A stretch of DNA of 64,000 nt from a virus. Its lineage: Duplodnaviria > Caudoviricetes. The notes under the pieces were generated by a model that saw only the letters and a list, made by a program, of their open reading frames with translations, was not told where the DNA came from and searched no databases. This document shows positions 1-64,000 of this stretch, one piece after another. The number at the start of each line of letters is the position of its first letter. Positions within the stretch are counted from its first letter, which is position 1. The stretch lies in the IMG/VR virus record IMGVR_UViG_3300025030_000042, one strand, 5' to 3'. The position numbers and the translations under genes were made by a program.

Positions 1-37
1 GTGGCATTTGAAAAACCTTTGTTGTGGTGTTCGAAGG

Positions 38-65
38 GTTATACGATTCAGGCTTAGAAACATTT
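38..65 (-). promoter_or_regulatory. Phage-specific promoter-like motif, copy 1 (variant)
   Basis: Minus strand reads AAATGTT-N10-AATCGTATAAC and points leftward out of the window. Confidence 0.55.
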
Positions 66-300
66 TAGCAATCCGCTTTGATACTGGTCAATGCTGCTTC
101 CATGAATGAAGTTGTTTGTTTCTTTTTCTTTAGAATGGCGCGCATTTGTGCTTCTCGACGCTTCAGCCAATCGATCCAATCGAGTGTACAACGAAGACAT
201 AAGGCGCAAGTTTCGGTCCATTTGTGCCCCGTGGCGGGGTGGAAAGGACCGCGACAGATTAAACATTGCGTTGGGCAAGTCATTTTATTGTCTCCGGAGA

Positions 301-328
301 GTTATACGATCGTCAATCGGATTTATTT
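301..328 (-). promoter_or_regulatory. Phage-specific promoter-like motif, copy 2
   Basis: Minus strand AAATAAA-N10-GATCGTATAAC. Confidence 0.7.
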
Positions 329-771
329 CTTTTTTGTTGTGCCCGTCGCAAACATCGGGAATCGCTCGCATATGGCAGGACCGATCCATTTTGATACTCT
401 TTTGCTATACTATCAATCAAATTGGACGGCAGTGTTTTCGCAATGATAGTTGCCCAACGATTGATATCACGATCGGACAAGGGAGGTTGAATTGGCGCAA
501 TGTCGCTTGCTTGCGATTCTAGGGACCTGTGCGCCTCGTGGGGGCGTCGGGAAACATTTTGTGATGCGTTATGTCCATTTTGCTTAAATCGCCTCTCACG
601 AGAAAAAAACACTCTCTTTTTTATAATCCTTTCCGCACACCAAAAAGAAATCCATCCCACGACAAATCCAATGAAATATATGCTCGTTGTCCAAGATGGA
701 GATCCCCAAGAAAATGCCCAACAAATCAAAAAAGCTGGCGATACGATCGAAAACAATCTTAAAAGTTTCAT
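313..771 (-). CDS. Hypothetical protein with N-terminal hydrophobic segments
   Basis: 152-aa ORF with two hydrophobic stretches, co-oriented with neighbours. Confidence 0.5.
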   Translation of the reverse strand: MKLLRLFSIVSPAFLICWAFSWGSPSWTTSIYFIGFVVGWISFWCAERIIKKRVFFSRERRFKQNGHNASQNVSRRPHEAHRSLESQASDIAPIQPPLSDRDINRWATIIAKTLPSNLIDSIAKEYQNGSVLPYASDSRCLRRAQQKRNKSD

Positions 772-794
772 TAGTTTTCATTTGGTTTTGTTTT

Positions 795-1004
795 TCAAAA
801 TTCCGGCATATCCGGTTTGATCATTCCCAAAAGCAACGCTTGTTCCGCTCCAATAACCTTGTGCTCGCCACACTCCGGACAATCGTAGCCTTCCGCGTCA
901 GGTTCGGTTGTGTCACGAGTGAAATCTTGACAAACCGGACACCAGCCTTGATATGAATCAACGGCATCTTGATAGTCTTCGAAGGAAACGACGATGGTTT
1001 TCAT
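795..1004 (-). CDS. Small zinc-ribbon protein
   Basis: CPVC and CPECG motif pairs. Confidence 0.65.
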   Translation of the reverse strand: MKTIVVSFEDYQDAVDSYQGWCPVCQDFTRDTTEPDAEGYDCPECGEHKVIGAEQALLLGMIKPDMPEF

Positions 1005-1005
1005 T

Positions 1006-1947
1006 TCACTTCTTCCATATTTTTATAGTTTCTTCAGTAGCGTCTTCAAGTGGACACCAATCAGGACAACTATCAATATCTTTAATCTCTTTTTTGTTCA
1101 TAGCAAAACAAATGTGGTATTTTGCTTCTTGATAAAAATGATGATCGGCGGTATATACTTCCTTTCTATTCCTACAATACATACAACTTGGTACAAGAAT
1201 CACCATTTGCTTCATTGCCCCTGCTCCGCGCAACTTCCGGAGCAAACGGAACGAGGTTCGCCCATATCGCACTCGAAACGGTCATCATCATCATTGTTTT
1301 CGTCAAGTTCATCGATCATCTCGAATGTCTCTTGACGATTTCGAGAACGATTGTAAGCCACCTTGCTTTGATGGGCGAGATCCCACTTGTTTCGAATCGG
1401 ATGAAGATTCTTGTGTCGATTGATTTTCATTGTCGTTCTTTCATTTGTTTCGTTAGTAATTCGTTAGTAAGTAGGTTCGTTATGTTATACGATCGAAACT
1501 GAAGATTATTTCTTATATTTTCTTTCAATGCGCGCCATAATATTCAACGCTACATCTTCCGAAATCTCTCTATTGAAATGTTCCATAACTCCAGCAAATC
1601 GCACGGCATCGTCAATGATCCATCCTTCGTCAAAAAATCGTCCAAAATCGTCAGTAAACATACCTTCGCACTCAGGATCCAAAAGGGGCGGCAAACGGCG
1701 CCACACTTCTGTTATATATTCGTTTTTATTCATTTTTTCAAACCTTCTGCGTTTCGACTGCTTCAGCAGCCTTGATCAAAGCCATCGCAAGTTCACGGGC
1801 TTGTTCGGGTTTCAAAGATGCTGATTCGTGATTATTCAAAGACAATAGAACCAAATAATACGATTTTGAAGGCAATACGCACGCACAGTGATTTTCCGAC
1901 CACATAAAATCCATATGCTCTCCGCGCTTCAAATCCTTGATAATCAT
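1006..1947 (-). CDS. Cluster of short hypothetical ORFs (1006-1272, 1212-1430, 1506-1733, 1738-1947)
   Basis: Tightly packed co-oriented ORFs typical of a phage early region; exact starts uncertain. Confidence 0.55.
1484..1511 (-). promoter_or_regulatory. Phage-specific promoter-like motif, copy 3
   Basis: Minus strand AAATAAT-N10-GATCGTATAAC. Confidence 0.7.
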
Positions 1948-2152
1948 TGGTCATTTCCTTTGTCAGAGATTGTTACGAATATATTCCCTTAGATTCTTCA
2001 AGGATTGAGAAAGTTCGTGCATCCATTCAAGTGTGTTTTTTGTTTGCGACGGTGGTTTATTATCCATTTTGAATGCCTCTTTTCACATCTTTATCAATCC
2101 CTCAAGAATCGCACCGTCCGACCATCATCGATCGGACGGTGCCTTGTTGTCA

Positions 2153-2689
2153 TTACGCAACCTTCTTGTTCTTGCGTGATCCGCTTGCAGGCGGGGGTGT
2201 CAACACTTCGTTTGCCAGACGATCCAGAAACTCGTGACGATTTGCCTCGTTCGCTTCCTTGGCGCCTTCCTGGCGACCCGACACGCTGTAACAGTATCGC
2301 GTCAGAAGCTGTCCAAGATGCGTCAACGAATCTCCAAGGGTCTCGACACTACGATCCCATTCCGAATCGATCAACGCGCCGGCGTGCTGAACAAGGATCC
2401 GTTCGGCCTGTGCGCGATCCTCAACGGTCTTGCTCGTAACGCTCGGACCCACACCATAAGCGCGCTTTGGCTTTGCAACGGACTGACAAGCCTCAACCAA
2501 TCGCTCTGCATCTCGAAGTAGATCTACCTTCTCAAGATCGATCCCCTCACTCTCCGAAACCTGAATCAGATCTCGCATATTGAAGTTGGTGCCTTTGATA
2601 ACGTTCAGGGCAGACACCAACTTGCGAGCACGCTTCTCAACATCACTCAACGGTCCAGTCTTCGTTCCTGCAGTACGTCCACGTGGCAT
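2153..2689 (-). CDS. Hypothetical protein with basic termini (GC-rich gene)
   Basis: 178-aa ORF, RBS-like GAAAGGT upstream, lies downstream of motif copy 4. Confidence 0.7.
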   Translation of the reverse strand: MPRGRTAGTKTGPLSDVEKRARKLVSALNVIKGTNFNMRDLIQVSESEGIDLEKVDLLRDAERLVEACQSVAKPKRAYGVGPSVTSKTVEDRAQAERILVQHAGALIDSEWDRSVETLGDSLTHLGQLLTRYCYSVSGRQEGAKEANEANRHEFLDRLANEVLTPPPASGSRKNKKVA

Positions 2690-2801
2690 GTTACTCTACC
2701 TTTCTTGCGTCATTGACGCTTGTTGTTGCTCCGACATTGGAGCGGTTATCCCATCTCTTCTCTCGTTCCCGTTCCCGTTCGTCTTCGTCTTCTCACATTG
2801 T

Positions 2802-2829
2802 ATTATACGATCGAACCTTGTCAATATTT
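2802..2829 (-). promoter_or_regulatory. Phage-specific promoter-like motif, copy 4
   Basis: Minus strand AAATATT-N10-GATCGTATAAT. Confidence 0.7.
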
Positions 2830-3362
2830 TTTTGTTCGTAACGACGGAAAAAGTTTTTTCGTGATCTCGCAATTGTCTTTACCAACGGTCCGAATCTTCA
2901 TCAAATAGCGCGCGTGCTCGAATGCTTCCTCGCGTGTGGAAAAAATTCCATAGACTTGACGCGGGGATAATCCGCCGACAGTCTGGATCATTAGACTGAT
3001 GAAGTTACTTTCGAAAGCAATATCATATAATTCACTATCTTTTGTGGGATAGGTTACGATCCAAAAGGTGAGCAGTAGATCTCTGGAGATTTTCATTGTT
3101 ATTATTCTTTTTCCGGAATCTTATATGTTGCTGGTTTGATTTCTTTTCTATGCCCACAACATTTACAAGTTTCAAATTCAGCAGGAGTATTTTCTTCTAG
3201 TTCAATATAATACTCGTCGCCATTTCCATTTGTTTGATCTACTTCGTTGAACCATACGCACAACTCCCGACAATACGGGCAACCCTCTTCATAATCATAA
3301 GCATCTTCTGTCCATTGATGACCATTTTTACAAAGAAGTTGTGTATATCCTTTGTATGACAT
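2821..3362 (-). CDS. Two hypothetical ORFs (2821-3096; 3102-3362 is Cys-rich)
   Basis: Co-oriented ORFs; the second has CKNGH, CPYC and CKCC motifs. Confidence 0.6.
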
Positions 3363-3381
3363 TTTTTGTTATCTCTAGTGA

Positions 3382-3409
3382 GTTATACGATCCACATTGT
3401 TAAATATTT
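3382..3409 (-). promoter_or_regulatory. Phage-specific promoter-like motif, copy 5
   Basis: Minus strand AAATATT-N10-GATCGTATAAC, abutting the 3' end of the tRNA-like element. Confidence 0.7.
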
Positions 3410-3410
3410 G

Positions 3411-3479
3411 TTCCTGGGAAAGGATTTGAACCTTTACTTGGGATGATCAGTCCTGCCTCTACCATTGGGCTACCCAGGA
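3411..3479 (-). tRNA. tRNA-like element with truncated (3-bp) anticodon stem, possible pseudo-tRNA
   Basis: TCCTGGG/CCCAGGA acceptor stem, D arm with AATGGTA, T arm AAAGG-TTCAAAT-CCTTT; anticodon arm only GGA-CTGATCA-TCC; 69 nt. Confidence 0.7.
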
Positions 3480-3523
3480 AAAAGTAAACCGGGGTAGTTA
3501 TTGTCTCTACCCCAGTCTGGTTT
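3478..3523 (-). terminator. Hairpin, possible intrinsic terminator or processing site
   Basis: GGGGTAG-9nt-CTACCCC stem followed by GGTTTACTTTTT on the minus strand, just after ORF 3530-3835. Confidence 0.45.
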
Positions 3524-3529
3524 GTTATA

Positions 3530-3835
3530 TTACGCAAGATTGAATCCCTTCAGAGTTAGAAAGTAACTCGTCTCATCACGAGCACTCTGAACCACATATC
3601 CCAACTCGACATACCGCGCCAGGGTCGGGGCACTGAAAAGACTCTCGTCGAAGCCCTGCCCCGCCATCAAGTCACCGTTACGAATCAGCACGCGAAGTTT
3701 GCTGACACGATCCACCTTGATACCTGCCGGGCGACCACGCTTGCGCCTCGGAAACTCCACAACACCGCTCTGCTCGATGCTCTGCTCGACACTCTGTACC
3801 GGAACCACCCGAAGCTGAAGATTCATCGTGTCCAT
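3530..3835 (-). CDS. Small DNA-binding protein with AT-hook-like motif
   Basis: RRKRGRP motif; GC-rich gene; AGGCAGGAG RBS; downstream of motif copy 6. Confidence 0.6.
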   Translation of the reverse strand: MDTMNLQLRVVPVQSVEQSIEQSGVVEFPRRKRGRPAGIKVDRVSKLRVLIRNGDLMAGQGFDESLFSAPTLARYVELGYVVQSARDETSYFLTLKGFNLA

Positions 3836-3865
3836 TTGCTCCTGCCTTTCTTGTTTGTTCGCTCG

Positions 3866-3893
3866 ATTATACGATCGGACCTGAAGAATATTT
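3866..3893 (-). promoter_or_regulatory. Phage-specific promoter-like motif, copy 6
   Basis: Minus strand AAATATT-N10-GATCGTATAAT. Confidence 0.7.
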
Positions 3894-3905
3894 TGTTTTC
3901 TTTCT

Positions 3906-4400
3906 TTAGTTCTCGCCCTTCTTTGGTGACATTGACACTTTTCTCATTTCAACCAAGTGTTTCGCTACCTTGACTGTTTCGACCATTTCATATACGAAGT
4001 TGAACTCTTCAATCAATCCCTTTTGTTTAATGATTTCCAAAATATTCCGAAGATCAACATACCGATAAAGATCGGTGGTTTCGCTACTATGAATGAGCAT
4101 AATTTTAACATTACAACCTTCGATCAATAGATCGAGATGCGATGATTCTTTTTCCATTGCTCGCCTTCAACTTTCTTGTCGCAAATCATTCATCATACAT
4201 TTAGAAATGGATATCTGTAGTTGTTGACACGGGCGCATCAAAAAACTTTCGTCATACCATTTAATACAATCGTCTGAAAACCAATAAACTTCATATCTCC
4301 TTTCTTGATAAGAAACAACGATCCCTAGTGATTCGTCATCATAGATTCTGGAAATGAAATCACCGATGGCAAACTTTCGATTCATTTTACTTTCCTTCAT
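3906..4400 (-). CDS. Two hypothetical ORFs (3906-4157; 4167-4400 is a KxGDL-family member)
   Basis: 4167-4400 has FAIGDFI...LGIVV...YEVYW. Confidence 0.6.
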
Positions 4401-4728
4401 AAATCTTCTTTAATCTTTCAAATTCGGCAAGTTCCTGCTGCTTTTGTTGTTCAACTTGTTCTTTTTCTTTTGTAATCCTATCCTGAAACTCTTCGTCTGT
4501 TTCCAATCGTCGACCACAAACTTTTACAACAACCGATTCTTCACGATCATAAGCAGATTCATAACCTTTTTCAATATCAATACGAACCTCGTCTTCGTCG
4601 ATATTTTCTTTTGCCGCCCATTCTCTGAGAATAAGGCAAGTTTTTTCTATTGCTTTCAAAGTTTCGAAACCGCTTACACCAAAATAATAGGGATGATTTG
4701 GCATATAGATAGTTTTATGTTTTTTCAT
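4387..4728 (-). CDS. Hypothetical protein, paralog of 7851-8186
   Basis: Shares W(A)xxN, DIDI/RIDI, RxETDEE and LKKIYEGK with 7851-8186; start moved to the in-frame ATG at 4728. Confidence 0.65.
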   Translation of the reverse strand: MKKHKTIYMPNHPYYFGVSGFETLKAIEKTCLILREWAAKENIDEDEVRIDIEKGYESAYDREESVVVKVCGRRLETDEEFQDRITKEKEQVEQQKQQELAEFERLKKIYEGK

Positions 4729-4846
4729 CTGGAAAACACTCCTCTTAAGATCCATCCTAATACAAACGCCAACGCAAGAAATATCATTGATATCTTTATT
4801 GAATTTTGTTCGTCGTTCATTTTGACACTTCCTCCTTCTACCACGG

Positions 4847-4874
4847 ATTATACGATCTATGTAGCAAAATTTTT
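4847..4874 (-). promoter_or_regulatory. Phage-specific promoter-like motif, copy 7
   Basis: Minus strand AAAAATT-N10-GATCGTATAAT at the head of the leftward early block. Confidence 0.7.
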
Positions 4875-5071
4875 CAGAAAATCGTCAGCAACGGTCGCTT
4901 TAAAGCATTTTGTTCGGCGGAAAGCAACTTTTGTGCCAAACTTTTTTTCATATTTGTGATCCGGCTTACGAAAAAAAAATCGTCCGACGAGAAATATTTC
5001 CTTGACCGCAGAGGTAGAAACGCTATCCTATAATCGTATCATTCAGTAACCGTCGTCACCAAGGAGACACC

Positions 5072-5260
5072 ATGAAAGTCCGCGACCTGATCGAGACCCT
5101 CAAAACAATGAACCCCGAGAAACCCCTTCAATGTCGCCACGTTAAGTTTGCCCATTGCGGTTCAACCAAGATCGAATCGGTATTCCAGATTACAGTCGTT
5201 GACCGAAACGGGGAACTCTTGCTCTCCGATTCTGAAGATCTCACCGACGAGAATCAGTAG
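5072..5260 (+). CDS. Small hypothetical protein (MKVRDLIETL type)
   Basis: AAGGAG RBS upstream; TTGACC-16-TATCCT promoter-like site at 5002-5029. Confidence 0.65.
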   Translation: MKVRDLIETLKTMNPEKPLQCRHVKFAHCGSTKIESVFQITVVDRNGELLLSDSEDLTDENQ

Positions 5261-5326
5261 CCCACCCCACAATCATCTCCCCCGCATTGTAAAAAATTCA
5301 CTCTGTTGGGGGAGATCTTTCCCGCA

Positions 5327-5354
5327 TTGACAAGTCCTTTCTCCATCGTATAAT
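5327..5354 (+). promoter_or_regulatory. Sigma70-type promoter
   Basis: TTGACA-16nt-TATAAT; the -10 box is preceded by ATCG as in the phage-specific motif. Confidence 0.75.
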
Positions 5355-5397
5355 CCAATAGTAAATCACTTTTGGTAAAGAAAGAGAGGATGAAACG

Positions 5398-5730
5398 ATG
5401 GCAAAAGGATTCAAATGTAATGTGTGCGGGTCGATGACGGTCCACAACAAGGGATCACACCAGCAGTGTTCCACGTGTCGCACGGTATCGTGGAGTTGGG
5501 AACAGGGAGTTCGTGGTCTTGGTTCGGGTCGGGGGCATAAGTGCCCTTGGTGCACGCTTCCGACGCTTCATATTGTCAACACATATAGTTGTGGAGACGG
5601 AACGGAACTGGATATTTCGCGTTGTTCGACCTGTAACTACAGGTCGATCACCGATGCCAACTGGAATCAAAAGCCGGACGGAAAGGGGGTAGAAGATCGA
5701 ACGGAAATAGAAGAAAAACATCTCTCATAA
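5398..5730 (+). CDS. Multi-zinc-ribbon protein
   Basis: Four CxxC pairs (CNVC, CSTC, CPWC, CSTC); GAGAGG RBS. Confidence 0.7.
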   Translation: MAKGFKCNVCGSMTVHNKGSHQQCSTCRTVSWSWEQGVRGLGSGRGHKCPWCTLPTLHIVNTYSCGDGTELDISRCSTCNYRSITDANWNQKPDGKGVEDRTEIEEKHLS

Positions 5731-5745
5731 TCTCCCGCCCATATA

Positions 5746-6374
5746 TCATTCAACAATATGCTCGATGTTACATTCGGTCAACATCGAGCATATTCTTTTT
5801 TTATCTTCTTTATCAATACAATAAGTTAGAATATCATAAATCTTTGATTTGAATTTGGGATAACCAAGATTTGTCATTGTTCGAATGGTTTCATTAGAGA
5901 CTTTCACAAGAACCAAAACAGTTTCTTTATTTTGTTTCATTATCTTTTGGCTCGCTTTAAAATGTTTCCTTGATTATCCAAAGAAAAATCATACAGATCC
6001 CAATCTCGCGTTAGTTGTCTCGCAATCTCCAGAGGTAGCCAACAGATAACTTCTGTATTATCTGCCATAATCGCCCCACCACACTTGATCGAATAACTTC
6101 GTTGAGGATTCTTTACAATATTCGTTGAATAGATTTTTTGAAACATTTGATTAACCTTGTTTAGTTCTTTTTTTAAAATTTCATTCATCTCTTTTTCAAC
6201 ATTTTTATCATTAGCAATTTCATCTCTTTTATTAAGATTTGCTACAGACATTATCAAAAGTTTATCGTATTTAATCCTTAAAAAATTATTTATTGGATAA
6301 TATTCAAAAAGATTATAGTTAATAATTTCTATTATACCTTTGTTATTTTCAAAATAACAAGGATAATAACTCAT
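5746..6374 (-). CDS. Two hypothetical ORFs (5746-5940, 5940-6374)
   Basis: Abutting co-oriented ORFs. Confidence 0.55.
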
Positions 6375-6985
6375 TTCAACACCAAATCGTAGTTTGTAAT
6401 CTTAACGATTTCCGACATTTGAGAAACATATTTAGCGATCAAATCCTGTCGATTCCTTTCGACCGCATCTTTCCAAGCAACATTCAATCGAAGCATTGCG
6501 ACTTCGGCATTCACAAAAAACTCAATCATATCAACAACAACACTGATCGTTGCCGTATTCATCGAATGATGCGAACGCTCAAAAATGAATCGATGCTTTC
6601 GTTCGTTTTCAACGATCAATGTTGTGGTTACCGGAGAATCGGATCCGGTTTTATTTTTTGTTGTATCCGATTGAATATTTGCGTGGGCATCAAAAGAAAC
6701 AAACTTGATTCCATTCAATGAAATATATTTCTCTTTGAAAAAGTTGCTCATCGATCCATAAAGAGCATCAACAATACCCTTTCCAGAACCTTCGATAAGA
6801 TGAGAAACATTTGAACGACCGGAAACTTTCAACTCGTATTCCACGCAAGAAACATTCTCTTTGAGACTTTCTTTCAAAATAAGAGAATCGATTTCAACTT
6901 TTGACCACCAACTACCAAGAACCTTTTTGATCATAATCGTTAGTTCTTGTCGTTCAATATCTTGAGCAGTTGGTTTGTTTTTCAT
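6371..6985 (-). CDS. Stand-alone LeuA (isopropylmalate synthase) allosteric-domain-like protein
   Basis: GSGKGIVDALY resembles GxGxGPVDA; downstream TGSDSPV fits the same fold; no catalytic domain. Confidence 0.45.
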   Translation of the reverse strand: MKNKPTAQDIERQELTIMIKKVLGSWWSKVEIDSLILKESLKENVSCVEYELKVSGRSNVSHLIEGSGKGIVDALYGSMSNFFKEKYISLNGIKFVSFDAHANIQSDTTKNKTGSDSPVTTTLIVENERKHRFIFERSHHSMNTATISVVVDMIEFFVNAEVAMLRLNVAWKDAVERNRQDLIAKYVSQMSEIVKITNYDLVLK

Positions 6986-7032
6986 TGTTGAAATTTCCTA
7001 TGTTATTTGTTTTAAATAGGATTCATTTCTCT

Positions 7033-8926
7033 TTATGGATTAAAGTCTTTGCTCCATCTTTCGTTAACATAAGTTTTGAAAATATTTCTTTCTGTTTCCG
7101 AAATCAAATCGTTGTAAATACTATTATACACATTCTCATATTCTTGAGGAAAAACTTCTTTTAAATCACACGATTTGTTTTGACCAAACAATTTTTCATA
7201 TTGTATAAAGATTTTTTTAGTTATATCAAAAAATTTAGAATGAACCGCAATAATAGTGTCTTGCCAACGATTTATTTTTGATTGAGCAATATATGTATAC
7301 ATAAACATATAAAACGCAAACTTTTCATTGTTATTGGTTTGATACTGATCACATTTATTCAACCAATACTTAGCATTGTAAAGAGTTTCGATCTTTTTTA
7401 GTTCATTTAAATCAAAAGACATTTTAATATCCTTTTGCTACTTCAACCAATAAACAACAATAACCATCATAAAGAACCAAGAGACGAACATCACCTTGAA
7501 AAAGATTTTTTCGTTACGGGTCAACATCTTAACCTCCTTACCAGGCTTTCAAAGTCCCACATTCTGGACAACCATAGATAGTTCTATACCCCTTTAATAC
7601 TTCGATTGACTCAAAAGGCTTCTTATCTACAAATATATACTTATATTTCGCCAATACTTTTACTTGTCCCTTCTCCGGTCCTTTCTTATATAACACAGCG
7701 GGTTCGATTAGTGTTACACTTTCTACTGGATCATCGTCATATCCGCAGGCTTCACATTTCATTTCCAAAACCCTTTCCACAAACAGTATATAACAAAAAG
7801 AGCAGTAATCGTTGGTAAAATAACATCAGGATACAATAGGCGTCTAAACTTCATCTCTTTTTCCCTTCATAAATCTTCTTTAGTTTCAAATACCCCTCAT
7901 ATCGTTGTTGCTCGAGAAACTTTAGCTCCTCTTCATATTTACCAAGTCTTTGTTGGGTTTCTTCGTCTGTTTCTGTTCGCCATGCATGAACTTCTATGAC
8001 AATATCTCCCTTATAGTTTGAATGGATATCAATATCGACATCTTCTTCCTTCATATTATTTTCTTTTGCCCAATTTTCAATAACTTGGCAACTGTCTTTC
8101 ATTGCGTCCAGAGTAGAAAAATTAGTCGCATCAAACTCCCTGGGCATTCTCATAAATTTGTTTCTCTTTACTGACTTTTTCATCACGGCACCTTTCCCAT
8201 CAATCCAAGCCGTCTAACGAGAACCTGTTTCCACTTGGGAAGTGAACGCCAACTATCCCAACGCTCAGCATTACCAGTTCTCAATCGAGTGTGGGATATG
8301 ATTAAATCTTGAAGAGCCACTTGTTCGTCCTCTTGCTCGGTGTTATTTTGATAGACTGAACCGAGAGATACAATGCCCAGACTTTTCAAATACTCTCTTG
8401 CCGTCATTTCAACACACTTTCTTCTCGAACTTCTACTTCTTCTACAGAATATTCTGTTTCTGAAGTTCCAGAATCATCATATTTATTTATACAAGCACGA
8501 ATTTCGGGTGTAGGTAATCGAGCGGAAAGTTTGTTGAGAAAATCTTTACTCCTTTGTTGATTTTCTCGCTTCATTGAAGCAGCCTCTTCGGTTGCGAGTA
8601 GGGCGTGTTCTTCTGCTAACTTCTCATCAAAGTAAAACGCCACATTATATTTGCCCATATATTCATAATCATAATAGTGTCCTACAACGATGTAGATCTT
8701 CATTTTATTTCTCTGTCTTGTTTGGTTCGATAAGAAAAACTAAACTTTGAATGTGTTTAGTATTTTCTTTAGTCTGTTCAATATTAAATATAGGACAGGC
8801 ACCATGATAGTGACCATAAATATATGTATTTCCAAGTTGTGCTGATAGTAGAGCAATTAAATCAACCGCTTCTTTATTTGAAAGAACAAATACAGTTTCT
8901 TCGCAGTTTTCAAATGTTCGGGCCAT
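7033..8926 (-). CDS. Cluster of hypothetical ORFs (7033-7422, 7538-7780 Zn-ribbon, 7851-8186, 8183-8407, 8404-8703, 8705-8926)
   Basis: Overlapping start/stop packing. Confidence 0.6.
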
Positions 8927-9063
8927 TTTATTTCACCAACCTATAAAAGAATGTTGCTGGAACAGTGAGTGGCCAGATAACCCAAAGTAAATACCATATA
9001 ACGATCGCAATGATACTTTTCGTTTACAACCGGATCAAGATCGAAAATAAAAATATTCACTTT

Positions 9064-9312
9064 TTACTTCTTGCTCGTCAAATGATAACAAGAACAATAT
9101 TGACATTGATAAATATACAACTTCGCTCCACTTCGCTTGTATGCTCGCGAAACAAGATCCTTGGCGTTCTTGCGCGATTCATATTTCTTTTTTGCTAAGC
9201 AGCCTTTCAAAAGACGATAATCAAGGTTAGAGACATTCAGAGTTTTGATGGTCTCCGGCTTTGCTCGGAACATTATATGCCTCGCTTTCCTCTGTTGTTT
9301 GTATACCACCAA
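9064..9312 (-). CDS. Small basic protein with YxCxxC..H Zn motif (start uncertain)
   Basis: YQCQYCSCYHLTSK C-terminus; the annotated start overlaps a promoter, so the real start is probably downstream. Confidence 0.55.
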   Translation of the reverse strand: MVVYKQQRKARHIMFRAKPETIKTLNVSNLDYRLLKGCLAKKKYESRKNAKDLVSRAYKRSGAKLYIYQCQYCSCYHLTSKK

Positions 9313-9338
9313 TATAGCAGAGCGGTTGTGGGCGTCAA
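9311..9338 (-). promoter_or_regulatory. Sigma70-type promoter
   Basis: TTGACG-16-TATATT with extended -10 TG. Confidence 0.6.
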
Positions 9339-9385
9339 GAGAAAATGGTTTATTGCTAACCCCTTGATATCACAGGAGTTTAATA

Positions 9386-11209
9386 TTACGAAAGCAAAAC
9401 GGCTTTTTGACCATTCATCATTTTGGTATGTTCGGTGATTTTGTTCATAATGATTGCAAACTCATCGACTTGTTTTTCCGTCATTGCTTTGCTGATCAAA
9501 TGAGAGTTTCTGCCGACAAGTTCAAGGATTTCGGTCGATAGAATGCGAATATCGCCTTTTTTTCGTGAGAGATCTTTTTCTCTATATCGAAATAGTTGGT
9601 CCGTTTTTTCTTTCAATAGAGATAAGAAGTTGGAGACGAGGGTTTGTTCGACTGATTGAAGTTGATCGGTTAGGAAGTCGAGATCGAATTTGAGATCGGT
9701 TGACATTTTATTTCCTTTTGCATTCTAAACACAACGTCCTCAACCATCCACCCGTTTTTCTCATTTCGCCTTTTTCACTTCCGCAAATCTCACAAGTAAT
9801 CGCACTTTTTCGTTCTGCTTCTGCAATAAGATCGCTCATCTCCTTGGTTTCGATGGTCATATAGAACCTTAAAAATCCGAATTTTTCTTTCGCCTGAACG
9901 GCACGATAATCGCCACGCTTTTCTTCGGGCATCCTTAAAATACATTCTTCAAGTTTTGCCGACAAATCATATACCAGATCATTCCAACCGTCATCGAACG
10001 AAAACCCCCAACAAATCAAAGTCTTTGATAAAGATTCATCTTTGTCTCTATAAAGATTTGGAAAGTCGTTAAAAAGTTTTTCTGTGTTTTCTTTATTCAT
10101 TTGTGTAACCACCCTTTTACTGTTTGTCGAATATGTGGTCCTTCTCCGCACGCACACTTATCAAAACCTACCAAAGCAGAAATAACAACAATGAGAACGA
10201 TTCCAAGAATAAGTCGAATCATTTTATTCCTCCACCTTTTCAAAATACTTTTCGGTCATCCAGAAGTTATACGGTCTGCTTAACTTTTCATAACATTTAT
10301 CAAGTTGTGAATAAAATGTTTGATTGTCGGGTATCACCGAGTATATAAAACTATTTTTTCGGAAATCAACAGCAGTAATATTTCCAGTATTTCCTTTTAT
10401 CAAAAAATGATAACATCCGCTCCATCCATCTTCTTTTTTTGGAATATCTTCTATAAAAACTACTTTATCACCTTCTTTGAATTTTGTCATAGAAAACAAG
10501 CCATCAAGATATTGTTTGATTCGTTCCAAAGAATGTTTATATTTTTCACAACCGAGTTCTTTTACCAATGTCTTTTGAATGTGTTCGAAATCATTTAAAT
10601 ATTGTTTATATCCTTCTTCCCAACTCATCTTTTTCTCCTTCCAATGATTTCATACGGTGGAACCCACTCGCCATATTCATTCTTTATTTCATTACAATCA
10701 ATTTTCACCATCAAATGATTATAATCTGGGGACCAAACAAAAAAGAAGCATAATGTTTTTGATCCTCTTGTATCGATAAGAAAGAATGATTCTCTTTGAA
10801 TATAATTTTTTATGTAGCCGCGATCAAATTTTGGTGTCGTTGTATCTTCGCAGGCGACACCAAATAGAATCAATATAACCAAAATAAATCTTTTGACTAC
10901 CAACAACAACTACAACTTAAAACTCCTTGTTTATTAAAATAGTTTTTCTAATCGCCCCCATATTTCACAGTTGTTATATTTTTTATTCATTCTAATATTG
11001 ACACCAGATTTTCCTTTTAAAGTAAATACCTTTTCAAAATCAAACGATTTTGTTTTGTTATTCCAATCGCATTTGGCGAGTAGAGAGAATGTGGAAATGT
11101 AAGTATTATAGATTTTAATATTTACATACTGTTCTTGTTCCGCCAACAAAATGGCGTCACGAATAAAAAGGAGTGATATCAATACAAGAATTGTAAAAAA
11201 GATTTTCAT
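9386..11209 (-). CDS. Cluster of hypothetical ORFs (9386-9706, 9708-10100, 10224-10628, 10625-10909 lipoprotein-like, 10934-11209 with signal peptide)
   Basis: 9708-10100 has the QAKEKFGFLRFY...CEICG signature common in phage hypotheticals; 10625-10909 has FGVAC lipobox-like N-terminus. Confidence 0.6.
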
Positions 11210-11218
11210 TGTGATAAT

Positions 11219-12037
11219 CTATCCATTAGTTAACTCTTTCTTCAAGTTTCCATATAGTTCTTCAAATGTATTTTCACTAGTTCCGCTTTGTTGACCATCG
11301 TTGAGTTCTATAACTATCCAGGCGCCTGTTTCTGTCATCGCAACATCAATAGCATAGAATGATATTTGATTACCAATGCGTGGAATAATATTAGTTTTTA
11401 GAAACTCCCTTTGTCCTTGATCAGTATTGAATGCTTGTAAACCAGCTTTTTCTTCTACTTCTTCTAGGTGACTAGACCAGTAATAACCTCCAGATAGTAT
11501 TTTTTGATTGTAAATAAAGTATCTGTATTCTTGAGTTATTGGTAAACCGTGAAGAGAAATGCAGTATGTATTAAGAGGAATAAATCGGCGAATATAAATG
11601 TTTTGCCGGCCAATTAAACTATCATCAAGAAGTCTACAATATACATCCATCATTTCTTTTCGGTTTGATGCGAACATATGTGTATCCCAGAGATGTTTGT
11701 GTGAATTGGTCGCACCCTTCAACACGACAGGAAATACATCATCTGGAACCTTATAGGGTTCATTCCAAGTTTCCGGTGTGAAATCTTTAATATCTTCATA
11801 CCATCTCATTACATCGGCCACATAGAGATGTTGATGATAATTGTTGATTAGTTTTGAACAGGAATGCTCGAGATCTTGCTCTAGTTCTGAATAGAATGGC
11901 AGAACAGAATAGCGACCGATTACTAAACTATTATTTGGAATATTATTTCTGTGTTGAGAAACAGGAAAGTATTTAGCGGCGATATCTATTTCTTCACTGC
12001 CAGGTTGAATATGTCTGTAGAGAATAATGGGTTTCAT
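11219..12037 (-). CDS. ATP-grasp fold protein (R2K/DUF4343-like)
   Basis: PVVLKG, EYRYFI and FYAIDVAMT..W.VIELNDGQQSG motifs. Confidence 0.7.
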   Translation of the reverse strand: MKPIILYRHIQPGSEEIDIAAKYFPVSQHRNNIPNNSLVIGRYSVLPFYSELEQDLEHSCSKLINNYHQHLYVADVMRWYEDIKDFTPETWNEPYKVPDDVFPVVLKGATNSHKHLWDTHMFASNRKEMMDVYCRLLDDSLIGRQNIYIRRFIPLNTYCISLHGLPITQEYRYFIYNQKILSGGYYWSSHLEEVEEKAGLQAFNTDQGQREFLKTNIIPRIGNQISFYAIDVAMTETGAWIVIELNDGQQSGTSENTFEELYGNLKKELTNG

Positions 12038-13590
12038 TTATTTAACTTTATTAGAGATACTCTGAAATGTGAACCAATCTTTTTCTGATATTTTTTTGGA
12101 TTTATCCAACAAACACTAACAATTCTATCGTCTGTTTTACTTTCAGAAATTACAATACCAATTCCCAAATTCACAGAACCAGCACTGTGCGTTCTTACCA
12201 AATCGCCTGGTTTAAACATTGTCATCTTCCAATATCTCTAAACAAATCTTACGAATGATTACACTTTCATCTGTTTTTTCCATTTTCTCTATTTGTCTTT
12301 TAACATCTTCGTTTAAATGATTTGTTAATCCATATAAAACACCTTCTCTTACGACCGCATCTTTATGATTCAATAATGGAATCAACGCCTTTCTTACTAC
12401 GTCCGAATCTTTAATGTGACCAGCGTATTCAGCGGCAAATGTTAGTTCGTGACTTGGTAAATCAATAGATTCGATAATCTCCAACAATATTGCTGGATTT
12501 TCTTTTGAAAGTTTTTCTAAAAGTTGTCTACTCATTATTCTTTTTCTCTTGTTCCGCCACTACAATCTCAATTTCTTGAATCAGACGATTTTGATTATCG
12601 CGCATTGCCCTCGCATAACCTCGATAACCACGCGAAATGAATAGGAAAAGCAACGCAAATAAATACCCAAGCGTCGCCATCATTGGCGTCAACTTCCCGA
12701 ACATTCCAAGTAACGCGCCGGATACAAATACTGCCGAAAACACATAAAACACATTACTCCAAAAATCAAACTTTTTAAATGACCTATTTAGGTTATCCAT
12801 TTTATTATCGTTTACCTTTTCTGTTTTCTGGTATTCAAAGTTCTTGTATAAAAATCATCATTCATCGCTAAAAGTGCCGTTGAATATCCCATTTTAAAAG
12901 AATCTTTAACCATATCTTGAATTTCTGAAGAAGTCAAAGATGCTACCTTATCACACTTCTCGTTCATTTTTTTTGAAACAGAAGAAAAACTTTTAATAAA
13001 CTCTTCTTCCGTAATTCTTCTTTGCCAATTCTTGCCGGCATTGAAAAGAATCATTCCTAGAAAAAAACAAACGATTCCAACAATAACAAACAACATCATA
13101 ACACTCTCTCTTTTTTACAATCTCGGCAATAAACAAACGGGTGATTATCCGCATAGTTCGTATAAATATTATTTCTAAAACATTGACAATATGAATCGTC
13201 GCTATTTTTTCTTTCTTCAAATTCAAGTTCAGCTAAAATGATTTTATCGGTTTTGCCATCAATGTGAGAAACAAAAACTGGAATATTAGAAACAAAACTT
13301 TTATTTATGTCCGACCCCCTAAAATCAAGATCAAAATAATAATATTTTCCATCAAAGGCAATATAAATTCGATCGAAATCTTGTAATGTCGTGGAACCTG
13401 GAAGAACCATTTGTTTCTTTTCAACCTTATGTACAAGCAAGGGGTTTGTTCCCATGCGAAATATCAAAGGTATTTTTTGAGAACCATAGTGTTGAATAAG
13501 TTTATCCACATATTCTGGATTTAGAAAAATCGTATTTCCTTCATCGATTTTAAGCGGCGGCATACTACAAAACTCCATATTTATTTTCAA
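12034..13590 (-). CDS. Cluster: KxGDLV-family ORF 12034-12225, HEAT-repeat-like 12212-12535, membrane proteins 12528-12800 and 12812-13099, hypothetical 13096-13590
   Basis: HEAT-like LIPLLNHKDAVVREGVLYGL; hydrophobic N-terminal helices. Confidence 0.55.
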
Positions 13591-14119
13591 TAAATTTATT
13601 TATGTTGTCCGCATCTTCTTTTGTGACTACAACAAAGTCTAATACTTTTTTCGCCCGATCGTCAAGAACTTTTTTCTCCTGTAACATCAAGGAGATACGC
13701 TTCGGTGTGCCTCGGGCGATATGCCGGCGCTTCAATTCCTCGATGTCGGCATCACAATAAACGCAAATGATACTTCTATTAAAATCTTTTGCAATCAGAT
13801 AAAGTCTTTTAATAGAATTAATATCAGAGATCATAACCGATTTTTTCGGCTCAATAAAAGAATCAAACAAAATACCATAAAAGTTTCCATTATAACTATT
13901 ATCATTGATGATTTTATTTGCAATCTTTAACGAATGCCATCGTTTCTTAGAAATGAAATAATAATCAAACTCAGATTCATTATCTCTTTTTTGTCGAGTG
14001 GTATAAGAAATAATATTATAATATTTATATTGCTCTACGAAATATTTTTTCCAAGTGGTTTTGCCCGCGCCGGTGGCACCAAAAAGAACAATAATTGGGG
14101 TTGTTATTTTATTTAACAT
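13565..14119 (-). CDS. gmk: Guanylate kinase
   Basis: P-loop GATGAGKT, SYTTRQKR.NE..DYYFIS, NFYG. Confidence 0.85.
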   Translation of the reverse strand: MLNKITTPIIVLFGATGAGKTTWKKYFVEQYKYYNIISYTTRQKRDNESEFDYYFISKKRWHSLKIANKIINDNSYNGNFYGILFDSFIEPKKSVMISDINSIKRLYLIAKDFNRSIICVYCDADIEELKRRHIARGTPKRISLMLQEKKVLDDRAKKVLDFVVVTKEDADNINKFIENKYGVL

Positions 14120-14330
14120 TATAATAACTTTTTAAGATACTCACTCCGCTCTCGATTAAAACCTTTAATATTAATAGCTTCTTTTCCGTCTTTGATGTGC
14201 AGAGGAGATTTAATCCAAAAGATCCTACAAGGATCGTTACGATTTTCGGCACGCAAAATCAAACCCAATCCATTTTTATAAAATCTACTACAATATTCAA
14301 CCAAATCTCCAACTTAATATCGTTTTTCAT
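14119..14330 (-). pseudogene. KxGDLV-family ORF with a 1-nt frameshift after ATG AAA AAC GAT ATT AA
   Basis: Adding one A gives MKNDIKVGDLVEYC..., matching neighbour MPSDIKVGDLV; could also be a sequencing error. Confidence 0.5.
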
Positions 14331-14819
14331 TTGATTTTCTTTAGACTATCAATAGATAATATTGATATTTTATAAAATCCGTTATAATATATTGTTTCCG
14401 GTTTCTTTATCCAATATATAAGATAAAATGAAATATCTCGTATTTTTGACAATTTATTATCTTTTTTTATAACCAATCCCAAACCTTTAGTAACAATATC
14501 AGAATCATTTACATTTTCAAAACAATTCCATCTCACCAAATCGCCAACTTTAATATCACTAGGCATTGATTTTTATCAAATAATCAATGGGGTGAATGTT
14601 AATCTTTTTATTGTAAAATCTGGGAATCTTTATCCAATAAATAAGGTAATAAAACGTAAGATATCTTTGTGAAATAATATCTTCTTTTCTCAATATCAAC
14701 CCCAAACCAATTGGTGGAGCACTAAAATCTAAAGGATATGAGTTATATCCAACCAAATCGCCTGGATAAAGTTCGGGGGACATACCAAGCATTGTAGCAC
14801 GGCAGTCCCCCGATGTCAA
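14327..14819 (-). CDS. Two tandem KxGDLV-family ORFs (14327-14566, 14559-14819)
   Basis: GDLV...GLGL(V/I)...YLIYWIK shared. Confidence 0.65.
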
Positions 14820-14845
14820 GTAGGATCACCCCCTATTTTCGGTTA

Positions 14846-15286
14846 TCATTCCACCTTTATAGTGGTAACCGGAATCTTTTTTAGTTCTTCTTTTTTGATG
14901 GTCACAATAAGAACGCCAGCATCATAAGAAGCGGAAATATTTTCTGAAATAGATCCTTGAGGAATTTTCCAAGATTCCTTTCGAGACGTAAGGAACTTTG
15001 AGGCTTTATTTTCTTTTTTAACTTCATAAAAAATCGTTAGCAGTTCTCCATCCAAAGAAATGTTGAAATCTTCTTTTTTAAGTCCCGGCGCCACAACTTC
15101 AATAATTATTTGATTGTCAGTTTCATCACAAAAAGATTGATTTTTGTTTGTATTCAAAATCTTTAAAAGTTCTTCTGTTGCTGGGCCGGGTTTATCGAGA
15201 TTCATATCCCACGGTTTAGCCGGCGGGCACGGGCAGTCCGAATATCCAAACCCCAATAAATCATTTTTTGACATTGTTAAAAACAT
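14846..15286 (-). CDS. Small heat-shock protein Hsp20
   Basis: Alpha-crystallin motifs IEVVAPGLKKEDFNISLDGELLTI and ISASYDAGVLIVTI; GGAGG RBS. Confidence 0.9.
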   Translation of the reverse strand: MFLTMSKNDLLGFGYSDCPCPPAKPWDMNLDKPGPATEELLKILNTNKNQSFCDETDNQIIIEVVAPGLKKEDFNISLDGELLTIFYEVKKENKASKFLTSRKESWKIPQGSISENISASYDAGVLIVTIKKEELKKIPVTTIKVE

Positions 15287-15361
15287 TTCCTTTCCTCCTT
15301 TGTATATTTGCCGAATTTTGTCAACATCACAAAAGAGAACATAAACACAATATTTTTCTTA

Positions 15362-16635
15362 TCAACCCTTCAAAAGCATTTTTTCTTTTATTTTTTTATT
15401 ACCATTTAACTTTTTGCTTACTTCTTCCGGAGATCCGGCAACAACAATCGTTCCAGACTTCATTATTACTTTTGTAAATCTTGTATGTTCGTTCAATCCT
15501 TCTGGAAGCAATCCCATTTTCAAATGATTTACCATCGTTTCATCTAAAGATAACTTGACAACATCATTATTATTTATCCAAACTTCCTTTATTGTATATG
15601 GCTTTTTTGTTTTATCCGTTTGCGTAAACTTTTCTCCGGTCATAATAACTTCATAAAACTTTATCATCAAATAAGTTTTCCTTCCTTATTCAACGCATAT
15701 GTTTCTTTTTTTCTTACCTTCCAAGTCTTTCCTTTATACAGCACCTTGGCACAGTTTATCTCTTCATATCCAAGATACAAGGCCACAATAGGTTCGGTCG
15801 TCCTAAAAAAAGAATTATAATCAAAAAGAGTAACCGAAGCTGGAATATATACAAGTTCTCCGAACTCTATTTCACTCTTGTTTTGTGTCATTTGCTCCTT
15901 GTTTATGTTCGTCATATGATTGTAACACATCATAACAATCTTCAAGTGAAATGTCAACTTCAGTTAAAATTTGACGAATCCATTGAATATATGACATAAT
16001 GCTTTTTGGATTCTTGTTAGTAAGAAGCCAGGCGTTTATTTCATTTAATGAAAATGTTATATCGTTTTTTCTTATTGTGTCCGAAAGAGCCTTTGATAAT
16101 TTTGGATATATCTCATCTTCTTTCGTACGCAATGGTATTTTATAGATATTGCTCATAGTGACACCGGATCTGCGCCGGAAGCCCAAAAACATTTATTGTT
16201 TTTTTCATCCGTAATCATAAGAACTTCAATAAATGTTTCATTATTTTTATTCTTTTTAATATTACATTGATAAAACTCAAGATTTCCATAACGTGATTTT
16301 GTTCGTTTTTTTGTAGATTGAACAAAATCTACTTGGTTTAAAAACTCAATACATTGTTCGGTTATTTGTTTTTCTGTTGTTCCACCTTGTAACAAAGCGT
16401 CAACATCAACCTCCAAGTCTTCAAGATATCCGCATACCACCCACCTTTTAAATCCATAACTTGGAATATTCCACCAGTTTGATTGGTGATAGCGACCCAA
16501 ACGCAAATCATTTATTTCATCCGATTCTACAAATTCTGTAATAGGACGCAATTTACATTTAATCATTTTTTTCTCATTGTTAGAGGAATGCTTTGAAAAT
16601 AGCAACAATAACTGTAGAACCAATAACTCCCGCAA
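15362..16635 (-). CDS. Cluster of hypothetical ORFs (15362-15670, 15667-~15890, 15872-16156, 16153-~16565)
   Basis: Co-oriented packed ORFs; starts uncertain. Confidence 0.5.
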
Positions 16636-16912
16636 TCGTCCAAAGTATTTTTTGTTTTGTCATAAGAACGGCATTTTGTATTGAGAGAGTGTTGATGTTG
16701 ACGTCAAGACCTTCAAACTTTTTATCAATCTTTTCAAATCTAATATCAATCTTGTCGGTTAAATGATCTATTTTTTGGTGTGTTTTTTCTATGCTATCTT
16801 CAAGTCTTTCTATTCGATAAGTAAATAATGTATGTTCTTCTGTTTGACTGTTTATTGATTCTTCTTTTGGAAACAGAAGTTCTGGCGCTAAATCGCGATT
16901 ATTGTTGCTCAT
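16580..16912 (-). CDS. Coiled-coil protein with C-terminal TM helix (XhlA/holin-like)
   Basis: Heptad region followed by ILWTIAGVIGSTVIVAIF; CTATTTA motif upstream. Confidence 0.5.
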   Translation of the reverse strand: MSNNNRDLAPELLFPKEESINSQTEEHTLFTYRIERLEDSIEKTHQKIDHLTDKIDIRFEKIDKKFEGLDVNINTLSIQNAVLMTKQKILWTIAGVIGSTVIVAIFKAFL

Positions 16913-16983
16913 TCATCCCGCCCTCATAGAAGTAAAAAGTCTCCTCTATCAAATAAATAGTTTCTATGTATAAGAGTTTATAT

Positions 16984-18546
16984 TTATTCTTCAATAACCG
17001 CTGATTTCGTCATAATCAAAGTTGTCGCAACCGAAACCGCATTTTGAAGAGAACAACGTACAACCTTCATTGGATCGAGAATACCAGCAGAAATCATATC
17101 CGTCATTTTTTCATCGGAAATATTATAACCAATATAAAAACCTCTACTTCTTTCAATCTTGTTTATAATGACTTCTGGAGATACCCCAGCATTTTGCAAC
17201 ATCAACTTCAATGGCTTATATACCGCTTCTTTTAATACCTGCCCACCAAATCTTTCAGATTCAGAAAGATATTTAACCTTGCTTCTTTTTGATGCCCGAA
17301 TTAAAGATACTCCACCGCCCGGAAGTATACCTTCTTGTTGTGCCGAGCGAACTGCTTCCAAAGCATCATCAATACGATGTTTTTTTTCGATCATTTCCAC
17401 TTCGGTATTACCGCCAACACGAATAATACCAACACCACTTGCCAATCTTGTAATTCGTTCTTGAATGCGTTCACACTCTTTAAGATCTTCGGTCTGTTCA
17501 ATCTCTTTCTTTAATGTTTCAATCCGTTCATCGATTTTTTGCTCATCCCCTTTACCACCTACAATCGTTGTAAATCCTTTAACAATCTCAACAGATTTGG
17601 CAGAACCGAAATGAGCAAGTTTAATACCTTTTGGATTCAATCCTTCTTCTGCTGATACAAAAGCCGCGCCGGTTGAAATACAGAGATCGCGCATAATGTT
17701 GCGTCGTTCCTCGCCATACCGAGGCGCACGAACGGCAGTAACAAACATTGTGCCACGTTTGGCGTTAGCGATAAGGGCTGCCAGTGCTTGCCCATAGACA
17801 TCTTCTGCCACAATTAACAACGGTCGCTTTTCTCGGGCGGCAAACTCCAAAACAGGATAAATCATTTCAACAAACTCAATCTTTTGATCACAAACAAAAA
17901 TCATTGGATCATTATATTTGACCATCAAGTTTCGTTCATCAGTAATAAATACTGGGGATATAAATCCAGAATCAAATCTAAAACCATCAATAATGTGAAG
18001 TTCTGTTTTGTGGCTTCCGCCCTCTTCTACAAGAATTGCTCCATCTTTGCCGACCTTTTCAATAGCGGTTGCTATCATATTGCCTATTTCTTGATCTCCG
18101 TTGGCAGAAATGGTGGCAATATTGATAATATCTTTTTTATTACGAATCGGAATGGATTTATCTTTGAGATATTCTACGATTGCTTCGGTTGTTTTTTCTA
18201 TTCCCCGTTTGATTTCGATTGAAGCAAATCCCGAAGCGATATACTTTTGTGCTTGTTCAAGAATGGCGCCGACCAATACACAAGAAGTTGTTGTGCCGTC
18301 GCCAGACATCTTTTCGGTTTGACGGCACGCTTGTTTAATGATTTGTGCTCCGACATTTTCGATCGGATCTTCAAGACTGATATGAGATGCGACCGTAACA
18401 CCATCTTTGGTGGCGATAGGGTTCAATCCTTTGCGGTGAATGATTACATTTTGTCCACGAGGACCTAATGTTTGCGATACAACAGAAACAACTTTTTGAA
18501 TACCAGATAAGATCTCTTTTTGTTTATTGTCGTAGATTTTAATCAT
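16984..18546 (-). CDS. groEL: Chaperonin GroEL
   Basis: TLGPRG, TKDGVTVA, GDGTTT, GILPGGG, GILDP motifs; 520 aa. Confidence 0.97.
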   Translation of the reverse strand: MIKIYDNKQKEILSGIQKVVSVVSQTLGPRGQNVIIHRKGLNPIATKDGVTVASHISLEDPIENVGAQIIKQACRQTEKMSGDGTTTSCVLVGAILEQAQKYIASGFASIEIKRGIEKTTEAIVEYLKDKSIPIRNKKDIINIATISANGDQEIGNMIATAIEKVGKDGAILVEEGGSHKTELHIIDGFRFDSGFISPVFITDERNLMVKYNDPMIFVCDQKIEFVEMIYPVLEFAAREKRPLLIVAEDVYGQALAALIANAKRGTMFVTAVRAPRYGEERRNIMRDLCISTGAAFVSAEEGLNPKGIKLAHFGSAKSVEIVKGFTTIVGGKGDEQKIDERIETLKKEIEQTEDLKECERIQERITRLASGVGIIRVGGNTEVEMIEKKHRIDDALEAVRSAQQEGILPGGGVSLIRASKRSKVKYLSESERFGGQVLKEAVYKPLKLMLQNAGVSPEVIINKIERSRGFYIGYNISDEKMTDMISAGILDPMKVVRCSLQNAVSVATTLIMTKSAVIEE

Positions 18547-18926
18547 TGTGCGTTAAAACCCCCTCTGGAAAATAATATCTAACATACGGAATATCATTAT
18601 TGCCTTTTACCATCAAGCCTTGTGAATCAATATTGCGAGATTTACAAAATATTTCTATAAAATCTATTACTTCGGACATTCTAACAGTATCCATCCCGCT
18701 TGCATTAAATTCAATATAGTTTTCAGTTATTTTAATAAACATCGTATACTTTATACAAATATTTTGGTTTTATATAATCTATTACACCACTGCCGATCCA
18801 ATATATTTCCGCAATTATACAAGAATCCCTACGAACATTTCTTCTATAAAATCGTAAAACTAATCCCATTTTATAGCAAGAAAGATTATAATAGACCAAA
18901 TCTCCAACTTTAAATGAATGTTTCAT
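18539..18926 (-). CDS. Hypothetical 18539-18742 and KxGDLV-family ORF 18732-18926
   Basis: FKVGDLVYY...MGLVL...IYWI. Confidence 0.6.
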
Positions 18927-19113
18927 ATTTTCTTAAATCTATTCCTAAATTCCAATCAATCTCTATTTCATCCACTACATTTTTAATCCAAAAAACCCTA
19001 TAAAACCAATCCGGATAATTTATCAATTTTTAATATAACTCCAGGATTCTTTTTTTATCCGAATACCAATAAACCAAATCACCGATCTTAAACTTTGTTT
19101 TTTCTATTTTCAT
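18913..19113 (-). pseudogene. Disrupted KxGDLV-family ORF
   Basis: MKIEKTKFKIGDLVYWY... is interrupted by an in-frame TAA; the same frame resumes as ...YPDWFYRVFWIK. Confidence 0.45.
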
Positions 19114-19127
19114 CAATACTTATCTTT

Positions 19128-19346
19128 ATGAACACCGAACAAAAACTTCAATATAATAAAGAATCATCAAAAAAATATGGTTGGACTCCAGAGTGGTTGA
19201 GTGAATATGGTTTTACCGTTTCTCTTATCAAGAGCATCGAAGACTTTCAGCAAGAACAAAGTCTACCTATTGACGGTCTTGTCGGTCCCAACACATATAG
19301 ACGATTATACACACATAAACAGTTTTGTCAAGCGCCAAGTTTTTAA
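19128..19346 (+). pseudogene. Truncated duplicate of the endolysin N-terminus (PG-binding domain)
   Basis: MNTEQKLQYNKESSKKYGW...DGLVGPNTYRRLYT closely matches the start of 19965-20840. Confidence 0.7.
19304..19331 (-). promoter_or_regulatory. Near-consensus sigma70 promoter inside the endolysin fragment
   Basis: TTGACA-16-TATAAT pointing toward the groEL block. Confidence 0.7.
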
Positions 19347-19867
19347 AGAATAAGTTTATTTCCTTTACAAATATTTTCTCTTGAATCCAATGGTCGTAAA
19401 TTTTGTAATGACCAACATTTTTGAAACTCTTCTTCATCTAAAGATATAAAATTAAAAAATGATTGTGGAATAATATGATCTATGTTCCAAAATTTTTTAT
19501 CATCAGAAGATTTTGAATTTCCGTAATTTTCCCAAGACATCCAATCTTCAAATTGTGATTCAAGATGTTCTTTTAGTTGCTCAATAGTGTAAGGAAGATA
19601 TTTCATTATTGAAGAATTTTTTCCACTACATCTTTTTCTCAAATAATCTCTAATTGCACAAGAAATAACATTCCTTAAACGAAAATTTGGATCGTTTTTT
19701 CGTTTTTCATAAAATCTTTTTTTAACCAATTTTCTTTTTTCAGATCTATAATATTCATTACAACATTTTTTACAGTGTGTTCGCTTACCATCTTTTCTAT
19801 GACTATCTTTTGTAAATTCCTCTAAAAACTTTCTTTCTTTACATTTAGAACATCGTTTAGTTTCCAT
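19343..19867 (-). mobile_element. Free-standing HNH homing endonuclease
   Basis: N-terminal CxxC..CxxC; WNIDHIIP...NLRPL..REN..KGN HNH motif. Confidence 0.85.
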
Positions 19868-19905
19868 AAATAGCATCCCCCCTTGAAATAAATAGGATGC
19901 TATTT
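19868..19905 (-). promoter_or_regulatory. 11-bp hairpin overlapping the HNH translation-initiation region
   Basis: AAATAGCATCC / GGATGCTATTT inverted repeat; G-rich RBS at the 3' arm; CTATTTA at the 5' arm/loop junction. Confidence 0.7.
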
Positions 19906-19964
19906 TGTTTTATTATAATATAAAAATAAAACCTATTTAATTATATACTAGGAGACTTATATCA

Positions 19965-20840
19965 ATGACCATCGAACAAAAAATTCAATATAACAAAGAA
20001 TCATCCAAAAAATATGGGTGGTCCCCAGAATGGTTAAACGAAATAGGATTTACTCTTTCGCTTATAAAATCAATAGAAAATTTTCAAAATCAAAATTTTC
20101 TTTCTGTTGATGGTTTAGTTGGACCAAACACATATAGAAAACTATATACCAACCACCAAACAACTGAATTAAAAATAAATCAAACAATTATTGTCAATAA
20201 TAAAAATATTCCTATTACTTGGAATAAAGTAATCAATTTGCAAGATGTTGGTTCTTTATTGTTGCCGAAATCTTGTTATAAGAAATCGTGGACAAAACGA
20301 AAAGTATCGCAATTTGTTATTCATTGGGACAGCACTTTCAGTTCTCATCATTGTTATAACATTCTCAAGAAAAGAGGCTTATCGGTTCATTTTGAAATAG
20401 ATAACGATGGAACAATATACCAGTTTGTTGATACCAATCATATTTGTTGGCACGCTCCGGATAGTAACTATGTTTCCGTTGGCGTTGAAATGTCAAATGC
20501 GGTTTATCCGTTAAAATATCAAGACTGGTATGACAAAAACGGATTTGGAAAGCGACCGATATTGACTGGTGTTAAATGTCATAAAACTATTTATCCGCCC
20601 TTTCTTGGGTTCTATCCAATCCAGATTGAAGCATTGAAAGCACTACTAAAAACGGTTTGCTCTCATTATAGCATACCACTTCAAGTTCCATTGGATCCGA
20701 GCGGCAACCTAATAAATACAGTATATCCTCCAGCAGAACAACTTCAATGGTCCGGCATTCTTGCTCATTATCACCTTTCTTATAAAAAATGGGATGTTGC
20801 GGGATTGGATTTAAAACAAGTCGTTTCGGAAATTAAATAA
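19965..20840 (+). CDS. Endolysin: PG-binding domain plus N-acetylmuramoyl-L-alanine amidase (Amidase_2)
   Basis: DGLVGPNT, FVIHWD, SVHFEID.DGTIYQ, CWHA, SVGVEM, LAHY..S.KKWD; AGGAG RBS. Confidence 0.88.
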   Translation: MTIEQKIQYNKESSKKYGWSPEWLNEIGFTLSLIKSIENFQNQNFLSVDGLVGPNTYRKLYTNHQTTELKINQTIIVNNKNIPITWNKVINLQDVGSLLLPKSCYKKSWTKRKVSQFVIHWDSTFSSHHCYNILKKRGLSVHFEIDNDGTIYQFVDTNHICWHAPDSNYVSVGVEMSNAVYPLKYQDWYDKNGFGKRPILTGVKCHKTIYPPFLGFYPIQIEALKALLKTVCSHYSIPLQVPLDPSGNLINTVYPPAEQLQWSGILAHYHLSYKKWDVAGLDLKQVVSEIK

Positions 20841-20842
20841 AT

Positions 20843-21242
20843 TCATTTATTTAACTTTATAGCGGCACATATATTAACTCTATACTTCTCCAATATCTTG
20901 CGAGAAAGACAGGTTTCTTTTGATGCTGGAACAACAACTCTGATCCAATAATCACCTTTGTTAGAAATTTTCACGACAATGCCGATATTGCCGGCATATG
21001 ATTTGATGAGATCACCTATCTTAATATCATCTTTATTCATTTAACTTAATGAGTCTTTTTTCAAAATCGAATGTTTTCTCAAAAACATTGTAACTGCTAT
21101 CATTACCCTTAACAACAACAATATAATGATACTTTGTCATATCAAGTTCTGGAACGATTTTTATTATTATTCCAATACTTCCGGCGATTGTATTTCTTAT
21201 GAGATCGCCAACTTTAATAATGGATTTCGGCATTTTGATCAT
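20843..21242 (-). CDS. Two KxGDL-family ORFs (20843-21040, 21033-21242)
   Basis: IKIGDLI / IKVGDLI ... IGI(V/I). Confidence 0.65.
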
Positions 21243-21389
21243 CCATCAAATATTCATCCCAATCGTAATAACAAGTTTTGCTTTCAAGTGGATGATTCGA
21301 AACATATTTTTTTAAAGAATCCAATGTCGAAAATGGTCCGATAATATATCGACCTTCGTGATGTTCTACCAAAACCAGAATCCATATTT

Positions 21390-21848
21390 TCATTGTTTAC
21401 TCTTTTGTTCCAAATACTTCTTATACTCAGCGCATGTTCTGCGGTTATGACCTTTTTCGCAACAAAACTGGCAAATATAAGTTCTTCCACTCTTCTTTTT
21501 AATATTTTGTTTTTGTTTACTTTTGCCGCCGGTGCGAACCTTTCGTTCCGTTCGCAAATGTTGATTAATTTTGGTCTTGACCGAATCGGATGTGGACGAA
21601 TATTCAATCAACGGATAAGGAAAACTGTTCAACCACTTATCCCACTCTTCTTCGGACTTGAAAGTTTTGCTCCAGATAACAAAATAGTTTTCTGATTTTG
21701 TATGTTTACCATCACCAGAGTTTCTCCAACCTTCCATATATAATTTGAGTTTATTTCCATTCTTTAAATCAATATTTTCGGTTTGAACACGATAAAGATA
21801 TTCTTCAACATTACCCGTTCTTATTCTCCAAGCGCTGGCCTCAATCAT
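21390..21848 (-). CDS. Protein with C-terminal CCHC zinc knuckle
   Basis: CQFCCEKGHNRRTC fits C-x2-C-x4-H-x4-C. Confidence 0.65.
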   Translation of the reverse strand: MIEASAWRIRTGNVEEYLYRVQTENIDLKNGNKLKLYMEGWRNSGDGKHTKSENYFVIWSKTFKSEEEWDKWLNSFPYPLIEYSSTSDSVKTKINQHLRTERKVRTGGKSKQKQNIKKKSGRTYICQFCCEKGHNRRTCAEYKKYLEQKSKQ

Positions 21849-22429
21849 TTGATTCTCCCATTTTAATTAAAATAATATTCAGAAGACTGTTGCTCGCAAA
21901 ATAATCAAATATATTATAATGTTTTGTTTTTATTTTGGGAAAAACATAATAATGATTTACTGGAATTGAATTCCCAACTCCTTTTTCTATTTTATATATA
22001 AACTTTATTCCATTTTCAAAATCTATATCTTTTATTTGAATCAAATCCCCTATTTTAAAATAATAACTATTCGATGATATTTTTTTCATATTGTCTCGCC
22101 CAAGCAACCGCATCATTCCAAGTGTTAGGTCTGTTTGAACTTACACCCATTATTTCATATAAAACACCAAGACGATTGATGGACATTTGTTGCCAGTTGC
22201 TCAACATTATTTCGTCACCAAGCGATACTTTATCAACTTCTTCTTCGGATAGATTTTGATACTTTTTTTGAATCCCGGATTCGATCGACCAAGAAACTTT
22301 CTCCAACATTGCTATTGACGCATAAAGAATGTTGTTGGTAACTTTTACAATACGATAGTATCCCAGAAATTTTTGAAGAATGGCGTAGACAAAAGCCCCG
22401 CCGGCAAACCATAGAAAAGAAGTGAGCAT
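21841..22429 (-). CDS. KxGDL-family ORF (21841-~22088) and membrane-anchored hypothetical (22067-22429)
   Basis: YFKIGDLIQ; N-terminal TM helix in the second ORF. Confidence 0.55.
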
Positions 22430-22470
22430 AAATATCTCCTGTCAAGAAAAAGTTGCTTACCTATGATCTG

Positions 22471-22498
22471 ATTGTAACACACGAAGAGCACGTGTCAA
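22471..22498 (-). promoter_or_regulatory. Sigma70-type promoter
   Basis: TTGACA-16-TACAAT. Confidence 0.65.
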
Positions 22499-22522
22499 GA
22501 AAATATTTTATAAAGATTTCAA

Positions 22523-23146
22523 CTACTTGTGGGCAACAGACTGTATAACTTCACGATATATGGAAGAAGCATCGTTGTTTAATATATCGCGAAACTTTCT
22601 TCTAACATAGGAACGAAATGGAAACATAAAGTAATAATCAGTTCTACAAAACTTATCAACATATTTCTCAATATCGATCAAATCTTCTTCTATTCCACCG
22701 ACAAAATGAACAAAATATATTGACATCTTAAAAGCTCTATATTCTAAATATGCTCTACCTAAACTTGGAATTGGCGCCAGACACAAAAGAAACAAAAGAA
22801 ACCACAAATTCCATATTGCCAATATTGAAAATATAGCCAATATTTGTGGAAATAAATAAACAAACTGAAATATTATTGGATATCTTTTTTGATCAGATAT
22901 GTGAATATATTCGTGTGCTATTAGGGTACAAGTTGTTAGATTGTTTGTTCCATTTAAAATGGAATCATAAACAGAACTTGAAAAATATATCTTTTTACCA
23001 ATCGTGGTTGTATAAGAGTTTAAAAATCCCCTGTTGAAAAACAAAAGAACCGAAAGTAACTTCATCAGTTTGCTTTCGGTTCGATCGATTATTTGAAAAT
23101 CTGGATGTTTTTGTTTAATAAACTGGATTAAAGAATCGGATAGCAA
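22523..23146 (-). CDS. Membrane-associated HEXXH zinc-metallopeptidase-like protein
   Basis: LIAHEYIH, a hydrophobic stretch, then a distal EYRAF. Confidence 0.6.
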   Translation of the reverse strand: MLSDSLIQFIKQKHPDFQIIDRTESKLMKLLSVLLFFNRGFLNSYTTTIGKKIYFSSSVYDSILNGTNNLTTCTLIAHEYIHISDQKRYPIIFQFVYLFPQILAIFSILAIWNLWFLLFLLCLAPIPSLGRAYLEYRAFKMSIYFVHFVGGIEEDLIDIEKYVDKFCRTDYYFMFPFRSYVRRKFRDILNNDASSIYREVIQSVAHK

Positions 23147-23155
23147 ATTAAAGTT

Positions 23156-23911
23156 TTACTTTTTAGATTGCTTTTTCTTTGATTCCGAAAGAAGTCGTTC
23201 GGCAACTCGCTTGGCAATCATATTGATCGCTTCGTTTACTTTTGTGGATTTCTTCCACTTTTGGCTCGCTTTGCCTTTATATGGATTCTTGGCTGATTCG
23301 TCGATTTCTTCGCCTTCACCAAGTTCAACAACTTCTTCAACGTATTCCGGTTTATCTTCCTCTTCTTCCTCGCCGCCTTCCATACCCTCTTCACCGCCTT
23401 CTGCGGGCGGTAACGGGGGCATCTCGTCGCCATCTGGCTCACCTGACGGCGCCATTTCTGCGCCCATATCGCCTTCAGCGGCAGGCGCCACACCAGCACC
23501 AGAAACATTTACGGAAACGCCAGAAACTTGCTGAATCGCATCGGCAATAGCGGAAACGAGATCGGCAACCATTGCTTCTTTTTCTGGATCGGGCTCGGCG
23601 TCGGGCATTTCTTCTGGCATTTCATCGCCCATGGGAGGCATTTCATCATCCGATCCCATATCCATTTCGGTCAGTTCTTCTTGTTCTTCAACTGCGGTCT
23701 CTTCTTCCATCTTTACTTCTTTGCCACCACCAAAGGTTTCATTCATCAACCCACCAATAGGTTGAATATTGGCAAGCTTCATGAAACGACGAATCGTCGC
23801 TTCATTTAGAAGTTCTTCTTTCTTGGTGTTTAGAACAAGCTTTTTAACCACTTTTGTCTTCGTTCCAGATCCAACCTTTTGAGAGGTTTTCTTGCTATTG
23901 TTATTACCCAT
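23156..23911 (-). CDS. Acidic low-complexity protein, possible head scaffold or late protein
   Basis: E/D/P/G/M-rich core with basic termini; AAGGAG RBS; CTATTTA upstream. Confidence 0.55.
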   Translation of the reverse strand: MGNNNSKKTSQKVGSGTKTKVVKKLVLNTKKEELLNEATIRRFMKLANIQPIGGLMNETFGGGKEVKMEEETAVEEQEELTEMDMGSDDEMPPMGDEMPEEMPDAEPDPEKEAMVADLVSAIADAIQQVSGVSVNVSGAGVAPAAEGDMGAEMAPSGEPDGDEMPPLPPAEGGEEGMEGGEEEEEDKPEYVEEVVELGEGEEIDESAKNPYKGKASQKWKKSTKVNEAINMIAKRVAERLLSESKKKQSKK

Positions 23912-23970
23912 ATTTAAGAGTCTCCTTGAATAAATATATCTATCTCCTTCTTTAAATAGTTTGTTATTTT

Positions 23971-24624
23971 TTAAAAATCATCATCTTCTGGATTATTTTC
24001 AACAGATAATAGTTCTTCGTCTAATATATCAAAAATATTTTCTATTTCATCCGCAGAAAGCAAAGCAAACTTCTTTTTCATCATATTGCCTCGCTTTTTC
24101 ATTCTTCTTTCAACATTTTGTTGTTGTTTTGAAAGCAATAACTTGGTAGAGTTTTGCGTTCTTTCGCATTCTACTTCTCTCAAAAAATTCATAACTCTTT
24201 CATCATTTTCCAAATACTTATCAACAAAATCTTTGAAAAAGTCTTTTATTTTTATTCCATCGTGATTGAGTTTAATAAAAAGTTCCGCTCTTTTTTTGTC
24301 GGACTCTTTATAAAAATAACTTTTTTTTAATATATCCTTTACCGATCTAAAATCTTCTTGACCGTAATTGACTTCTCCTTCTTCTTTTAAAAGTTTATTT
24401 TCTAAAGAACGATTACTTTTTATTATTCTTCTTTCTTCTAAAACTGTTTTTTTTTCTTCTTCTGTAAGATTGTCCCAACCTTTTTCTATAAGTTCATCAT
24501 AAACTGGATAATCTAATAAAATCTTTTCTTTCTTTTCCGGCGGGGCCTCAAACTTTTTTACCCACCACGGTTGATTTTTATAATCAATCGATCCGGAAAT
24601 GGTGTTATTTTTCTTCTCTTCCAT
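23971..24624 (-). CDS. Hypothetical protein
   Basis: 217-aa charged ORF. Confidence 0.6.
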   Translation of the reverse strand: MEEKKNNTISGSIDYKNQPWWVKKFEAPPEKKEKILLDYPVYDELIEKGWDNLTEEEKKTVLEERRIIKSNRSLENKLLKEEGEVNYGQEDFRSVKDILKKSYFYKESDKKRAELFIKLNHDGIKIKDFFKDFVDKYLENDERVMNFLREVECERTQNSTKLLLSKQQQNVERRMKKRGNMMKKKFALLSADEIENIFDILDEELLSVENNPEDDDF

Positions 24625-25652
24625 TATGCTTTTTCTAATATATGTGGACGACTTTCTTTTTGTCCCATTGCGGTTCGTTTCATAAAATCCGCCTTATGTT
24701 GAAGTTCTTTTATATTGAATGCCCCCGAATAAGATAATCCAGAACGAACACCACGACAAATATCTTCAATCACATCTTCAACACATCCTTTATAATCAAC
24801 ATAGGTTGAAATCCCCTCATCCGAAGAAAACTCACCTTTATATGATATTTGTGCGGTTTTAGATCCCATACCAGAATATACTTTACACAAACGATTATTG
24901 TGGGCTAGAATATCTCCGGGACATTGATCTGTGCCGGCGAGCATTGACCCAAGCATTACAAAAGATCCGCCCGCTCCCAAAGCTTTGACGACATCTCCAC
25001 TATTTTTACATCCACCATCAGCAATAATCGGAACGCCATATTGTTTTGAAATAGAACAGCAATCTACTATTGATTGAAATGTTGGTAAACCATGACCAGT
25101 TTGAACAGAAGTGCTACAGATTGAACCTGGAGATACTCCCACACGAATACTATTCGCACCGGCTTGACACAAACCTTCAAAAGCATCCTCTGTAGCAACA
25201 TTGCCGACCATCAAATGGAAGCGATCATTAAATCTATTTTTGATTTCAAATATTGCTTGTTCCATCAATATAGAATCGCCGTGGGCAACATCTAAACAAA
25301 TAATATCAACATTATATTGTTCCAACACCTCTATTCTTTTTAGATAATCTCCAGTTACTCCAACAGCAAAAGCAGTTAAAACATTGTGTTCATTCAGTTT
25401 TTTTATAATATCAACTTGTCTTTCTAATGTCATATAACGATGAACAATACCCAATCCACCGACGCGAGACATTGCGAGTGCCATTTCAATTTCACAAATC
25501 GTGCTCATTGGACTGGCGATAATAGGAATAGAAAGATTGATGTTTCTTCCAAGATTTGAAGACAAATCAACATCTTTTCTACTTTTGACCATACTGTATT
25601 GTGGAACCAAAAGAACATCGTCATAACATAAGGCAGTTTTTATTTCATTCAT
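24624..25652 (-). CDS. guaB: IMP dehydrogenase (CBS-less GuaB/GuaC family)
   Basis: YDDVLLVP, IIASPM, DVAHG, GSICST with catalytic Cys, IIADGG, MLGSMLAG, YSGMGS. Confidence 0.9.
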   Translation of the reverse strand: MNEIKTALCYDDVLLVPQYSMVKSRKDVDLSSNLGRNINLSIPIIASPMSTICEIEMALAMSRVGGLGIVHRYMTLERQVDIIKKLNEHNVLTAFAVGVTGDYLKRIEVLEQYNVDIICLDVAHGDSILMEQAIFEIKNRFNDRFHLMVGNVATEDAFEGLCQAGANSIRVGVSPGSICSTSVQTGHGLPTFQSIVDCCSISKQYGVPIIADGGCKNSGDVVKALGAGGSFVMLGSMLAGTDQCPGDILAHNNRLCKVYSGMGSKTAQISYKGEFSSDEGISTYVDYKGCVEDVIEDICRGVRSGLSYSGAFNIKELQHKADFMKRTAMGQKESRPHILEKA

Positions 25653-25655
25653 ATT

Positions 25656-26147
25656 TTATCTATCCAAAATTTCAAAATAAGGGGAATCATTGATACAAAG
25701 ATTTCGACATCCGCTATCAAAAACAACCACCATTGAAGGAAATGGAGCAGAGTTTTTGCTATCGCCAAACTTCAATCGACCTTTGACAAAATATATTTTA
25801 TATGCTTTCATACAATATTGATGAAAAGACTTCGTATCTGTTCTTGCCGGCAAAAGCATTACTACTTTAGTATTCGGTTTAAGACTCTCCAAATATCCCT
25901 TCTCAACCCATCGCTTAAGATCTTTTCCGTAAGGCGGGTTATTATATATAACATTATTACTCCAATCTTGTTTTAGCCCATCATCTTCAACGGTGTAAAA
26001 CTTTGAACATTTGGCATTTTCTTTTGTTGACGCCGGATCCAAAGTAAATGGACCGAACATAGTATTTAGTTTGTTATAAAAACCTTGTGGTGTAGCCCAT
26101 TCGTTATCTTTGGAGGAAAATAAAACTTCTTGTGTTTTTTTGTTCAT
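25656..26147 (-). CDS. Phage DNA N6-adenine methyltransferase (Dam-like)
   Basis: EWATP, FTLDPA, DDGLKQDW, NPPYG, LLPARTD, GRLKF. Confidence 0.9.
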   Translation of the reverse strand: MNKKTQEVLFSSKDNEWATPQGFYNKLNTMFGPFTLDPASTKENAKCSKFYTVEDDGLKQDWSNNVIYNNPPYGKDLKRWVEKGYLESLKPNTKVVMLLPARTDTKSFHQYCMKAYKIYFVKGRLKFGDSKNSAPFPSMVVVFDSGCRNLCINDSPYFEILDR

Positions 26148-26148
26148 T

Positions 26149-26706
26149 TTATTTTTCCAAATTTAATAAATCTATATCAGATTCTACTTCATTACCCCAA
26201 ACATCCCAACCATCTGATTTATTACGAGCAAATAACTCAATGCGAGGTAAATCACCACACAAATCTATAATTCTTTTTTTAACTTCTTCTGGTTTTTTAC
26301 TATGAGATTCTATAGGGGTATCAACAATAGAATGAACTCCACAATTTATCCTTTTTGGTTTTCCTTTCGTAGCGATCAAACAAAGTTCAGCGTTTGCTCT
26401 TGTCCATCTTCCCATACCCCAAAACCAACTTGGTGCTTTTTTATTTCTTTTTACCCAAGTAAATCCAACAGTTTTATATTCAAATCCCCATTGAGAAATA
26501 ACTGACCAACATTCATTCAACTTTGGCATTGTTACCCATAAAAATAAAATACTATCATCTGTTGAAATGTCTTTTACTGGAAGATTACAAATCCAGTTAT
26601 TGGATTGTGTGTTATATTTACAACCAGCACCTCTATTTCCCGATAATGCTTTATCTTTATATTCCCACGGAGGATCGGCATATATAATATTATATTTTTT
26701 ATTCAT
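26149..26706 (-). CDS. MT-A70 family adenine methyltransferase
   Basis: YNIIYADPPW, LFLWVT, HSKKP, PRIELFAR; start set to the ATG at 26706. Confidence 0.9.
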   Translation of the reverse strand: MNKKYNIIYADPPWEYKDKALSGNRGAGCKYNTQSNNWICNLPVKDISTDDSILFLWVTMPKLNECWSVISQWGFEYKTVGFTWVKRNKKAPSWFWGMGRWTRANAELCLIATKGKPKRINCGVHSIVDTPIESHSKKPEEVKKRIIDLCGDLPRIELFARNKSDGWDVWGNEVESDIDLLNLEK

Positions 26707-26707
26707 T

Positions 26708-27199
26708 TTAATCTCCCGTTGTCCCGAACCCGCCTCTCGTGGCTCTATTTGATTCTTGAAGTTCTTCCAACGGCATTTCGCAAATATCAGGTTGTAACAA
26801 TGGTCGCAAAATAAGTTGGGCAATACGAGAATGTTTTTTTAATGTAATGGCATTCAAATAATAAGAATCTTCTGATAATACATTTAGTAATGGAATCTTG
26901 ATTTCGTCGGCGGGGCCGCAAAAATCAAAATCCAAAACGCCTACGCCATTTACCTGAACAAGTCCGGGATTTTTTATTGGCGTGCTCGATCTCAAACACA
27001 ACTCATACCAATATCCCATCGGCGGTTTTACGACAATGCCGGTTCTTGCCAATACTACTTGCCTTGGTGGAATAAAAGTATCTTCCAACAAATATAGATC
27101 ACAACCAGACGATTGCGGAGTCCCATAAGTCGGAATGATTGCGTCTGGATGGATTCTTGTAAAATATGATTTGGCACGACCTTTATTTGTGTTTGTCAT
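26708..27199 (-). CDS. dut: Trimeric dUTPase
   Basis: SSGCDL, RSS, GVLDFDF, RIAQLI, RGGFGTTG. Confidence 0.88.
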   Translation of the reverse strand: MTNTNKGRAKSYFTRIHPDAIIPTYGTPQSSGCDLYLLEDTFIPPRQVVLARTGIVVKPPMGYWYELCLRSSTPIKNPGLVQVNGVGVLDFDFCGPADEIKIPLLNVLSEDSYYLNAITLKKHSRIAQLILRPLLQPDICEMPLEELQESNRATRGGFGTTGD

Positions 27200-27203
27200 T
27201 ATA

Positions 27204-28247
27204 TCACCACCACTCTTCATTATCTTTTTCTTCAACCCATTCTGCTCCATCGTATTCACGAATTTTATAGGGTCCCGAAACGCTTTCCACCTCTAAATTC
27301 CCCAATCCCAACAAACAAACATAATTTTTATTATATTTCTCTTGTATTTCCTTAACCATTTGTAAAACAACTGAGTGATTTTCTGTTAAAATCTCTCCTT
27401 TTTCAACAAGTTCAATAATCGGTTCATATTCCGCCATAAACTTCCCAACGCCTTCATTATTCCAAGACGACCATCCCGCGCCATATCCTCTTGATATTAA
27501 TACTTTTTTCATTTCAACCACCTGTTCCAGAAGGAAAAAATTTACAGTGTCTACATTCCGAACAAAAACAAGGATTTTCGGGTTTACATTGTTCCAACAA
27601 ATCTAAATCTATAACCTCTTTTTCAAATGCCTTTTTATAATATTCAAAATCACTTTTGAGTTCTTCCAAAAATTCCCCACCAATACCCACAGAATCTTCT
27701 GTCCACGATTCTATCTTACCTTCTTCATCATAATAAACTTCTCGGATAGAATAAAAACCATCTATTTTTGTTATTCTATAGTTCCAAGTCATTTTGAATC
27801 TCCTGTTATGTATAGGGTTCGGATTCAAACCTATAGACACCACCATCATACTCAACATAAACTAAATAACATTTATTTTCAGATTGATTAATAAACTCAA
27901 GAGCTTCTTCTTTTTCATAGAAATGTTGAGAATATAAATCGTTGTCATTTAACTCTATAACGAAGTATTGATTTTTTAAAAATCCATCTCCAATAAAAGG
28001 CATCTTATTCCCCTATCTTAATCTTACATTTTTCAGTATTGAAAAAGATTCTTCTTTTATCTACACCACCGAAATCGCACAAACATCTCGTAACGCCCAA
28101 ATATTCGTCTCTTCCGTGCCACCAAGCATTATTCGTTTTCTCAACAGCAGAGCACAAATCATAGCAACATTCATCCATTTTGTCAAATGGATCTCCTCCA
28201 CAAGACGCAAAAAAGATCGCCGATACAATAAAAAACAATCTTTTCAT
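27204..28247 (-). CDS. Cluster of hypothetical ORFs (27204-27521, 27514-~27790, 27806-28003, 28005-28247 lipoprotein-like)
   Basis: ISRGYGAGWS..IREYDGAE and MTWNYRI are familiar phage small-protein patterns; FASCG lipobox. Confidence 0.55.
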
Positions 28248-28532
28248 CTATTTTTCATTCTCTTCGCATTTCATATAATACCCATTTAATATTGCGTCTT
28301 TGATTTTTCGATCGTTTTCCTTTCGTTCATATTTTTCAATAATACGATCCAAATACCATTTCGCTTTTTTAAGATCTTTTAAAGGTTCTTCTTTGAAAGG
28401 ATGTCTGGAAACATATTTTATAATGTTTCCGGTCGCAAAATCCATATTCCAGGACTCAATGAAATCTATTACTTCTATTCCTTGATTATAATGGGAGGGA
28501 TGATTTACTTGTTCTTTTTTGTTTTCATTCAC
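28248..28532 (-). CDS. DUF3310 / T7 gp1.7-like nucleotide-kinase-related protein
   Basis: VNHPSHY, GIEVID, GNIIKY..R, DLKKAKWYL. Confidence 0.85.
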   Translation of the reverse strand: MNENKKEQVNHPSHYNQGIEVIDFIESWNMDFATGNIIKYVSRHPFKEEPLKDLKKAKWYLDRIIEKYERKENDRKIKDAILNGYYMKCEENEK

Positions 28533-28765
28533 ATTAGCACCTTTTCTACTTGATCTAAATCGCTTTTCCAGATTTTCGGAAACCCTTTATATTGTGGCCA
28601 GTAACATACGATTTTTATTGTTCCGTTGACCGATTCATACATTTCATATACAACACCAACTCCAAAAAATCCATGCCACATTTCCGCTTCTCTATCAATA
28701 AACTTTACAAGATTTCCTATCTTTATCTGCTCAACAATCTTGATCTTTTTTCTTTCCTGTGTCAT
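28529..28765 (-). CDS. KxGDL-family ORF
   Basis: IKIGNLV...GVGVV...VCYW. Confidence 0.55.
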   Translation of the reverse strand: MTQERKKIKIVEQIKIGNLVKFIDREAEMWHGFFGVGVVYEMYESVNGTIKIVCYWPQYKGFPKIWKSDLDQVEKVLM

Positions 28766-29213
28766 TCAAACTCTTTTGCGTCTGCTGATATTTTACAACA
28801 CTAACTCCTCTCTTAAATAGAATCTCAAGACCGGTTGTGTCTCTATATTCTATTTCATAAATGACAGTTTTAATGGTTGTAGCATTTATGATGGCACGAG
28901 CACATATCTTACAAGGACTATGAGTTAAATACATTTTCTTTTCTCGGACATCATCATACGGCATTTTAATCAAACTGTTTATTTCACTATGAATCGTTCC
29001 TTCTTCGCCAGGAAGTAAAGAATCTGGTTCATTTAGTTCACTGCCACTTTCTATTCCATTATATCCAAGACTTAAAACACAATGATTGTCAGAAGTTACA
29101 ATAACACTACCAACCTTCGTTCGTGGACTATGAGATCGCTGGGCAATAATAAAAGCAAGATTCATCCAGATTGAATCCCAAGTGGGGCGATTATCTATTT
29201 TGTTGTCGGACAT
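28731..29213 (-). CDS. dCMP deaminase
   Basis: KVGSVIV, LGYNG, HSEINSL, HSPCKICA. Confidence 0.92.
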   Translation of the reverse strand: MSDNKIDNRPTWDSIWMNLAFIIAQRSHSPRTKVGSVIVTSDNHCVLSLGYNGIESGSELNEPDSLLPGEEGTIHSEINSLIKMPYDDVREKKMYLTHSPCKICARAIINATTIKTVIYEIEYRDTTGLEILFKRGVSVVKYQQTQKSLNDTGKKKDQDC

Positions 29214-29625
29214 TCAACCACCCATTTTACCAACTCAATGAAATCTTTTGGAAACCCAACATTTTCAATATTATGAAGAAATATCATATTATTTTCTATT
29301 CTACTTATTTTTCCAAGATGTCCATCAATTCCTTTTAGTTCTTTTGGAAGTTGATAATCTTTTGGTATTCTTACGAACGCCCAATCGTTTATCTTCGGTA
29401 TTCTTGATATTTCTTTCGTCATTTCTGGCAAACTTTTTTAATAAAATCCAAATTATCAACAATCTTAAATGGTTCATAATGTATTTCGGAAATATCTGCC
29501 CAATATATTCTATATGATTTTCCCTTAGCAGATAAAATCACACCAAACGCCTCTTTTTGAACATTATGAATATCATACTTCATTCTTATCAAATCACCTT
29601 GTTTATATTTCGGCGGCATTGTAAG
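29195..29625 (-). CDS. Two short ORFs; the one ending at 29419 is KxGDL family
   Basis: KYKQGDLI...FGVIL...YRIYW. Confidence 0.55.
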
Positions 29626-30619
29626 ACCATTTGATTTCTTTTGTTGTATTCGTATTTTTTTGAACGGCATCAATAAAAATATTCTTAAACTCTTCTTCAT
29701 TGGAACATTCATAAAGTTCATTATTCATATTGAAAAGTTTCCATACTCCGACTTCTTTAAGAATGTCCATTTTATTGACGATTAAATGTGTTGCTCCGTT
29801 GATTTGAATGGCGCGAATGAGGGAAGGTAGATCCAAATAGTTACAGAATCTTTTTCTTCCTGTCGTTGCTCCGATTTCTTTTCCAACTACCTGTAATCGC
29901 TCAAGATTTGAATCATTCGTATTCTGGAATCCTATTTTGTTTCCCACATATGTATCATATGATTTACACACACCTACGATATTTCTAATCCATTGGTGCG
30001 GAATACCACTCAACAACGCTCCAGCGGCAGTGGTATGAGAACTTGTAACATAAGGATACTCTCCGATCGAAATATCAAGAAATGTTCCCTGTGCTCCCTC
30101 CATAAGAATCGTTTTTGATTTTCCATCGTGTATTTCATCATAAAAATCAACAAGATACGACTGAAGTTCTGGAACATCTTTTGCTTGTAATCCAATGCGA
30201 GCATATTTATCGCGATATGCCGGACCAATACCTTGTTTTGTTGTGCCGATCTTTGAATCTCGTTCGTCTTCCAAAATATTATCAAATGTAACAATGTGTG
30301 TGTTTCTTGAGATTTTCACCAAATCGTGAATGTTTTTGATGCCGGCATCATATAAAGAAGACATTTCTTCAAAAAACTTTACTGGATTTAAAACACATTC
30401 GGGACCGATAATGGATTTAATACCAAAGAATATTCCTGCCGGTAAATGGTGAAGAATGACTTTTTCGTCATTATGATACAGCGATCCACCTGAATTACCA
30501 CCGCCACTAAAACGTATTGAATGTGTATAATCTCCGTTTTTCAATAGATTGTAGCAAATTTTTTTCTTTCCGCAATCTCCCCATTTTAAATCTATAAGAA
30601 TATCAACGACTTGCGTCAT
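29603..30619 (-). CDS. purA: Adenylosuccinate synthetase homolog, short and divergent
   Basis: WGDCGK, MEGAQG, YPYVTSS, GATTGRKR, NKMD; atypical P-loop and the His41-equivalent is Gly. Confidence 0.85.
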   Translation of the reverse strand: MTQVVDILIDLKWGDCGKKKICYNLLKNGDYTHSIRFSGGGNSGGSLYHNDEKVILHHLPAGIFFGIKSIIGPECVLNPVKFFEEMSSLYDAGIKNIHDLVKISRNTHIVTFDNILEDERDSKIGTTKQGIGPAYRDKYARIGLQAKDVPELQSYLVDFYDEIHDGKSKTILMEGAQGTFLDISIGEYPYVTSSHTTAAGALLSGIPHQWIRNIVGVCKSYDTYVGNKIGFQNTNDSNLERLQVVGKEIGATTGRKRFCNYLDLPSLIRAIQINGATHLIVNKMDILKEVGVWKLFNMNNELYECSNEEEFKNIFIDAVQKNTNTTKEIKWSYNAAEI

Positions 30620-31324
30620 CTTAACACCTTTAGTTGCCAAATCTCTTTTGATAGTTCTTCATAATCTTCAAATTGCCCGAATAGTTTATCATCAAACATA
30701 AAACAAAAAATATCATATACTTCTTTATAAAAATCATCAAATGATTTGAACCTTTCAAAAGCCTCCAAAATAAGTTCTGCTTCTGGAAAGTATTCATCAG
30801 GCGCGCCCAAAGAAAACAACGCCATTGGATCGTGATGAGCAATAATGTCTGCGATCATTTTTGTTGTGATGATCATTTCATTTTCCCTTGGTTGTGGATA
30901 AAATGTGTTTTCCTTGGCACAAGGCCAAATATGAGTTGTATAAGGATTTTTATCATCCATTTTCGTTTTCTGTTTCTATTTTGGTCAACCTCGTATCTTC
31001 TTCTATCGATTCAATCCCTCGTTTGGTCCAAAAAACAATACTATATTTACCAAAAACGCCTTGATAATAAACTTATCTTTTTTAGAATGACACCATGCTC
31101 TTCCTTAGAAGTCCCCACGGAACTTTTTTAACTAAATCACCGACATTTAAATCTGGAATAGAACCCGTATGGGTATATGTATATGGAAGATTAAATACTC
31201 CTGCGGTATTGTTGCCGGTTATAGTTATAGTTCTAAACTCACTATTGTCGCCGGTAAGAAAATCCGATTGTATGTCTTCCAAGGCTTTTTTTAAAGAACA
31301 GGGTGCAATATCTTTCTTTTTCAT
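30616..31324 (-). CDS. Hypothetical ORFs (30616-~30880, unannotated short ORF ~30950-31080, 31082-31324)
   Basis: DPM.L...GAPDEY pattern; 31082-31324 ends with IPDLNVGDLV. Confidence 0.5.
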
Positions 31325-31330
31325 TTTATG

Positions 31331-32581
31331 TTATCCCAACAGTTTCCAAGTTCTTTTGATGGCGCCTCTCGTCGAAAAACTCCATTGAGGGCTCCAATCC
31401 GGCTTTATCATATATGGACGATTAACATATATTGTATCCTTATTTATATCAATCCCCCAACATCTTATTGATGTCTGTTTGGAGTTGCTATCAATAAGAT
31501 CGACAACATAATAATCTTTTCCTTTACCGGTTTTCTTTTGTATTACATTTCGTGGGATTGCCCACACACAATCGCAAAGTTCCGGATCATACTCGCTTAT
31601 CGGCGGTATACACATTTCTTCCAGTCTTCTCAACAACTTCTCTGACATTACCATATCGAACGGAAAAATGCCAGACAAAGTTGTGGCGTGCTCGATTTTT
31701 TGTTCCTCGGAGAAGTCCGGTTGACCACGATATTCCTCAATGTTTTCAAGGAGTTGTTTTTCGGTTTTAGGACGATTAAAAACAATAGAGCACCACATAT
31801 GTTTTGTATGCTCAAAACGATTGTCCATAATGGACTTTAATGATTCGGACTTCACAAGAACATCAAGAGATTTTTTGTTTAGTTTTTGATAGGAGATATT
31901 TTCATTAAACAGAAGTTCTTCAATGGTGTTGAATGGGCGATTGTTGATGATTTGTTCCATTGCTTTGTCACCCAAGCCTTTAAGTGATGTGAAAGGCTGG
32001 ACGAGCGTTTTATCGTCATTCGGATCAATCTCCCAGTTTGCGGTGGATTTATTAATATCGCAAGGAGAGATTGTAAAGTTTAAACTTTTCACAAGATTGA
32101 TGGCTTTTTCTTTTTTATCTTCTGATTCCGCGTCTAAATATGCCGAACTCCATTCAGCAGGGTAATAGTTAAGAAGATAAGCACAAGTATATGAAATGAT
32201 TGAATAAGAGATCGAATGCGAACGATTAAACGAATATTTTGAAAAGAAAATCATCTTTTGCCAAAGTTCTTCAGCATCAGAAAGTTTAATCTTTTTTTCC
32301 AAACACCCATCAATAAACTTCTGATATAATCTATTTTTAACCTCTTCTTCTTTTCCAGTACCCTTCTTTGTTAATACCTTACGAAGCAATTGTCCTTCGT
32401 CAAGCGAAATATCCTTGCCGAGTTTATGAGCAATTTCAGACAACTGTTCTTGAAAAATACAATTATGAACTAATATATTGTTGGCAAAAAAGTTATTATT
32501 TTTTTCTACCTCTATGTCATATACTTTTTTAGGAATTTCGTTCCTTGTAATAGATTTTATCTTTATTCTTTTGATTTCCAT
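31331..32581 (-). CDS. dnaE: DNA polymerase III alpha, C-terminal half, preceded by split-intein IntC (32462-32581)
   Basis: 40-aa IntC ending VYDIEVE..NNFFAN.ILVHN, then C+1 extein CIFQEQL, FNRSH and a C-terminal OB-like region. Confidence 0.93.
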   Translation of the reverse strand: MEIKRIKIKSITRNEIPKKVYDIEVEKNNNFFANNILVHNCIFQEQLSEIAHKLGKDISLDEGQLLRKVLTKKGTGKEEEVKNRLYQKFIDGCLEKKIKLSDAEELWQKMIFFSKYSFNRSHSISYSIISYTCAYLLNYYPAEWSSAYLDAESEDKKEKAINLVKSLNFTISPCDINKSTANWEIDPNDDKTLVQPFTSLKGLGDKAMEQIINNRPFNTIEELLFNENISYQKLNKKSLDVLVKSESLKSIMDNRFEHTKHMWCSIVFNRPKTEKQLLENIEEYRGQPDFSEEQKIEHATTLSGIFPFDMVMSEKLLRRLEEMCIPPISEYDPELCDCVWAIPRNVIQKKTGKGKDYYVVDLIDSNSKQTSIRCWGIDINKDTIYVNRPYMIKPDWSPQWSFSTRGAIKRTWKLLG

Positions 32582-33405
32582 TTTTCTATTTCTCCCTTTC
32601 TTAAATCTTCTAAAAATTCTGTTGATAAACTTCCATAAATTCTACAAATTTCATAATTATTTTTAATCGCTTTTTGTGTATAAAATTCATCAACATATTT
32701 TTGTTTTTTCATTCTTTGTGTTAAAACAAATTTATCTTCATTTCCGTGCCAATAATCACCATCATATTCTATAATAAGATGTTTGTTAATAATATAAAAA
32801 TCATATATATGATTAACATTATCAATTTTATACCCCGATATTATATCATCCTCACAAACATTTTTGAGTTTATCTTCAAAATCTATTTCTTCTTGAGATC
32901 TGTTAACATTTTTTTTCATATCGTGATAAATTAACATATGATGAGATAATCCAGATCTGTATTTAAAAATCTGATTACAAATTTTACAAATTATTTTTTT
33001 TTCTTTTCCGCAAGTTGCTTTGTGTGCTCGTAAAGAAGTGTTTGTAGAAAACTCTTTATTACAATTCTCACAATTAAAAACTCCAAATTGAATAATTTTA
33101 TCTCTAAATTTTGAAGCAGTTATTTTATCTTTCCACTCTTTAGATTGTTTTCTACCTTTATATCTTCTTTTTAATAGTTCATTTGAACATTTTTTACTAC
33201 AAGCAATATAACTCCTTACTCTACTCTCGGGAACTCGTTCTTTTTTTCCACACCTACGACAATAAACATCTACTCTGTTTTTTTCATATTTATTTTTTCT
33301 AAAAAGAGATAAACATTCCTTTGAACACGTTTTTGTTATTCTTTTTGATTGAACATTTTTAACAAATTCTTTCTCGCAAACCTCACAAACAAATTGTTTA
33401 TTCAT
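32563..33405 (-). mobile_element. Free-standing Vsr/DUF559-like homing endonuclease with multiple Zn fingers
   Basis: C-terminal YDFY...IIEYDGDYWHG; CxxC pairs and a C2H2-like CKIC...HMLIYH. Confidence 0.85.
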
Positions 33406-33437
33406 ATATCAAGATCCTCCTCTTGATATATAAGTAG
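33404..33437 (-). promoter_or_regulatory. Perfect 11-bp hairpin with the SD (GGAGGA) as loop and the start of the AUG in the stem; CTACTTA motif adjacent
   Basis: ATATATCAAGA-GGAGGA-TCTTGATATAT followed by G on the minus strand. Confidence 0.8.
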
Positions 33438-33446
33438 TTCAATTGT

Positions 33447-36065
33447 TTAATTAATTATTAAAATTTCATCTTCAATTGATAAATCTTTAACCATTTTTAA
33501 CCCATTTGAAGTATAAATTAAATGCTCTCCAGTTAATTCTATACATCCTTCTTCGGTTGAAATAGTAAAGGTTTCTTTATATCCCATAAATTTTCCATTT
33601 ATTATTTTATCTTCTTCGATATATTTTTTCGTTATATTATAAGAAGGTAATAAAACATCAAAAAGATTATTTTCTACTATATTTTCAATATTTATTTCTC
33701 CATCTTCTGTTAAAATTTTCACATCCCCCGCTAGACAATGACCAAAAGTGGATCCCAATATTTTTTCCAAAATCGGATGAATATATTTTATTGTATCTGG
33801 ATTTTCTTTTGAATTTAGATAAAGTTTATCAACGTTTGCCTGCAAAGTTCCAGGTCGCATGATACTTGTCACATCACTCAACTCATTTATTGAATATGGT
33901 TTAACTATTTTACAAAAGTTTTGAGCATTTTTTTCTGTAAACTGAAATATAGCAATCCAGTTTCCATTGTGAAAAGCATTTTCCCAAACATTTCTATCAT
34001 TTAGATTTAATTTATCTGGATGAAGATTTTCATTATAATACTTCCAAACATCTTGTATTTGAGGATCTGTATTATTATGATTTCGCTTTAAAATTATACG
34101 AATACATTGCTCAATAATCCGCAATGTTTTTAAACCAAGTAAATCAAATTTTAAAATTCCTCGGCGTTCCAAATGGCGAACTGCCTGCCCTTCCGTCCAC
34201 GGTGAGACGCACTTTCCTCCATTATTGATCAATGGCATCCATTTATTTAAATCTTCTCCAATACAAGTTCCTCCTGCGTGAACACCATGAGAACGAACCT
34301 GACCTTGAAGTGCTTCTACTCGTTTTTTAACTTCTGGATATTGTTCAAAAAACCCACGAAGCGTTTTACTGTATCTACAATATTCCTCAAAAGTTGGAAC
34401 ATAAACGCCAGCAGATTGATCGTGTTCTTTTTTCGCTAATGGTATTGCTTCGCTATCCATTTTACTCGTTACATAGTTCACTTCGCCAAATGGAATATCA
34501 TAATATTTACTAATATCTTTGATAAGCGATTTTAACTGAAGAGTATTAAAGTTTGAAATAAGAACAACGGAGTTTTCTCCCCATTCTTTAATCAAGTGTT
34601 CTTTTAGTTTTACTGGCTCGGAAAAATCTACGTCCAGATCAGGGAAGTCCACAGCATCTCTACGTAAAAAGCGTGAAAACTGAAGATTGTATTTAATCGG
34701 ATCGATTTGTGTTATATCTAATACATATGCCAATAAAGTTCCCGCCCCAGAACCTCTTGCTGGTCCAATCAAACAAATCTTTCTCGCCTCCTCCACAATC
34801 GCCTTCATTGTTACAAAGTATTTTGAAAACCCTCGATCCTTTATGACATATAACTCTTCCTTCAATCTCTCAACATATTCTTTTTTCTTGTTTAACCCCT
34901 TTTTCTTCAATCCCTCGATCGCCAACTTCGCCAAATAACCGTTTTCATCTTCTCCACTTAGAACGACAAAGTTCGGCAACCTCACCTTGTTATCCGGTTC
35001 AAACTCTTCAACGAGAACGAAAGCAATATCGTGTGTTCTCTCCAATGTCTCCCGAATGAAATCATCATCATAAGAATATCCACACATCTTGGAATATTTC
35101 TTATAATCTGACCATAATTGGTCGCCGTTTTTCGGATACAAAGTATATCCGATTTCCTCAAGATTTTCGGGTATTTCGTCGCTCAGCCAAGAGGGTTTTT
35201 CGCGATTTGATTTTCCAAGCCATCCGAGGCGCTTATAAAGTTCTCGATCCCGCCAGGCATCTGGTCTTGGATAATGCGCATCAACACAAGAAATAACTTT
35301 AAAATCATATTCTTTTGATAACTCAATAACGAGCGTATTTAATCTGTGTTGTTCTGGAATATTATTCCATTGTAACTCGCCGAAAAAATGTTCATTACCA
35401 AATATGGAAAGCATTTTTTCTATCGGAGTTCTCATAAGTTCATAGAGTTCCGAATGGGTTTTTTCTTTATTTTGCCAGATGACTTGTGCCAAAATTCCGC
35501 CAATACACCCACTTGTAGTTATTAAACCTTCACTGTAGGTTTTAAGATTTTCATAATCAATTCTGGGATATCTATAGAAGTTATCTCCTCTGTATGAAAG
35601 AGAAATAAGCTGGAATAGATTGTTTAGTCCCGTTTGATTTTTTACTAAAGTGGTTAAATGTCCTCTTCTGTTTATTTTATTTTTATGGTATCGGCGTAAA
35701 TCTTCTTCATCTTCAAGAGAGATGGCGGAATGTTCTTCGTCTTTGTCGTTTTTCTTTTCTTTCTTATCCGCTTTATATCTCTCGTATTCAACCTTCCATT
35801 CTTCAACGGAATCAATGAAATAAAGTTCACTTCCAAAAACTTGACGAAGATACTTTCCCTCTTTTTTCAGTTTTTCATATGCTTCAAGTTGATATGTAAA
35901 ACCATTCATATTACCGTGATCGGTCAGACAAAAAGCATCCAGACCGTTTTCCCAACAATAACGCATATGTTCTTCTGGATGACCCAAGGCATCGAACGGA
36001 GAGCCAATATCGCTGTGATGATGAAGATTTACGAACTTTATTGATGGTTTTTGTCGTTCGGACAT
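33447..36065 (-). CDS. dnaE: DNA polymerase III alpha, N-terminal half, ending in split-intein IntN (33447-33737)
   Basis: PHP FVNLHHHS, GPARGSGAG, DFPDLDVDF, KFDLLGL; 96-aa IntN CLAGDVKILT...IELTGEHLIYT. Confidence 0.93.
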   Translation of the reverse strand: MSERQKPSIKFVNLHHHSDIGSPFDALGHPEEHMRYCWENGLDAFCLTDHGNMNGFTYQLEAYEKLKKEGKYLRQVFGSELYFIDSVEEWKVEYERYKADKKEKKNDKDEEHSAISLEDEEDLRRYHKNKINRRGHLTTLVKNQTGLNNLFQLISLSYRGDNFYRYPRIDYENLKTYSEGLITTSGCIGGILAQVIWQNKEKTHSELYELMRTPIEKMLSIFGNEHFFGELQWNNIPEQHRLNTLVIELSKEYDFKVISCVDAHYPRPDAWRDRELYKRLGWLGKSNREKPSWLSDEIPENLEEIGYTLYPKNGDQLWSDYKKYSKMCGYSYDDDFIRETLERTHDIAFVLVEEFEPDNKVRLPNFVVLSGEDENGYLAKLAIEGLKKKGLNKKKEYVERLKEELYVIKDRGFSKYFVTMKAIVEEARKICLIGPARGSGAGTLLAYVLDITQIDPIKYNLQFSRFLRRDAVDFPDLDVDFSEPVKLKEHLIKEWGENSVVLISNFNTLQLKSLIKDISKYYDIPFGEVNYVTSKMDSEAIPLAKKEHDQSAGVYVPTFEEYCRYSKTLRGFFEQYPEVKKRVEALQGQVRSHGVHAGGTCIGEDLNKWMPLINNGGKCVSPWTEGQAVRHLERRGILKFDLLGLKTLRIIEQCIRIILKRNHNNTDPQIQDVWKYYNENLHPDKLNLNDRNVWENAFHNGNWIAIFQFTEKNAQNFCKIVKPYSINELSDVTSIMRPGTLQANVDKLYLNSKENPDTIKYIHPILEKILGSTFGHCLAGDVKILTEDGEINIENIVENNLFDVLLPSYNITKKYIEEDKIINGKFMGYKETFTISTEEGCIELTGEHLIYTSNGLKMVKDLSIEDEILIIN

Positions 36066-36256
36066 ATAACATACCTTTCTAATGCTGACACATAATATTT
36101 TGTGAAACCATTAGGATCTTTAAACCAATAAACACTATAAAGATCACTTAAATACTTCCGTTCTATTTTAATAATAACTCCAAGGCTTACTTCTCGTAGA
36201 TAGTTGATATGTTTTACAAGATCGCCAACCACAAGTTTATTCTGATTTATCTTCAT
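36038..36256 (-). CDS. KxGDLV-family ORF
   Basis: LVVGDLV...LGVII...YSVYWFK. Confidence 0.6.
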   Translation of the reverse strand: MKINQNKLVVGDLVKHINYLREVSLGVIIKIERKYLSDLYSVYWFKDPNGFTKYYVSALERYVICPNDKNHQ

Positions 36257-37250
36257 TCTTATTGATCCTGTAAATCGGATTCAATTTTCTTCTAATTGGA
36301 TTATATTTCCATTTGGTTTTATCACGATGATGCCGTTTACTCTCTATCGGCAGCAAAATAGGCTCACTTCTAATCATTTCTCTTTTCTCTTTTGATTCCA
36401 TATACTTACAATAGGTTTCCCAACTGTCAATGGTATAATACCACGGAATCTCTATTCGCACAATGTTTTCTTCGTCTTCAAACTGGAAAACATCATCCAG
36501 AGTATAAACATCTTTAACCACATATTTATCTGCCGATCTATGAATGGTAAAAACTTCGTGGACAACAGAACGATTTTTAACTTCTATTATATTGTTTGAA
36601 TATGTTTTCCGCGAAGCATTTAAAAGCTTTTTCTTTATTCTGACAACATCTTTGTATAGAATAATAAAACCCGTATAAAGTCCTTGTTCAACGGTTTGTC
36701 CCTTGTATGATAACAAAACCGTCTTATTATTTTTCATAACATTTCTACTGGAAAAATCAATCGTCTCTGAAGAATATACACCATAAGGAAATGAAACATA
36801 AAATCGTGTTGGAGATATCCACTTTGTTATATTACGACTAATGTTGTGGGCAACCGTTGCTCCATAAATAACACTCCAAGCAAAACTATTCATTGTTTTG
36901 TGTTGAAGAGTCTTTATTGGAATATAAAAGATCGGTATTTTTCTCTCATACTTTGCCGCCATTCTTATAGAAATGAACTTTCCCTTTTCTATTGACTCCG
37001 GATCTTTTAGCCATTCACCGATTCTGTATTTTAATAAAGGTTGAATGTCATCATTACAAATGATCCAAATCGTTTTACAACCAGCGCGAGCAAGTTCCAT
37101 CAGACATTTTTCAATGGCAACCAAATCTCTGCCAATCGGCATCATACATTCGGGCCACTCAAACCCAAAATCAAGCGCACCTCCAGCAACCGGAATGATC
37201 CCCGCCAAGTGATCGTGCGATGATCTTGCGCGTATTCTTTCTTCAGACAT
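36237..37250 (-). CDS. Sugar-phosphate nucleotidyltransferase-like protein (degenerate)
   Basis: AGIIPVAG...PECMMPIG...CKTIWIIC pattern; lacks GxGTR and the PK lysine. Confidence 0.55.
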   Translation of the reverse strand: MSEERIRARSSHDHLAGIIPVAGGALDFGFEWPECMMPIGRDLVAIEKCLMELARAGCKTIWIICNDDIQPLLKYRIGEWLKDPESIEKGKFISIRMAAKYERKIPIFYIPIKTLQHKTMNSFAWSVIYGATVAHNISRNITKWISPTRFYVSFPYGVYSSETIDFSSRNVMKNNKTVLLSYKGQTVEQGLYTGFIILYKDVVRIKKKLLNASRKTYSNNIIEVKNRSVVHEVFTIHRSADKYVVKDVYTLDDVFQFEDEENIVRIEIPWYYTIDSWETYCKYMESKEKREMIRSEPILLPIESKRHHRDKTKWKYNPIRRKLNPIYRINKNEDKSE

Positions 37251-38227
37251 TATTCTGTATATCCAAATCCAGATAAATAATCTTTGCTCATTTCTTCAGA
37301 AGAGATGTATTTACTCACTATTCTATTATACAAATAAGAATCCAACACTCTGACTTGTTCTTGATTTAATAAATCTTCTTCAGTTATATTCATTTGTGTT
37401 ATATTTGAATCCTTGTTAAAAGCATATTGATTTTTATCGATCGGTTGAACAATACGAAACTTGTGTTCAAGCTTTATTTTTCTTGCTATTTTTTTAATCT
37501 CTATAGCAGTATTCCTATTTATAAAATCCTGGGCATATAGTTTAATCGTGAAATGTGTATAATCACCTTGCTCGTTTTCATATTCTTCTACAGTTGGCAA
37601 AGAAATACAAATGATTTGTTTTGTACCAAAAGTATTATCTGCTCTGACTCTACAATAGAAATATATTTTATTTAATGTCTTTTCCGGCTCATTGTCACAA
37701 AAATCAAATGAAGTTCTTATAATATTAAAACCTCGTTTTATATACTTTACTGTATCAAACCAATCAATACATCTTAAACTATTGTATCTTTTCTCTGGAA
37801 CGGGAAGGTTTATTATTTTGTCGTCATCAAAAAGAAATAGGTTATCGTAAGTAATACGAAATATTCTATGTTTATTAGTTGTGATTTTTAATGTATTATT
37901 ATCTTCCAGTTCTATTTGATTGATATATTGCGGAACCATTTTTATCATTCCGCTTATTGAAAGTGTAAATATGATTCTTTCATAAACTTCAAGTTTACTA
38001 ATCCCAAACTCTACTTCCTCGCCGTTCATATTTTTTAATATGTGTTTTTTATTACGAATATTTACATTTTTAGTTAAAACGCTTTTATCAAAGAAATCAA
38101 ATAGTTGTGGCGGATTATAGTTTGATAAGAGCAATGGAACATTATTCAAGTATGAATAAATAACCGCACTCAACGAAGAACCGATGACCAAATATTCATA
38201 ATGATATTGATGTTTCATAAGGGACAT
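37250..38227 (-). CDS. Rossmann/FAD-oxidoreductase-like hypothetical protein
   Basis: YEYLVIGSSLSA resembles a degenerate GxGxxG start. Confidence 0.4.
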   Translation of the reverse strand: MSLMKHQYHYEYLVIGSSLSAVIYSYLNNVPLLLSNYNPPQLFDFFDKSVLTKNVNIRNKKHILKNMNGEEVEFGISKLEVYERIIFTLSISGMIKMVPQYINQIELEDNNTLKITTNKHRIFRITYDNLFLFDDDKIINLPVPEKRYNSLRCIDWFDTVKYIKRGFNIIRTSFDFCDNEPEKTLNKIYFYCRVRADNTFGTKQIICISLPTVEEYENEQGDYTHFTIKLYAQDFINRNTAIEIKKIARKIKLEHKFRIVQPIDKNQYAFNKDSNITQMNITEEDLLNQEQVRVLDSYLYNRIVSKYISSEEMSKDYLSGFGYTE

Positions 38228-38913
38228 TATTTACTACATTCAAGCATTTTTTCTAATGACACTGGTGCTATTTCTTTTACCAGTGTTTTTAAAGCAACAG
38301 CATATTCTTTGATTTCCCACTGTGCGTGTTTATCGTCCCGTAAAACAATAAAGTTTTGAACAGCTTGTAGTGAAGCTGTCCAATAAAACTCCGTATAAAA
38401 AGAAATAGGAATGACTCCTCGCGCTATTTCCTTGGCAACTCCCAAAGAAATAAGTTTTCTATATGATTCATAAGATTTATTTAAGGATTTTTCATATACA
38501 CTTTGTGCTTTTTCTGTATCATATATTTCTTCATTTAGAGACGCCTGTTTATTGTTTAAACTTTGTTTTCTCCAAAATGAAGGAACATAAAACTCATCTT
38601 CAAGAACAACATATCTTCCAGATATTTCATTCCAAGCGGTATCCTTAAAAGTATAATCAGATCCAACGATGTGTTTATACCATTGTCTCGCAACAAACTC
38701 GGGACATTTAATATGAAACTGAAATACAGTATGTCTAAATGGACTAAAATGTCTTTCTTTTGCGAGAAACTCTACAAGATTTTCATCTTTCTTGCTTAAA
38801 GTTTTTTTTCGTTTTCCAAACGAAACACGAGCAGAGTTAACAGTGGTTAAATCTCCTCCAAGTTTATCTACAAGTTCAACAAATCCTTTATCTAAAACAT
38901 CTATTTTCATCAA
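38227..38913 (-). CDS. thyX: Flavin-dependent thymidylate synthase
   Basis: VNSARVSF, RHFSPF, FVARQWYKH, NEISGRY, HAQWEI. Confidence 0.92.
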   Translation of the reverse strand: MMKIDVLDKGFVELVDKLGGDLTTVNSARVSFGKRKKTLSKKDENLVEFLAKERHFSPFRHTVFQFHIKCPEFVARQWYKHIVGSDYTFKDTAWNEISGRYVVLEDEFYVPSFWRKQSLNNKQASLNEEIYDTEKAQSVYEKSLNKSYESYRKLISLGVAKEIARGVIPISFYTEFYWTASLQAVQNFIVLRDDKHAQWEIKEYAVALKTLVKEIAPVSLEKMLECSK

Positions 38914-39332
38914 TATTCCTTTATAATAATGTTTGTTTTATGATCAATAAAGTTCTTATTTAACCACTTAGCATCATCAATCAAAACACGGACGCATCCG
39001 TGAGATTCGTGTTTTCTAATAATCCTTTTTGTTCCGTGAATGCCAAGTCCTTGTGATGATAACTTCATATAATAATACATTCGGGAACCACAAGATTTCT
39101 TGTTTTTACATTCCACTGGAAACAAATCCGATCTTCTATTATATCCATATTTTCTAATCAGTTTATAAGATCCCGATTTTGTCTTACAGGATAAGCGACG
39201 ATTTTCTTTACATTTATTTCTGCCGCCAACCGATATTCCTCTTTTGATAATCTGTCCGTTATTGATTGCCCGCCATTCAAAGTTCTTAAGATCAACTACG
39301 ATCAGTTTGGCAAACAAAATCGTTGTTAGCAT
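38910..39332 (-). CDS. L,D-transpeptidase (YkuD) catalytic domain protein
   Basis: GIHG...ESHGCVRV. Confidence 0.85.
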   Translation of the reverse strand: MLTTILFAKLIVVDLKNFEWRAINNGQIIKRGISVGGRNKCKENRRLSCKTKSGSYKLIRKYGYNRRSDLFPVECKNKKSCGSRMYYYMKLSSQGLGIHGTKRIIRKHESHGCVRVLIDDAKWLNKNFIDHKTNIIIKEY

Positions 39333-39334
39333 TT

Positions 39335-39640
39335 TTAACTTTCTTTATCAAAAAGATAAAATTTTGCATTTAAACGAGATCCCGTAAAATCATAGTGATT
39401 TATTTTTCCCACAGAAGGACTATCTTTCCTTGTTGAAGAAATCATATATACACTCCAAAGAGGATATTCGATAGATTTAGTAGTTTTTTTTACAACTAAT
39501 CCAATCCATTCGCCATCATTTAATGAACTTATATGTGTATATGTCATTTTCCATTTAAATAAATCCCCAACCTTCAAAGAAGAAGGTTCAATTTCTTTCA
39601 TTCTACGACTCCGATTACATAATTTTCCGGAATTACACAA
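39335..39640 (-). CDS. KxGDL-family ORF
   Basis: LKVGDLF...IGLVV...WSVY. Confidence 0.55.
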   Translation of the reverse strand: MCNSGKLCNRSRRMKEIEPSSLKVGDLFKWKMTYTHISSLNDGEWIGLVVKKTTKSIEYPLWSVYMISSTRKDSPSVGKINHYDFTGSRLNAKFYLFDKES

Positions 39641-39894
39641 AAAAGATAATCTCCTACAATAACTTCTTCAATACCGATCGTTTGAACAACAATCTTTTCT
39701 CCCTCTTTCAGATCCAAACCAGTGTTTAGAGAAACACCTCTTACAAAACAAAGAGTTGTTTTATCAATGGCGAGTTGAGGTTTTTCATTGGCATACTCAA
39801 AATCAAAACCCATAAGATCGCCACTTTTAATCTTTTTTGTTTCTTTCAAAATCTTTTCAATCAAAACATATCTATTGACTGGTCGGAAGTTCAT
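39598..39894 (-). CDS. groES: Co-chaperonin GroES-like protein
   Basis: MNFRPVNRYVLIE...LKEGEKIV...E..VIGVVE. Confidence 0.7.
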   Translation of the reverse strand: MNFRPVNRYVLIEKILKETKKIKSGDLMGFDFEYANEKPQLAIDKTTLCFVRGVSLNTGLDLKEGEKIVVQTIGIEEVIVGDYLFCVIPENYVIGVVE

Positions 39895-39895
39895 C

Positions 39896-40407
39896 TTATT
39901 TAACCCTCTTTCCGCAACAACATTCGCCACAATTACAACCCACATCTTCTGTAGAAGAGATTACTTCGGAAAATGCTTTACGATACTTTCTTGATTCTTC
40001 CGCAAGTCCTTGAAGATCCTCGTCTTTTAGTTTTGGTGGTGGCGGTAGAGAACCAGAGATTTCGGTTTGAACATCATCTTGTTTACTTCCAAACATTCTT
40101 TCCCAATTTTTTTGATAAAGTTTACTACCATAAAACTCTGTAAATGATTTATTCGAGTATTTCATTTATTATAACCCTCGATCGTCAATAGGTGTTCAAA
40201 CTTCTTAAACTCATCCAAAAAAAAGATATTCCACAATCTCTTTTGACATCTGGCACAATAAAAACCAACTGATACATTGTTTCCGATCGATGATTCAATA
40301 CCGCCAGTCAACAAGAAAATATGATTTTGTTTGCCCGAATCAGATTCAGGACAATATTCCCGTTGTAAGTGTTTAGGCAATAAATGATTTAGTTTCGTTT
40401 GTTTCAT
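39896..40407 (-). CDS. Two hypothetical ORFs (39896-40165, 40162-40407)
   Basis: Packed co-oriented ORFs with Cys clusters. Confidence 0.55.
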
Positions 40408-40422
40408 ACAGATAACCCGTCT

Positions 40423-40716
40423 TTACGCAACCATATTCACTTTTTCTTTTACGAGTTCTTCGATCTCTTCGATCGTTTGTTCAGAAGCGTTTTCTTGATC
40501 TAGAGATAACTTCAATTTTACGAGACGAATAACCTTTCCGAGCAACTTATGATTAATACGATCCGCAAACTCTTCTTTGAGTTGCTTTGTATCTTCCTTG
40601 AGAACATTTGCTTCGCGTTGGATTTCAAAAAATCGCTTTACAAACTCTTCTACTGCTTGTTGATCGTAAGGAATGTCCTTCTTGGGACGACCACGACCGC
40701 GTTTTTGTTCTTCCAT
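40423..40716 (-). CDS. dsDNA-binding protein (AT-hook plus GapR/DsbA-like helical domain)
   Basis: KRGRGRPKK followed by a coiled-coil EEFVKRF..I..E...LKED. Confidence 0.55.
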   Translation of the reverse strand: MEEQKRGRGRPKKDIPYDQQAVEEFVKRFFEIQREANVLKEDTKQLKEEFADRINHKLLGKVIRLVKLKLSLDQENASEQTIEEIEELVKEKVNMVA

Positions 40717-40717
40717 T

Positions 40718-40975
40718 TTATGCTCCTTGTTTTACGAATTTGTAAAATCTAAATTCAGCATTACCATTATATTCCGAATACATTTCTTTACACATTATTG
40801 GACCTTGATCATATAAAAAATGTAAATATCTGAAATCATCGATATCTTTTTCAATAACGATTGACCACCAAAACCAATCATCGTGTTTTGAAGAAATCAC
40901 ATAGATCATATCGCCGATTTCCACATCATCGGCGGAAGACACGAGCAACCACTTGCCGGGTGGCAGTTTCACCAT
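40718..40975 (-). CDS. Hypothetical protein, KxGD-like
   Basis: VEIGDMIY; downstream of promoter 40982-41010. Confidence 0.5.
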   Translation of the reverse strand: MVKLPPGKWLLVSSADDVEIGDMIYVISSKHDDWFWWSIVIEKDIDDFRYLHFLYDQGPIMCKEMYSEYNGNAEFRFYKFVKQGA

Positions 40976-40981
40976 ATTTAG

Positions 40982-41010
40982 AGAATAGCAGAGAGAGGTG
41001 GTGGTGTCAA
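40982..41010 (-). promoter_or_regulatory. Sigma70-type promoter
   Basis: TTGACA-17-TATTCT with extended -10 TG. Confidence 0.65.
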
Positions 41011-41028
41011 GAAGAAAAAACTAAAGGG

Positions 41029-44000
41029 TTATGAGCACTTACTATATCCACAATGTATACAAGAAACACACCCCTCTTTGTAGTTGAGAGCATCTTCTTG
41101 CTTACATTCTGGGCAAACTTTATCTCCCTCTGGTTTTTCTCCGTCTAAAATATATGTTTTTAACACTCTCGCAATACAGCGAGAAAACGAAAACATATCA
41201 CTATCTTTGTCCTTTTGAAGTTGTTCTACAATATAGTTTATCTTAGCTCCGTGTCGTAAACCCAAAGAAATCATTCGAGTTAATGCGGAATGATTTGGAT
41301 TATCAAAAATCTCAATAACATCTTTGATAACAATCTCGCTACCGTTCTCTCCAATTCTTAAATCATAAACATTTTTTTTAGTTTTATATTTTCGTTTTTC
41401 CAAAGATGCTTTTTTATAAGATTTGGGAACTTCAATATATTTCGATAACCCCCCAATAACTTCATATGGTTTATCTTCCATAAGACCAACAGCAATCGTC
41501 CAGTTTTCTCCTTTAAACTTCATTTGATGAATATCGCATAAAAGTTTATCTGGTCTTTTGGGGGCGTTATATTGAGGAAATATTTCATTTACATTTTGTT
41601 TTTTTTCATTATTTGCAATAAGGACTCCAGAGCGTGAACCGTCTACATAAACAGTAATACCCTTTAAACCCTTTTTCCACGCTCTTTTATACAAACTTCC
41701 AACAACTTCAGAAGTTGTTCCTTTTGGAAGATTTATTGTTGAAGAAATACTATGATCAATATTTTGCTGAATAACCGATTGTATATCAACTCTTTTTTCC
41801 CAATCTATTTGATCGCTTTCAATAAAATAATCTGGCATTTTATCTGTACCAAAGAGTGTTAAATATTCTTTAACATTATGATGATAAACTTTATATTCTT
41901 TCCACTTATCTCCAACATCATCTATAAAATCAGCCCTTTCGCTTTTTTCATTATGGTTTAGTTTCCTTCTACGAATATAATGATTTCTAAATACTGGCTC
42001 AATACCAGAACTTGTTTGGCTGATAACAGATACGGTGCCAGTAGGAGCATTAGTCAGTAAAGAAATATTTCTTCTACCTCTTTTTTGAATATCTTTTTGT
42101 ATTTTTTCAGGAAGTCTTTTAATGAAAAAATTATTTTTTTCTTTTTCCCAATCGAACAATGGAAAACTGCCCCTTTGTTCCGAAAGATTTACACTTTCTC
42201 CATAAGCATTATTTCTTAGTATTTCATATATTTTTCCAATAATATCTAATGATTCATTAGAATCATATTTCATTTCTAAACAGGCAATACAATCTGCTAA
42301 TCCGTGAGTTCCGAGTCCTATTCGTCTTCCAGTCTTACAAGCGTTTAAAAGTTTATTCCATAACACTTTTTCGCTTTCTTCATCTACAATATTCAATATT
42401 TTTTCAAGTTTTTCTATTTCCAAATCAACTAAATCATCTGAGAGTCGAGTAGCGATTTTAACAACTTCAGAAAATTTATTAAAATCAAAAAAAGCATCTT
42501 TGGAGAACTTATTAGATACAAAATGTTTTAGATTTATTGAAATCAATCGACAGGAATCATATTCTGACAGTGGAAGTTCAGAACAGTTTGAAACAAGTAG
42601 TCCACCAGTCCAATATGTATGTTCTTCATCGTCAACCGATATATCATAAACTTCTTGTTTCCCTAAAGATATTATTTCTTTTATTTCATAAGTTATTTTC
42701 TGCTTATTAATGTTAGATCTATATCCCAAACATATATCATCTAGTTTTTTTGATTTATATGGTTGTATAAACCCAATCATTTCTCTAAATTTTCTTCTAT
42801 CAACAGTTATATTTAAATCATAACTTTGACGACACTCATAAACTCCATTTGAAAACTCTACGCATTTTGATTTATTTGTAGTATAATAAGAAGAAATGCC
42901 AATAGAAGAAAGCATTTGTTGAACTTCTCTAATAATCCTGAAACTTGATGCTTTTAATGTAATGCGCGTAGAAACAACAGATCCATTTGCCGAATACAAA
43001 CCTCTTAAAAATCCAACAACTTTATTATAATCACCTTTTAAAAATCTTTCAGGAATATATCTATCGTAAGTTTTTGGAAGTTCTGTAGCTATTATAGTAG
43101 TTTTAACTTCCCATCCATAATCAAAAGCCTCCCTTCTATCTTTTAAAATTAAAGAAGATATTTCAGAAGTAAAATAATCTTGATCATCTTTTCCAATACA
43201 TAAATATACCGATAAATCATTAGATGCTTTATGAACAGTTCCGTCTCCAACAATCATTCCATCCATTATGTCTTGTATATTAATATTACTAGAAGATATC
43301 AGTCCGCCTTTACAAATATCAATAGCATAAGCATTTTTAACTTCTATTTTCTCTCCTTCGCACATTACACGATGATTTTCTGTTCCAATAAAACTTCCAG
43401 CAGTCGTTGAATAATCAAAAACTTCTTTAACTCCTGTTTTCCATTTTTTCGTTATTTTGGTCCACCGCTTCCCCGACCAAACAAAATCACCCTCGCTAAC
43501 TTCTCCGATCGTTGAAATACCATTTGAAGTTAAAACAGTTGCCCAAGAAGGCTGGCAGGGATTGACAGAGACGGATCTAAACGATTCATAACATTCCGCC
43601 GGAAGATTATTTCTTACATTGTCCCACATGATCAACCCGGGTTCTGCTGTATATGTAGCCGATTTTACAATCAAATCCCATAAAGTTTTTGCTTTTATTA
43701 TTTTTGAAACTTTAGGATTATTTGAATCAATCGGAAACTTAAGTTCAAAATTCCCATCCTTCTCCACTGCTTTCATAAACTCGTCAGATATTTTAACAGA
43801 GACATTTGCTCCCGTAGTTTTTTTTAAATCTTGTTTCATTACAACAAATTTTTCAACATCTGGATGTCTTACATCCATTGAAATCATTAAAGCTCCACGA
43901 CGATTATTTTGTCCAACCATTCTACAAACATATGAATAAAAATCAGAAAAACTCCAAGCTCCAGTAGTAGTTCCAGCAGAGTTATTCACTCCACAACCAT

Positions 44001-44424
44001 CTGGACGAAGAGTAGAAATATCTATTCCAACTCCACAACGACGCTTAAAAAGATTAGCAAGTTCCTTCCCTTTGTCAATAATAGAAGACATATTATCTTC
44101 TGGAGATGCGATTACAACACAGTTGCTTAATGATACATTTGCGTAATCATTTCCTATTCCATACATTGGACTACCTTGAGGAATAATATTTTTAAATCCC
44201 TTTAATAATTCATAAATTTCTTCTTCGCTCATAGAATTTGGATATTTTTTTTCTATTCTCGCAAATTCTTTTGCCAATCTTCTATGCATATCATCGGGAG
44301 TCTTTTCTAAAAGATTTCCTTCTTTATCTTTTAAAGCATATTTTTTAATCCACACATCTGTCGCAAGTTCATCGCCATTAAAATATTCAAGTGTAGATTT
44401 ATACACCTCTTCTTTGCTATACAT
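41029..44424 (-). CDS. nrdJ: Class II (B12-dependent) ribonucleotide reductase containing an intein
   Basis: GVGIDIS, RRGALM, NP-C/intein/C-SE, TNAPTGT, GIEP, KGITVYVDGSR, C-terminal Zn ribbon. Confidence 0.9.
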   Translation of the reverse strand: MYSKEEVYKSTLEYFNGDELATDVWIKKYALKDKEGNLLEKTPDDMHRRLAKEFARIEKKYPNSMSEEEIYELLKGFKNIIPQGSPMYGIGNDYANVSLSNCVVIASPEDNMSSIIDKGKELANLFKRRCGVGIDISTLRPDGCGVNNSAGTTTGAWSFSDFYSYVCRMVGQNNRRGALMISMDVRHPDVEKFVVMKQDLKKTTGANVSVKISDEFMKAVEKDGNFELKFPIDSNNPKVSKIIKAKTLWDLIVKSATYTAEPGLIMWDNVRNNLPAECYESFRSVSVNPCQPSWATVLTSNGISTIGEVSEGDFVWSGKRWTKITKKWKTGVKEVFDYSTTAGSFIGTENHRVMCEGEKIEVKNAYAIDICKGGLISSSNINIQDIMDGMIVGDGTVHKASNDLSVYLCIGKDDQDYFTSEISSLILKDRREAFDYGWEVKTTIIATELPKTYDRYIPERFLKGDYNKVVGFLRGLYSANGSVVSTRITLKASSFRIIREVQQMLSSIGISSYYTTNKSKCVEFSNGVYECRQSYDLNITVDRRKFREMIGFIQPYKSKKLDDICLGYRSNINKQKITYEIKEIISLGKQEVYDISVDDEEHTYWTGGLLVSNCSELPLSEYDSCRLISINLKHFVSNKFSKDAFFDFNKFSEVVKIATRLSDDLVDLEIEKLEKILNIVDEESEKVLWNKLLNACKTGRRIGLGTHGLADCIACLEMKYDSNESLDIIGKIYEILRNNAYGESVNLSEQRGSFPLFDWEKEKNNFFIKRLPEKIQKDIQKRGRRNISLLTNAPTGTVSVISQTSSGIEPVFRNHYIRRRKLNHNEKSERADFIDDVGDKWKEYKVYHHNVKEYLTLFGTDKMPDYFIESDQIDWEKRVDIQSVIQQNIDHSISSTINLPKGTTSEVVGSLYKRAWKKGLKGITVYVDGSRSGVLIANNEKKQNVNEIFPQYNAPKRPDKLLCDIHQMKFKGENWTIAVGLMEDKPYEVIGGLSKYIEVPKSYKKASLEKRKYKTKKNVYDLRIGENGSEIVIKDVIEIFDNPNHSALTRMISLGLRHGAKINYIVEQLQKDKDSDMFSFSRCIARVLKTYILDGEKPEGDKVCPECKQEDALNYKEGCVSCIHCGYSKCS
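42586..43557 (-). mobile_element. Cis intein (324 aa) with LAGLIDADG endonuclease in nrdJ
   Basis: Starts CQPSW and ends VYDISV..YWTGGLLVSN|C; internal DGMIVGDG and FLRGLYSANG motifs. Confidence 0.9.
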
Positions 44425-45787
44425 TTTTCTTTTCCTTTATATTCCTTAAATGTTCTTTATATTTTTCTTTAACATCCTTATCTTCTTTCGTTTCAATATT
44501 GTTTCCCAAAATCTTTATCGTTGATGTCGCCGTATCCATAAAAATAGGAAATACAATGCCATCCGGACCATTACGATTCTTTGCTATAAATAATCTTCCT
44601 GTATTTGAGTTTTTGTCTTCGGTAGATCTCGACAATGAAATGACGAAATCAGCAACAAATGTTTTGGCAAAACTTTCAGCAATACCATCTAATCCAATCA
44701 CTTCGGAGTTAAAATTGTTTCTATTAGCTTGACTCGCAGTTATTAGTGAGCAATCATACTCTTGAGCAATAGCGCGCAGGTCTTCAAATATTGCTTCAAG
44801 ATCTAATCTTTTTTCCTTATAAATAGATATTGATTTAAGTAAATCTCCATAATCAACAAGAATCATATCCGGATTTATATCATTTTGTCTTAGTTTTTCC
44901 AAATGATTCCGCAATGTTATAACCGAAGCAGATTTTGTTGGATATTCTTTTATTATAAGTTTTCCCGGAACATCTTTGACCATTTCAAAGACTTGATCTT
45001 TAAAGCGATGAAGTTCATTTATGGAAAATCCAGTTATACAAGAATCAAAACGAGAAGCTACTAAAGTATCGGCAAGTTCAAGCGTATAATAAACGACCGT
45101 TTTGCCCGCTTTGATCGCCTGCGCTCCAAGAAAAACCATCAGTTGACTTTTACCGGTTCCACTTGTAGCGATTATTATTGATAGTTCCCTTTTTCCCATA
45201 CCACCCTTACAAATGCTATCTATTGCTTCCCATCCGGTAGAAATCGGTGCTCTGGATTTTATTTCAAATCTCTTTTCAAAATCCTCAATATAATCATATC
45301 CAAAATCGTTATTTTCGCCCTTTTTAAGAGCATTATTGATTGTTGTGCTTATTTCATCAAAAGAACATTTGTTTAATAAGTCTACCGATTCAAGTATCGC
45401 TTTTTTAAGAACTTGTTTGCGACAGAAATCAAGAGATTTATCTTTTATATATTCTTGATCTCCGACATTATTGTAGTCTTCCGTAGAAAACGATTTCGCA
45501 AAAAAGGAACGAATCTGTTCTTGAACCAAATCATTTTCATCATTCAAATCGGTTCTTATAACCGCTTTCATAATATTGATCGAAGGGTGTATCTTATATT
45601 CAGTTTTGTAATCAAATACCTTTCTCGTAAAAACTTGAAGGTATTTCTGTTCAAAATACATTGGCTCAAGAACTTCTTGTATTTGATTACAAAAAGATCG
45701 ATCCAATAAAATGAGTCTTGCTAAATTTTCTTGAAATGATTTACCGAAGATAGAAAGGTTGGCGGTTTCATTATTTTTATTTGACAT
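44417..45787 (-). CDS. dnaB: Replicative DNA helicase (DnaB/T4 gp41-like)
   Basis: Walker A GTGKS, LIIKEYPT, ILVDYGDLL, TASQANR, KNRNG. Confidence 0.92.
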   Translation of the reverse strand: MSNKNNETANLSIFGKSFQENLARLILLDRSFCNQIQEVLEPMYFEQKYLQVFTRKVFDYKTEYKIHPSINIMKAVIRTDLNDENDLVQEQIRSFFAKSFSTEDYNNVGDQEYIKDKSLDFCRKQVLKKAILESVDLLNKCSFDEISTTINNALKKGENNDFGYDYIEDFEKRFEIKSRAPISTGWEAIDSICKGGMGKRELSIIIATSGTGKSQLMVFLGAQAIKAGKTVVYYTLELADTLVASRFDSCITGFSINELHRFKDQVFEMVKDVPGKLIIKEYPTKSASVITLRNHLEKLRQNDINPDMILVDYGDLLKSISIYKEKRLDLEAIFEDLRAIAQEYDCSLITASQANRNNFNSEVIGLDGIAESFAKTFVADFVISLSRSTEDKNSNTGRLFIAKNRNGPDGIVFPIFMDTATSTIKILGNNIETKEDKDVKEKYKEHLRNIKEKKNV

Positions 45788-46348
45788 TTTCCTCCTTGAT
45801 TAAGAGTTTAATAATAGAAAATGAAGTTTCCAAAAAAAGTTTTCGTTCTTTCGTCCAATAAACTGTATAAAAATATCCATTACCCATAATCTTTAAAACT
45901 ATCCCGATACCAAAATGAGTGCTTAAAGACGGATTAAACTCTACCAAATCTCCGACCTTAAAATAATTTTTGTTCATCGTGCCGAACAATCTTCCATTCT
46001 GGAATATAATATTTAAACATTTTATTTAGTTTAATCCAGAATATCTGATATTCTTCAAACTTTTCTTCAAAATTATATCGTTTATTTATGATTACTCCAT
46101 AATCGCCATATTGATTTAATGGAGGATATTTCCAAGTAATAAGTTCTCCGACTTTAAATACTTCATCATTCCGGTTCATAAAATTCATCATAACTTCTTA
46201 CTTGATCCGGGCATACCATATTATCGGAGTTACTCCAAATCATATATTCTCCCCATTTTTCATCGTTATTGGTATATCCAAGAATAATATTAAATGTTTT
46301 GTTCTTTTTATCTATTATCAATGTTCCTATTTTAAGAAGATCTTTCAT
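45777..46348 (-). CDS. Three tandem KxGDL-family ORFs (45777-45989, 45958-46191, 46166-46348)
   Basis: FKVGDLV, FKVGELI, LKIGTLI ... G(I/V)...(Y/F)W. Confidence 0.6.
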
Positions 46349-47303
46349 TTAATAAAATCCGGTTAAACGAATAATAGAGTTCATCCCAGTTCCACTCTCC
46401 AAGTCCATCATAAGCCATCATAGAAAGAAGTTTGGTCTTATTAAAAATAAGTTCTTTATTCTCCATCATATTCTGAATCATTTGCTTTGATTGAATACTG
46501 ATTGACGGAGAGTATAACTGGGTTATCTTGTAGTTTTCAACTATTTTTTGTTGTTCCCGCACAAGATTTTCATATGCCTTGAGTTTTGATCCTTCATTTA
46601 CTTTTTCTTGAGCAAAATCAACAAGTTCTGGAATAGTATATGATTTATTCTTCGACAAGAAAGAAAACCTATTTGCTACAGTAGAAAGACCGATGCCGGA
46701 AACCCCTTCAATATTGTCTCCCTTATCTCCAGCAATAGATCTTGCTAAAGCAAAGTTTGTCGGATGTATTTTATATTGTTCTACGATTCTTTTTGTATTT
46801 AAAATCTCATCTTTAATGGGGCGATATAAAAGAGTTTTATCACTGTGAAGTAGTTGAATGAAATCTTTATCTGAAGAATAAACTATTTTTTGATGTAACT
46901 CCATAAAATGTGTTTGGCACAAAAAAGCAATAACATCATCCGCTTCAACTCCCTCAATAATGACTTGATAAATCGGCATTAAATCATAATATTCACCAAG
47001 TCTCGTCATTTGCTGAATATTATTTTGTCTCTCTTCATTTTCGTTGAGTTGAAACTGACGATTTAAGCGAAGAGGTTTGCGACCTTGTTTATATTGTTTA
47101 TTGATCGTCCTTCTTTTTTGAGATCCGCCAGCACCATCATAAACAATAATGATCTTATCCGGTTTAGTTAAACGAACGATCTTTTGAATAGATTTGAGGG
47201 TTCCAACGATACCGCCAGAAGGATATCCATCTTTATTCAAGGTTGGATTTACGACATAGTTTCGTATAAACAAGTTTGAGTTATCTATTATTAAGTATCG
47301 CAT
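46332..47303 (-). CDS. 5'-3' exonuclease / flap endonuclease (Pol I N-terminal domain or T4 RNase H-like)
   Basis: LIIDNSNL, YDGAG, YKQGR, EADDVIA, SSDKDFIQL, GDKGDNIEGV.GIG. Confidence 0.92.
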   Translation of the reverse strand: MRYLIIDNSNLFIRNYVVNPTLNKDGYPSGGIVGTLKSIQKIVRLTKPDKIIIVYDGAGGSQKRRTINKQYKQGRKPLRLNRQFQLNENEERQNNIQQMTRLGEYYDLMPIYQVIIEGVEADDVIAFLCQTHFMELHQKIVYSSDKDFIQLLHSDKTLLYRPIKDEILNTKRIVEQYKIHPTNFALARSIAGDKGDNIEGVSGIGLSTVANRFSFLSKNKSYTIPELVDFAQEKVNEGSKLKAYENLVREQQKIVENYKITQLYSPSISIQSKQMIQNMMENKELIFNKTKLLSMMAYDGLGEWNWDELYYSFNRILLNERSS

Positions 47304-47841
47304 ATGTCTCTTCGTTGTATTTTGCCAAGTTAAAATCCGACGTATAATAGAAATTTGGTCGATAATTTATCCAATAAACCAAATAAGAATGTCTTTTCGG
47401 GCGTTTTTTAAGTATTATTCCAATGTTTAGTTTTTTTAATAATATCAGTTCTACTTTATGATAAACCAAATCTCCAACATTTAAATCTGGTATCATTATT
47501 ATTTAACGACTTCAATGTAAGGTGATGACTTTTCACAGAATGTCGCTCTTTTGATATCAATCCAATATACCCAATATTGTAAATAATCTTCTTTAAAAAC
47601 TATTCCATAGCCATTTTTAATATCATCATCTCCCGACCAAAGTATCAAACTACCTATTTTCATTTTCATTATTTAAAATAGTCCAATATTCTTTAATATC
47701 ATTTTTTGATTGAATAGTAAAATAACCACTATATTTTTTTGTAATATTAAAAGTATAAATTCTAAAGTATTGAGCAGTAGTTTGAATTATTATTCCAAAA
47801 TAATCACTATTAAAATATCTTATCAAATCTCCGATTTTCAT
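47281..47841 (-). CDS. Three tandem KxGDL-family ORFs (47281-47496; 47499-47663, not in ORF track; 47650-47841)
   Basis: MIPDLNVGDLV, MKIGSLIL..GYGIV..WVYWI, MKIGDLI. Confidence 0.6.
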
Positions 47842-47843
47842 TT

Positions 47844-48260
47844 TTATAACTTCAAAATGCCGATCTTGTTATCATCCATCGTGTATACAATCTTTTTAAT
47901 ACCGCAAAACTTCATAATGCCATAACACATTGAACAAGGTTTTGACAAACGAAATTCGCCCTTTGTATTGATTCTAACGACATAAAGGGTTGATCCATAT
48001 GTCAACGATCGACTTATTCCCAATATCGTCTTTATTTCAGCGTGACGACTGGAAAATCTATTTTCTTTCTTTTCGCAAAACCTTTTTGAAAAGGCGCAAA
48101 ACTCTTTATCATTATAAGAAGCGTTTATAATCGCACCACCGCGTACAAGAACGGCACCGTGGCGCCACTTGTCGTATGTGCTTTGATACGCCTGACGCCG
48201 AGCAAGTTCCAGATAACGACTTATTTTATGGGATATTGGAATCTCTATTGAAGCAGACAT
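47844..48260 (-). CDS. Second Zn-dependent cytidine/deoxycytidylate deaminase-family protein
   Basis: RHGAVLV, RHAEI, SKPCSMC. Confidence 0.85.
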   Translation of the reverse strand: MSASIEIPISHKISRYLELARRQAYQSTYDKWRHGAVLVRGGAIINASYNDKEFCAFSKRFCEKKENRFSSRHAEIKTILGISRSLTYGSTLYVVRINTKGEFRLSKPCSMCYGIMKFCGIKKIVYTMDDNKIGILKL

Positions 48261-48291
48261 CTTTTTTGCCTTTCTTGGATGTCACTTCTAT

Positions 48292-48320
48292 AGAATAGCA
48301 CTACTCTCCTTCTTTGTCAA
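48292..48320 (-). promoter_or_regulatory. Sigma70-type promoter at the recA 3' end
   Basis: TTGACA-17-TATTCT with extended -10 TG. Confidence 0.65.
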
Positions 48321-49461
48321 GAACAGAAAACACTGTGTTTTCGGGAGGTTCCAGCATATCGTCATCGCGTTCGGGACGATCGGTTCCCTTCTCTATCAAA
48401 ACTTCGTCCATAATCGCAAGAACTCGATCGTGAAAACGTTTTTCCTTCAACTTATCAAGAAATGTATTAGATTGAAACTTTTCTTCTGTTCCATCTCCCA
48501 TATCCATCGTAAACCAAGCACCACTGTTCTTTACATAAGAAGTTGATTTAATCGCTTCCATCCAACTTTCTTGATCCATAATACCAAGTTTATCGCCAGC
48601 CCATAGAATCTTGAAACTACAAGTTCTTCCCTCTCTCCCGAACCTTGATTTTTTAATAGTCGCTTTTACCTCAGATCCGATTTGTTGTTCATTTTCATCT
48701 AAAATATAACTTGCTTTACCGCGACGCATTGTTAGATATATTCTCCAACTTGCCGCAAATATTAAACTCTTTCCTCCGGGGGTTACATACGGATCAATAT
48801 ATTTTTCTGCGACGCTATTTGTAATATTTGTTTTTAGTTGATTTAATACCAGTAATATTGAGCCGTGATTTGCCAATGGAATAACAAGTTTTGAAAATCC
48901 TTTGGATAATATCCTTGCCTTAACCCCTATAGATGAGTTAGGATTAAAATCTCCTTCAATATCGTTTATTGAAGGAGTCATCGCCAATGAATCCCAGATA
49001 AATATATATGGCTTTGGGCTTTGCCCCATAAGTTCTTCTATTGTCTCTAAAACATATTCTACACTTGTTGCTTGAACATAAATAAAATCATCAAGATCTA
49101 TTCCCATTCGTTGAATAAATCCACTGTCGATCGCAGACTCGGAATCAAAATATACGACCGTATATCCTTTCTTCATAGCATTTCCGGCAATCTGGATTGC
49201 CATATAAGATTTGCCCGATCCAGAAAGCCCACTTAACTCTATAATTTTAGATTTTGGAACTCCCCCCATTTGTCCCTTACAAATAATACTATCCAACCAA
49301 CGCGAACCAGTAGATATCCATTCTTTGACATCGGTTGGATTTTCTTTGGTTAAATCGTAAGCAACGGTCATTCCTGCTTTTTTATTTATTCTATCGCGGA
49401 GTTCTTGAATGGAAGGTGCTTTATCGTTATTTTCGTCTTTTTCTTTCTTTGGTCTCGCCAT
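48301..49461 (-). CDS. recA: RecA/UvsX recombinase
   Basis: IELSGLSGSGKS, YFDSE, IWDSLA, LNQL, TPGGK. Confidence 0.93.
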   Translation of the reverse strand: MARPKKEKDENNDKAPSIQELRDRINKKAGMTVAYDLTKENPTDVKEWISTGSRWLDSIICKGQMGGVPKSKIIELSGLSGSGKSYMAIQIAGNAMKKGYTVVYFDSESAIDSGFIQRMGIDLDDFIYVQATSVEYVLETIEELMGQSPKPYIFIWDSLAMTPSINDIEGDFNPNSSIGVKARILSKGFSKLVIPLANHGSILLVLNQLKTNITNSVAEKYIDPYVTPGGKSLIFAASWRIYLTMRRGKASYILDENEQQIGSEVKATIKKSRFGREGRTCSFKILWAGDKLGIMDQESWMEAIKSTSYVKNSGAWFTMDMGDGTEEKFQSNTFLDKLKEKRFHDRVLAIMDEVLIEKGTDRPERDDDMLEPPENTVFSVLDKEGE

Positions 49462-49496
49462 ATTCTCCTTTCTCCTATAATATCAATATGTTACTA

Positions 49497-49581
49497 CTGT
49501 GAGAGTAGGATTCGAACCTATGATGGGCTTTTCGCCAACAGATTAACAATCTGCTCTCTGCTTCCGCTCGAGTACCTCACA
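49497..49581 (-). tRNA. tRNA-Asn(GTT) with class II long variable arm
   Basis: TGTGAGG/TCTCACA acceptor, G73, anticodon arm GCAGA-TTGTTAA-TCTGT, variable arm TGGCGAAAAGCCCATC, T loop TTCGAAT; 85 nt; CCA not encoded. Confidence 0.85.
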
Positions 49582-49585
49582 TTAA

Positions 49586-49657
49586 ATCCGAAGGTGGAAC
49601 TTGAATCCACATCTCTCCTCTACAATAAGGAGGCTTTACCAGTTAAGCTACTTCGGA
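49586..49657 (-). tRNA. tRNA-like gene, probable Thr(TGT), with atypical anticodon arm
   Basis: TCCGAAG/CTTCGGA acceptor, GCTT-AACTGGTA-AAGC D arm, CTCCT-TATTGTAG-AGGAG arm, GTGGA-TTCAAGT-TCCAC T arm. Confidence 0.7.
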
Positions 49658-49675
49658 TTTTATTCTATTATTTAG

Positions 49676-49927
49676 TTAGTTAAGCCAACTCCAGTTTTCT
49701 CGTCGCACAATACGACCCACCTGCGAACGAGAAACATAAAATGCTTCAGCAAGTTCGGATTGAGTCCAACCTTGTCGATAAAGAATCCGAATTCTCTTAA
49801 CTTCTCCCGGAGTTAAAAACGCATGTGAACTTGGAAGCGCATTCGTTTGACGGACTACCGCAAATCCAAGATTTCGCAGTGTCTTGGTGAGATCTGATAC
49901 TGACGCTGTTGTGTTTGTTCGTGACAT
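49676..49927 (-). CDS. Helix-turn-helix DNA-binding protein (GC-rich gene)
   Basis: LTPGEVKRIR...TQSELAEAFYVSRSQVGRIV; GGAGG RBS. Confidence 0.75.
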   Translation of the reverse strand: MSRTNTTASVSDLTKTLRNLGFAVVRQTNALPSSHAFLTPGEVKRIRILYRQGWTQSELAEAFYVSRSQVGRIVRRENWSWLN

Positions 49928-49957
49928 ATTTTCCTCCATTGGTTATGTCTACTTTTT

Positions 49958-49986
49958 CTATCGCTCAACCATTACCTATCGCTCAA
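49958..49986. repeat. 11-nt direct repeat CTATCGCTCAA x2 upstream of the HTH gene
   Basis: Copies at 49958-49968 and 49976-49986. Confidence 0.6.
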
Positions 49987-50002
49987 ATCAAATACTCAAT
50001 TG

Positions 50003-50203
50003 TTAAACTTCTTTTACAGACGATAAGTTACTTACACTCATCCAGTTTGAAAATGTAGCGACCAACGATACATCTTCCTTTTCTTTTGTGCCGTTCAAAA
50101 ATGTAAGATATCCTTCATTAACAGAATATCTCTCTGCTTTAACTTCAAAGCGCTTTCCTGGTTGTTCTGGAGTTGGAAGTAATTCCACTACAAAAGTTTT
50201 CAT
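50003..50203 (-). CDS. Hypothetical protein
   Basis: 66-aa ORF abutting the SSB gene. Confidence 0.55.
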   Translation of the reverse strand: MKTFVVELLPTPEQPGKRFEVKAERYSVNEGYLTFLNGTKEKEDVSLVATFSNWMSVSNLSSVKEV

Positions 50204-50204
50204 T

Positions 50205-50987
50205 TTATTCTCCTGTTAACTCTTGAAATGCTTTCTCGATCGAATCCATTTCATTACTACCGGCTTCGTCGCCTTTTTTGCTTCCGCCGGCGGCATACTT
50301 CTTTACCTCTTTTCCAAGGACGTCTCCCTCTTCATCTTTTAACATAAATTCGTTTAAAGTTTGTTCAACCTCCTTACTTGATTTACGCTCATATAAAGTT
50401 GTCAAATCAGGCAGATTTTCAAGAAGCTGCTTTGTTTTTTCTTTTGAATCCGTCATCTTTGACGTATTTCGCTTTGCTTGAATGTTTGTCTTTGCCCAAC
50501 TTTGACCAGGCGCCTTTTTATAGGAAACAACAATATCCGTTCCCTTATCTACATCTGTAATATCCCCGTATTCTGGATCGACAAGCAACTTATAAAGATC
50601 TTCCCAAACCGTTTTACCGAACGACCAAATCTTGGGTGTTTGTTCTTCTTCACCACGAACAAGAATCGTCGCAAAGAATCTTTGCGACACAAACAGTTTC
50701 TTTGCCAGAGCCATATCCTCTTGATTATTTTTTTCTTTGCCGGCGGCATATAACTTGCTGGCAAATGAACAAACTACACAATCATCTCCAAAGTTTCGCT
50801 TTGGACACAATACACCACCACGCGCAATCTCGTAATGAATATGAAAATCCTTTACCGGATCTCCATCGGGAGATGGTAGAATACGAACTACCGCTCCATC
50901 TTCTGGCTTCCAATAGTTTGAACTTCCACCACCTTTGTTTTGGATCTTCTCCATCCTCTCCTTGATCTTATCTAGATTAAGAGCCAT
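50205..50987 (-). CDS. Single-stranded DNA-binding protein (T4 gp32-like)
   Basis: VRILP, HY..CP..GDDCVVC Zn site, KIWSFGK, YGDITD, acidic C-terminal tail. Confidence 0.85.
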   Translation of the reverse strand: MALNLDKIKERMEKIQNKGGGSSNYWKPEDGAVVRILPSPDGDPVKDFHIHYEIARGGVLCPKRNFGDDCVVCSFASKLYAAGKEKNNQEDMALAKKLFVSQRFFATILVRGEEEQTPKIWSFGKTVWEDLYKLLVDPEYGDITDVDKGTDIVVSYKKAPGQSWAKTNIQAKRNTSKMTDSKEKTKQLLENLPDLTTLYERKSSKEVEQTLNEFMLKDEEGDVLGKEVKKYAAGGSKKGDEAGSNEMDSIEKAFQELTGE

Positions 50988-51206
50988 TTATTCCTCCTTT
51001 TGGCATTCTTCTTTAAAATACTTGATCAGATATTCTATCAATTTGGTCCTATCTCTCAAAGTAGAATATTCTTTTTTCTTTTTTAATACCCTCCTAAAGT
51101 CATTGTCGTCCAACATATAATCAACATATTTGTCACAATATAAAGAATCTTCCCAATGCTCGTCTCTCATTTCTATTAGTTGTTGAACAATATCTTTGTT
51201 TTTCAT
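50988..51206 (-). CDS. Hypothetical protein
   Basis: 72-aa ORF. Confidence 0.55.
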   Translation of the reverse strand: MKNKDIVQQLIEMRDEHWEDSLYCDKYVDYMLDDNDFRRVLKKKKEYSTLRDRTKLIEYLIKYFKEECQKEE

Positions 51207-52066
51207 CTTTGTATTTCCGAACTTCGAGATATTACAAACGCAAAACTTTCATTATAATCAGATTCATATATTCCATATGATATTTTACAACCTTTTTGTT
51301 GTTCTTTTTTCCTCTTTAGTTGTTCCTTGATTTTCAAATGAAGTGTTTTATCGGTTTGAAACACTTCGTGAGGAACAACATAGTAATAACACTTCTCCCG
51401 AACTGTGTCAAGCGGAAAAAAAGTTTTTTCTTCTCCACCAACAATCTCCATTACTCCAAGCGTAGAAATCCTTGAAATCATTGAAGTTTCCGACCAATTA
51501 TTGATATGCGACGACGAGCCGTTCAAAAAATTTATAAAATGAAAAGTCCGAACCACCACTTCGTTGATTTTTTGATGATATTCAAACATCGAAACACCAT
51601 CGACTATACTTTTCTCTATTTCTCGGTTACTTAATAAAATTATTTCTTCAAACACTCCTGATCTTGTATATTCCTGAAGAACATTATATACAACTTTTTC
51701 TTGAAGAGATTTTATTTCCGATAAGAACTCTACATCGGGCTTTATATAAAGAATGTGTATTTTTGTTCTATCTTTTATCTTTTGAAGTATCGCCAGAGTT
51801 GCTCCGGAAATAATACTTGCTCCGCAAACGACCACATATGTTTTTTCTTTGATATTCCTAAAAAAAATATCCAGACTTAAATCTGATATATATTGTTCAT
51901 AATCTTCTGGGGATTTATATTTCTTTACTTTATAATGTTTAACCTTCTTGTGTTTATTAGATTCATTATCGATTGTTAAACATTGATAGTCTGGATATTG
52001 AGATATCTCGTTTGCTATATTGACGCCGGATTTTCCTATTCCCAATATTGTTATTTTTGAAGACAT
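51203..52066 (-). CDS. Divergent tubulin/FtsZ-like protein (PhuZ/TubZ-like)
   Basis: ITILGIGKSGVNIA (T1 loop), IDNE, CGASIISGA in place of GGGTGSG, IILLSN, KINE. Confidence 0.65.
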   Translation of the reverse strand: MSSKITILGIGKSGVNIANEISQYPDYQCLTIDNESNKHKKVKHYKVKKYKSPEDYEQYISDLSLDIFFRNIKEKTYVVVCGASIISGATLAILQKIKDRTKIHILYIKPDVEFLSEIKSLQEKVVYNVLQEYTRSGVFEEIILLSNREIEKSIVDGVSMFEYHQKINEVVVRTFHFINFLNGSSSHINNWSETSMISRISTLGVMEIVGGEEKTFFPLDTVREKCYYYVVPHEVFQTDKTLHLKIKEQLKRKKEQQKGCKISYGIYESDYNESFAFVISRSSEIQR

Positions 52067-52067
52067 T

Positions 52068-52262
52068 TTATTTATTTAACTTTTTCCAACCACCAAAACT
52101 TCTTTCTGACCACCAATAAAAACTTTTATTGTTAATAGAATACCAATACATTTTATATGAATGAGGAAGTTTTTTGATATTTATTTCAACTATTATTCCC
52201 AGGTTGTTTCCTATCGCAAACAAATCACCCACTTTATACTTTAACTTTTCGCATTTGTCCAT
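52068..52262 (-). CDS. KxGDL-family ORF
   Basis: KYKVGDLF...LGIIV...YKMYWY. Confidence 0.6.
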   Translation of the reverse strand: MDKCEKLKYKVGDLFAIGNNLGIIVEINIKKLPHSYKMYWYSINNKSFYWWSERSFGGWKKLNK

Positions 52263-53427
52263 AGTTTTTTCCCATTTTCATATTGACGACAAATCTTCCA
52301 AGCGGAGTATCTTTAAACTCTTCCAACAAAGACATTAACACACTTTCATCATCTCTGTGAAAATCCAGTATAACCGAATCAAATATCATAAATGATACAT
52401 ACGATTTTTTATTCTCAAGGATATTATTTAATCTGCTCGCCATTACATTTACAAGATCGGAAGTTACCGACTGGTTTAAATAACTCAAGGCGTGATTTCT
52501 ATCACATTGTATTTTTCGATCAAAGATAGTATTTATTTCATTTTTATTCCAATACATATCGATCATTTTCTGGCGGTTATATAATGTTTCAAGTTTTGAT
52601 TTGGCGTCCATATTATATAACCAAGAAAATGTCTCTTTTTTTATTTGCTCCCGCGTCATATCTGACTGTTTAAAAATATTGTTGCAGTTCCACTCGTGAA
52701 TATCATTTTGCGGTTGTTTCTCTCCCAGCATAGCAAGCATCACGCGGAGGTCGCAAGCATTATAATCAAACTCCACGAAGAAATCGTTATTTGGCAACAA
52801 AACCCGCCGTAGCTCGCGCCGTAGATTTAAAATAGGGAAACTGCCATTTTTTGTTGTGAGGCGCCCTGTGACCGACCCAAAAAGATTATATTCAACGTTG
52901 CTTGCCCCATTTTTCACTTTATTGTGTAAAGCAGAAATACCGGCGACATCAAAATTCTGAATCATAAAACTTTTATCAAAGTTTAAGTTTCTATATTTAA
53001 TATCCGCAATAAGTTTAGTTATATCCAACAATAGATCGTAGTTGTTTGGTCTTGAATATGTTTCAAAAACATATTTAGTTATATCCATTTTAACTTTACA
53101 ATATTGTGTCAATATTTCAACAGGAACAAGATCAAAAAAACATACATTATTGAGATTTACTTTCGCTTCAACAAAAGATCGATAATATGCTTTAAGTTTT
53201 TCTTTTATATTATCCCAATCGTTTTTCAAATATTCTGGGCATATTTCATCAATAGGTTGACCACAATATAAAAAAGCATACTCTATATTTTCTTTATGTT
53301 TTAACCATTGTGAATAGTTCCAAGTATGCGAAAGTTCGTTCGGTATCTTATCAAAATAAAGCATACCGCTTTCGTCATAAAAGCCAATACAGTTTTGTTT
53401 GTCGTCAAATGATTGAAAGAAAGTCAA
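52234..53427 (-). CDS. Miniature family A DNA polymerase
   Basis: TGRL, motif A FDYNACDLR, motif B REQIKKETFSWLY, NQS, motif C IFDS; 397 aa; TTG start. Confidence 0.75.
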   Translation of the reverse strand: MTFFQSFDDKQNCIGFYDESGMLYFDKIPNELSHTWNYSQWLKHKENIEYAFLYCGQPIDEICPEYLKNDWDNIKEKLKAYYRSFVEAKVNLNNVCFFDLVPVEILTQYCKVKMDITKYVFETYSRPNNYDLLLDITKLIADIKYRNLNFDKSFMIQNFDVAGISALHNKVKNGASNVEYNLFGSVTGRLTTKNGSFPILNLRRELRRVLLPNNDFFVEFDYNACDLRVMLAMLGEKQPQNDIHEWNCNNIFKQSDMTREQIKKETFSWLYNMDAKSKLETLYNRQKMIDMYWNKNEINTIFDRKIQCDRNHALSYLNQSVTSDLVNVMASRLNNILENKKSYVSFMIFDSVILDFHRDDESVLMSLLEEFKDTPLGRFVVNMKMGKNYGQMRKVKV

Positions 53428-53439
53428 ATCGACACGCTT

Positions 53440-55296
53440 TTATTGTGGAGACATTGACCAGCCACGACATTTGGCTTGTGTTCCTATTGAACCACCACCT
53501 GGAACTCTTCGATAATATATTCTTATATTGCTCGTTATCGGAAATTTTCCAATAGATTCAGAGGCGGTTCCAGAAGCATTACCGGTTGAAAGAATAGTTT
53601 GGGTGGTGCTAGCACCACCGGTTTCAAAACCATCAACCCACCAATAAACATCTCCCCATCCCACCCCGCCGCTTGCTTGTCCCCAAAGCCACATATCGGC
53701 GGATGTTGCAATTGCAGGAACGTATGTAGATAAACTAACTGCTACAGCAGCACCATCCGACCCGTTGCCGGTAGATGCTAAAACCTCAAACATTGAACCA
53801 TATTTGAAATCCCCTGGAGATACATTATAAAACTGTATTATATCTCCCGATCCATCGTTCCGAACTGCCCCAAAACATTTAAATGCCGTAGCATAACTTG
53901 GCGGCCCGCCGGAATCCGGATCGTTCGTGTGCCCCACAAGACCTATATTGTTTCCATCTTGAACACCATAAATATAATACCAAGTCGAATTAGCTTCAGA
54001 TATTGTATCTAATCCTCCAAGACCACTTACGCTTAGTTTAAACGTTCCGGATGAAAACTGTTTTCGAGAACCATTGCTCAAATAAAAATATTCGGTTCTG
54101 CCAGACCAAGTTGATATCGTTATCGTATCGGCGTCGGTCCATACAAGTTTTGGTAACACAATATCGTCCTCCACTTCGATGAAAGTTTGAGCAGACACAC
54201 TTTGTTCTATATGTCTGCCAGTGCTCGCAACTACATTCCACAGATTTGAATCTTGCGATATATCCGTTTTTACTTGCGAGCGAAGTTGTTGTTCAACATA
54301 TGATAATGACCTCGCGGTGTCAAGAGAATTTTCAAGTTCTTTCGTTGTTTTTATTTTCTCTTGTATTTCCGCAAAATTCCAGTTTTTGCCCTCTTCCGAA
54401 GATCTTATATTTATATACACTTCTGTCCAATCAATATTTTCTACATCAGATACAGTTAGATTTTTTCTTTTTGTGATGACCGATTTAGTTTCAAACATAC
54501 CAGATTCTATTTTTTTTTGGTTTGGATGCGATTTTATATAACTCACATAAAACTGTGATAAATATTTTTTTAAAATCTGAATATCAAACTCTTGAGTTTT
54601 ATAATAATAGATTTCAAATAAATCACTTGCCGTTCCTGGTTCATATTTTATACCATATTTCTCGGCATACTTTAACATAGACTTCGAACCAACATTGGCA
54701 ATAATCTGCCAAGGAATGTGTTTATTGATATAAAACCCAAACTTTTCGGCAGCATTTAAATAAAATCCATAATTTGAATCATTTATATATTTTTGTAATG
54801 TTTTTTCTTTTGTTGTATATGTTTCTTTAGCAATATCAATTACAAGTCCACTTACAAATACTGGGCATTTATTTGATTTTACGAATGCCGTTTTCGTTAT
54901 TGGATGTCTTAAAAAGTCTTTTGAAAATAAAATAAACTCATTGATAAAATCTCTAAAGTTTAATATTTTTGAAGATCTATTATTAGTATTGATATATGAA
55001 ACAACGAATGCTTCATATATTTTTGACATATTTTGATGATAGATTTCGTTTAAGTTTTGCCAGGCGCGATATGGTTTTATTTTATCATATACAGAATCTT
55101 TATTTATTCTTCCTTGAACTTTTGCTCTTTCAAAATATTGCTGTAAATCATGAAAAGCATCTACAACAAAATCAGCCGCCATAAATGTTCCTTCATCATC
55201 AATGGGAGATAGATTTGATTCAGAAAGAAATACATAGTTTCCCTTTCGATCAACTTTTCCATAGTTTTGCTTATCATACCATAAATCGATCAACAT
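53440..55296 (-). CDS. Probable virion protein with a C-terminal tail-fibre-like module
   Basis: Composition shifts to G/S/T-rich at about aa 350; GGLDT...STWYYIY pattern. Confidence 0.5.
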   Translation of the reverse strand: MLIDLWYDKQNYGKVDRKGNYVFLSESNLSPIDDEGTFMAADFVVDAFHDLQQYFERAKVQGRINKDSVYDKIKPYRAWQNLNEIYHQNMSKIYEAFVVSYINTNNRSSKILNFRDFINEFILFSKDFLRHPITKTAFVKSNKCPVFVSGLVIDIAKETYTTKEKTLQKYINDSNYGFYLNAAEKFGFYINKHIPWQIIANVGSKSMLKYAEKYGIKYEPGTASDLFEIYYYKTQEFDIQILKKYLSQFYVSYIKSHPNQKKIESGMFETKSVITKRKNLTVSDVENIDWTEVYINIRSSEEGKNWNFAEIQEKIKTTKELENSLDTARSLSYVEQQLRSQVKTDISQDSNLWNVVASTGRHIEQSVSAQTFIEVEDDIVLPKLVWTDADTITISTWSGRTEYFYLSNGSRKQFSSGTFKLSVSGLGGLDTISEANSTWYYIYGVQDGNNIGLVGHTNDPDSGGPPSYATAFKCFGAVRNDGSGDIIQFYNVSPGDFKYGSMFEVLASTGNGSDGAAVAVSLSTYVPAIATSADMWLWGQASGGVGWGDVYWWVDGFETGGASTTQTILSTGNASGTASESIGKFPITSNIRIYYRRVPGGGSIGTQAKCRGWSMSPQ

Positions 55297-55301
55297 TTTT
55301 A

Positions 55302-57863
55302 TTAGGGCCTATTTGTAAACAATATTTTCCAGAATCTTCTTGAATGTTCTTTCTTTTCTTTTTCTTCTATTTTGCTTGAAGCCACAATCTTCTTATTTAT
55401 TTTATTAAATCGTTCAATATTTTCTTTTGTTCTCTCAACCGGCTTTTTCATTTGTTTTCCACTTTCTTCGGCATATTGCCAAATCGCGGTAATCGTAGTT
55501 TCATAATCGTTAGAACTAAAAGAATGCTCTATTCCAATAACATTATAATAACCGCCCAAACCAAGTTCTCTCGCCAAAGACCCTTTCGCCAACGGATTAT
55601 CCAACCCCATCCGCGATGTATCAATATATATTTGTGCGCCTGGATAAAATATATTGTTTCCGATCATCGTTATTTTGGCATTATAAAGACCTTGTATTCT
55701 TTTTGACTCACTTGAAGTTTGTGTTGCTCTCATTGTGTCGACATGTGGTTGTGAAACTCTTTCAAACTCTATTTTTTTAACGAGGCCGCCATTCGCGCCG
55801 GTATACAAATGATAAATGCCTCTTTCAATATCTTCTTTTTCATTTCCTTTCAATCCGTGATTAGGAGACGAAGAAACATAGATATATAGATAATGAAATA
55901 ACTGTGGCGTAGGTTTGTGTGTGCTATATGAAAATGGCTCGTTATTTGCCGATGTTCCTCTTCTATTGATTAAATCATTTATTGTTATTCTTTCTTTTGC
56001 GCCGGAAGGAATGGGTTCTATTTCGCCATCTTTTCCCATTCCCGGAACTGTAAAAAAGTTCATACTTATATCATTTATTTGTTGCCCCAATCCTAAAAAA
56101 CACAGTTCTCCCAATGCCGGCGTTACAAGAGAAGATAAGATATCTTTTAAAAATGGCGCCAAATGATATGATGGTCTTTGTGGGGCCACGACCTTTTTTA
56201 ACCACCAAGTCAAAAATAGATTTAATGAGATTGGAATATCGGCAATATTTAATGTCTTTGGAGTAGTATCGTTTGGATTTGTTGGATCAATAAATGTAAT
56301 AGGTCCCAATATTACTCTCAACGACTTCTTATTTAAAACAGATAAAGCAATATCTAAAAGATCTCCCAAATAAAAAAAATTGATTCTCTTACACTCTTTA
56401 CATTCTTTGGGTTTATCTGATAAAACAAACTCTTCAAACTCTCCGACCACTTTCTCTACTTCTTCTTTGGTTTTTTTTCTTAAAATTGTAGAAGTTTTTT
56501 TAAGTTCCAACTCCGAAACATTTATTTTAGCAGTCGCCTCTTGAAACCTTTTAAAAACATTTGTCGGCAATGTTCTCTTGGGATTTATTTTTTGTGTTCT
56601 CAAATTTTCTTTTATAAATTTTTCATAAAATATAATATCTTCGTCAGTTAAAGTCCCTTTTTCTTTTAATTTGTCCAAAACTTCTTTTTGACCTTTATCA
56701 AATGCTTTAATTGACGATTCATCAACATCAATAAACCACATTTTTGACGATCCTTGAATGGCTTTAATCAATCTGGAATATCTTATTTGTTTATCTAATG
56801 ATTCCGCAAATAAAGATTCTCGTGAAAGTTGCTGTGCTTTCGTTGGTTTAATACCGACGGCAACTTCTGTTTTATTTTCCGGATTTCCACTTGTTAAAAC
56901 ATTATCTATAATCCATTTTTTCGCTTTTAATCTATCTGTTGTTGGTGCTTTTTGTTGTTTCTCTTCTTTAGATGCTTTTTTTGCCAAATCCTTTGAAACT
57001 TGTAAAAATGCTGTTGGAGATAATAGATCCGCTCTCTCATCTGCCATCAATGCTTCTCCGCGAGCATTATAATCTATACTCACCTCTAATGAACCGTTTT
57101 GATCAAAGCGAAGATTTTCGCTATGTAGTGTCATCAATAAAACGGTGCTGGAGCGATCGATTGCCTTTCTTAAAGACTTATTTATTAAAATCTCATTTGG
57201 ATCGGAAGGACTTGCCCAGCCAGCGATTATTTTAATCTCAAAATGCTTTGGATTCCAGACTCTTGCCCCTTTTATGGTTTTTCCTGTTTTCGGATCCGTC
57301 CTATTTGTATCAATATAATCTGCTTCAGGAACCAAAAGATTGTATAATCTTCCGGTATTCTCATCTTCCGCTGGCGCCAATATACTTGAAGCATTTTGTA
57401 AATAAAATGTTAGATTACATTGAGAATACCCAGCTTGCGTTATATTTTCGCCCCTTAGCGCATAACTGAAACTTTTTAATCCAACATCATCGCCTCGTCC
57501 AAATCTTGTTTTTGTTATATTATCAATCGTTTTTAAGTTCGTATGATCTCGGAATACAATCTCTTGATCAATGGGTTTAGATTTTTTATCTGGATTTGAA
57601 TATTTGACTTTAAATATTTGTATTTTGGGAACAAGCAAAGCAAGTTGTGCTGGAGTTATATGAAATAAATCTTCTATTCCTTTCTTTCCAACCAACTCGT
57701 GAACAACCAAGGGAGGATTTCCATTCAACATTATAAAATTTTGATATGATTGTTGTTTTGTTACACTCTCATTGATATTTGAAAGTTTGCGCCAGTTTTC
57801 GATCAAAAAACATTGTTCTTGAAAGCGTTCACCTTCTTTTATATCTTTTTCGTTATCTGCCAT
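55302..57863 (-). CDS. Large tail/baseplate (hub-like) structural protein
   Basis: 853 aa in the tail operon; C-terminal AKITMIGN.IFYPG..IYID...LGLGGYYNVIGIEHSF..NDYETTI resembles late-control D/hub proteins. Confidence 0.55.
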   Translation of the reverse strand: MADNEKDIKEGERFQEQCFLIENWRKLSNINESVTKQQSYQNFIMLNGNPPLVVHELVGKKGIEDLFHITPAQLALLVPKIQIFKVKYSNPDKKSKPIDQEIVFRDHTNLKTIDNITKTRFGRGDDVGLKSFSYALRGENITQAGYSQCNLTFYLQNASSILAPAEDENTGRLYNLLVPEADYIDTNRTDPKTGKTIKGARVWNPKHFEIKIIAGWASPSDPNEILINKSLRKAIDRSSTVLLMTLHSENLRFDQNGSLEVSIDYNARGEALMADERADLLSPTAFLQVSKDLAKKASKEEKQQKAPTTDRLKAKKWIIDNVLTSGNPENKTEVAVGIKPTKAQQLSRESLFAESLDKQIRYSRLIKAIQGSSKMWFIDVDESSIKAFDKGQKEVLDKLKEKGTLTDEDIIFYEKFIKENLRTQKINPKRTLPTNVFKRFQEATAKINVSELELKKTSTILRKKTKEEVEKVVGEFEEFVLSDKPKECKECKRINFFYLGDLLDIALSVLNKKSLRVILGPITFIDPTNPNDTTPKTLNIADIPISLNLFLTWWLKKVVAPQRPSYHLAPFLKDILSSLVTPALGELCFLGLGQQINDISMNFFTVPGMGKDGEIEPIPSGAKERITINDLINRRGTSANNEPFSYSTHKPTPQLFHYLYIYVSSSPNHGLKGNEKEDIERGIYHLYTGANGGLVKKIEFERVSQPHVDTMRATQTSSESKRIQGLYNAKITMIGNNIFYPGAQIYIDTSRMGLDNPLAKGSLARELGLGGYYNVIGIEHSFSSNDYETTITAIWQYAEESGKQMKKPVERTKENIERFNKINKKIVASSKIEEKEKKEHSRRFWKILFTNRP

Positions 57864-57874
57864 TTTATTTTTGT

Positions 57875-58213
57875 TTAATATCCGAGTATTTGAAGAACTT
57901 TATTGAGAGGAAAGGGAATATAAATGACATCTCCAACATTTATATGTGCTTCTGTTGGTTTTTGATTATAATGAGCAATAACATACCATAAATCAACATC
58001 GCCATAATGTTCGTGCGCCAACTTATAAAAACGATCTCCAGTCTTCCATATATGCCCAATGATATCAAGATCGGCGATTTCTTCAGTGGTCGGATGTTTT
58101 AATACTTGTGTCCGAAACATCCGAATGAAGTTGACACCTCTATCGCGAAAGATCTTCTTATAGTTTTCGTTATCATTTATAGAAACTACTTGATTATCAT
58201 ATCGTCCTGCCAT
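57875..58213 (-). CDS. LysM-like baseplate wedge / tail X protein
   Basis: GDRFYKLAHEHYGDVDLWYVIA..N......INVGDVIYIP. Confidence 0.75.
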   Translation of the reverse strand: MAGRYDNQVVSINDNENYKKIFRDRGVNFIRMFRTQVLKHPTTEEIADLDIIGHIWKTGDRFYKLAHEHYGDVDLWYVIAHYNQKPTEAHINVGDVIYIPFPLNKVLQILGY

Positions 58214-58215
58214 TT

Positions 58216-59013
58216 TTATTTAACACCCAATACTTTGTTTGCTTGAGCACTTCTTTGTGCGTCTGTTCCACCGGTTTTTGAACTATTGTTAACTTCCTTT
58301 AACTTTAAATCATCAAAGTCTCGTTCGCCATACGGAAAAAGCGGAGTTCTTTTGTTTTTTTCTCTATTCCACCCCAAAGGAGTTGTGTGTAATACCGTAA
58401 ACTCACAAGATAGATTGACCGTTTTTGGATGTAATATTGCCGGTTCTGGATCAAACATTCCTGCGTTTAAATCTGGTTCATATGTGAATCCCGCCACTTT
58501 TCCAACCAATCCGCTATCCGCTATAGTTCCACCTGCTTTTGCTTCTGATTTTCCTGGAGAAGAAGGACTTTCTTTGTTTCCTTCACCATAACTTCGTATC
58601 AAGTTGGCAAAAGACAACTTCATCAGCGGAGATGCCACGATTGAAGAAGCATTAAACTTTCCAGAACTTTTATCATAAACCGGATAAAGCATTGATAAAA
58701 GAAGAGAAGATCTTTGAAGATTTTCTTTTGCTTCTTGTTCTGATGCCGCAACAACGCTCCAACCAAGCGAAATCACTCTTCTTGTGTTTATAAAGTTTGA
58801 AATCGGATCCGATCTTCCGTACACATCTTCATCTTTCCAGTTGGAAGTATATTGATCGGAATATCTTGTAATCATTGCTTTAAACTGAACAGAACGACCG
58901 GTGGGAATATGAAAAAACTCAATAAAATACTTCTTATTTACATAAGACCATTCCGCATCAAAATAACTCGATCCTTCTTCTTTTTTTCCGGGACCTATTT
59001 TAAAGTTTGGCAT
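58216..59013 (-). CDS. Tail-tube initiator / baseplate-like protein
   Basis: FKAMITRYSDQYTSNW....YGRSDPI..F.NTRRVISL; located after the tape-measure gene. Confidence 0.6.
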   Translation of the reverse strand: MPNFKIGPGKKEEGSSYFDAEWSYVNKKYFIEFFHIPTGRSVQFKAMITRYSDQYTSNWKDEDVYGRSDPISNFINTRRVISLGWSVVAASEQEAKENLQRSSLLLSMLYPVYDKSSGKFNASSIVASPLMKLSFANLIRSYGEGNKESPSSPGKSEAKAGGTIADSGLVGKVAGFTYEPDLNAGMFDPEPAILHPKTVNLSCEFTVLHTTPLGWNREKNKRTPLFPYGERDFDDLKLKEVNNSSKTGGTDAQRSAQANKVLGVK

Positions 59014-59016
59014 TCA

Positions 59017-59751
59017 TTAGTAAATAGAAATATCTCCTAAAATACTATCAACCTCTTCTCTGGTTTCATATTTTAACAGCCTTTTCTTTGCGTCTTGAAA
59101 CTTTTTCATATTATTCTTATAGTTTGCCATATTTAAAGGGACTTCTATAAATGAATCGGTCAAATCAAACCTTTTATTTATTACACTTTTGCTGATCTCA
59201 AAACAATAGTGTTCTTTACCGTCTGTAAATGATATTCCCGAAGGAGATGAACGAAATACATTGATATTTTCTATATCAATATAGTTCATTTTAGACACAA
59301 TGATTTGAAATCTTGTTGGTCTACGAACAAGCATTATATAATACAATAAATCTGGATTTAGATCGTATTCTTTTATAGAGAAATCTAATCTTTCATTTCT
59401 CAATAAAGAAACAGAACAGGCGACCTCCTTATATTGTTCACCATACAATAACTCTTTATATTTATCTCGATCTCTGTTGTGTTCCGAGATTTTTTCATAT
59501 TCTGATTTACAGTTTTCCTTTTCCATAATCGTTTTCGCGCCGATGCCAATATCATTTTTTACAAGATCTATGGCAACATCTTTTCCGGAAATATTCAAAG
59601 AACAACCAAAACTTTCATAAACAAAGTTTTCCCAATCCTTTGAAGATACATATAGATTTCCATCTCTACTATTTCCCTTATTTGAAACATTTGCCAATAA
59701 ACTTAAATCATCTTTGATTTTAAGCAGTTCGACGCCCTCAAAAAATATCAT
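59017..59751 (-). CDS. Putative PD-(D/E)xK restriction-like endonuclease
   Basis: WE..V..S...D.AID...IGIGAKT pattern; has its own sigma70-type promoter inside the tail operon. Confidence 0.4.
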   Translation of the reverse strand: MIFFEGVELLKIKDDLSLLANVSNKGNSRDGNLYVSSKDWENFVYESFGCSLNISGKDVAIDLVKNDIGIGAKTIMEKENCKSEYEKISEHNRDRDKYKELLYGEQYKEVACSVSLLRNERLDFSIKEYDLNPDLLYYIMLVRRPTRFQIIVSKMNYIDIENINVFRSSPSGISFTDGKEHYCFEISKSVINKRFDLTDSFIEVPLNMANYKNNMKKFQDAKKRLLKYETREEVDSILGDISIY

Positions 59752-59790
59752 TTTCCACTCCTATGTTTAGCACTTCAGCACATATATAAA

Positions 59791-59820
59791 GTTATACTTA
59801 AGTTATTTGCGGAGTGTCAA
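59791..59820 (-). promoter_or_regulatory. Sigma70-type promoter
   Basis: TTGACA-18-TATAAC upstream of 59017-59751. Confidence 0.55.
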
Positions 59821-59822
59821 GA

Positions 59823-62537
59823 TTAAATGGCACGACGAGGAGACATTTTTTTGTTCATCACATCAACAATCCGCTTGTCGATTTCTTTGCCGTCCAATTG
59901 AAGGATTACGGTAAATCCTCCAGTTCCAGAGGTACCGCCGGCGCCAGAAGATGCCGTATTTGTAAGGAAGTTTGTAAAACTATTGGTTACATTGTTGACT
60001 TTGGTTTCTTCAACGATTTCTTTATATCTTTGTGCTTGATCAACAAGTTTTCTTGTGTTTTCAACCGAAACTGGTTCCAAGTCGTTTGATGCTTCGACGA
60101 CGGACGATAAACTTTGTATTGTTGAGTTAAATGATATTACTTTTTTATCTGGAATACTGCCCATTGCTTTTGCTATTTTCGTAATCATTTCGGCGACGCC
60201 GGAAAGAGCAGAAACCGTTCTTTCACTAAACTTCGAAAGACTCATAAACATTATGGTCAAGAACATAAGATCTTTTGTTTTTATAAGTGCCAAAGATAAC
60301 GCCAGCGCTCCCATTCCAACAGCCAAAGCAGTTAACCCTATGGACGCCATAATCGCCCCAGGAAGCATTAATATCATTGCCAGCGATAAAGCGGTCAGAT
60401 TTAAAGCAAACGCCCCCAAAGTCTCCTGATGTTGTAATAATAGAGCAAAAAACCCTGTCAATGATTTAATAACCAATGCTATGCCGGTCATTATAAGAAA
60501 TATTCCAGCGCCAATCAACCCCACAGCAATACCAAGAGGTATCATTCCTGCCGAGGCGGCTAATGATGCCGTAGCGAGGAAATAAAGACCAACGCCGATC
60601 ATCGTCAAAATAGTAACCAACAGAACCCCTTCTCCTAATGATATTCCTTTTAATGATTTTGCCAATAATGCGATACCTGCCGTTGCCAAAGCAACTCCAG
60701 CACCAATCATCATTATTGCCAAACCCAAAGCAAGCATTGGTCCAACCGATGCTTTTGTTGTGGCGGTTTGTTCTTTTTGAACCTTATTTAATGCTTTATC
60801 GGTTGCCATTTCCACATTTCGTGCGGTTATTTTTGCCCATATTTTACTTATAAATCCGGTCAATATTCCCGCTCCGTTTTTAACGACGCGATTTAAAACA
60901 AATAATACACCAGTAACAGATACTACTATTGGAATAAGTTTTCCGCCCCAAGCCTCATTCCATTGTAAGATTTTATCAATAAAACCACGAACAACATCAA
61001 TAACCGGACGCATACTTACGGCAAACATCATCATTGTTTGTCTCAACTTATCTGTTATTGATTGTGTTATTTTTGTCATATCCGCCATTTGTTTTTGTGT
61101 CAGCGCTTCTTTTTGTGATGCCGCAATATTTTTATCTATATCTCCGGTCAATAACTTTCGGACTTCTCCTTCGTCTTTTAAAGATGGAATGACATCACGA
61201 ACCGATTGTAGAAAATAATATCGCTGTGCTTCGGTCATTGTGTCCAATGATTTTCCAGACTTTTTAAATGCTTCTCCAAGCATTCTTATTCTGTCGGCTG
61301 GATCAACATTTTTAATCATTGTCATTGAATCAAGAAAACCACCACTCAATATTTGATTTAACTTTCCTACTGCTTCACCAGCGCTCGCAAAGGTATCAAA
61401 CTGTTTGGTGATTCCTATTAAAGAAGAAACCTGAATACCTGTACTTTTTGCTACTGCCGAAAGTTCTTTAAACTTTTGTATTGCCGTATCTCCAAAAGCA
61501 GTCAATGAAGGTAGAGCATTGCGAAAATCCTCTGCCATTTGTTTCGGAGATAACCCCAAAGCAACACCGGTGGCAACGATTTCTTTTTGTGCCGTCATCG
61601 CTTGATTTACATTGAGTCCAAGCGATTTCGTCATTCCTTGAATATTTTCGGCAGTTGTTTCACTATCAACTCCAAGTTTTTCCATTGTTGCTGAAAATAA
61701 TGAAAGTTCTCTTTGAGTTTGCCTGTTCAACAGAGTAAAATCTGTAAAAACGCGTCTTAAAGATTCAATAGATTTTGCCGCATCTTCCGTGCTGATACCC
61801 AAGGTTAAATGATCTTTTCCAAGATCGACAATCATATTGTCATATTCACCAATGGCACCAGTAGCACGATTAAATGACGCTAAAGCAAAATCTTGTTCTT
61901 TAATCAACATTCCGGTTGCTTCTTCAACTTTTAATAAAGAAGATTTAAATATATTTGTTAAAGATATAGCTTTTGCTATACCTTTCCCAATACTAGCAAT
62001 AGCTTTTCCAATATCTTCTGCGGATAAAAGTTGAGATATTAAAGAAGATTTATCCGAACTTATCCCCGTCAATATTGTTATAATGCGTTCGGTGGTATTT
62101 TCAATATTTTGATATGTTTCTTCTTGTTCTTTTATTGTCTTATTTGTTTCTTCATATGCTTTCTTTTCTTTATCTAAAATATCTTTCTTTTCTTTCCAAT
62201 GCTTTTTTGCTTCTTCGTATTGATCTCGTTGTATTTTTTCTTGTTCTTTGAGATTATTTAAATGTTCTTCAGATACATCATTTAGTTTTTTAGCATCTTC
62301 TAATAACTTTTCAGCATTTTTCAGTTTATGCTGTTGATCAATAAGTTCTTCATCAGAAAGAGTTACTTCTTTTTTAGATATTTCAAGACGCTTTTGTGCC
62401 TTTTCTTCAATATCGGTTAAAAGATCGAGTTTTTCTTTTTCAAGTTCAATCTCTTTCTTTAACTTTTCAATATTTTGTTGTCTTTTGTTAACGATATTCG
62501 TTATCGTTTTAAGGAGTTCTTCTTCGGGAGTTGCCAT
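59823..62537 (-). CDS. Tail tape-measure protein
   Basis: 904 aa; N-terminal coiled coil; A/G/L/I-rich amphipathic repeats with TM-like segments; position in the tail operon. Confidence 0.85.
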   Translation of the reverse strand: MATPEEELLKTITNIVNKRQQNIEKLKKEIELEKEKLDLLTDIEEKAQKRLEISKKEVTLSDEELIDQQHKLKNAEKLLEDAKKLNDVSEEHLNNLKEQEKIQRDQYEEAKKHWKEKKDILDKEKKAYEETNKTIKEQEETYQNIENTTERIITILTGISSDKSSLISQLLSAEDIGKAIASIGKGIAKAISLTNIFKSSLLKVEEATGMLIKEQDFALASFNRATGAIGEYDNMIVDLGKDHLTLGISTEDAAKSIESLRRVFTDFTLLNRQTQRELSLFSATMEKLGVDSETTAENIQGMTKSLGLNVNQAMTAQKEIVATGVALGLSPKQMAEDFRNALPSLTAFGDTAIQKFKELSAVAKSTGIQVSSLIGITKQFDTFASAGEAVGKLNQILSGGFLDSMTMIKNVDPADRIRMLGEAFKKSGKSLDTMTEAQRYYFLQSVRDVIPSLKDEGEVRKLLTGDIDKNIAASQKEALTQKQMADMTKITQSITDKLRQTMMMFAVSMRPVIDVVRGFIDKILQWNEAWGGKLIPIVVSVTGVLFVLNRVVKNGAGILTGFISKIWAKITARNVEMATDKALNKVQKEQTATTKASVGPMLALGLAIMMIGAGVALATAGIALLAKSLKGISLGEGVLLVTILTMIGVGLYFLATASLAASAGMIPLGIAVGLIGAGIFLIMTGIALVIKSLTGFFALLLQHQETLGAFALNLTALSLAMILMLPGAIMASIGLTALAVGMGALALSLALIKTKDLMFLTIMFMSLSKFSERTVSALSGVAEMITKIAKAMGSIPDKKVISFNSTIQSLSSVVEASNDLEPVSVENTRKLVDQAQRYKEIVEETKVNNVTNSFTNFLTNTASSGAGGTSGTGGFTVILQLDGKEIDKRIVDVMNKKMSPRRAI

Positions 62538-62542
62538 TTAGA

Positions 62543-63037
62543 TTATTTAAAAGGCCAAATCAAGTTCGTTGTTCTCTCGAACTTTTTGACCGCTCCATCA
62601 AGCATATGCTTTGAACGATATGTCTCTGGATCTTCTAACCCGTATTTCTTATATGCTTCAATATATCTTTTTTCTTTTTGAAGTGTTCCATAAAAACTTT
62701 CAACTTCTCTTTTTGTTCCACGAACGGAAACTGGAATAGTATTCATTCCAAACATTCGCTCCAATATTGTTTTAACCCAAGCGCCCCACATCGCAAGAAA
62801 ACTTTCATTTAGTTGACCACGATTTGCTATTCCAAGATCGACCACAATCGGCTGTTGATTCATTATTTCCTCGCTTTCTCCAATGGGAGGTGCGCTTTCG
62901 GAACGCTCCGGATTTGGATGCTCTGTGTATGGAGGAACATTTGGGTGTCCTCCCTTTGAGATAAGTTCAACTTTTTTCTTTTTATGACCGGAAATCATTT
63001 TCTGTTGAAATGGTTCCGTTTCGTTGAGATTTTTCAT
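62543..63037 (-). CDS. Hypothetical late/structural protein
   Basis: Start set to MKNLNE at 63037 with GAGG RBS and CTATTTA upstream. Confidence 0.6.
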   Translation of the reverse strand: MKNLNETEPFQQKMISGHKKKKVELISKGGHPNVPPYTEHPNPERSESAPPIGESEEIMNQQPIVVDLGIANRGQLNESFLAMWGAWVKTILERMFGMNTIPVSVRGTKREVESFYGTLQKEKRYIEAYKKYGLEDPETYRSKHMLDGAVKKFERTTNLIWPFK

Positions 63038-63153
63038 ATAGAAACCCTCAACATAAATAGATATATGATTTGTTTTTAGATAACACTTTGAAATATTTAA
63101 ACATTTTTTATTTGATTTTAAAATGTATTTACCATAAGGAGATAAAACATAAT

Positions 63154-63783
63154 ATGGGGTTTTCAAAAGCAAGATATAAAACACACGAAGAGTTTAAAGA
63201 TATTTGTGTGGGATATCCAGTCGGTTCCAACACTCCGAATATTCGTCCTTGTTCGGAGATTAGAAAATTGTGTATTCAAGAAATGAGTGTTTTTTCTCCG
63301 TTTAATGTATTAGATGTTGGTGGTAGAAACGGCGTTCATCATAGCGAGCTATTAAATGAAAATCTCACTTCTAATATCAATAAATATTATGTTCTTGAAA
63401 CAGACGCATTTGTATCATCTTATCGAACAATATCTAATCCAAATATAAAACTTATTTCATCTCTCAATGATTGTGACAATAAAGATAAAATCGATCTTAT
63501 TTATACAAACGGTGGATTTCAATATATGAAGTGTCCTTTAACCGATTTTGTTGATCGGTTTAATCCAAAAATGTTCTTATTTGAAAGAACATCGGTTTCA
63601 AATGAAGAATCCTTTTATACTGTTCAAGATTTTGGTGGAAACCTGGCGTATCGCGTTTATGGCAAAGAAGAGTTGGAAACTTCTTTAAAAGATTATGATT
63701 TAATAAAAGAAGATGATTTTGATATGAGATTTGAAAAAGGTTACGGATTTATTCCAAAATCAATGCTTTGGAAAAGAAAATAA
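63154..63783 (+). CDS. SAM-dependent methyltransferase
   Basis: VLDVGG motif I, YTNGGFQY, FERT; AAGGAG RBS before the ATG at 63154. Confidence 0.7.
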   Translation: MGFSKARYKTHEEFKDICVGYPVGSNTPNIRPCSEIRKLCIQEMSVFSPFNVLDVGGRNGVHHSELLNENLTSNINKYYVLETDAFVSSYRTISNPNIKLISSLNDCDNKDKIDLIYTNGGFQYMKCPLTDFVDRFNPKMFLFERTSVSNEESFYTVQDFGGNLAYRVYGKEELETSLKDYDLIKEDDFDMRFEKGYGFIPKSMLWKRK

Positions 63784-63785
63784 TA

Positions 63786-63998
63786 TTATTTGGATTTGCT
63801 TCTTGCTTTTTGATTTGCTTTTTCGACCGCTTCTTGTTCTTTCTCAAGTTGCTTGGTCAAAAGATCAACATAATAGTTACGAAGTTCTATTGGCAAGTTA
63901 TATGCTTCAATAAATGACCAACCGCCATAATATTTCATCAAATGAAACTGTTCATACACCTTTCGTATATAAGAACTACTTAAACCAAAAAAAGCTTG
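63786..63998 (-). CDS. Tail-assembly-chaperone extension (T4 gp51-like or G-T-type), lacking its own start within the window
   Basis: Not in ORF track; reads FFGLSSSYIRKVYEQFHLMKYYGGWSFIEAYNLPIELRNYY...; overlapping frame ends ASFFWFK* across a T7 run. Confidence 0.6.
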   Translation of the reverse strand, partial: QAFFGLSSSYIRKVYEQFHLMKYYGGWSFIEAYNLPIELRNYYVDLLTKQLEKEQEAVEKANQKARSKSK

Positions 63999-64000
63999 CC

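Follow-up and report, generated by a model that had tools for sequence, protein, structure and literature searches.

Positions 32462-33737 of the 64,000-nucleotide stretch of phage DNA analysed here (hereafter the window) most probably constitute a selfish 1.3-kb cassette inserted in the dnaE gene of a jumbo phage. The cassette encodes the two halves of a split intein on either side of a free-standing endonuclease gene, and would be explained as a whole by protein trans-splicing together with homing, a reading to which we give a probability of about 0.85.

Anatomy of the interrupted dnaE locus

Three minus-strand ORFs, all in different frames, make up the locus: 33447-36065 (872 aa), 32563-33405 (280 aa) and 31331-32581 (416 aa). 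The 872-aa product ends with ILGSTFGH followed by a 96-aa IntN (CLAGD...ILIIN), while the 416-aa product begins with a 40-aa IntC (MEIKR...ILVHN) followed by CIFQEQL. The order on the single strand, i.e. N-half with IntN, then the endonuclease gene, then IntC with the C-half, is that of a fractured gene, and the two-ORF dnaE with its intervening endonuclease corresponds to the residue to the description given in the first-pass annotation. The features are as follows.

33738..36065, minus strand: dnaE N-extein, residues 1-776 (PHP, palm/NTPase and most of the finger; C-terminal end ILGSTFGH), from Pfam, TIGR00594 and structure matches
33447..33737, minus strand: IntN, 96 aa, with its stop codon at 33447-33449, from TIGR01445 and a 13-allele alignment
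33402..33433, minus strand: RNA hairpin, within the 41-nt spacer 33406-33446, from folding against shuffles
32563..33405, minus strand: free-standing gene of a putative homing endonuclease, 280 aa, GC 24.6%, from domains, predicted fold and structure matches
32592..32598, minus strand: Shine-Dalgarno AAGGGAG of the IntC-DnaE-C ORF, 10 nt 5' of its ATG and within the 3' end of the endonuclease gene, read from the sequence
32563..32581, minus strand: 19 nt shared by the endonuclease ORF (3' end) and the IntC ORF (start), from the ORF list
32462..32581, minus strand: IntC, 40 aa, from PF14890 positions 118-155 and TIGR01443
31331..32461, minus strand: dnaE C-extein, 376 aa plus stop, first residue the +1 Cys (CIFQEQ), comprising the remainder of the finger domain, HhH and the C-terminal domains, from Pfam and TIGR00594

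The window also carries a PolA-like ORF (52234-53427), and DnaE may not be the sole polymerase of the phage.

At least 23 contigs, assembled separately, carry an identical endonuclease flanked by the same neighbours, and the stretch was present in the sequencing runs of 10 studies; none of the runs carrying it was an RNA run. A contig of 1637 nt, obtained in another study, covers all three elements (IntC, endonuclease and IntN) and aligns without gaps, with 13 substitutions, and the same architecture occurs in relatives that are approximately 50% identical. An assembly artefact, named beforehand as a finding that would overturn the fractured-gene reading, is excluded because the layout was independently assembled in at least 23 contigs. 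The layout is thus real, and it is very probably functional.

Continuity of the host protein

The two ORFs match consecutive parts of the same DnaE profiles. The N ORF matches PHP, DNA_pol3_alpha and positions 14-113 of DNA_pol3_finger, and the C ORF positions 116-162 of DNA_pol3_finger and HHH_6; in the same way, the N ORF aligns to positions 1-673 of NCBIfam TIGR00594 and the C ORF to its positions 676-906. The N-extein further shows structure matches to the Taq and E. coli Pol III alpha subunits. Conceptual splicing yields a DnaE of 1152 aa with the junction STFGH-CIFQEQ, in agreement with the approximately 1150 aa proposed earlier. This product aligns end-to-end over residues 1-1152, with 54% identity and a gap-free junction, to the uninterrupted DnaE P0005 (1135 aa). 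The profile positions (673/676 and 113/116) together with this alignment show that removal of the intein leaves a continuous host protein.

Intein halves

Both intein halves scored above the curated cut-offs of their family models, IntN with 29.2 bits on TIGR01445 (intein_Nterm; cut-off 24.5) and IntC with 34.3 bits on TIGR01443 (intein_Cterm; cut-off 15.6). All catalytic residues of a class-1 split intein are present: Cys1 in CLAGD (block A) and T69-G-E-H72 (block B) in IntN, Asp22 (block F) and His39-Asn40 (block G) in IntC, and then the +1 Cys (C41). Across 13 IntN alleles with identities of 32-50%, Cys1 and the Thr and His of block B do not vary; nor do D22, N40 and the +1 Cys across 8 IntC alleles. 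The only catalytic residue to vary is His39, in place of which two IntC alleles have Ser. At -1 the present allele has His, and others have Phe, Gly, Cys or Tyr.

The net charge of IntN is -11 and that of the first 20 residues of IntC is +5. Structure prediction of the IntN-IntC complex gave 0.86 as compared with 0.02 for the best control, with at least 94% contact agreement among three runs and a partner pLDDT of at least 80; the mark applied is attained by 51 of 78 solved complexes and by 2 of 108 mismatched pairs. IntN and IntC are therefore predicted to associate into one fold. The passing of the mark may stem from likeness to solved split-intein complexes.

A search of the intein against the solved Npu/Ssp DnaE intein chains of the PDB gave no match at E<=1, nor did one of IntN against the solved gp41-1, gp41-8, NrdJ-1 and IMPDH-1 chains; the best solved match of the intein is the Spl DnaX mini-intein (E 3.5e-4). 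On these comparisons it is plausible that the pair is a new orthogonal split intein.

Endonuclease gene and its hairpin

[quoted passage not shown] Among 25 homologues, E213 and D215 are nearly invariant, H220 is invariant, and D238 is D or E in all but one, the chimeric-looking P0230. The homologues carry DUF559 and Vsr Pfam domains, under the source name 'very-short-patch-repair endonuclease'. The structure was predicted with a pLDDT of 86.9, and its domain 167-280 superposes on Vsr (1cw0) with Z 11.1 and an rmsd of 2.8 over 111 aligned residues, and on I-Bth0305I (3r3p) with Z 8.8; the Foldseek probability for 3r3p was 0.99-1.00. All of the best 17 loci of the endonuclease subfamily lie inside dnaE, nearly all at the present junction.

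Upstream, the transcript can form a hairpin with a 13-bp stem and the loop GAGGAU, the 3' arm of which comprises part of the endonuclease Shine-Dalgarno and the AUG. Its energy of -14.6 kcal/mol (z -5.4) was reached by none of 200 shuffles, and a similar hairpin occupies the same position in five of the seven relatives folded.

Distribution and origin of the cassette

The GC content is 23.6% in IntN, 24.6% in the endonuclease gene and 22.5% in IntC, i.e. 22-25% for the cassette compared with 36% for the exteins, and the same trend is seen in a second occupied locus, L001. Approximately 100 of the nearest DnaE relatives have an empty site, ETYGF-LIFQEQ (the hyphen marks the insertion point). 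An IntN-endonuclease-IntC cassette at the identical site was found in many distantly related phage dnaE genes and is missing from most close relatives; at least four changes of presence or absence are needed on the DnaE tree. L001 with the cassette and P0067 without it have exteins that are 84% identical, and their junctions differ only by leucine to cysteine at +1.

Alleles of the cassette form a widespread family at a single DnaE finger site, and the patchiness of their distribution on the DnaE tree is suggestive of homing. The patchy distribution could in part come from repeated loss instead of gain. The first-pass annotation had taken the locus for an independent fracture event; an origin of the fracture within this phage we do not retain, since the same-site family is widespread, its spread is patchy and the cassette is poor in GC. 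It looks like a mobile element that was already split when the phage acquired it.

Proposed mechanism

In the mechanism that we propose, the cassette would have inserted at the finger motif TYG(F/H)-(L to C)IFQEQ of a jumbo-phage dnaE. The three ORFs are probably co-transcribed, because there is no terminator between them, and would give DnaE(1-776)-IntN and IntC-DnaE(777-1152), the latter translated from its own Shine-Dalgarno, which lies in the last part of the endonuclease gene. The oppositely charged IntN (-11) and IntC N-terminus (+5) would then come together in a single HINT domain, and splicing would follow the class-1 steps, namely the N-S acyl shift at Cys1, acyl transfer to the +1 Cys, cyclisation of Asn40 and the S-N shift, with release of the 1152-aa DnaE joined at STFGH-CIFQEQ. 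It had been stated that the replicase must be assembled by trans-splicing; trans-splicing is the most likely source of full-length DnaE.

The endonuclease would cut the intein-less dnaE of relatives infecting the same cell, and the whole cassette together with the +1 Cys codon would thereby be copied into the break (homing). The two C2H2 zinc fingers would recognise the DNA, the Vsr-like EDxHD domain would cleave it, and the hairpin, by burying the start codon, may keep the translation of the endonuclease low.

Alternative explanations

The same locus could be read without splicing, the intein halves being a relic that merely holds two DnaE fragments together non-covalently. The tight predicted IntN-IntC interface would serve such docking equally well, but every residue of the chemistry is there (Cys1, Thr69, His72, Asp22, His39, Asn40 and the +1 Cys), and all of these except His39 have remained invariant in alleles that are otherwise only 32-50% identical. 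The +1 position is Cys in occupied alleles as opposed to Leu in empty ones, which speaks against docking alone because a +1 Cys matters only for splicing. We consider this explanation quite improbable. Splicing could, on the other hand, take place without homing, if the cassette were fixed and vertically inherited with its endonuclease inactive or repurposed. The divergence between the window and L001 would fit, as IntN (45%), the endonuclease (48.5%) and IntC (72%) are about as similar as the exteins (50-54%), and no empty allele was found near the window phage, the nearest DnaE in the tree set being 59% identical. The intact endonuclease ORF, with EDxHD residues conserved in 25 homologues, the presence/absence polymorphism at 84% extein identity (L001 and P0067), the low GC of the cassette and the changes of state forced by the tree nevertheless make this reading unlikely.

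It is very improbable that dnaE is a decaying pseudogene, broken by a mobile element in a phage replicated by another polymerase. The PolA-like ORF would be a candidate for that polymerase, but both dnaE halves are open and full-length with all DnaE domains, align gap-free to intact relatives, and are retained in the two-piece form in many diverged phages. Nothing was found in favour of the idea that an assembly or sequencing error had broken up a contiguous intein with an internal endonuclease domain, and it is effectively refuted: besides the identical three-ORF layout in the contigs mentioned above and in those from several studies, the three frames, the stop codon, the 41-nt spacer and the separate ribosome-binding sites speak against it, as does the architecture shared with the relatives. 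Trans-splicing with homing is thus the reading that we prefer.

Wider implications

More tentatively, and with somewhat less than even odds, the cassette may belong to a site-dedicated family of mobile elements, built of IntN, a zinc-finger/Vsr nuclease and IntC, that colonises phage dnaE, and the intein pair of the window may be fast and orthogonal to Npu, gp41-1 and NrdJ-1. Some relatives, such as L010, encode DnaE in five or more pieces, which on this proposal would reflect heavy colonisation. If the proposal is true, the correct assembly of a DnaE in at least five pieces would call for several split inteins that occur together and are mutually orthogonal; the family could then supply natural orthogonal split-intein sets for the ordered ligation of multiple fragments, and its endonuclease would represent a zinc-finger nuclease of natural origin.

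Comparison with known systems

Fractured genes, in which a host gene is split by a split intein and a free-standing endonuclease, were described by Dassa, London, Stoddard, Schueler-Furman and Pietrokovski in 2009 (PMC2677866). Their loci include three fractured dnaE loci at non-cyanobacterial sites, DnaE-1 and DnaE-2 among them, one of the three having a Vsr-like endonuclease. For fractured genes in general they report spacers of 27-51 nt, hairpins at the endonuclease start and, in 15 loci, overlaps of 6-69 bp between the endonuclease and IntC ORFs. The fractured-gene layout in dnaE is therefore not new. The present locus shares with theirs the two adjacent co-oriented ORFs, the split-intein halves, a Vsr-like endonuclease, the phage context and a dnaE host interrupted at a non-cyanobacterial site; its 41-nt spacer and 19-nt overlap fall within their ranges, and a hairpin likewise covers the endonuclease start. 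It differs in being complete, whereas none of their DnaE loci is among the five assembled with both termini, and in belonging to a phage whose genome exceeds 200 kb. The endonuclease carries a C2H2 module, and their text does not mention 'zinc finger'. The earlier statement that the layout is known from marine metagenomes holds for that study, whereas the present phage comes from groundwater and soil metagenomes and not from the ocean.

The cyanobacterial Ssp/Npu DnaE split intein occupies PolIII-alpha site a (Novikova et al. 2016, PMC4760082). Like it, the present intein is a naturally split class-1 intein in the DnaE finger domain, with Cys1 and a +1 Cys, an acidic IntN, a basic IntC and the canonical split point (about 100 aa and about 36-40 aa). 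The site is another one, in line with the first-pass annotation, which had placed FNRSH about 78 aa past the splice site. Instead of lying immediately before C-FNKSH as at site a, the insertion is 77 aa upstream: in the C ORF, FNRSH is found at residue 118, and Cys41 precedes it by 77 aa. Of the cyanobacterial models, NF007079 matches C-ORF residues 41-121 with its N-half extein, whose counterpart NF005616 begins at residue 117. The halves are moreover adjacent around an endonuclease gene and not at separate loci.

I-Bth0305I, of the EDxHD (Vsr-like) homing endonuclease family (Taylor et al. 2011, PMC3239194; PDB 3r3p), resembles the present endonuclease in its C-terminal Vsr-like fold, its conserved E, D, H and D, and its separate N-terminal DNA-binding region. 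It is intron-encoded, whereas the present enzyme is free-standing between intein halves; the DNA-binding region here consists of two classical C2H2 zinc fingers and Cys-rich repeats, and the identity to 3r3p is 15-18%. The gp41-1, gp41-8, NrdJ-1 and IMPDH-1 inteins belong to the same class of locus, with similar half sizes and probably a similar electrostatic assembly, but in other host proteins. In the Aeh1 nrdA/mobE locus and the SbcD-like locus of the 2009 study, an endonuclease gene also splits an essential phage gene, with hairpin control and ORF overlap. These loci are intein-less; the break in the present dnaE is flanked by complete and seemingly catalytically competent intein halves with all catalytic residues, and for this reason the covalent rejoining of DnaE is to be expected.

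Organization of the split dnaE gene

The locus comprises three consecutive ORFs between 31331 and 36065 that, on reading of the sequence, lie each in its own reading frame:

33447-36065, minus strand: ORF 1, N-terminal half of dnaE followed by IntN (872 aa)
32563-33405, minus strand: ORF 2, free-standing endonuclease (280 aa)
31331-32581, minus strand: ORF 3, IntC followed by the C-terminal half of dnaE (416 aa)

The 872-aa ORF matches the Pfam domains PHP, DNA_pol3_alpha and DNA_pol3_finger (positions 14-113), and the 416-aa ORF matches DNA_pol3_finger positions 116-162 and HHH_6. In the NCBIfam profile TIGR00594 the two ORFs cover positions 1-673 and 676-906, and in the E. coli-type DnaE model NF004226 positions 4-675 and 678-895, respectively. 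As the profile positions continue from one ORF to the other, the two are consecutive parts of one DnaE. The conceptually joined exteins give 1152 aa, in agreement with the first-pass annotation (about 1150 aa), and align over residues 1-1152 to the uninterrupted relative P0005 (1135 aa) with 54% identity and with no gap at the junction. The HMMER alignment places this junction at approximately E. coli DnaE 683/684 and Taq 740/741, in the finger motif TYG-x|x-x-(F/Y)QEQ. The reading of the sequence also bore out the 96-aa IntN with its TGEH block B, the 40-aa IntC ending in HN and the +1 Cys, and placed FNRSH 77 aa downstream of the junction, where it had been annotated at about 78. A 397-aa ORF at 52234-53427 (minus strand) matches part of the family-A DNA polymerase profile (Pfam DNA_pol_A, E 2.3e-9); the phage may thus have another polymerase besides DnaE.

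The interruption is neither an assembly artefact nor an intron

The first-pass annotation had itself raised the possibility that the interruption is an assembly artefact. The identical endonuclease protein is found on at least 23 contigs from separate assemblies, ten with lengths of 0.2-1 Mb, and its neighbours there likewise give an 872/280/416-aa layout. The stretch is present in sequencing runs of ten studies, mostly of groundwater and in some of soil, and a 1637-nt contig from a different study spans 32267-33903 with 13 substitutions and zero gaps, taking in C-extein, IntC, the entire endonuclease gene, IntN and N-extein. Each junction is bridged by further contigs. An artefact is thus excluded. 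RNA splicing at the dnaE break was also rejected, since no Rfam family was found in 30500-37000, hence neither a group I nor a group II intron. The sequencing-run search returned no RNA runs containing the stretch. In cultured phage records the endonuclease had neither a near-identical nor a protein-level match, and the best DnaE matches were <30% identical to the DnaE of the window.

The split intein

IntN (CLAGD...ILIIN, the last 96 residues of the 872-aa ORF) scored 29.2 bits against TIGR01445 (curated cut-off 24.5), and residues 19-41 of the 416-aa ORF scored 34.3 bits against the intein C-terminal model TIGR01443 (cut-off 15.6), so that both annotated halves are recognized by intein models. 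The catalytic residues are Cys1 and T69-x-x-H72 in IntN, and the block-F Asp22 and His39-Asn40, followed by Cys+1, in IntC. In a set of 13 IntN alleles sharing 32-50% identity with that of the window, Cys1 and the Thr and His of block B never vary; Asp22, Asn40 and Cys+1 are likewise constant in 8 IntC alleles. The net charge is −11 for IntN and +5 for the first 20 residues of IntC, the acidic/basic pattern known for Npu DnaE, IMPDH-1 and NrdJ-1 (Dassa 2009, PMC2677866).

The predicted IntN-IntC complex scored 0.86, compared to 0.02 for the best control, with at least 94% of the contacts agreeing across three runs and a partner pLDDT of at least 80; the mark applied is passed by 51 of 78 solved complexes and by 2 of 108 mismatched pairs. 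This prediction supports the docking of the two halves, as a likeness and not as proof of binding, because split-intein complexes have already been solved. The nearest solved inteins are remote (Spl DnaX, E 3.5e-4; a DnaB intein, E 0.0075), and the solved Npu, Ssp and gp41-1 chains gave no match at E<=1. A word-indexed search with the IntN region returned only one further protein. Distant from all structurally characterised inteins, the pair may enlarge the orthogonal split-intein toolbox.

A contiguous intein at the exact site of the window was looked for and not found. Two candidates were rejected: the intein of the related protein P0049 sits in the PHP domain, and the HNH intein of P0141 lies upstream in the finger domain.

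The endonuclease

The 280-aa endonuclease carries Cys-rich repeats in its N-terminal part, two classical C2H2 zinc fingers at residues 110-161 and a C-terminal domain that includes IIEYDGDYWHGN. Its homologues are 31-47% identical, and several present DUF559 or Vsr Pfam domains or the source name 'very-short-patch-repair endonuclease'. Among 25 homologues, H220 is invariant, E213 and D215 are nearly so, and D238 is conserved as D or E except in one sequence that is probably a chimera. The AlphaFold model has a mean pLDDT of 86.9. The fold search with the full-length protein was swamped by zinc-finger arrays, and it took the second-look alignment to bring out the nuclease match.

Structural matches of endonuclease residues 167-280
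E. coli Vsr (1cw0): Z 11.1; rmsd 2.8; 111 residues aligned
DUF559 protein (3hrl): Z 9.2
I-Bth0305I catalytic domain (3r3p): Z 8.8; Foldseek probability 0.99-1.00

The homologues, the conserved E/D/H/D residues and the fold matches together identify the predicted protein as a member of the Vsr-like homing endonucleases, which were first predicted by Dassa 2009 (PMC2677866) and named EDxHD by Taylor et al. 2011 (PMC3239194). The C2H2 module is absent from the texts of both papers, and we found nothing on a combination of C2H2 fingers with a Vsr homing endonuclease in the literature searched, the coverage of which is incomplete. Such an architecture is interesting with a view to gene-targeting reagents.

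Control elements

The 41-nt spacer from the IntN stop codon to the endonuclease ATG forms a 13-bp hairpin (−14.6 kcal/mol, z −5.4; none of 200 shuffles was equally stable), the stem of which includes the AUG and part of the Shine-Dalgarno sequence of the endonuclease gene. A significant hairpin is found at the same position in five of the seven relatives folded, with different stem sequences, an ACTTAT-like 5' element in common and the AUG often in the 3' arm. Over the stretches folded, L018 and L012 gave no significant signal; L012 has a local stem of the same type. In most loci the ACTTAT-like element lies at or in the 5' arm (window 33406-33446 and the related loci L001, L006, L007, L008, L012 and L019); by analogy with the late-promoter box found in fractured-gene hairpins (Dassa 2009, PMC2677866), it may be promoter-like. 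The last 19 nt of the endonuclease ORF are shared with the IntC ORF, and 10 nt ahead of the IntC ATG lies a Shine-Dalgarno sequence, AAGGGAG. The promoter/terminator scan, otherwise uninformative in this AT-rich DNA, detected no intrinsic terminator between the three ORFs on the minus strand.

Origin and spread of the cassette

The GC content of the cassette (32462-33737) is 22-25%, against 36% in both exteins, with a similar trend in L001, a related locus that has the same layout (876/285/411 aa) and exteins about 54% identical. When IntN only was searched against 1.8 billion representative proteins, the best matches were DnaE fragments in which the finger domain breaks off at Pfam position 114-116 and gives way to an IntN at the C-terminus; these are alleles at the site of the window. 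In IMG/VR, each of the 17 best loci of the zinc-finger/Vsr endonuclease subfamily has the gene within dnaE, nearly always at the junction of the window. Among the closest DnaE relatives of the window, about 100 (52-59% identity) present the empty site ETYGF|LIFQEQ.

A DnaE N-extein tree of 48 rows (IQ-TREE quick search) took every third intein-less row of the set of DnaE relatives and dropped P0004, which duplicates L001. Its well-supported branches require a minimum of four changes of cassette state. The window does not group as sister with L001. The sister of L001 is the cassette-free P0067 (SH-aLRT 100); both exteins of this pair share 84% identity, and their junctions differ solely by Cys (L001) vs Leu (P0067) at +1. 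The simplest reading is that a pre-split cassette moves among phage dnaE genes by homing and that the +1 Cys codon would travel with it; repeated loss of the cassette may also be part of the patchy pattern. Since, on the homing reading, the cassette arrives ready-split, the break in this phage would have been inherited or acquired as a unit. The 'independent fracture' of the first-pass annotation thus stands as regards the cyanobacterial break, and falls as regards a creation in this phage, the cassette being a widespread allelic one. We consider it very probable (about 0.85) that trans-splicing of the halves yields the 1152-aa DnaE and that the cassette acts as a homing element or did so until recently. 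On the mechanism this reading agrees with the first-pass annotation.

Two further sequences touch on cassette-free alleles. P0049 (1314 aa), with its contiguous mini-intein in the PHP domain, presents a Cys and no intein at the +1 position of the window (GETYGF-CVFQEQ), which may be the footprint of a precise cassette loss. A contig of sequencing run X15 skips 1462 nt (32435-33896), matching only short conserved extein patches with flanks of <30 nt, and may be a related cassette-free dnaE of the same sample, a candidate natural homing target.

Multi-piece dnaE genes in relatives

In the related loci L010, L006, L012, L015, L019 and L021, dnaE is broken into many pieces. L010:562-9112 (IMGVR_UViG_3300015608_001846) contains five or more DnaE ORFs, and between these lie three genes for Vsr-like endonucleases and a further ORF; one of the DnaE ORFs has only about 33 extein residues, with an IntC before and an IntN after them. 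At one of the breaks (reference position 661/668), intein halves could not be recognised. DnaE is in four pieces in L006 and L019. Six proteins (P0137, P0123, P0124, P0125, P0133 and P0141) are DnaE middle fragments that start with an IntC, located at the PHP domain, before SRHAGG or at the PDIDxD motif, and end with an IntN at the site of the window; three-piece DnaE genes therefore occur naturally in several lineages. In the literature searched, with incomplete coverage, nothing was found on natural multi-piece DnaE.

In L021:3692-6516, an upstream DnaE piece with an IntN-like tail is followed by a zinc-finger/Vsr endonuclease, and the downstream piece apparently starts at MMQIAEF, with no recognisable IntC. 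This intein may be degenerate, or its IntC overlooked. The window itself holds a class II ribonucleotide reductase (NrdJ) gene with a contiguous LAGLIDADG-domain intein at 41029-44424 (minus strand; Pfam LAGLIDADG_3 at residues 469-520, intein C-terminal motif at residues 591-614, NrdJ profile resuming at about residue 612). At 49585-49658 (minus strand), ARAGORN called a tRNA-like gene that adjoins tRNA-Asn, its anticodon given as two bases, 'tg'.

Comparison with known sites and fractured genes

The cyanobacterial DnaE split site lies 77 aa downstream of that of the window. According to Novikova et al. 2016 (PMC4760082), a span of 75 residues in the finger domain takes in the PolIII-alpha intein sites a-d and g; because of this crowding the site of the window may coincide with one of b-d or g. 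In L020:1587-6575, an endonuclease homologue of the zinc-finger/Vsr type (31% identity) is flanked by intein halves whose insertion point follows QEQ (..YQEQ|C.. / ..VVHN|CMQVAQQ) and so falls slightly downstream, by a few residues, of the site of the window; the same endonuclease lineage is thus tied to a second, nearby intein site.

The locus is a complete, well-supported fractured gene of a replicative polymerase, in which the halves, the endonuclease and the putative control hairpin are intact. As these intact parts can be compared with empty-site relatives, it is a possible model locus for the origin and spread of split inteins, for the question of joint homing by a split intein and a free-standing endonuclease, and for how an essential enzyme tolerates a fractured arrangement.

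Dassa et al. 2009 (PMC2677866) described 27 fractured loci from ocean metagenomes, with the DnaE-2 endonuclease as the model Vsr-like protein, and reported spacers of 27-51 nt, hairpins in 15 of 16 loci and overlaps of 6-69 bp. The insertion point of the window may coincide with one of their three DnaE sites. The spacer length, hairpin and overlap of the window are these same nucleotide features, and the locus shows all the defining features of the class. The novelty claimed for the arrangement was therefore overstated: the concept has been in the literature since 2009 and is unchanged by this locus. Its contributions to this class are a dnaE case that is complete and lies in a long phage genome (>200 kb), evidence for a widespread allelic family at its DnaE site, a zinc-finger module in the endonuclease, and presence/absence data pointing to mobility.

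What the first reader, a model, noticed from the sequence alone, without database searches (positions are those of the whole stretch)
49497..49581. tRNA with Asn anticodon on a class II (long variable arm) body
Seen in sequence: an 85-nt cloverleaf with anticodon GUU, U1-A72, G73, a 3-bp D stem and a 16-nt hairpin-forming variable region. The D arm and anticodon stem closely resemble bacterial tRNA-Tyr (GAGCGG...GAG-A-GCAGA...TCTG). Established knowledge: long variable arms are normally limited to Leu, Ser, Sec and bacterial Tyr. SerRS reads the variable arm rather than the anticodon, and tRNA-Ser has G73; U1-A72 is a tRNA-Asn/GatCAB determinant. Inference: either a remodelled tRNA-Asn that evades host anticodon nucleases or modification, or a mis-acylated tRNA that puts another amino acid (e.g. 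Ser) at AAY codons.
Basis: partly seen in the sequence, partly recalled or inferred. Interest (0 to 1): 0.7.

Follow-up and report, generated by a model that had tools for sequence, protein, structure and literature searches.

The report
Phage asparagine tRNA with extra arm
An uncultured groundwater phage carries a real asparagine tRNA gene built with the long side-arm that textbooks reserve for serine, leucine and tyrosine tRNAs. The same design is annotated without comment in phiKZ and other cultured phages and is common in phage metagenomes, so it is most likely an ordinary asparagine decoder in an apparently undescribed body plan.

Summary
Window 49497-49581 (minus strand) is an 85-nt tRNA with anticodon GUU, U1-A72, G73, a 3-bp D stem and a 16-nt variable arm (ARAGORN; Rfam 39.9 bits).

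It is not unique. It is 80-82% identical to the annotated tRNA-Asn of Pseudomonas phage phiKZ and a relative. At least 80 further long-arm GUU tRNAs turned up in IMG/VR phage contigs. Cultured phages of Cronobacter, Escherichia, Klebsiella and Erwinia carry annotated ones. Only 5 of 120 pattern hits in cellular genomes are such tRNAs.

In a 10-member subfamily, 16 of 23 base pairs show compensatory changes, including the extra arm.

Across the family only GUU and G73, the published Asn identity set, are kept. The Tyr and Leu mark A73 and the Ser marks are not. The arm geometry is Tyr-like, not Ser-like. The phage's GroEL uses AAY at 6 of 7 conserved Asn positions.

So it most likely carries Asn and serves AAY codons (6% of the window's codons). 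Insertion of Ser or Tyr is unlikely. Evasion of host nucleases is untested.

I found no paper describing this design. This scan has already noted it many times on other DNA.

The parts
49497..49581 (-). Class II (long variable arm) tRNA-Asn(GUU), 85 nt, with U1-A72 and G73 and no encoded CCA
   Evidence: ARAGORN. Rfam RF00005 at 39.9 bits. 80-82% identity to the phiKZ and phiHQ tRNA-Asn. Cloverleaf with 99.1% of cells paired and 16 of 23 pairs compensatory in alignment A3.
49545..49547 (-). Anticodon GUU within the loop UUGUUAA (U33, A37, A38)
   Evidence: Direct reading. ARAGORN places the anticodon at position 35.
49522..49537 (-). 16-nt variable arm: 1 unpaired nt, 3-bp stem GGC/GCC, 5-nt loop, 4 unpaired nt before the T stem
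   Evidence: ARAGORN bracket output. Two of the three stem pairs change on both sides in the subfamily, for example GGC/GCC, GAC/GUC, AGC/GCU, GCC/GGC and AUC/GAU.
49585..49658 (-). Neighbouring tRNA-like gene lying 4 nt upstream by the Rfam coordinates, probably co-transcribed. Acceptor, D and T arms are canonical, but the anticodon loop has 6 nt (AUUGUA). It reads best as U33-UGU-A37 (Thr-like) with one loop base missing.
   Evidence: ARAGORN 'tRNA-???', anticodon tg. Rfam tRNA 47 bits at 49586-49657. Fold. This is context, not part of the finding's own gene.
49462..49675 (-). 214-bp intergenic gap that holds both tRNA genes. It lies between an 87-aa helix-turn-helix ORF (49676-49939) and the UvsX-like recombinase gene (48301-49461), all on the minus strand.
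   Evidence: ORF list, PHROG and Pfam hits. No sigma-70-like promoter or intrinsic terminator lies next to the tRNAs, so read-through transcription followed by processing is inferred.

Best explanation
This is a working phage-encoded asparagine tRNA whose body is class II. It combines the Asn-type acceptor end (U1-A72, G73) and the Asn anticodon GUU with a Tyr-like 3-bp D arm and a short stem-loop variable arm.

It is probably transcribed with its upstream tRNA-like neighbour from the long minus-strand transcription unit and processed. Because no CCA is encoded, a CCA end must be added. It is then probably charged with asparagine by the host, either directly by AsnRS (which reads G34, U35, U36 and G73) or, in hosts without AsnRS, by non-discriminating AspRS followed by GatCAB (which needs U1-A72). 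It then reads AAU and AAC, which make up about 6% of the codons in this AT-rich window.

The extra arm is kept by selection in a family spread across unrelated phages. What it adds is not known. My preferred guess is that it changes the tRNA's shape enough to weaken recognition by host tRNA-cutting defence nucleases without touching the Asn identity set.

Shown here: the gene, its structure, its family, and conservation of the Asn marks. Inferred: expression, charging with Asn, and any role for the arm.
For: - Detection by two independent tRNA methods.
- Homology to the annotated tRNA-Asn of phiKZ, in a phage with no other nucleotide similarity to it. Only the tRNA matches, and megablast of 20 kb finds nothing. 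The window phage has UvsX-, SSB-, DnaB- and PolB-like (T4-type replication) genes.
- Alignment A3 of 10 subfamily members: 99.1% of cells pair, against 34-53% when partners are slid. 16 of 23 pairs change on both sides, including 2 of 3 in the variable-arm stem. U1-A72 and G73 are invariant.
- Across 81 long-arm GUU tRNAs, G73 occurs in 74. Pair 1-72 is U-A in 45 and G-C in 35, and pair 2-71 varies freely. The features kept are therefore the anticodon and G73. Transplanting exactly these into tRNA-Lys transfers bacterial Asn identity (PMC9976931).
- In 10 of 11 tRNA-rich phage loci (14 or more isotypes in the fetched stretch) the long-arm gene is the only tRNA-Asn there.
- In the window's GroEL, 6 of 7 columns that are at least 90% Asn in 118 homologues are AAU or AAC. 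Conserved Ser columns use Ser codons (8 of 10) and conserved Tyr columns use UAU (3 of 3).
- AAY is 5.95% of 19,263 codons.
- The phiKZ anticodon arm is identical to that of E. coli asnT.
Against: No RNA data exist for this phage, so expression, processing and charging are not shown. The T stem has an A-C mismatch at 49-65 that none of the other nine subfamily members shows, so this copy could be somewhat impaired. G73 together with a long arm, and G2-C71 in this copy, are also partial tRNA-Ser marks, so some mis-serylation cannot be excluded from sequence. The window keeps the U36-A-A-U-C motif found next to the PARIS AriB cut site in E. coli tRNA-Asn (PMC12409363), so evasion of that nuclease is not evident from the local sequence. 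The host is unknown.
Confidence: 0.72

Rival explanations
1. Dual-identity or mis-acylating tRNA. SerRS reads the long arm and G73 rather than the anticodon, so it serylates this tRNA and some Ser goes in at AAY codons. This would be deliberate or tolerated mistranslation.
For: It has a long variable arm, G73 and, in this copy, G2-C71. SerRS does not use the anticodon, and the long arm is the major Ser determinant (PMC9976931). Allo-tRNAs with long arms and non-Ser anticodons insert Ser in E. coli (PMC5389517).
Against: [quoted passage not shown] Pair 2-71 is C-G in 4 of 10 subfamily members and in 24 of 81 family members, and C2-G71 is a listed antideterminant against SerRS. Arm geometry also differs. 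Phage tRNA-Ser from the same loci have 4-7-bp stems with 1 unpaired nt before the T stem (41 of 52). The long-arm Asn tRNAs have 3-4-bp stems with 3-4 unpaired nt, and this one has 3 bp and 4 nt. Conserved Asn positions in the phage's GroEL are still AAY.
Confidence: 0.07
2. A recently mutated tRNA-Tyr (GUA to GUU) that is still charged with Tyr, or a decaying tRNA-Tyr pseudogene.
For: The D arm, anticodon stem, arm architecture and T arm resemble E. coli tyrV and tyrT. The anticodons differ by one base.
Against: A73 and, in bacteria, G1-C72 are Tyr identity elements, and G73 is an antideterminant against TyrRS. This tRNA has G73 and U1-A72. The same GUU, G73 and U1-A72 combination is kept in 10 diverged subfamily members with compensatory stem changes, which is not what decay looks like.
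Confidence: 0.02
3. Not a decoder. A tRNA-shaped decoy or sponge that soaks up host tRNA-targeting nucleases or other tRNA-binding factors, or a non-functional relic. It would belong with the phage's other deviant tRNA-like genes.
For: Its immediate neighbour has a 6-nt anticodon loop. The tRNA-like gene at 3410-3479 has a 3-bp anticodon stem. This copy has an A-C mismatch in the T stem and no encoded CCA.
Against: Unlike its neighbours, it has a fully canonical 7-nt anticodon loop with U33 and A37, a 7/5 acceptor/T branch and the full Asn identity set. In tRNA-rich phages the long-arm form is usually the only tRNA-Asn in the fetched stretch, which fits a decoding role.
Confidence: 0.08
4. The extra arm is a handle for a phage-encoded partner, such as a private synthetase or a modification or repair enzyme, making the tRNA semi-orthogonal to the host.
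For: Earlier notes of this scan report a stripped-down AsnRS-like gene next to long-arm tRNA-Asn genes in marine phages (unverified). The arm is conserved across unrelated phages.
Against: The genes flanking this tRNA are a small helix-turn-helix ORF and UvsX, not a synthetase. None of the 30 window ORFs I scanned against PHROGs or Pfam matched a synthetase. I could not search the rest of the roughly 211-kb genome, because no whole genome is held.
Confidence: 0.08

Closest known systems
tRNA-Asn of Pseudomonas phage phiKZ (PHIKZ_t02, NC_004629 269557-269645) and of 21 other Phikzvirus records
   Same: Same class II cloverleaf: U1-A72, G73, anticodon GUU, 3-bp D stem with the GAGYGGNAGCA loop, and a 3-bp variable-arm stem. 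Identity is 80-82%, and the differences in stems are compensatory.
   Different: phiKZ encodes CCA, has a 15-nt variable region and a G49-C65 pair where the window has A-C. It sits in a nucleus-forming jumbo phage unrelated to this T4-like phage. It is annotated simply as tRNA-Asn, and I found no paper commenting on its arm.
Canonical bacterial class I tRNA-Asn (E. coli asnT/U/V/W)
   Same: U1-A72, G73, anticodon GUU, and a YUGUUAA loop (UUGUUAA in the window, CUGUUAA in asnT and phiKZ). The phiKZ homologue's anticodon arm is identical to that of asnT.
   Different: asnT is 76 nt with a 4-bp D stem and a 5-nt variable loop. The window tRNA is 85 nt with a 3-bp D stem and a 16-nt stem-loop arm.
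Bacterial tRNA-Tyr (E. coli tyrT/tyrV)
   Same: 85 nt. The D arm (YCGAGCGG...RG), anticodon stem GCAGA/UCUG and T arm are similar. It has a short 3-bp variable stem followed by 3-4 unpaired nt.
   Different: The anticodon is GUA against GUU, and the Tyr identity marks A73 and G1-C72 are replaced by G73 and U1-A72.
Bacterial and phage tRNA-Ser
   Same: Long variable arm, G73, a 3-bp D stem, and G2-C71 in this copy.
   Different: Ser has G1-C72, a 4-7-bp variable stem and 1 unpaired nt before the T stem. The window has U1-A72, a 3-bp stem and 4 unpaired nt.
Allo-tRNAs and other long-arm tRNAs with non-Ser/Leu anticodons (PMC5389517; nematode nov-tRNAs cited there)
   Same: A long variable arm combined with an anticodon for another amino acid. 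Some occur in phages.
   Different: Allo-tRNAs have 8/4 or 9/3 acceptor/T branches and Sec-like D arms, and they insert Ser or Ala. This tRNA has the standard 7/5 branch and a full Asn identity set.
[quoted passage not shown]
   Same: A phage-encoded tRNA-Asn(GUU), here sitting next to a UGU-bearing tRNA-like gene. These anticodons belong to two of the three main AriB targets.
   Different: The T5 variants are described in PMC12409363 as escaping through substitutions at or around the 40/41 cut site, and that paper never mentions a variable arm. Here the local U36-A-A-U-C sequence is unchanged and the difference is an added arm. No cleavage data exist for it.

Membership tests
tRNA (Rfam RF00005) | Cloverleaf that scores above the family's gathering threshold | tested here: met
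   39.9 bits against a gathering score of 29, model positions 1-71 of 71. ARAGORN agrees. 99.1% of cells are paired in A3.
Bacterial-type tRNA-Asn | Anticodon G34 U35 U36 | tested here: met
   GUU at window 49545-49547 in a 7-nt loop with U33 and A37.
Bacterial-type tRNA-Asn | Discriminator G73 | tested here: met
   G73 in the window, invariant in A3, and present in 74 of 81 family members. Rule from PMC9976931.
Bacterial-type tRNA-Asn | U1-A72 (GatCAB determinant; also present in E. coli asnT) | tested here: met
   U-A in 10 of 10 rows of A3 and in asnT. Only 45 of 81 across the wider family.
Bacterial-type tRNA-Asn | Class I body (4-5-nt variable loop, 4-bp D stem) | tested here: not met
   16-nt variable stem-loop and 3-bp D stem. 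This is the point of difference.
Bacterial-type tRNA-Asn | Accepts asparagine (AsnRS, or ND-AspRS plus GatCAB) | not testable with these tools
   Needs aminoacylation assays. Supported only indirectly.
Phage long-arm tRNA-Asn (phiKZ type) | Homology over the whole class II body, with structure-preserving changes | tested here: met
   80-82% identity. 16 of 23 pairs are compensatory, including the variable-arm stem.
Bacterial tRNA-Tyr | A73, G1-C72 and anticodon GUA (U35 critical) | tested here: not met
   G73, U1-A72 and GUU; only G34 and U35 are shared.
Bacterial tRNA-Ser | G1-C72 and G2-C71, and a long variable stem with about 1 unpaired nt before the T stem | tested here: not met
   U1-A72. 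The stem is 3 bp with 4 unpaired nt. Phage tRNA-Ser have 4-7 bp and 1 nt. G2-C71 and G73 are present in this copy.
Allo-tRNA (PMC5389517) | 8/4 or 9/3 acceptor/T-stem branch | tested here: not met
   Standard 7-bp acceptor stem and 5-bp T stem.

The most novel reading that the evidence does not exclude
The long arm is an anti-defence adaptation. By grafting a Tyr-style variable arm onto tRNA-Asn, and in other phages onto tRNA-Lys, tRNA-Thr(UGU), tRNA-Met, tRNA-Ile and tRNA-Cys, phages would keep synthetase identity but block docking of host tRNA-cutting immune nucleases such as PARIS AriB, OLD-family or PrrC/RloC-like enzymes. That would be a second, architectural escape route beside the known point mutations around the cut site.
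Probability: 0.22. Interest if true: 0.8.

Novelty: new variant of a known kind. Interest (0 to 1): 0.55.

Why it matters
Textbook tRNA biology limits the long variable arm in bacteria to Leu, Ser, Tyr and Sec, and several synthetases use the arm to tell tRNAs apart. A conserved, phage-restricted family of long-arm asparagine tRNAs shows that phages routinely break this rule. Long-arm Lys, Thr, Met, Cys and Ile tRNAs occur in the same contigs.

If these tRNAs are charged correctly, they are natural examples of moving an identity set onto a foreign body. That bears on how AsnRS, GatCAB, EF-Tu and the ribosome tolerate the arm, and on the design of orthogonal tRNAs. If the arm protects against tRNA-targeting immunity, it is a new counter-defence principle.

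Homologues exist in cultured phages of P. aeruginosa and E. coli (phiKZ, 4MG), so the question can be tested directly.

Tried and rejected
- Whole-genome search: no genome is held for this window, so I could not list the phage's other tRNAs or look for a synthetase outside the window.
- Megablast of window 40000-60000 against cultured phages: no match.
- Search for relatives through the UvsX-like protein in IMG/VR: no confirmed relative, so there was no synteny test.
- blastn of the tRNA against 5,426 E. coli genomes: only weak partial hits to plasmid tRNA-Lys genes (E = 0.7 or worse), uninformative at this database size. I fetched tyrV, tyrT, asnT and serU by coordinates instead.
- Sequencing runs: no RNA holder is listed. 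DNA holders are groundwater and soil metagenomes. The contigs laid from four runs are identical to the window over the parts they cover, so they give no variants and no evidence on expression.
- Promoter and terminator consensus scan: nothing next to the tRNAs, and counts are no higher than in shuffles.
- The 87-aa upstream ORF shows no similarity to the HNH endonuclease beside the phiKZ tRNA-Asn (E = 3.8). A shared homing-endonuclease cassette is therefore not supported.
- Literature: nine full-text searches found no paper describing long-arm tRNA-Asn in phages. The 1990 paper on converting tRNA-Tyr to tRNA-Ser (PMC332736) is not held, so I do not rely on it.

Full report

Yes. ARAGORN reports tRNA-Asn(gtt) at 49497..49581 on the minus strand. 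Rfam's tRNA covariance model matches the same 85 bases from model position 1 to 71 at 39.9 bits, against a gathering score of 29.

Read on the minus strand, the molecule has these parts:
- a 7-bp acceptor stem beginning with U1-A72
- discriminator G73
- a 3-bp D stem with an 11-nt loop
- a 5-bp anticodon stem with loop UUGUUAA (anticodon GUU at 49545-49547)
- a 16-nt variable region: 1 unpaired nt, a 3-bp GGC/GCC stem, a 5-nt loop and 4 unpaired nt
- a T arm with the usual UUCGAAU loop but an A-C mismatch at pair 49-65
- no encoded CCA

The single-sequence folding energy is only mildly unusual (z = -2.56). The case rests on model scores and comparative data.

**2. Surroundings**

The window is phage DNA. 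Nearly all ORFs lie on the minus strand and G+C is about 0.34. PHROG and Pfam hits include:
- a UvsX-like recombinase directly downstream of the tRNA
- an SSB, a DnaB-like helicase and a class I ribonucleotide reductase
- a two-piece family B DNA polymerase
- GroEL, ThyX and a dCMP deaminase
- a tape-measure protein

Public runs that hold the stretch are groundwater and soil metagenomes. Earlier notes of this scan call it a roughly 211-kb uncultured groundwater phage distantly related to T4 (not verified by me beyond the gene content).

The tRNA shares a 214-bp intergenic gap with a second tRNA-like gene 4 nt upstream (49586-49657 by Rfam, 47 bits). That gene's anticodon loop has only 6 nt. 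No consensus promoter or terminator flanks the pair, so I infer read-through transcription and processing.

**3. It has homologues, and they are annotated tRNA-Asn genes**

A sensitive blastn of the region against 50,697 cultured-phage records hit only the tRNA itself. It matched 22 Phikzvirus genomes at 86-87% over 71 nt, each time under a feature annotated tRNA-Asn.

The phiKZ gene (PHIKZ_t02) and the phiHQ gene are called by ARAGORN as 87-nt tRNA-Asn(gtt) including their encoded CCA. They have the same architecture: U1-A72, G73, the same D arm and a 15-nt variable arm. Differences from the window fall as paired changes in stems.

A pattern scan of IMG/VR asked for TGTTAA, then 19-32 nt, then GGTTCGAATCC. 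That spacing is too long for a class I tRNA. ARAGORN finds 82 GUU tRNAs of 80 nt or more among these loci, the two Phikzvirus loci and the window.

- two lie in dense tRNA clusters on short metagenome-assembled contigs, which look like phage
- two are near-identical archaeal genes whose extra length may be an intron, judged only from their sequence
- one lies in a locus with three tRNAs and was not examined

Further blastn with another body type found annotated tRNA-Asn genes in Cronobacter phage GAP31, Escherichia phage 4MG, Klebsiella phage VIK251 and Erwinia phage Gravdalen. The design is therefore common and largely confined to phages.

**4. The structure, including the extra arm, is under selection**

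In a 10-sequence alignment of the phiKZ-type subfamily (A3) scored against the class II cloverleaf:
- 99.1% of cells form standard pairs, against 34-53% when the 3' partners are slid by 1-3 columns
- 16 of 23 pairs change on both sides
- no shuffle out of 500 reaches any of the observed measures
- the variable-arm stem shows GGC/GCC, GAC/GUC, AGC/GCU, GCC/GGC and AUC/GAU (2 of 3 pairs compensatory)
- U1-A72 and G73 never vary

**5. Which amino acid?**

The published rules (PMC9976931) are:
- Asn: bacterial Asn identity can be transplanted into tRNA-Lys with the three anticodon bases plus G73.
- GatCAB: it requires U1-A72.
- Tyr: TyrRS needs A73, U35 and, in bacteria, G1-C72.
- Leu: LeuRS needs A73.
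- G73 in tRNA-Ser is an antideterminant against LeuRS and TyrRS.
- Ser: bacterial tRNA-Ser keep G1-C72 and G2-C71 and rely on the long arm. C2-G71 is an antideterminant against SerRS.

The window tRNA has the complete Asn set and lacks the Tyr and Leu discriminator.

Across 81 long-arm GUU tRNAs, G73 is present in 74. Pair 1-72 is split between U-A (45) and G-C (35). Pair 2-71 is G-C in 35, C-G in 24 and U-A in 16. Only the Asn determinants are family-wide.

Arm geometry, taken from ARAGORN's own bracket strings, separates the classes:

| tRNA class (same loci) | Variable stem | Unpaired nt before the T stem |
|---|---|---|
| tRNA-Ser | 4-7 bp | 1 (41 of 52) |
| tRNA-Leu | 3-5 bp | mostly 2 |
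| tRNA-Tyr | 3-4 bp | 3 |
| long-arm tRNA-Asn | 3-4 bp | 3-4 |
| this window's tRNA | 3 bp | 4 |

The arm is therefore Tyr-like or of its own kind, and not Ser-like.

Aligned with real E. coli genes, the molecule looks like an Asn acceptor end and anticodon arm on a Tyr-like D arm and variable arm.

**6. Functional context**

- In the window's GroEL, aligned with 118 homologues, 6 of 7 columns that are at least 90% Asn are AAU or AAC. Conserved Ser and Tyr columns use their own codons. The phage's genes are written for AAY = Asn.
- AAY makes up 5.95% of 19,263 codons.
- In 10 of 11 tRNA-rich phage loci (14 or more isotypes) the long-arm gene is the only tRNA-Asn in the fetched stretch. In 24 loci it sits with a class I copy.

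These points fit a decoding tRNA-Asn. They argue against codon reassignment, though they cannot exclude low-level mischarging.

**7. Why the arm?**

This is unresolved.

tRNA-cutting defence systems do attack tRNA-Asn(GUU). [quoted passage not shown] Its second subunit is modelled on the D loop. T5's versions of these three tRNAs together neutralise PARIS (PMC12409363). P2 OLD prefers tRNA-Thr(UGU) (PMC12445682).

The window tRNA sits beside a UGU-bearing tRNA-like gene, which is suggestive. However, its local U36-A-A-U-C sequence is unchanged, and no cleavage data exist for any long-arm form.

In the same phage loci, long arms also occur on Thr(UGU), Lys, Met, Cys and Ile tRNAs. The remodelling is therefore broader than the known nuclease targets. 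I rate the anti-defence reading at about 0.2.

**8. Comparison and novelty**

The closest relatives are the phiKZ-type tRNA-Asn genes, and membership in that family is met. The gene meets every testable tRNA-Asn criterion except the class I body. It fails the tRNA-Tyr, tRNA-Ser and allo-tRNA criteria.

I found no paper describing long-arm tRNA-Asn, although such genes have long been in the databases as plain tRNA-Asn. This scan has flagged the same design many times on other DNA. I re-derived the main points independently here.

**Verdict:** a genuine new member of an apparently undescribed structural variant of tRNA-Asn. It most likely does ordinary Asn decoding. The extra arm's role remains an open, testable question.

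Noticed in passing
window 49585-49658 (-): A tRNA-like gene 4 nt upstream of the finding has perfect acceptor, D and T arms but a 6-nt anticodon loop AUUGUA (ARAGORN '???', Rfam tRNA 47 bits). It reads best as U33-UGU-A37, which is Thr-like, with one loop base missing. UGU is the anticodon of the tRNA-Thr that PARIS AriB and P2 OLD cleave most readily after or beside tRNA-Lys.
   Followed up: partly
window 3410-3479 (-): A third tRNA call, Ile(GAU), scores 43.4 bits in Rfam, but ARAGORN draws only a 3-bp anticodon stem and a poor D arm. This phage seems to carry several structurally deviant tRNA genes.
   Followed up: no
IMG/VR loci L003-L120 (for example L059:8996-9214, L065:7177-7266, L023:4406-4492, L038:1179-1262); Xanthomonas phage X1 OQ427096 140248-140313: The same phage contigs hold long-arm tRNAs with other non-class-II anticodons: Lys UUU and CUU, Thr UGU, Met/Ile CAU, Cys GCA, Ile GAU, Trp, Asp and His. 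Most have a 3-4-bp arm stem and 3-4 unpaired nt before the T stem. A long-arm tRNA-Lys is annotated in Xanthomonas phage X1.
   Followed up: partly
window 29603-30640 (-): A 345-aa adenylosuccinate-synthetase homologue (Pfam PF00709, E = 1.2e-71) falls in the PHROG family labelled 2-aminooxy adenylosuccinate synthetase. From memory, that family is the PurZ type linked to 2-aminoadenine (Z-base) phage genomes, which would hint at modified DNA. A 397-aa family A polymerase fragment lies at 52234-53427.
   Followed up: no
window 31331-36065 (-): The family B DNA polymerase is in two ORFs. ORF 33447-36065 matches profile positions 37-716 and ORF 31331-32581 matches positions 716-1038 of phrog_405. 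A 280-aa ORF (32563-33405) lies between them. This looks like a split polymerase gene with an insert.
   Followed up: no
window 49676-49939 (-) and L001:1741-2223: Both the window tRNA pair and the phiKZ tRNA-Asn lie next to small nuclease-type genes: an 87-aa HTH ORF with weak hits to HNH-endonuclease families, and PHIKZ296, annotated HNH endonuclease. The two proteins are not similar (E = 3.8), so a common mobile cassette is not supported.
   Followed up: yes
Genome-contig loci L180:3188-3273 and L238:3860-3945: Two archaeal contigs (one from a Thermoplasmata assembly) carry near-identical 86-nt GUU tRNAs with G1-C72. Their extra length lies after the anticodon stem and may be an intron rather than a variable arm.
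   Followed up: no
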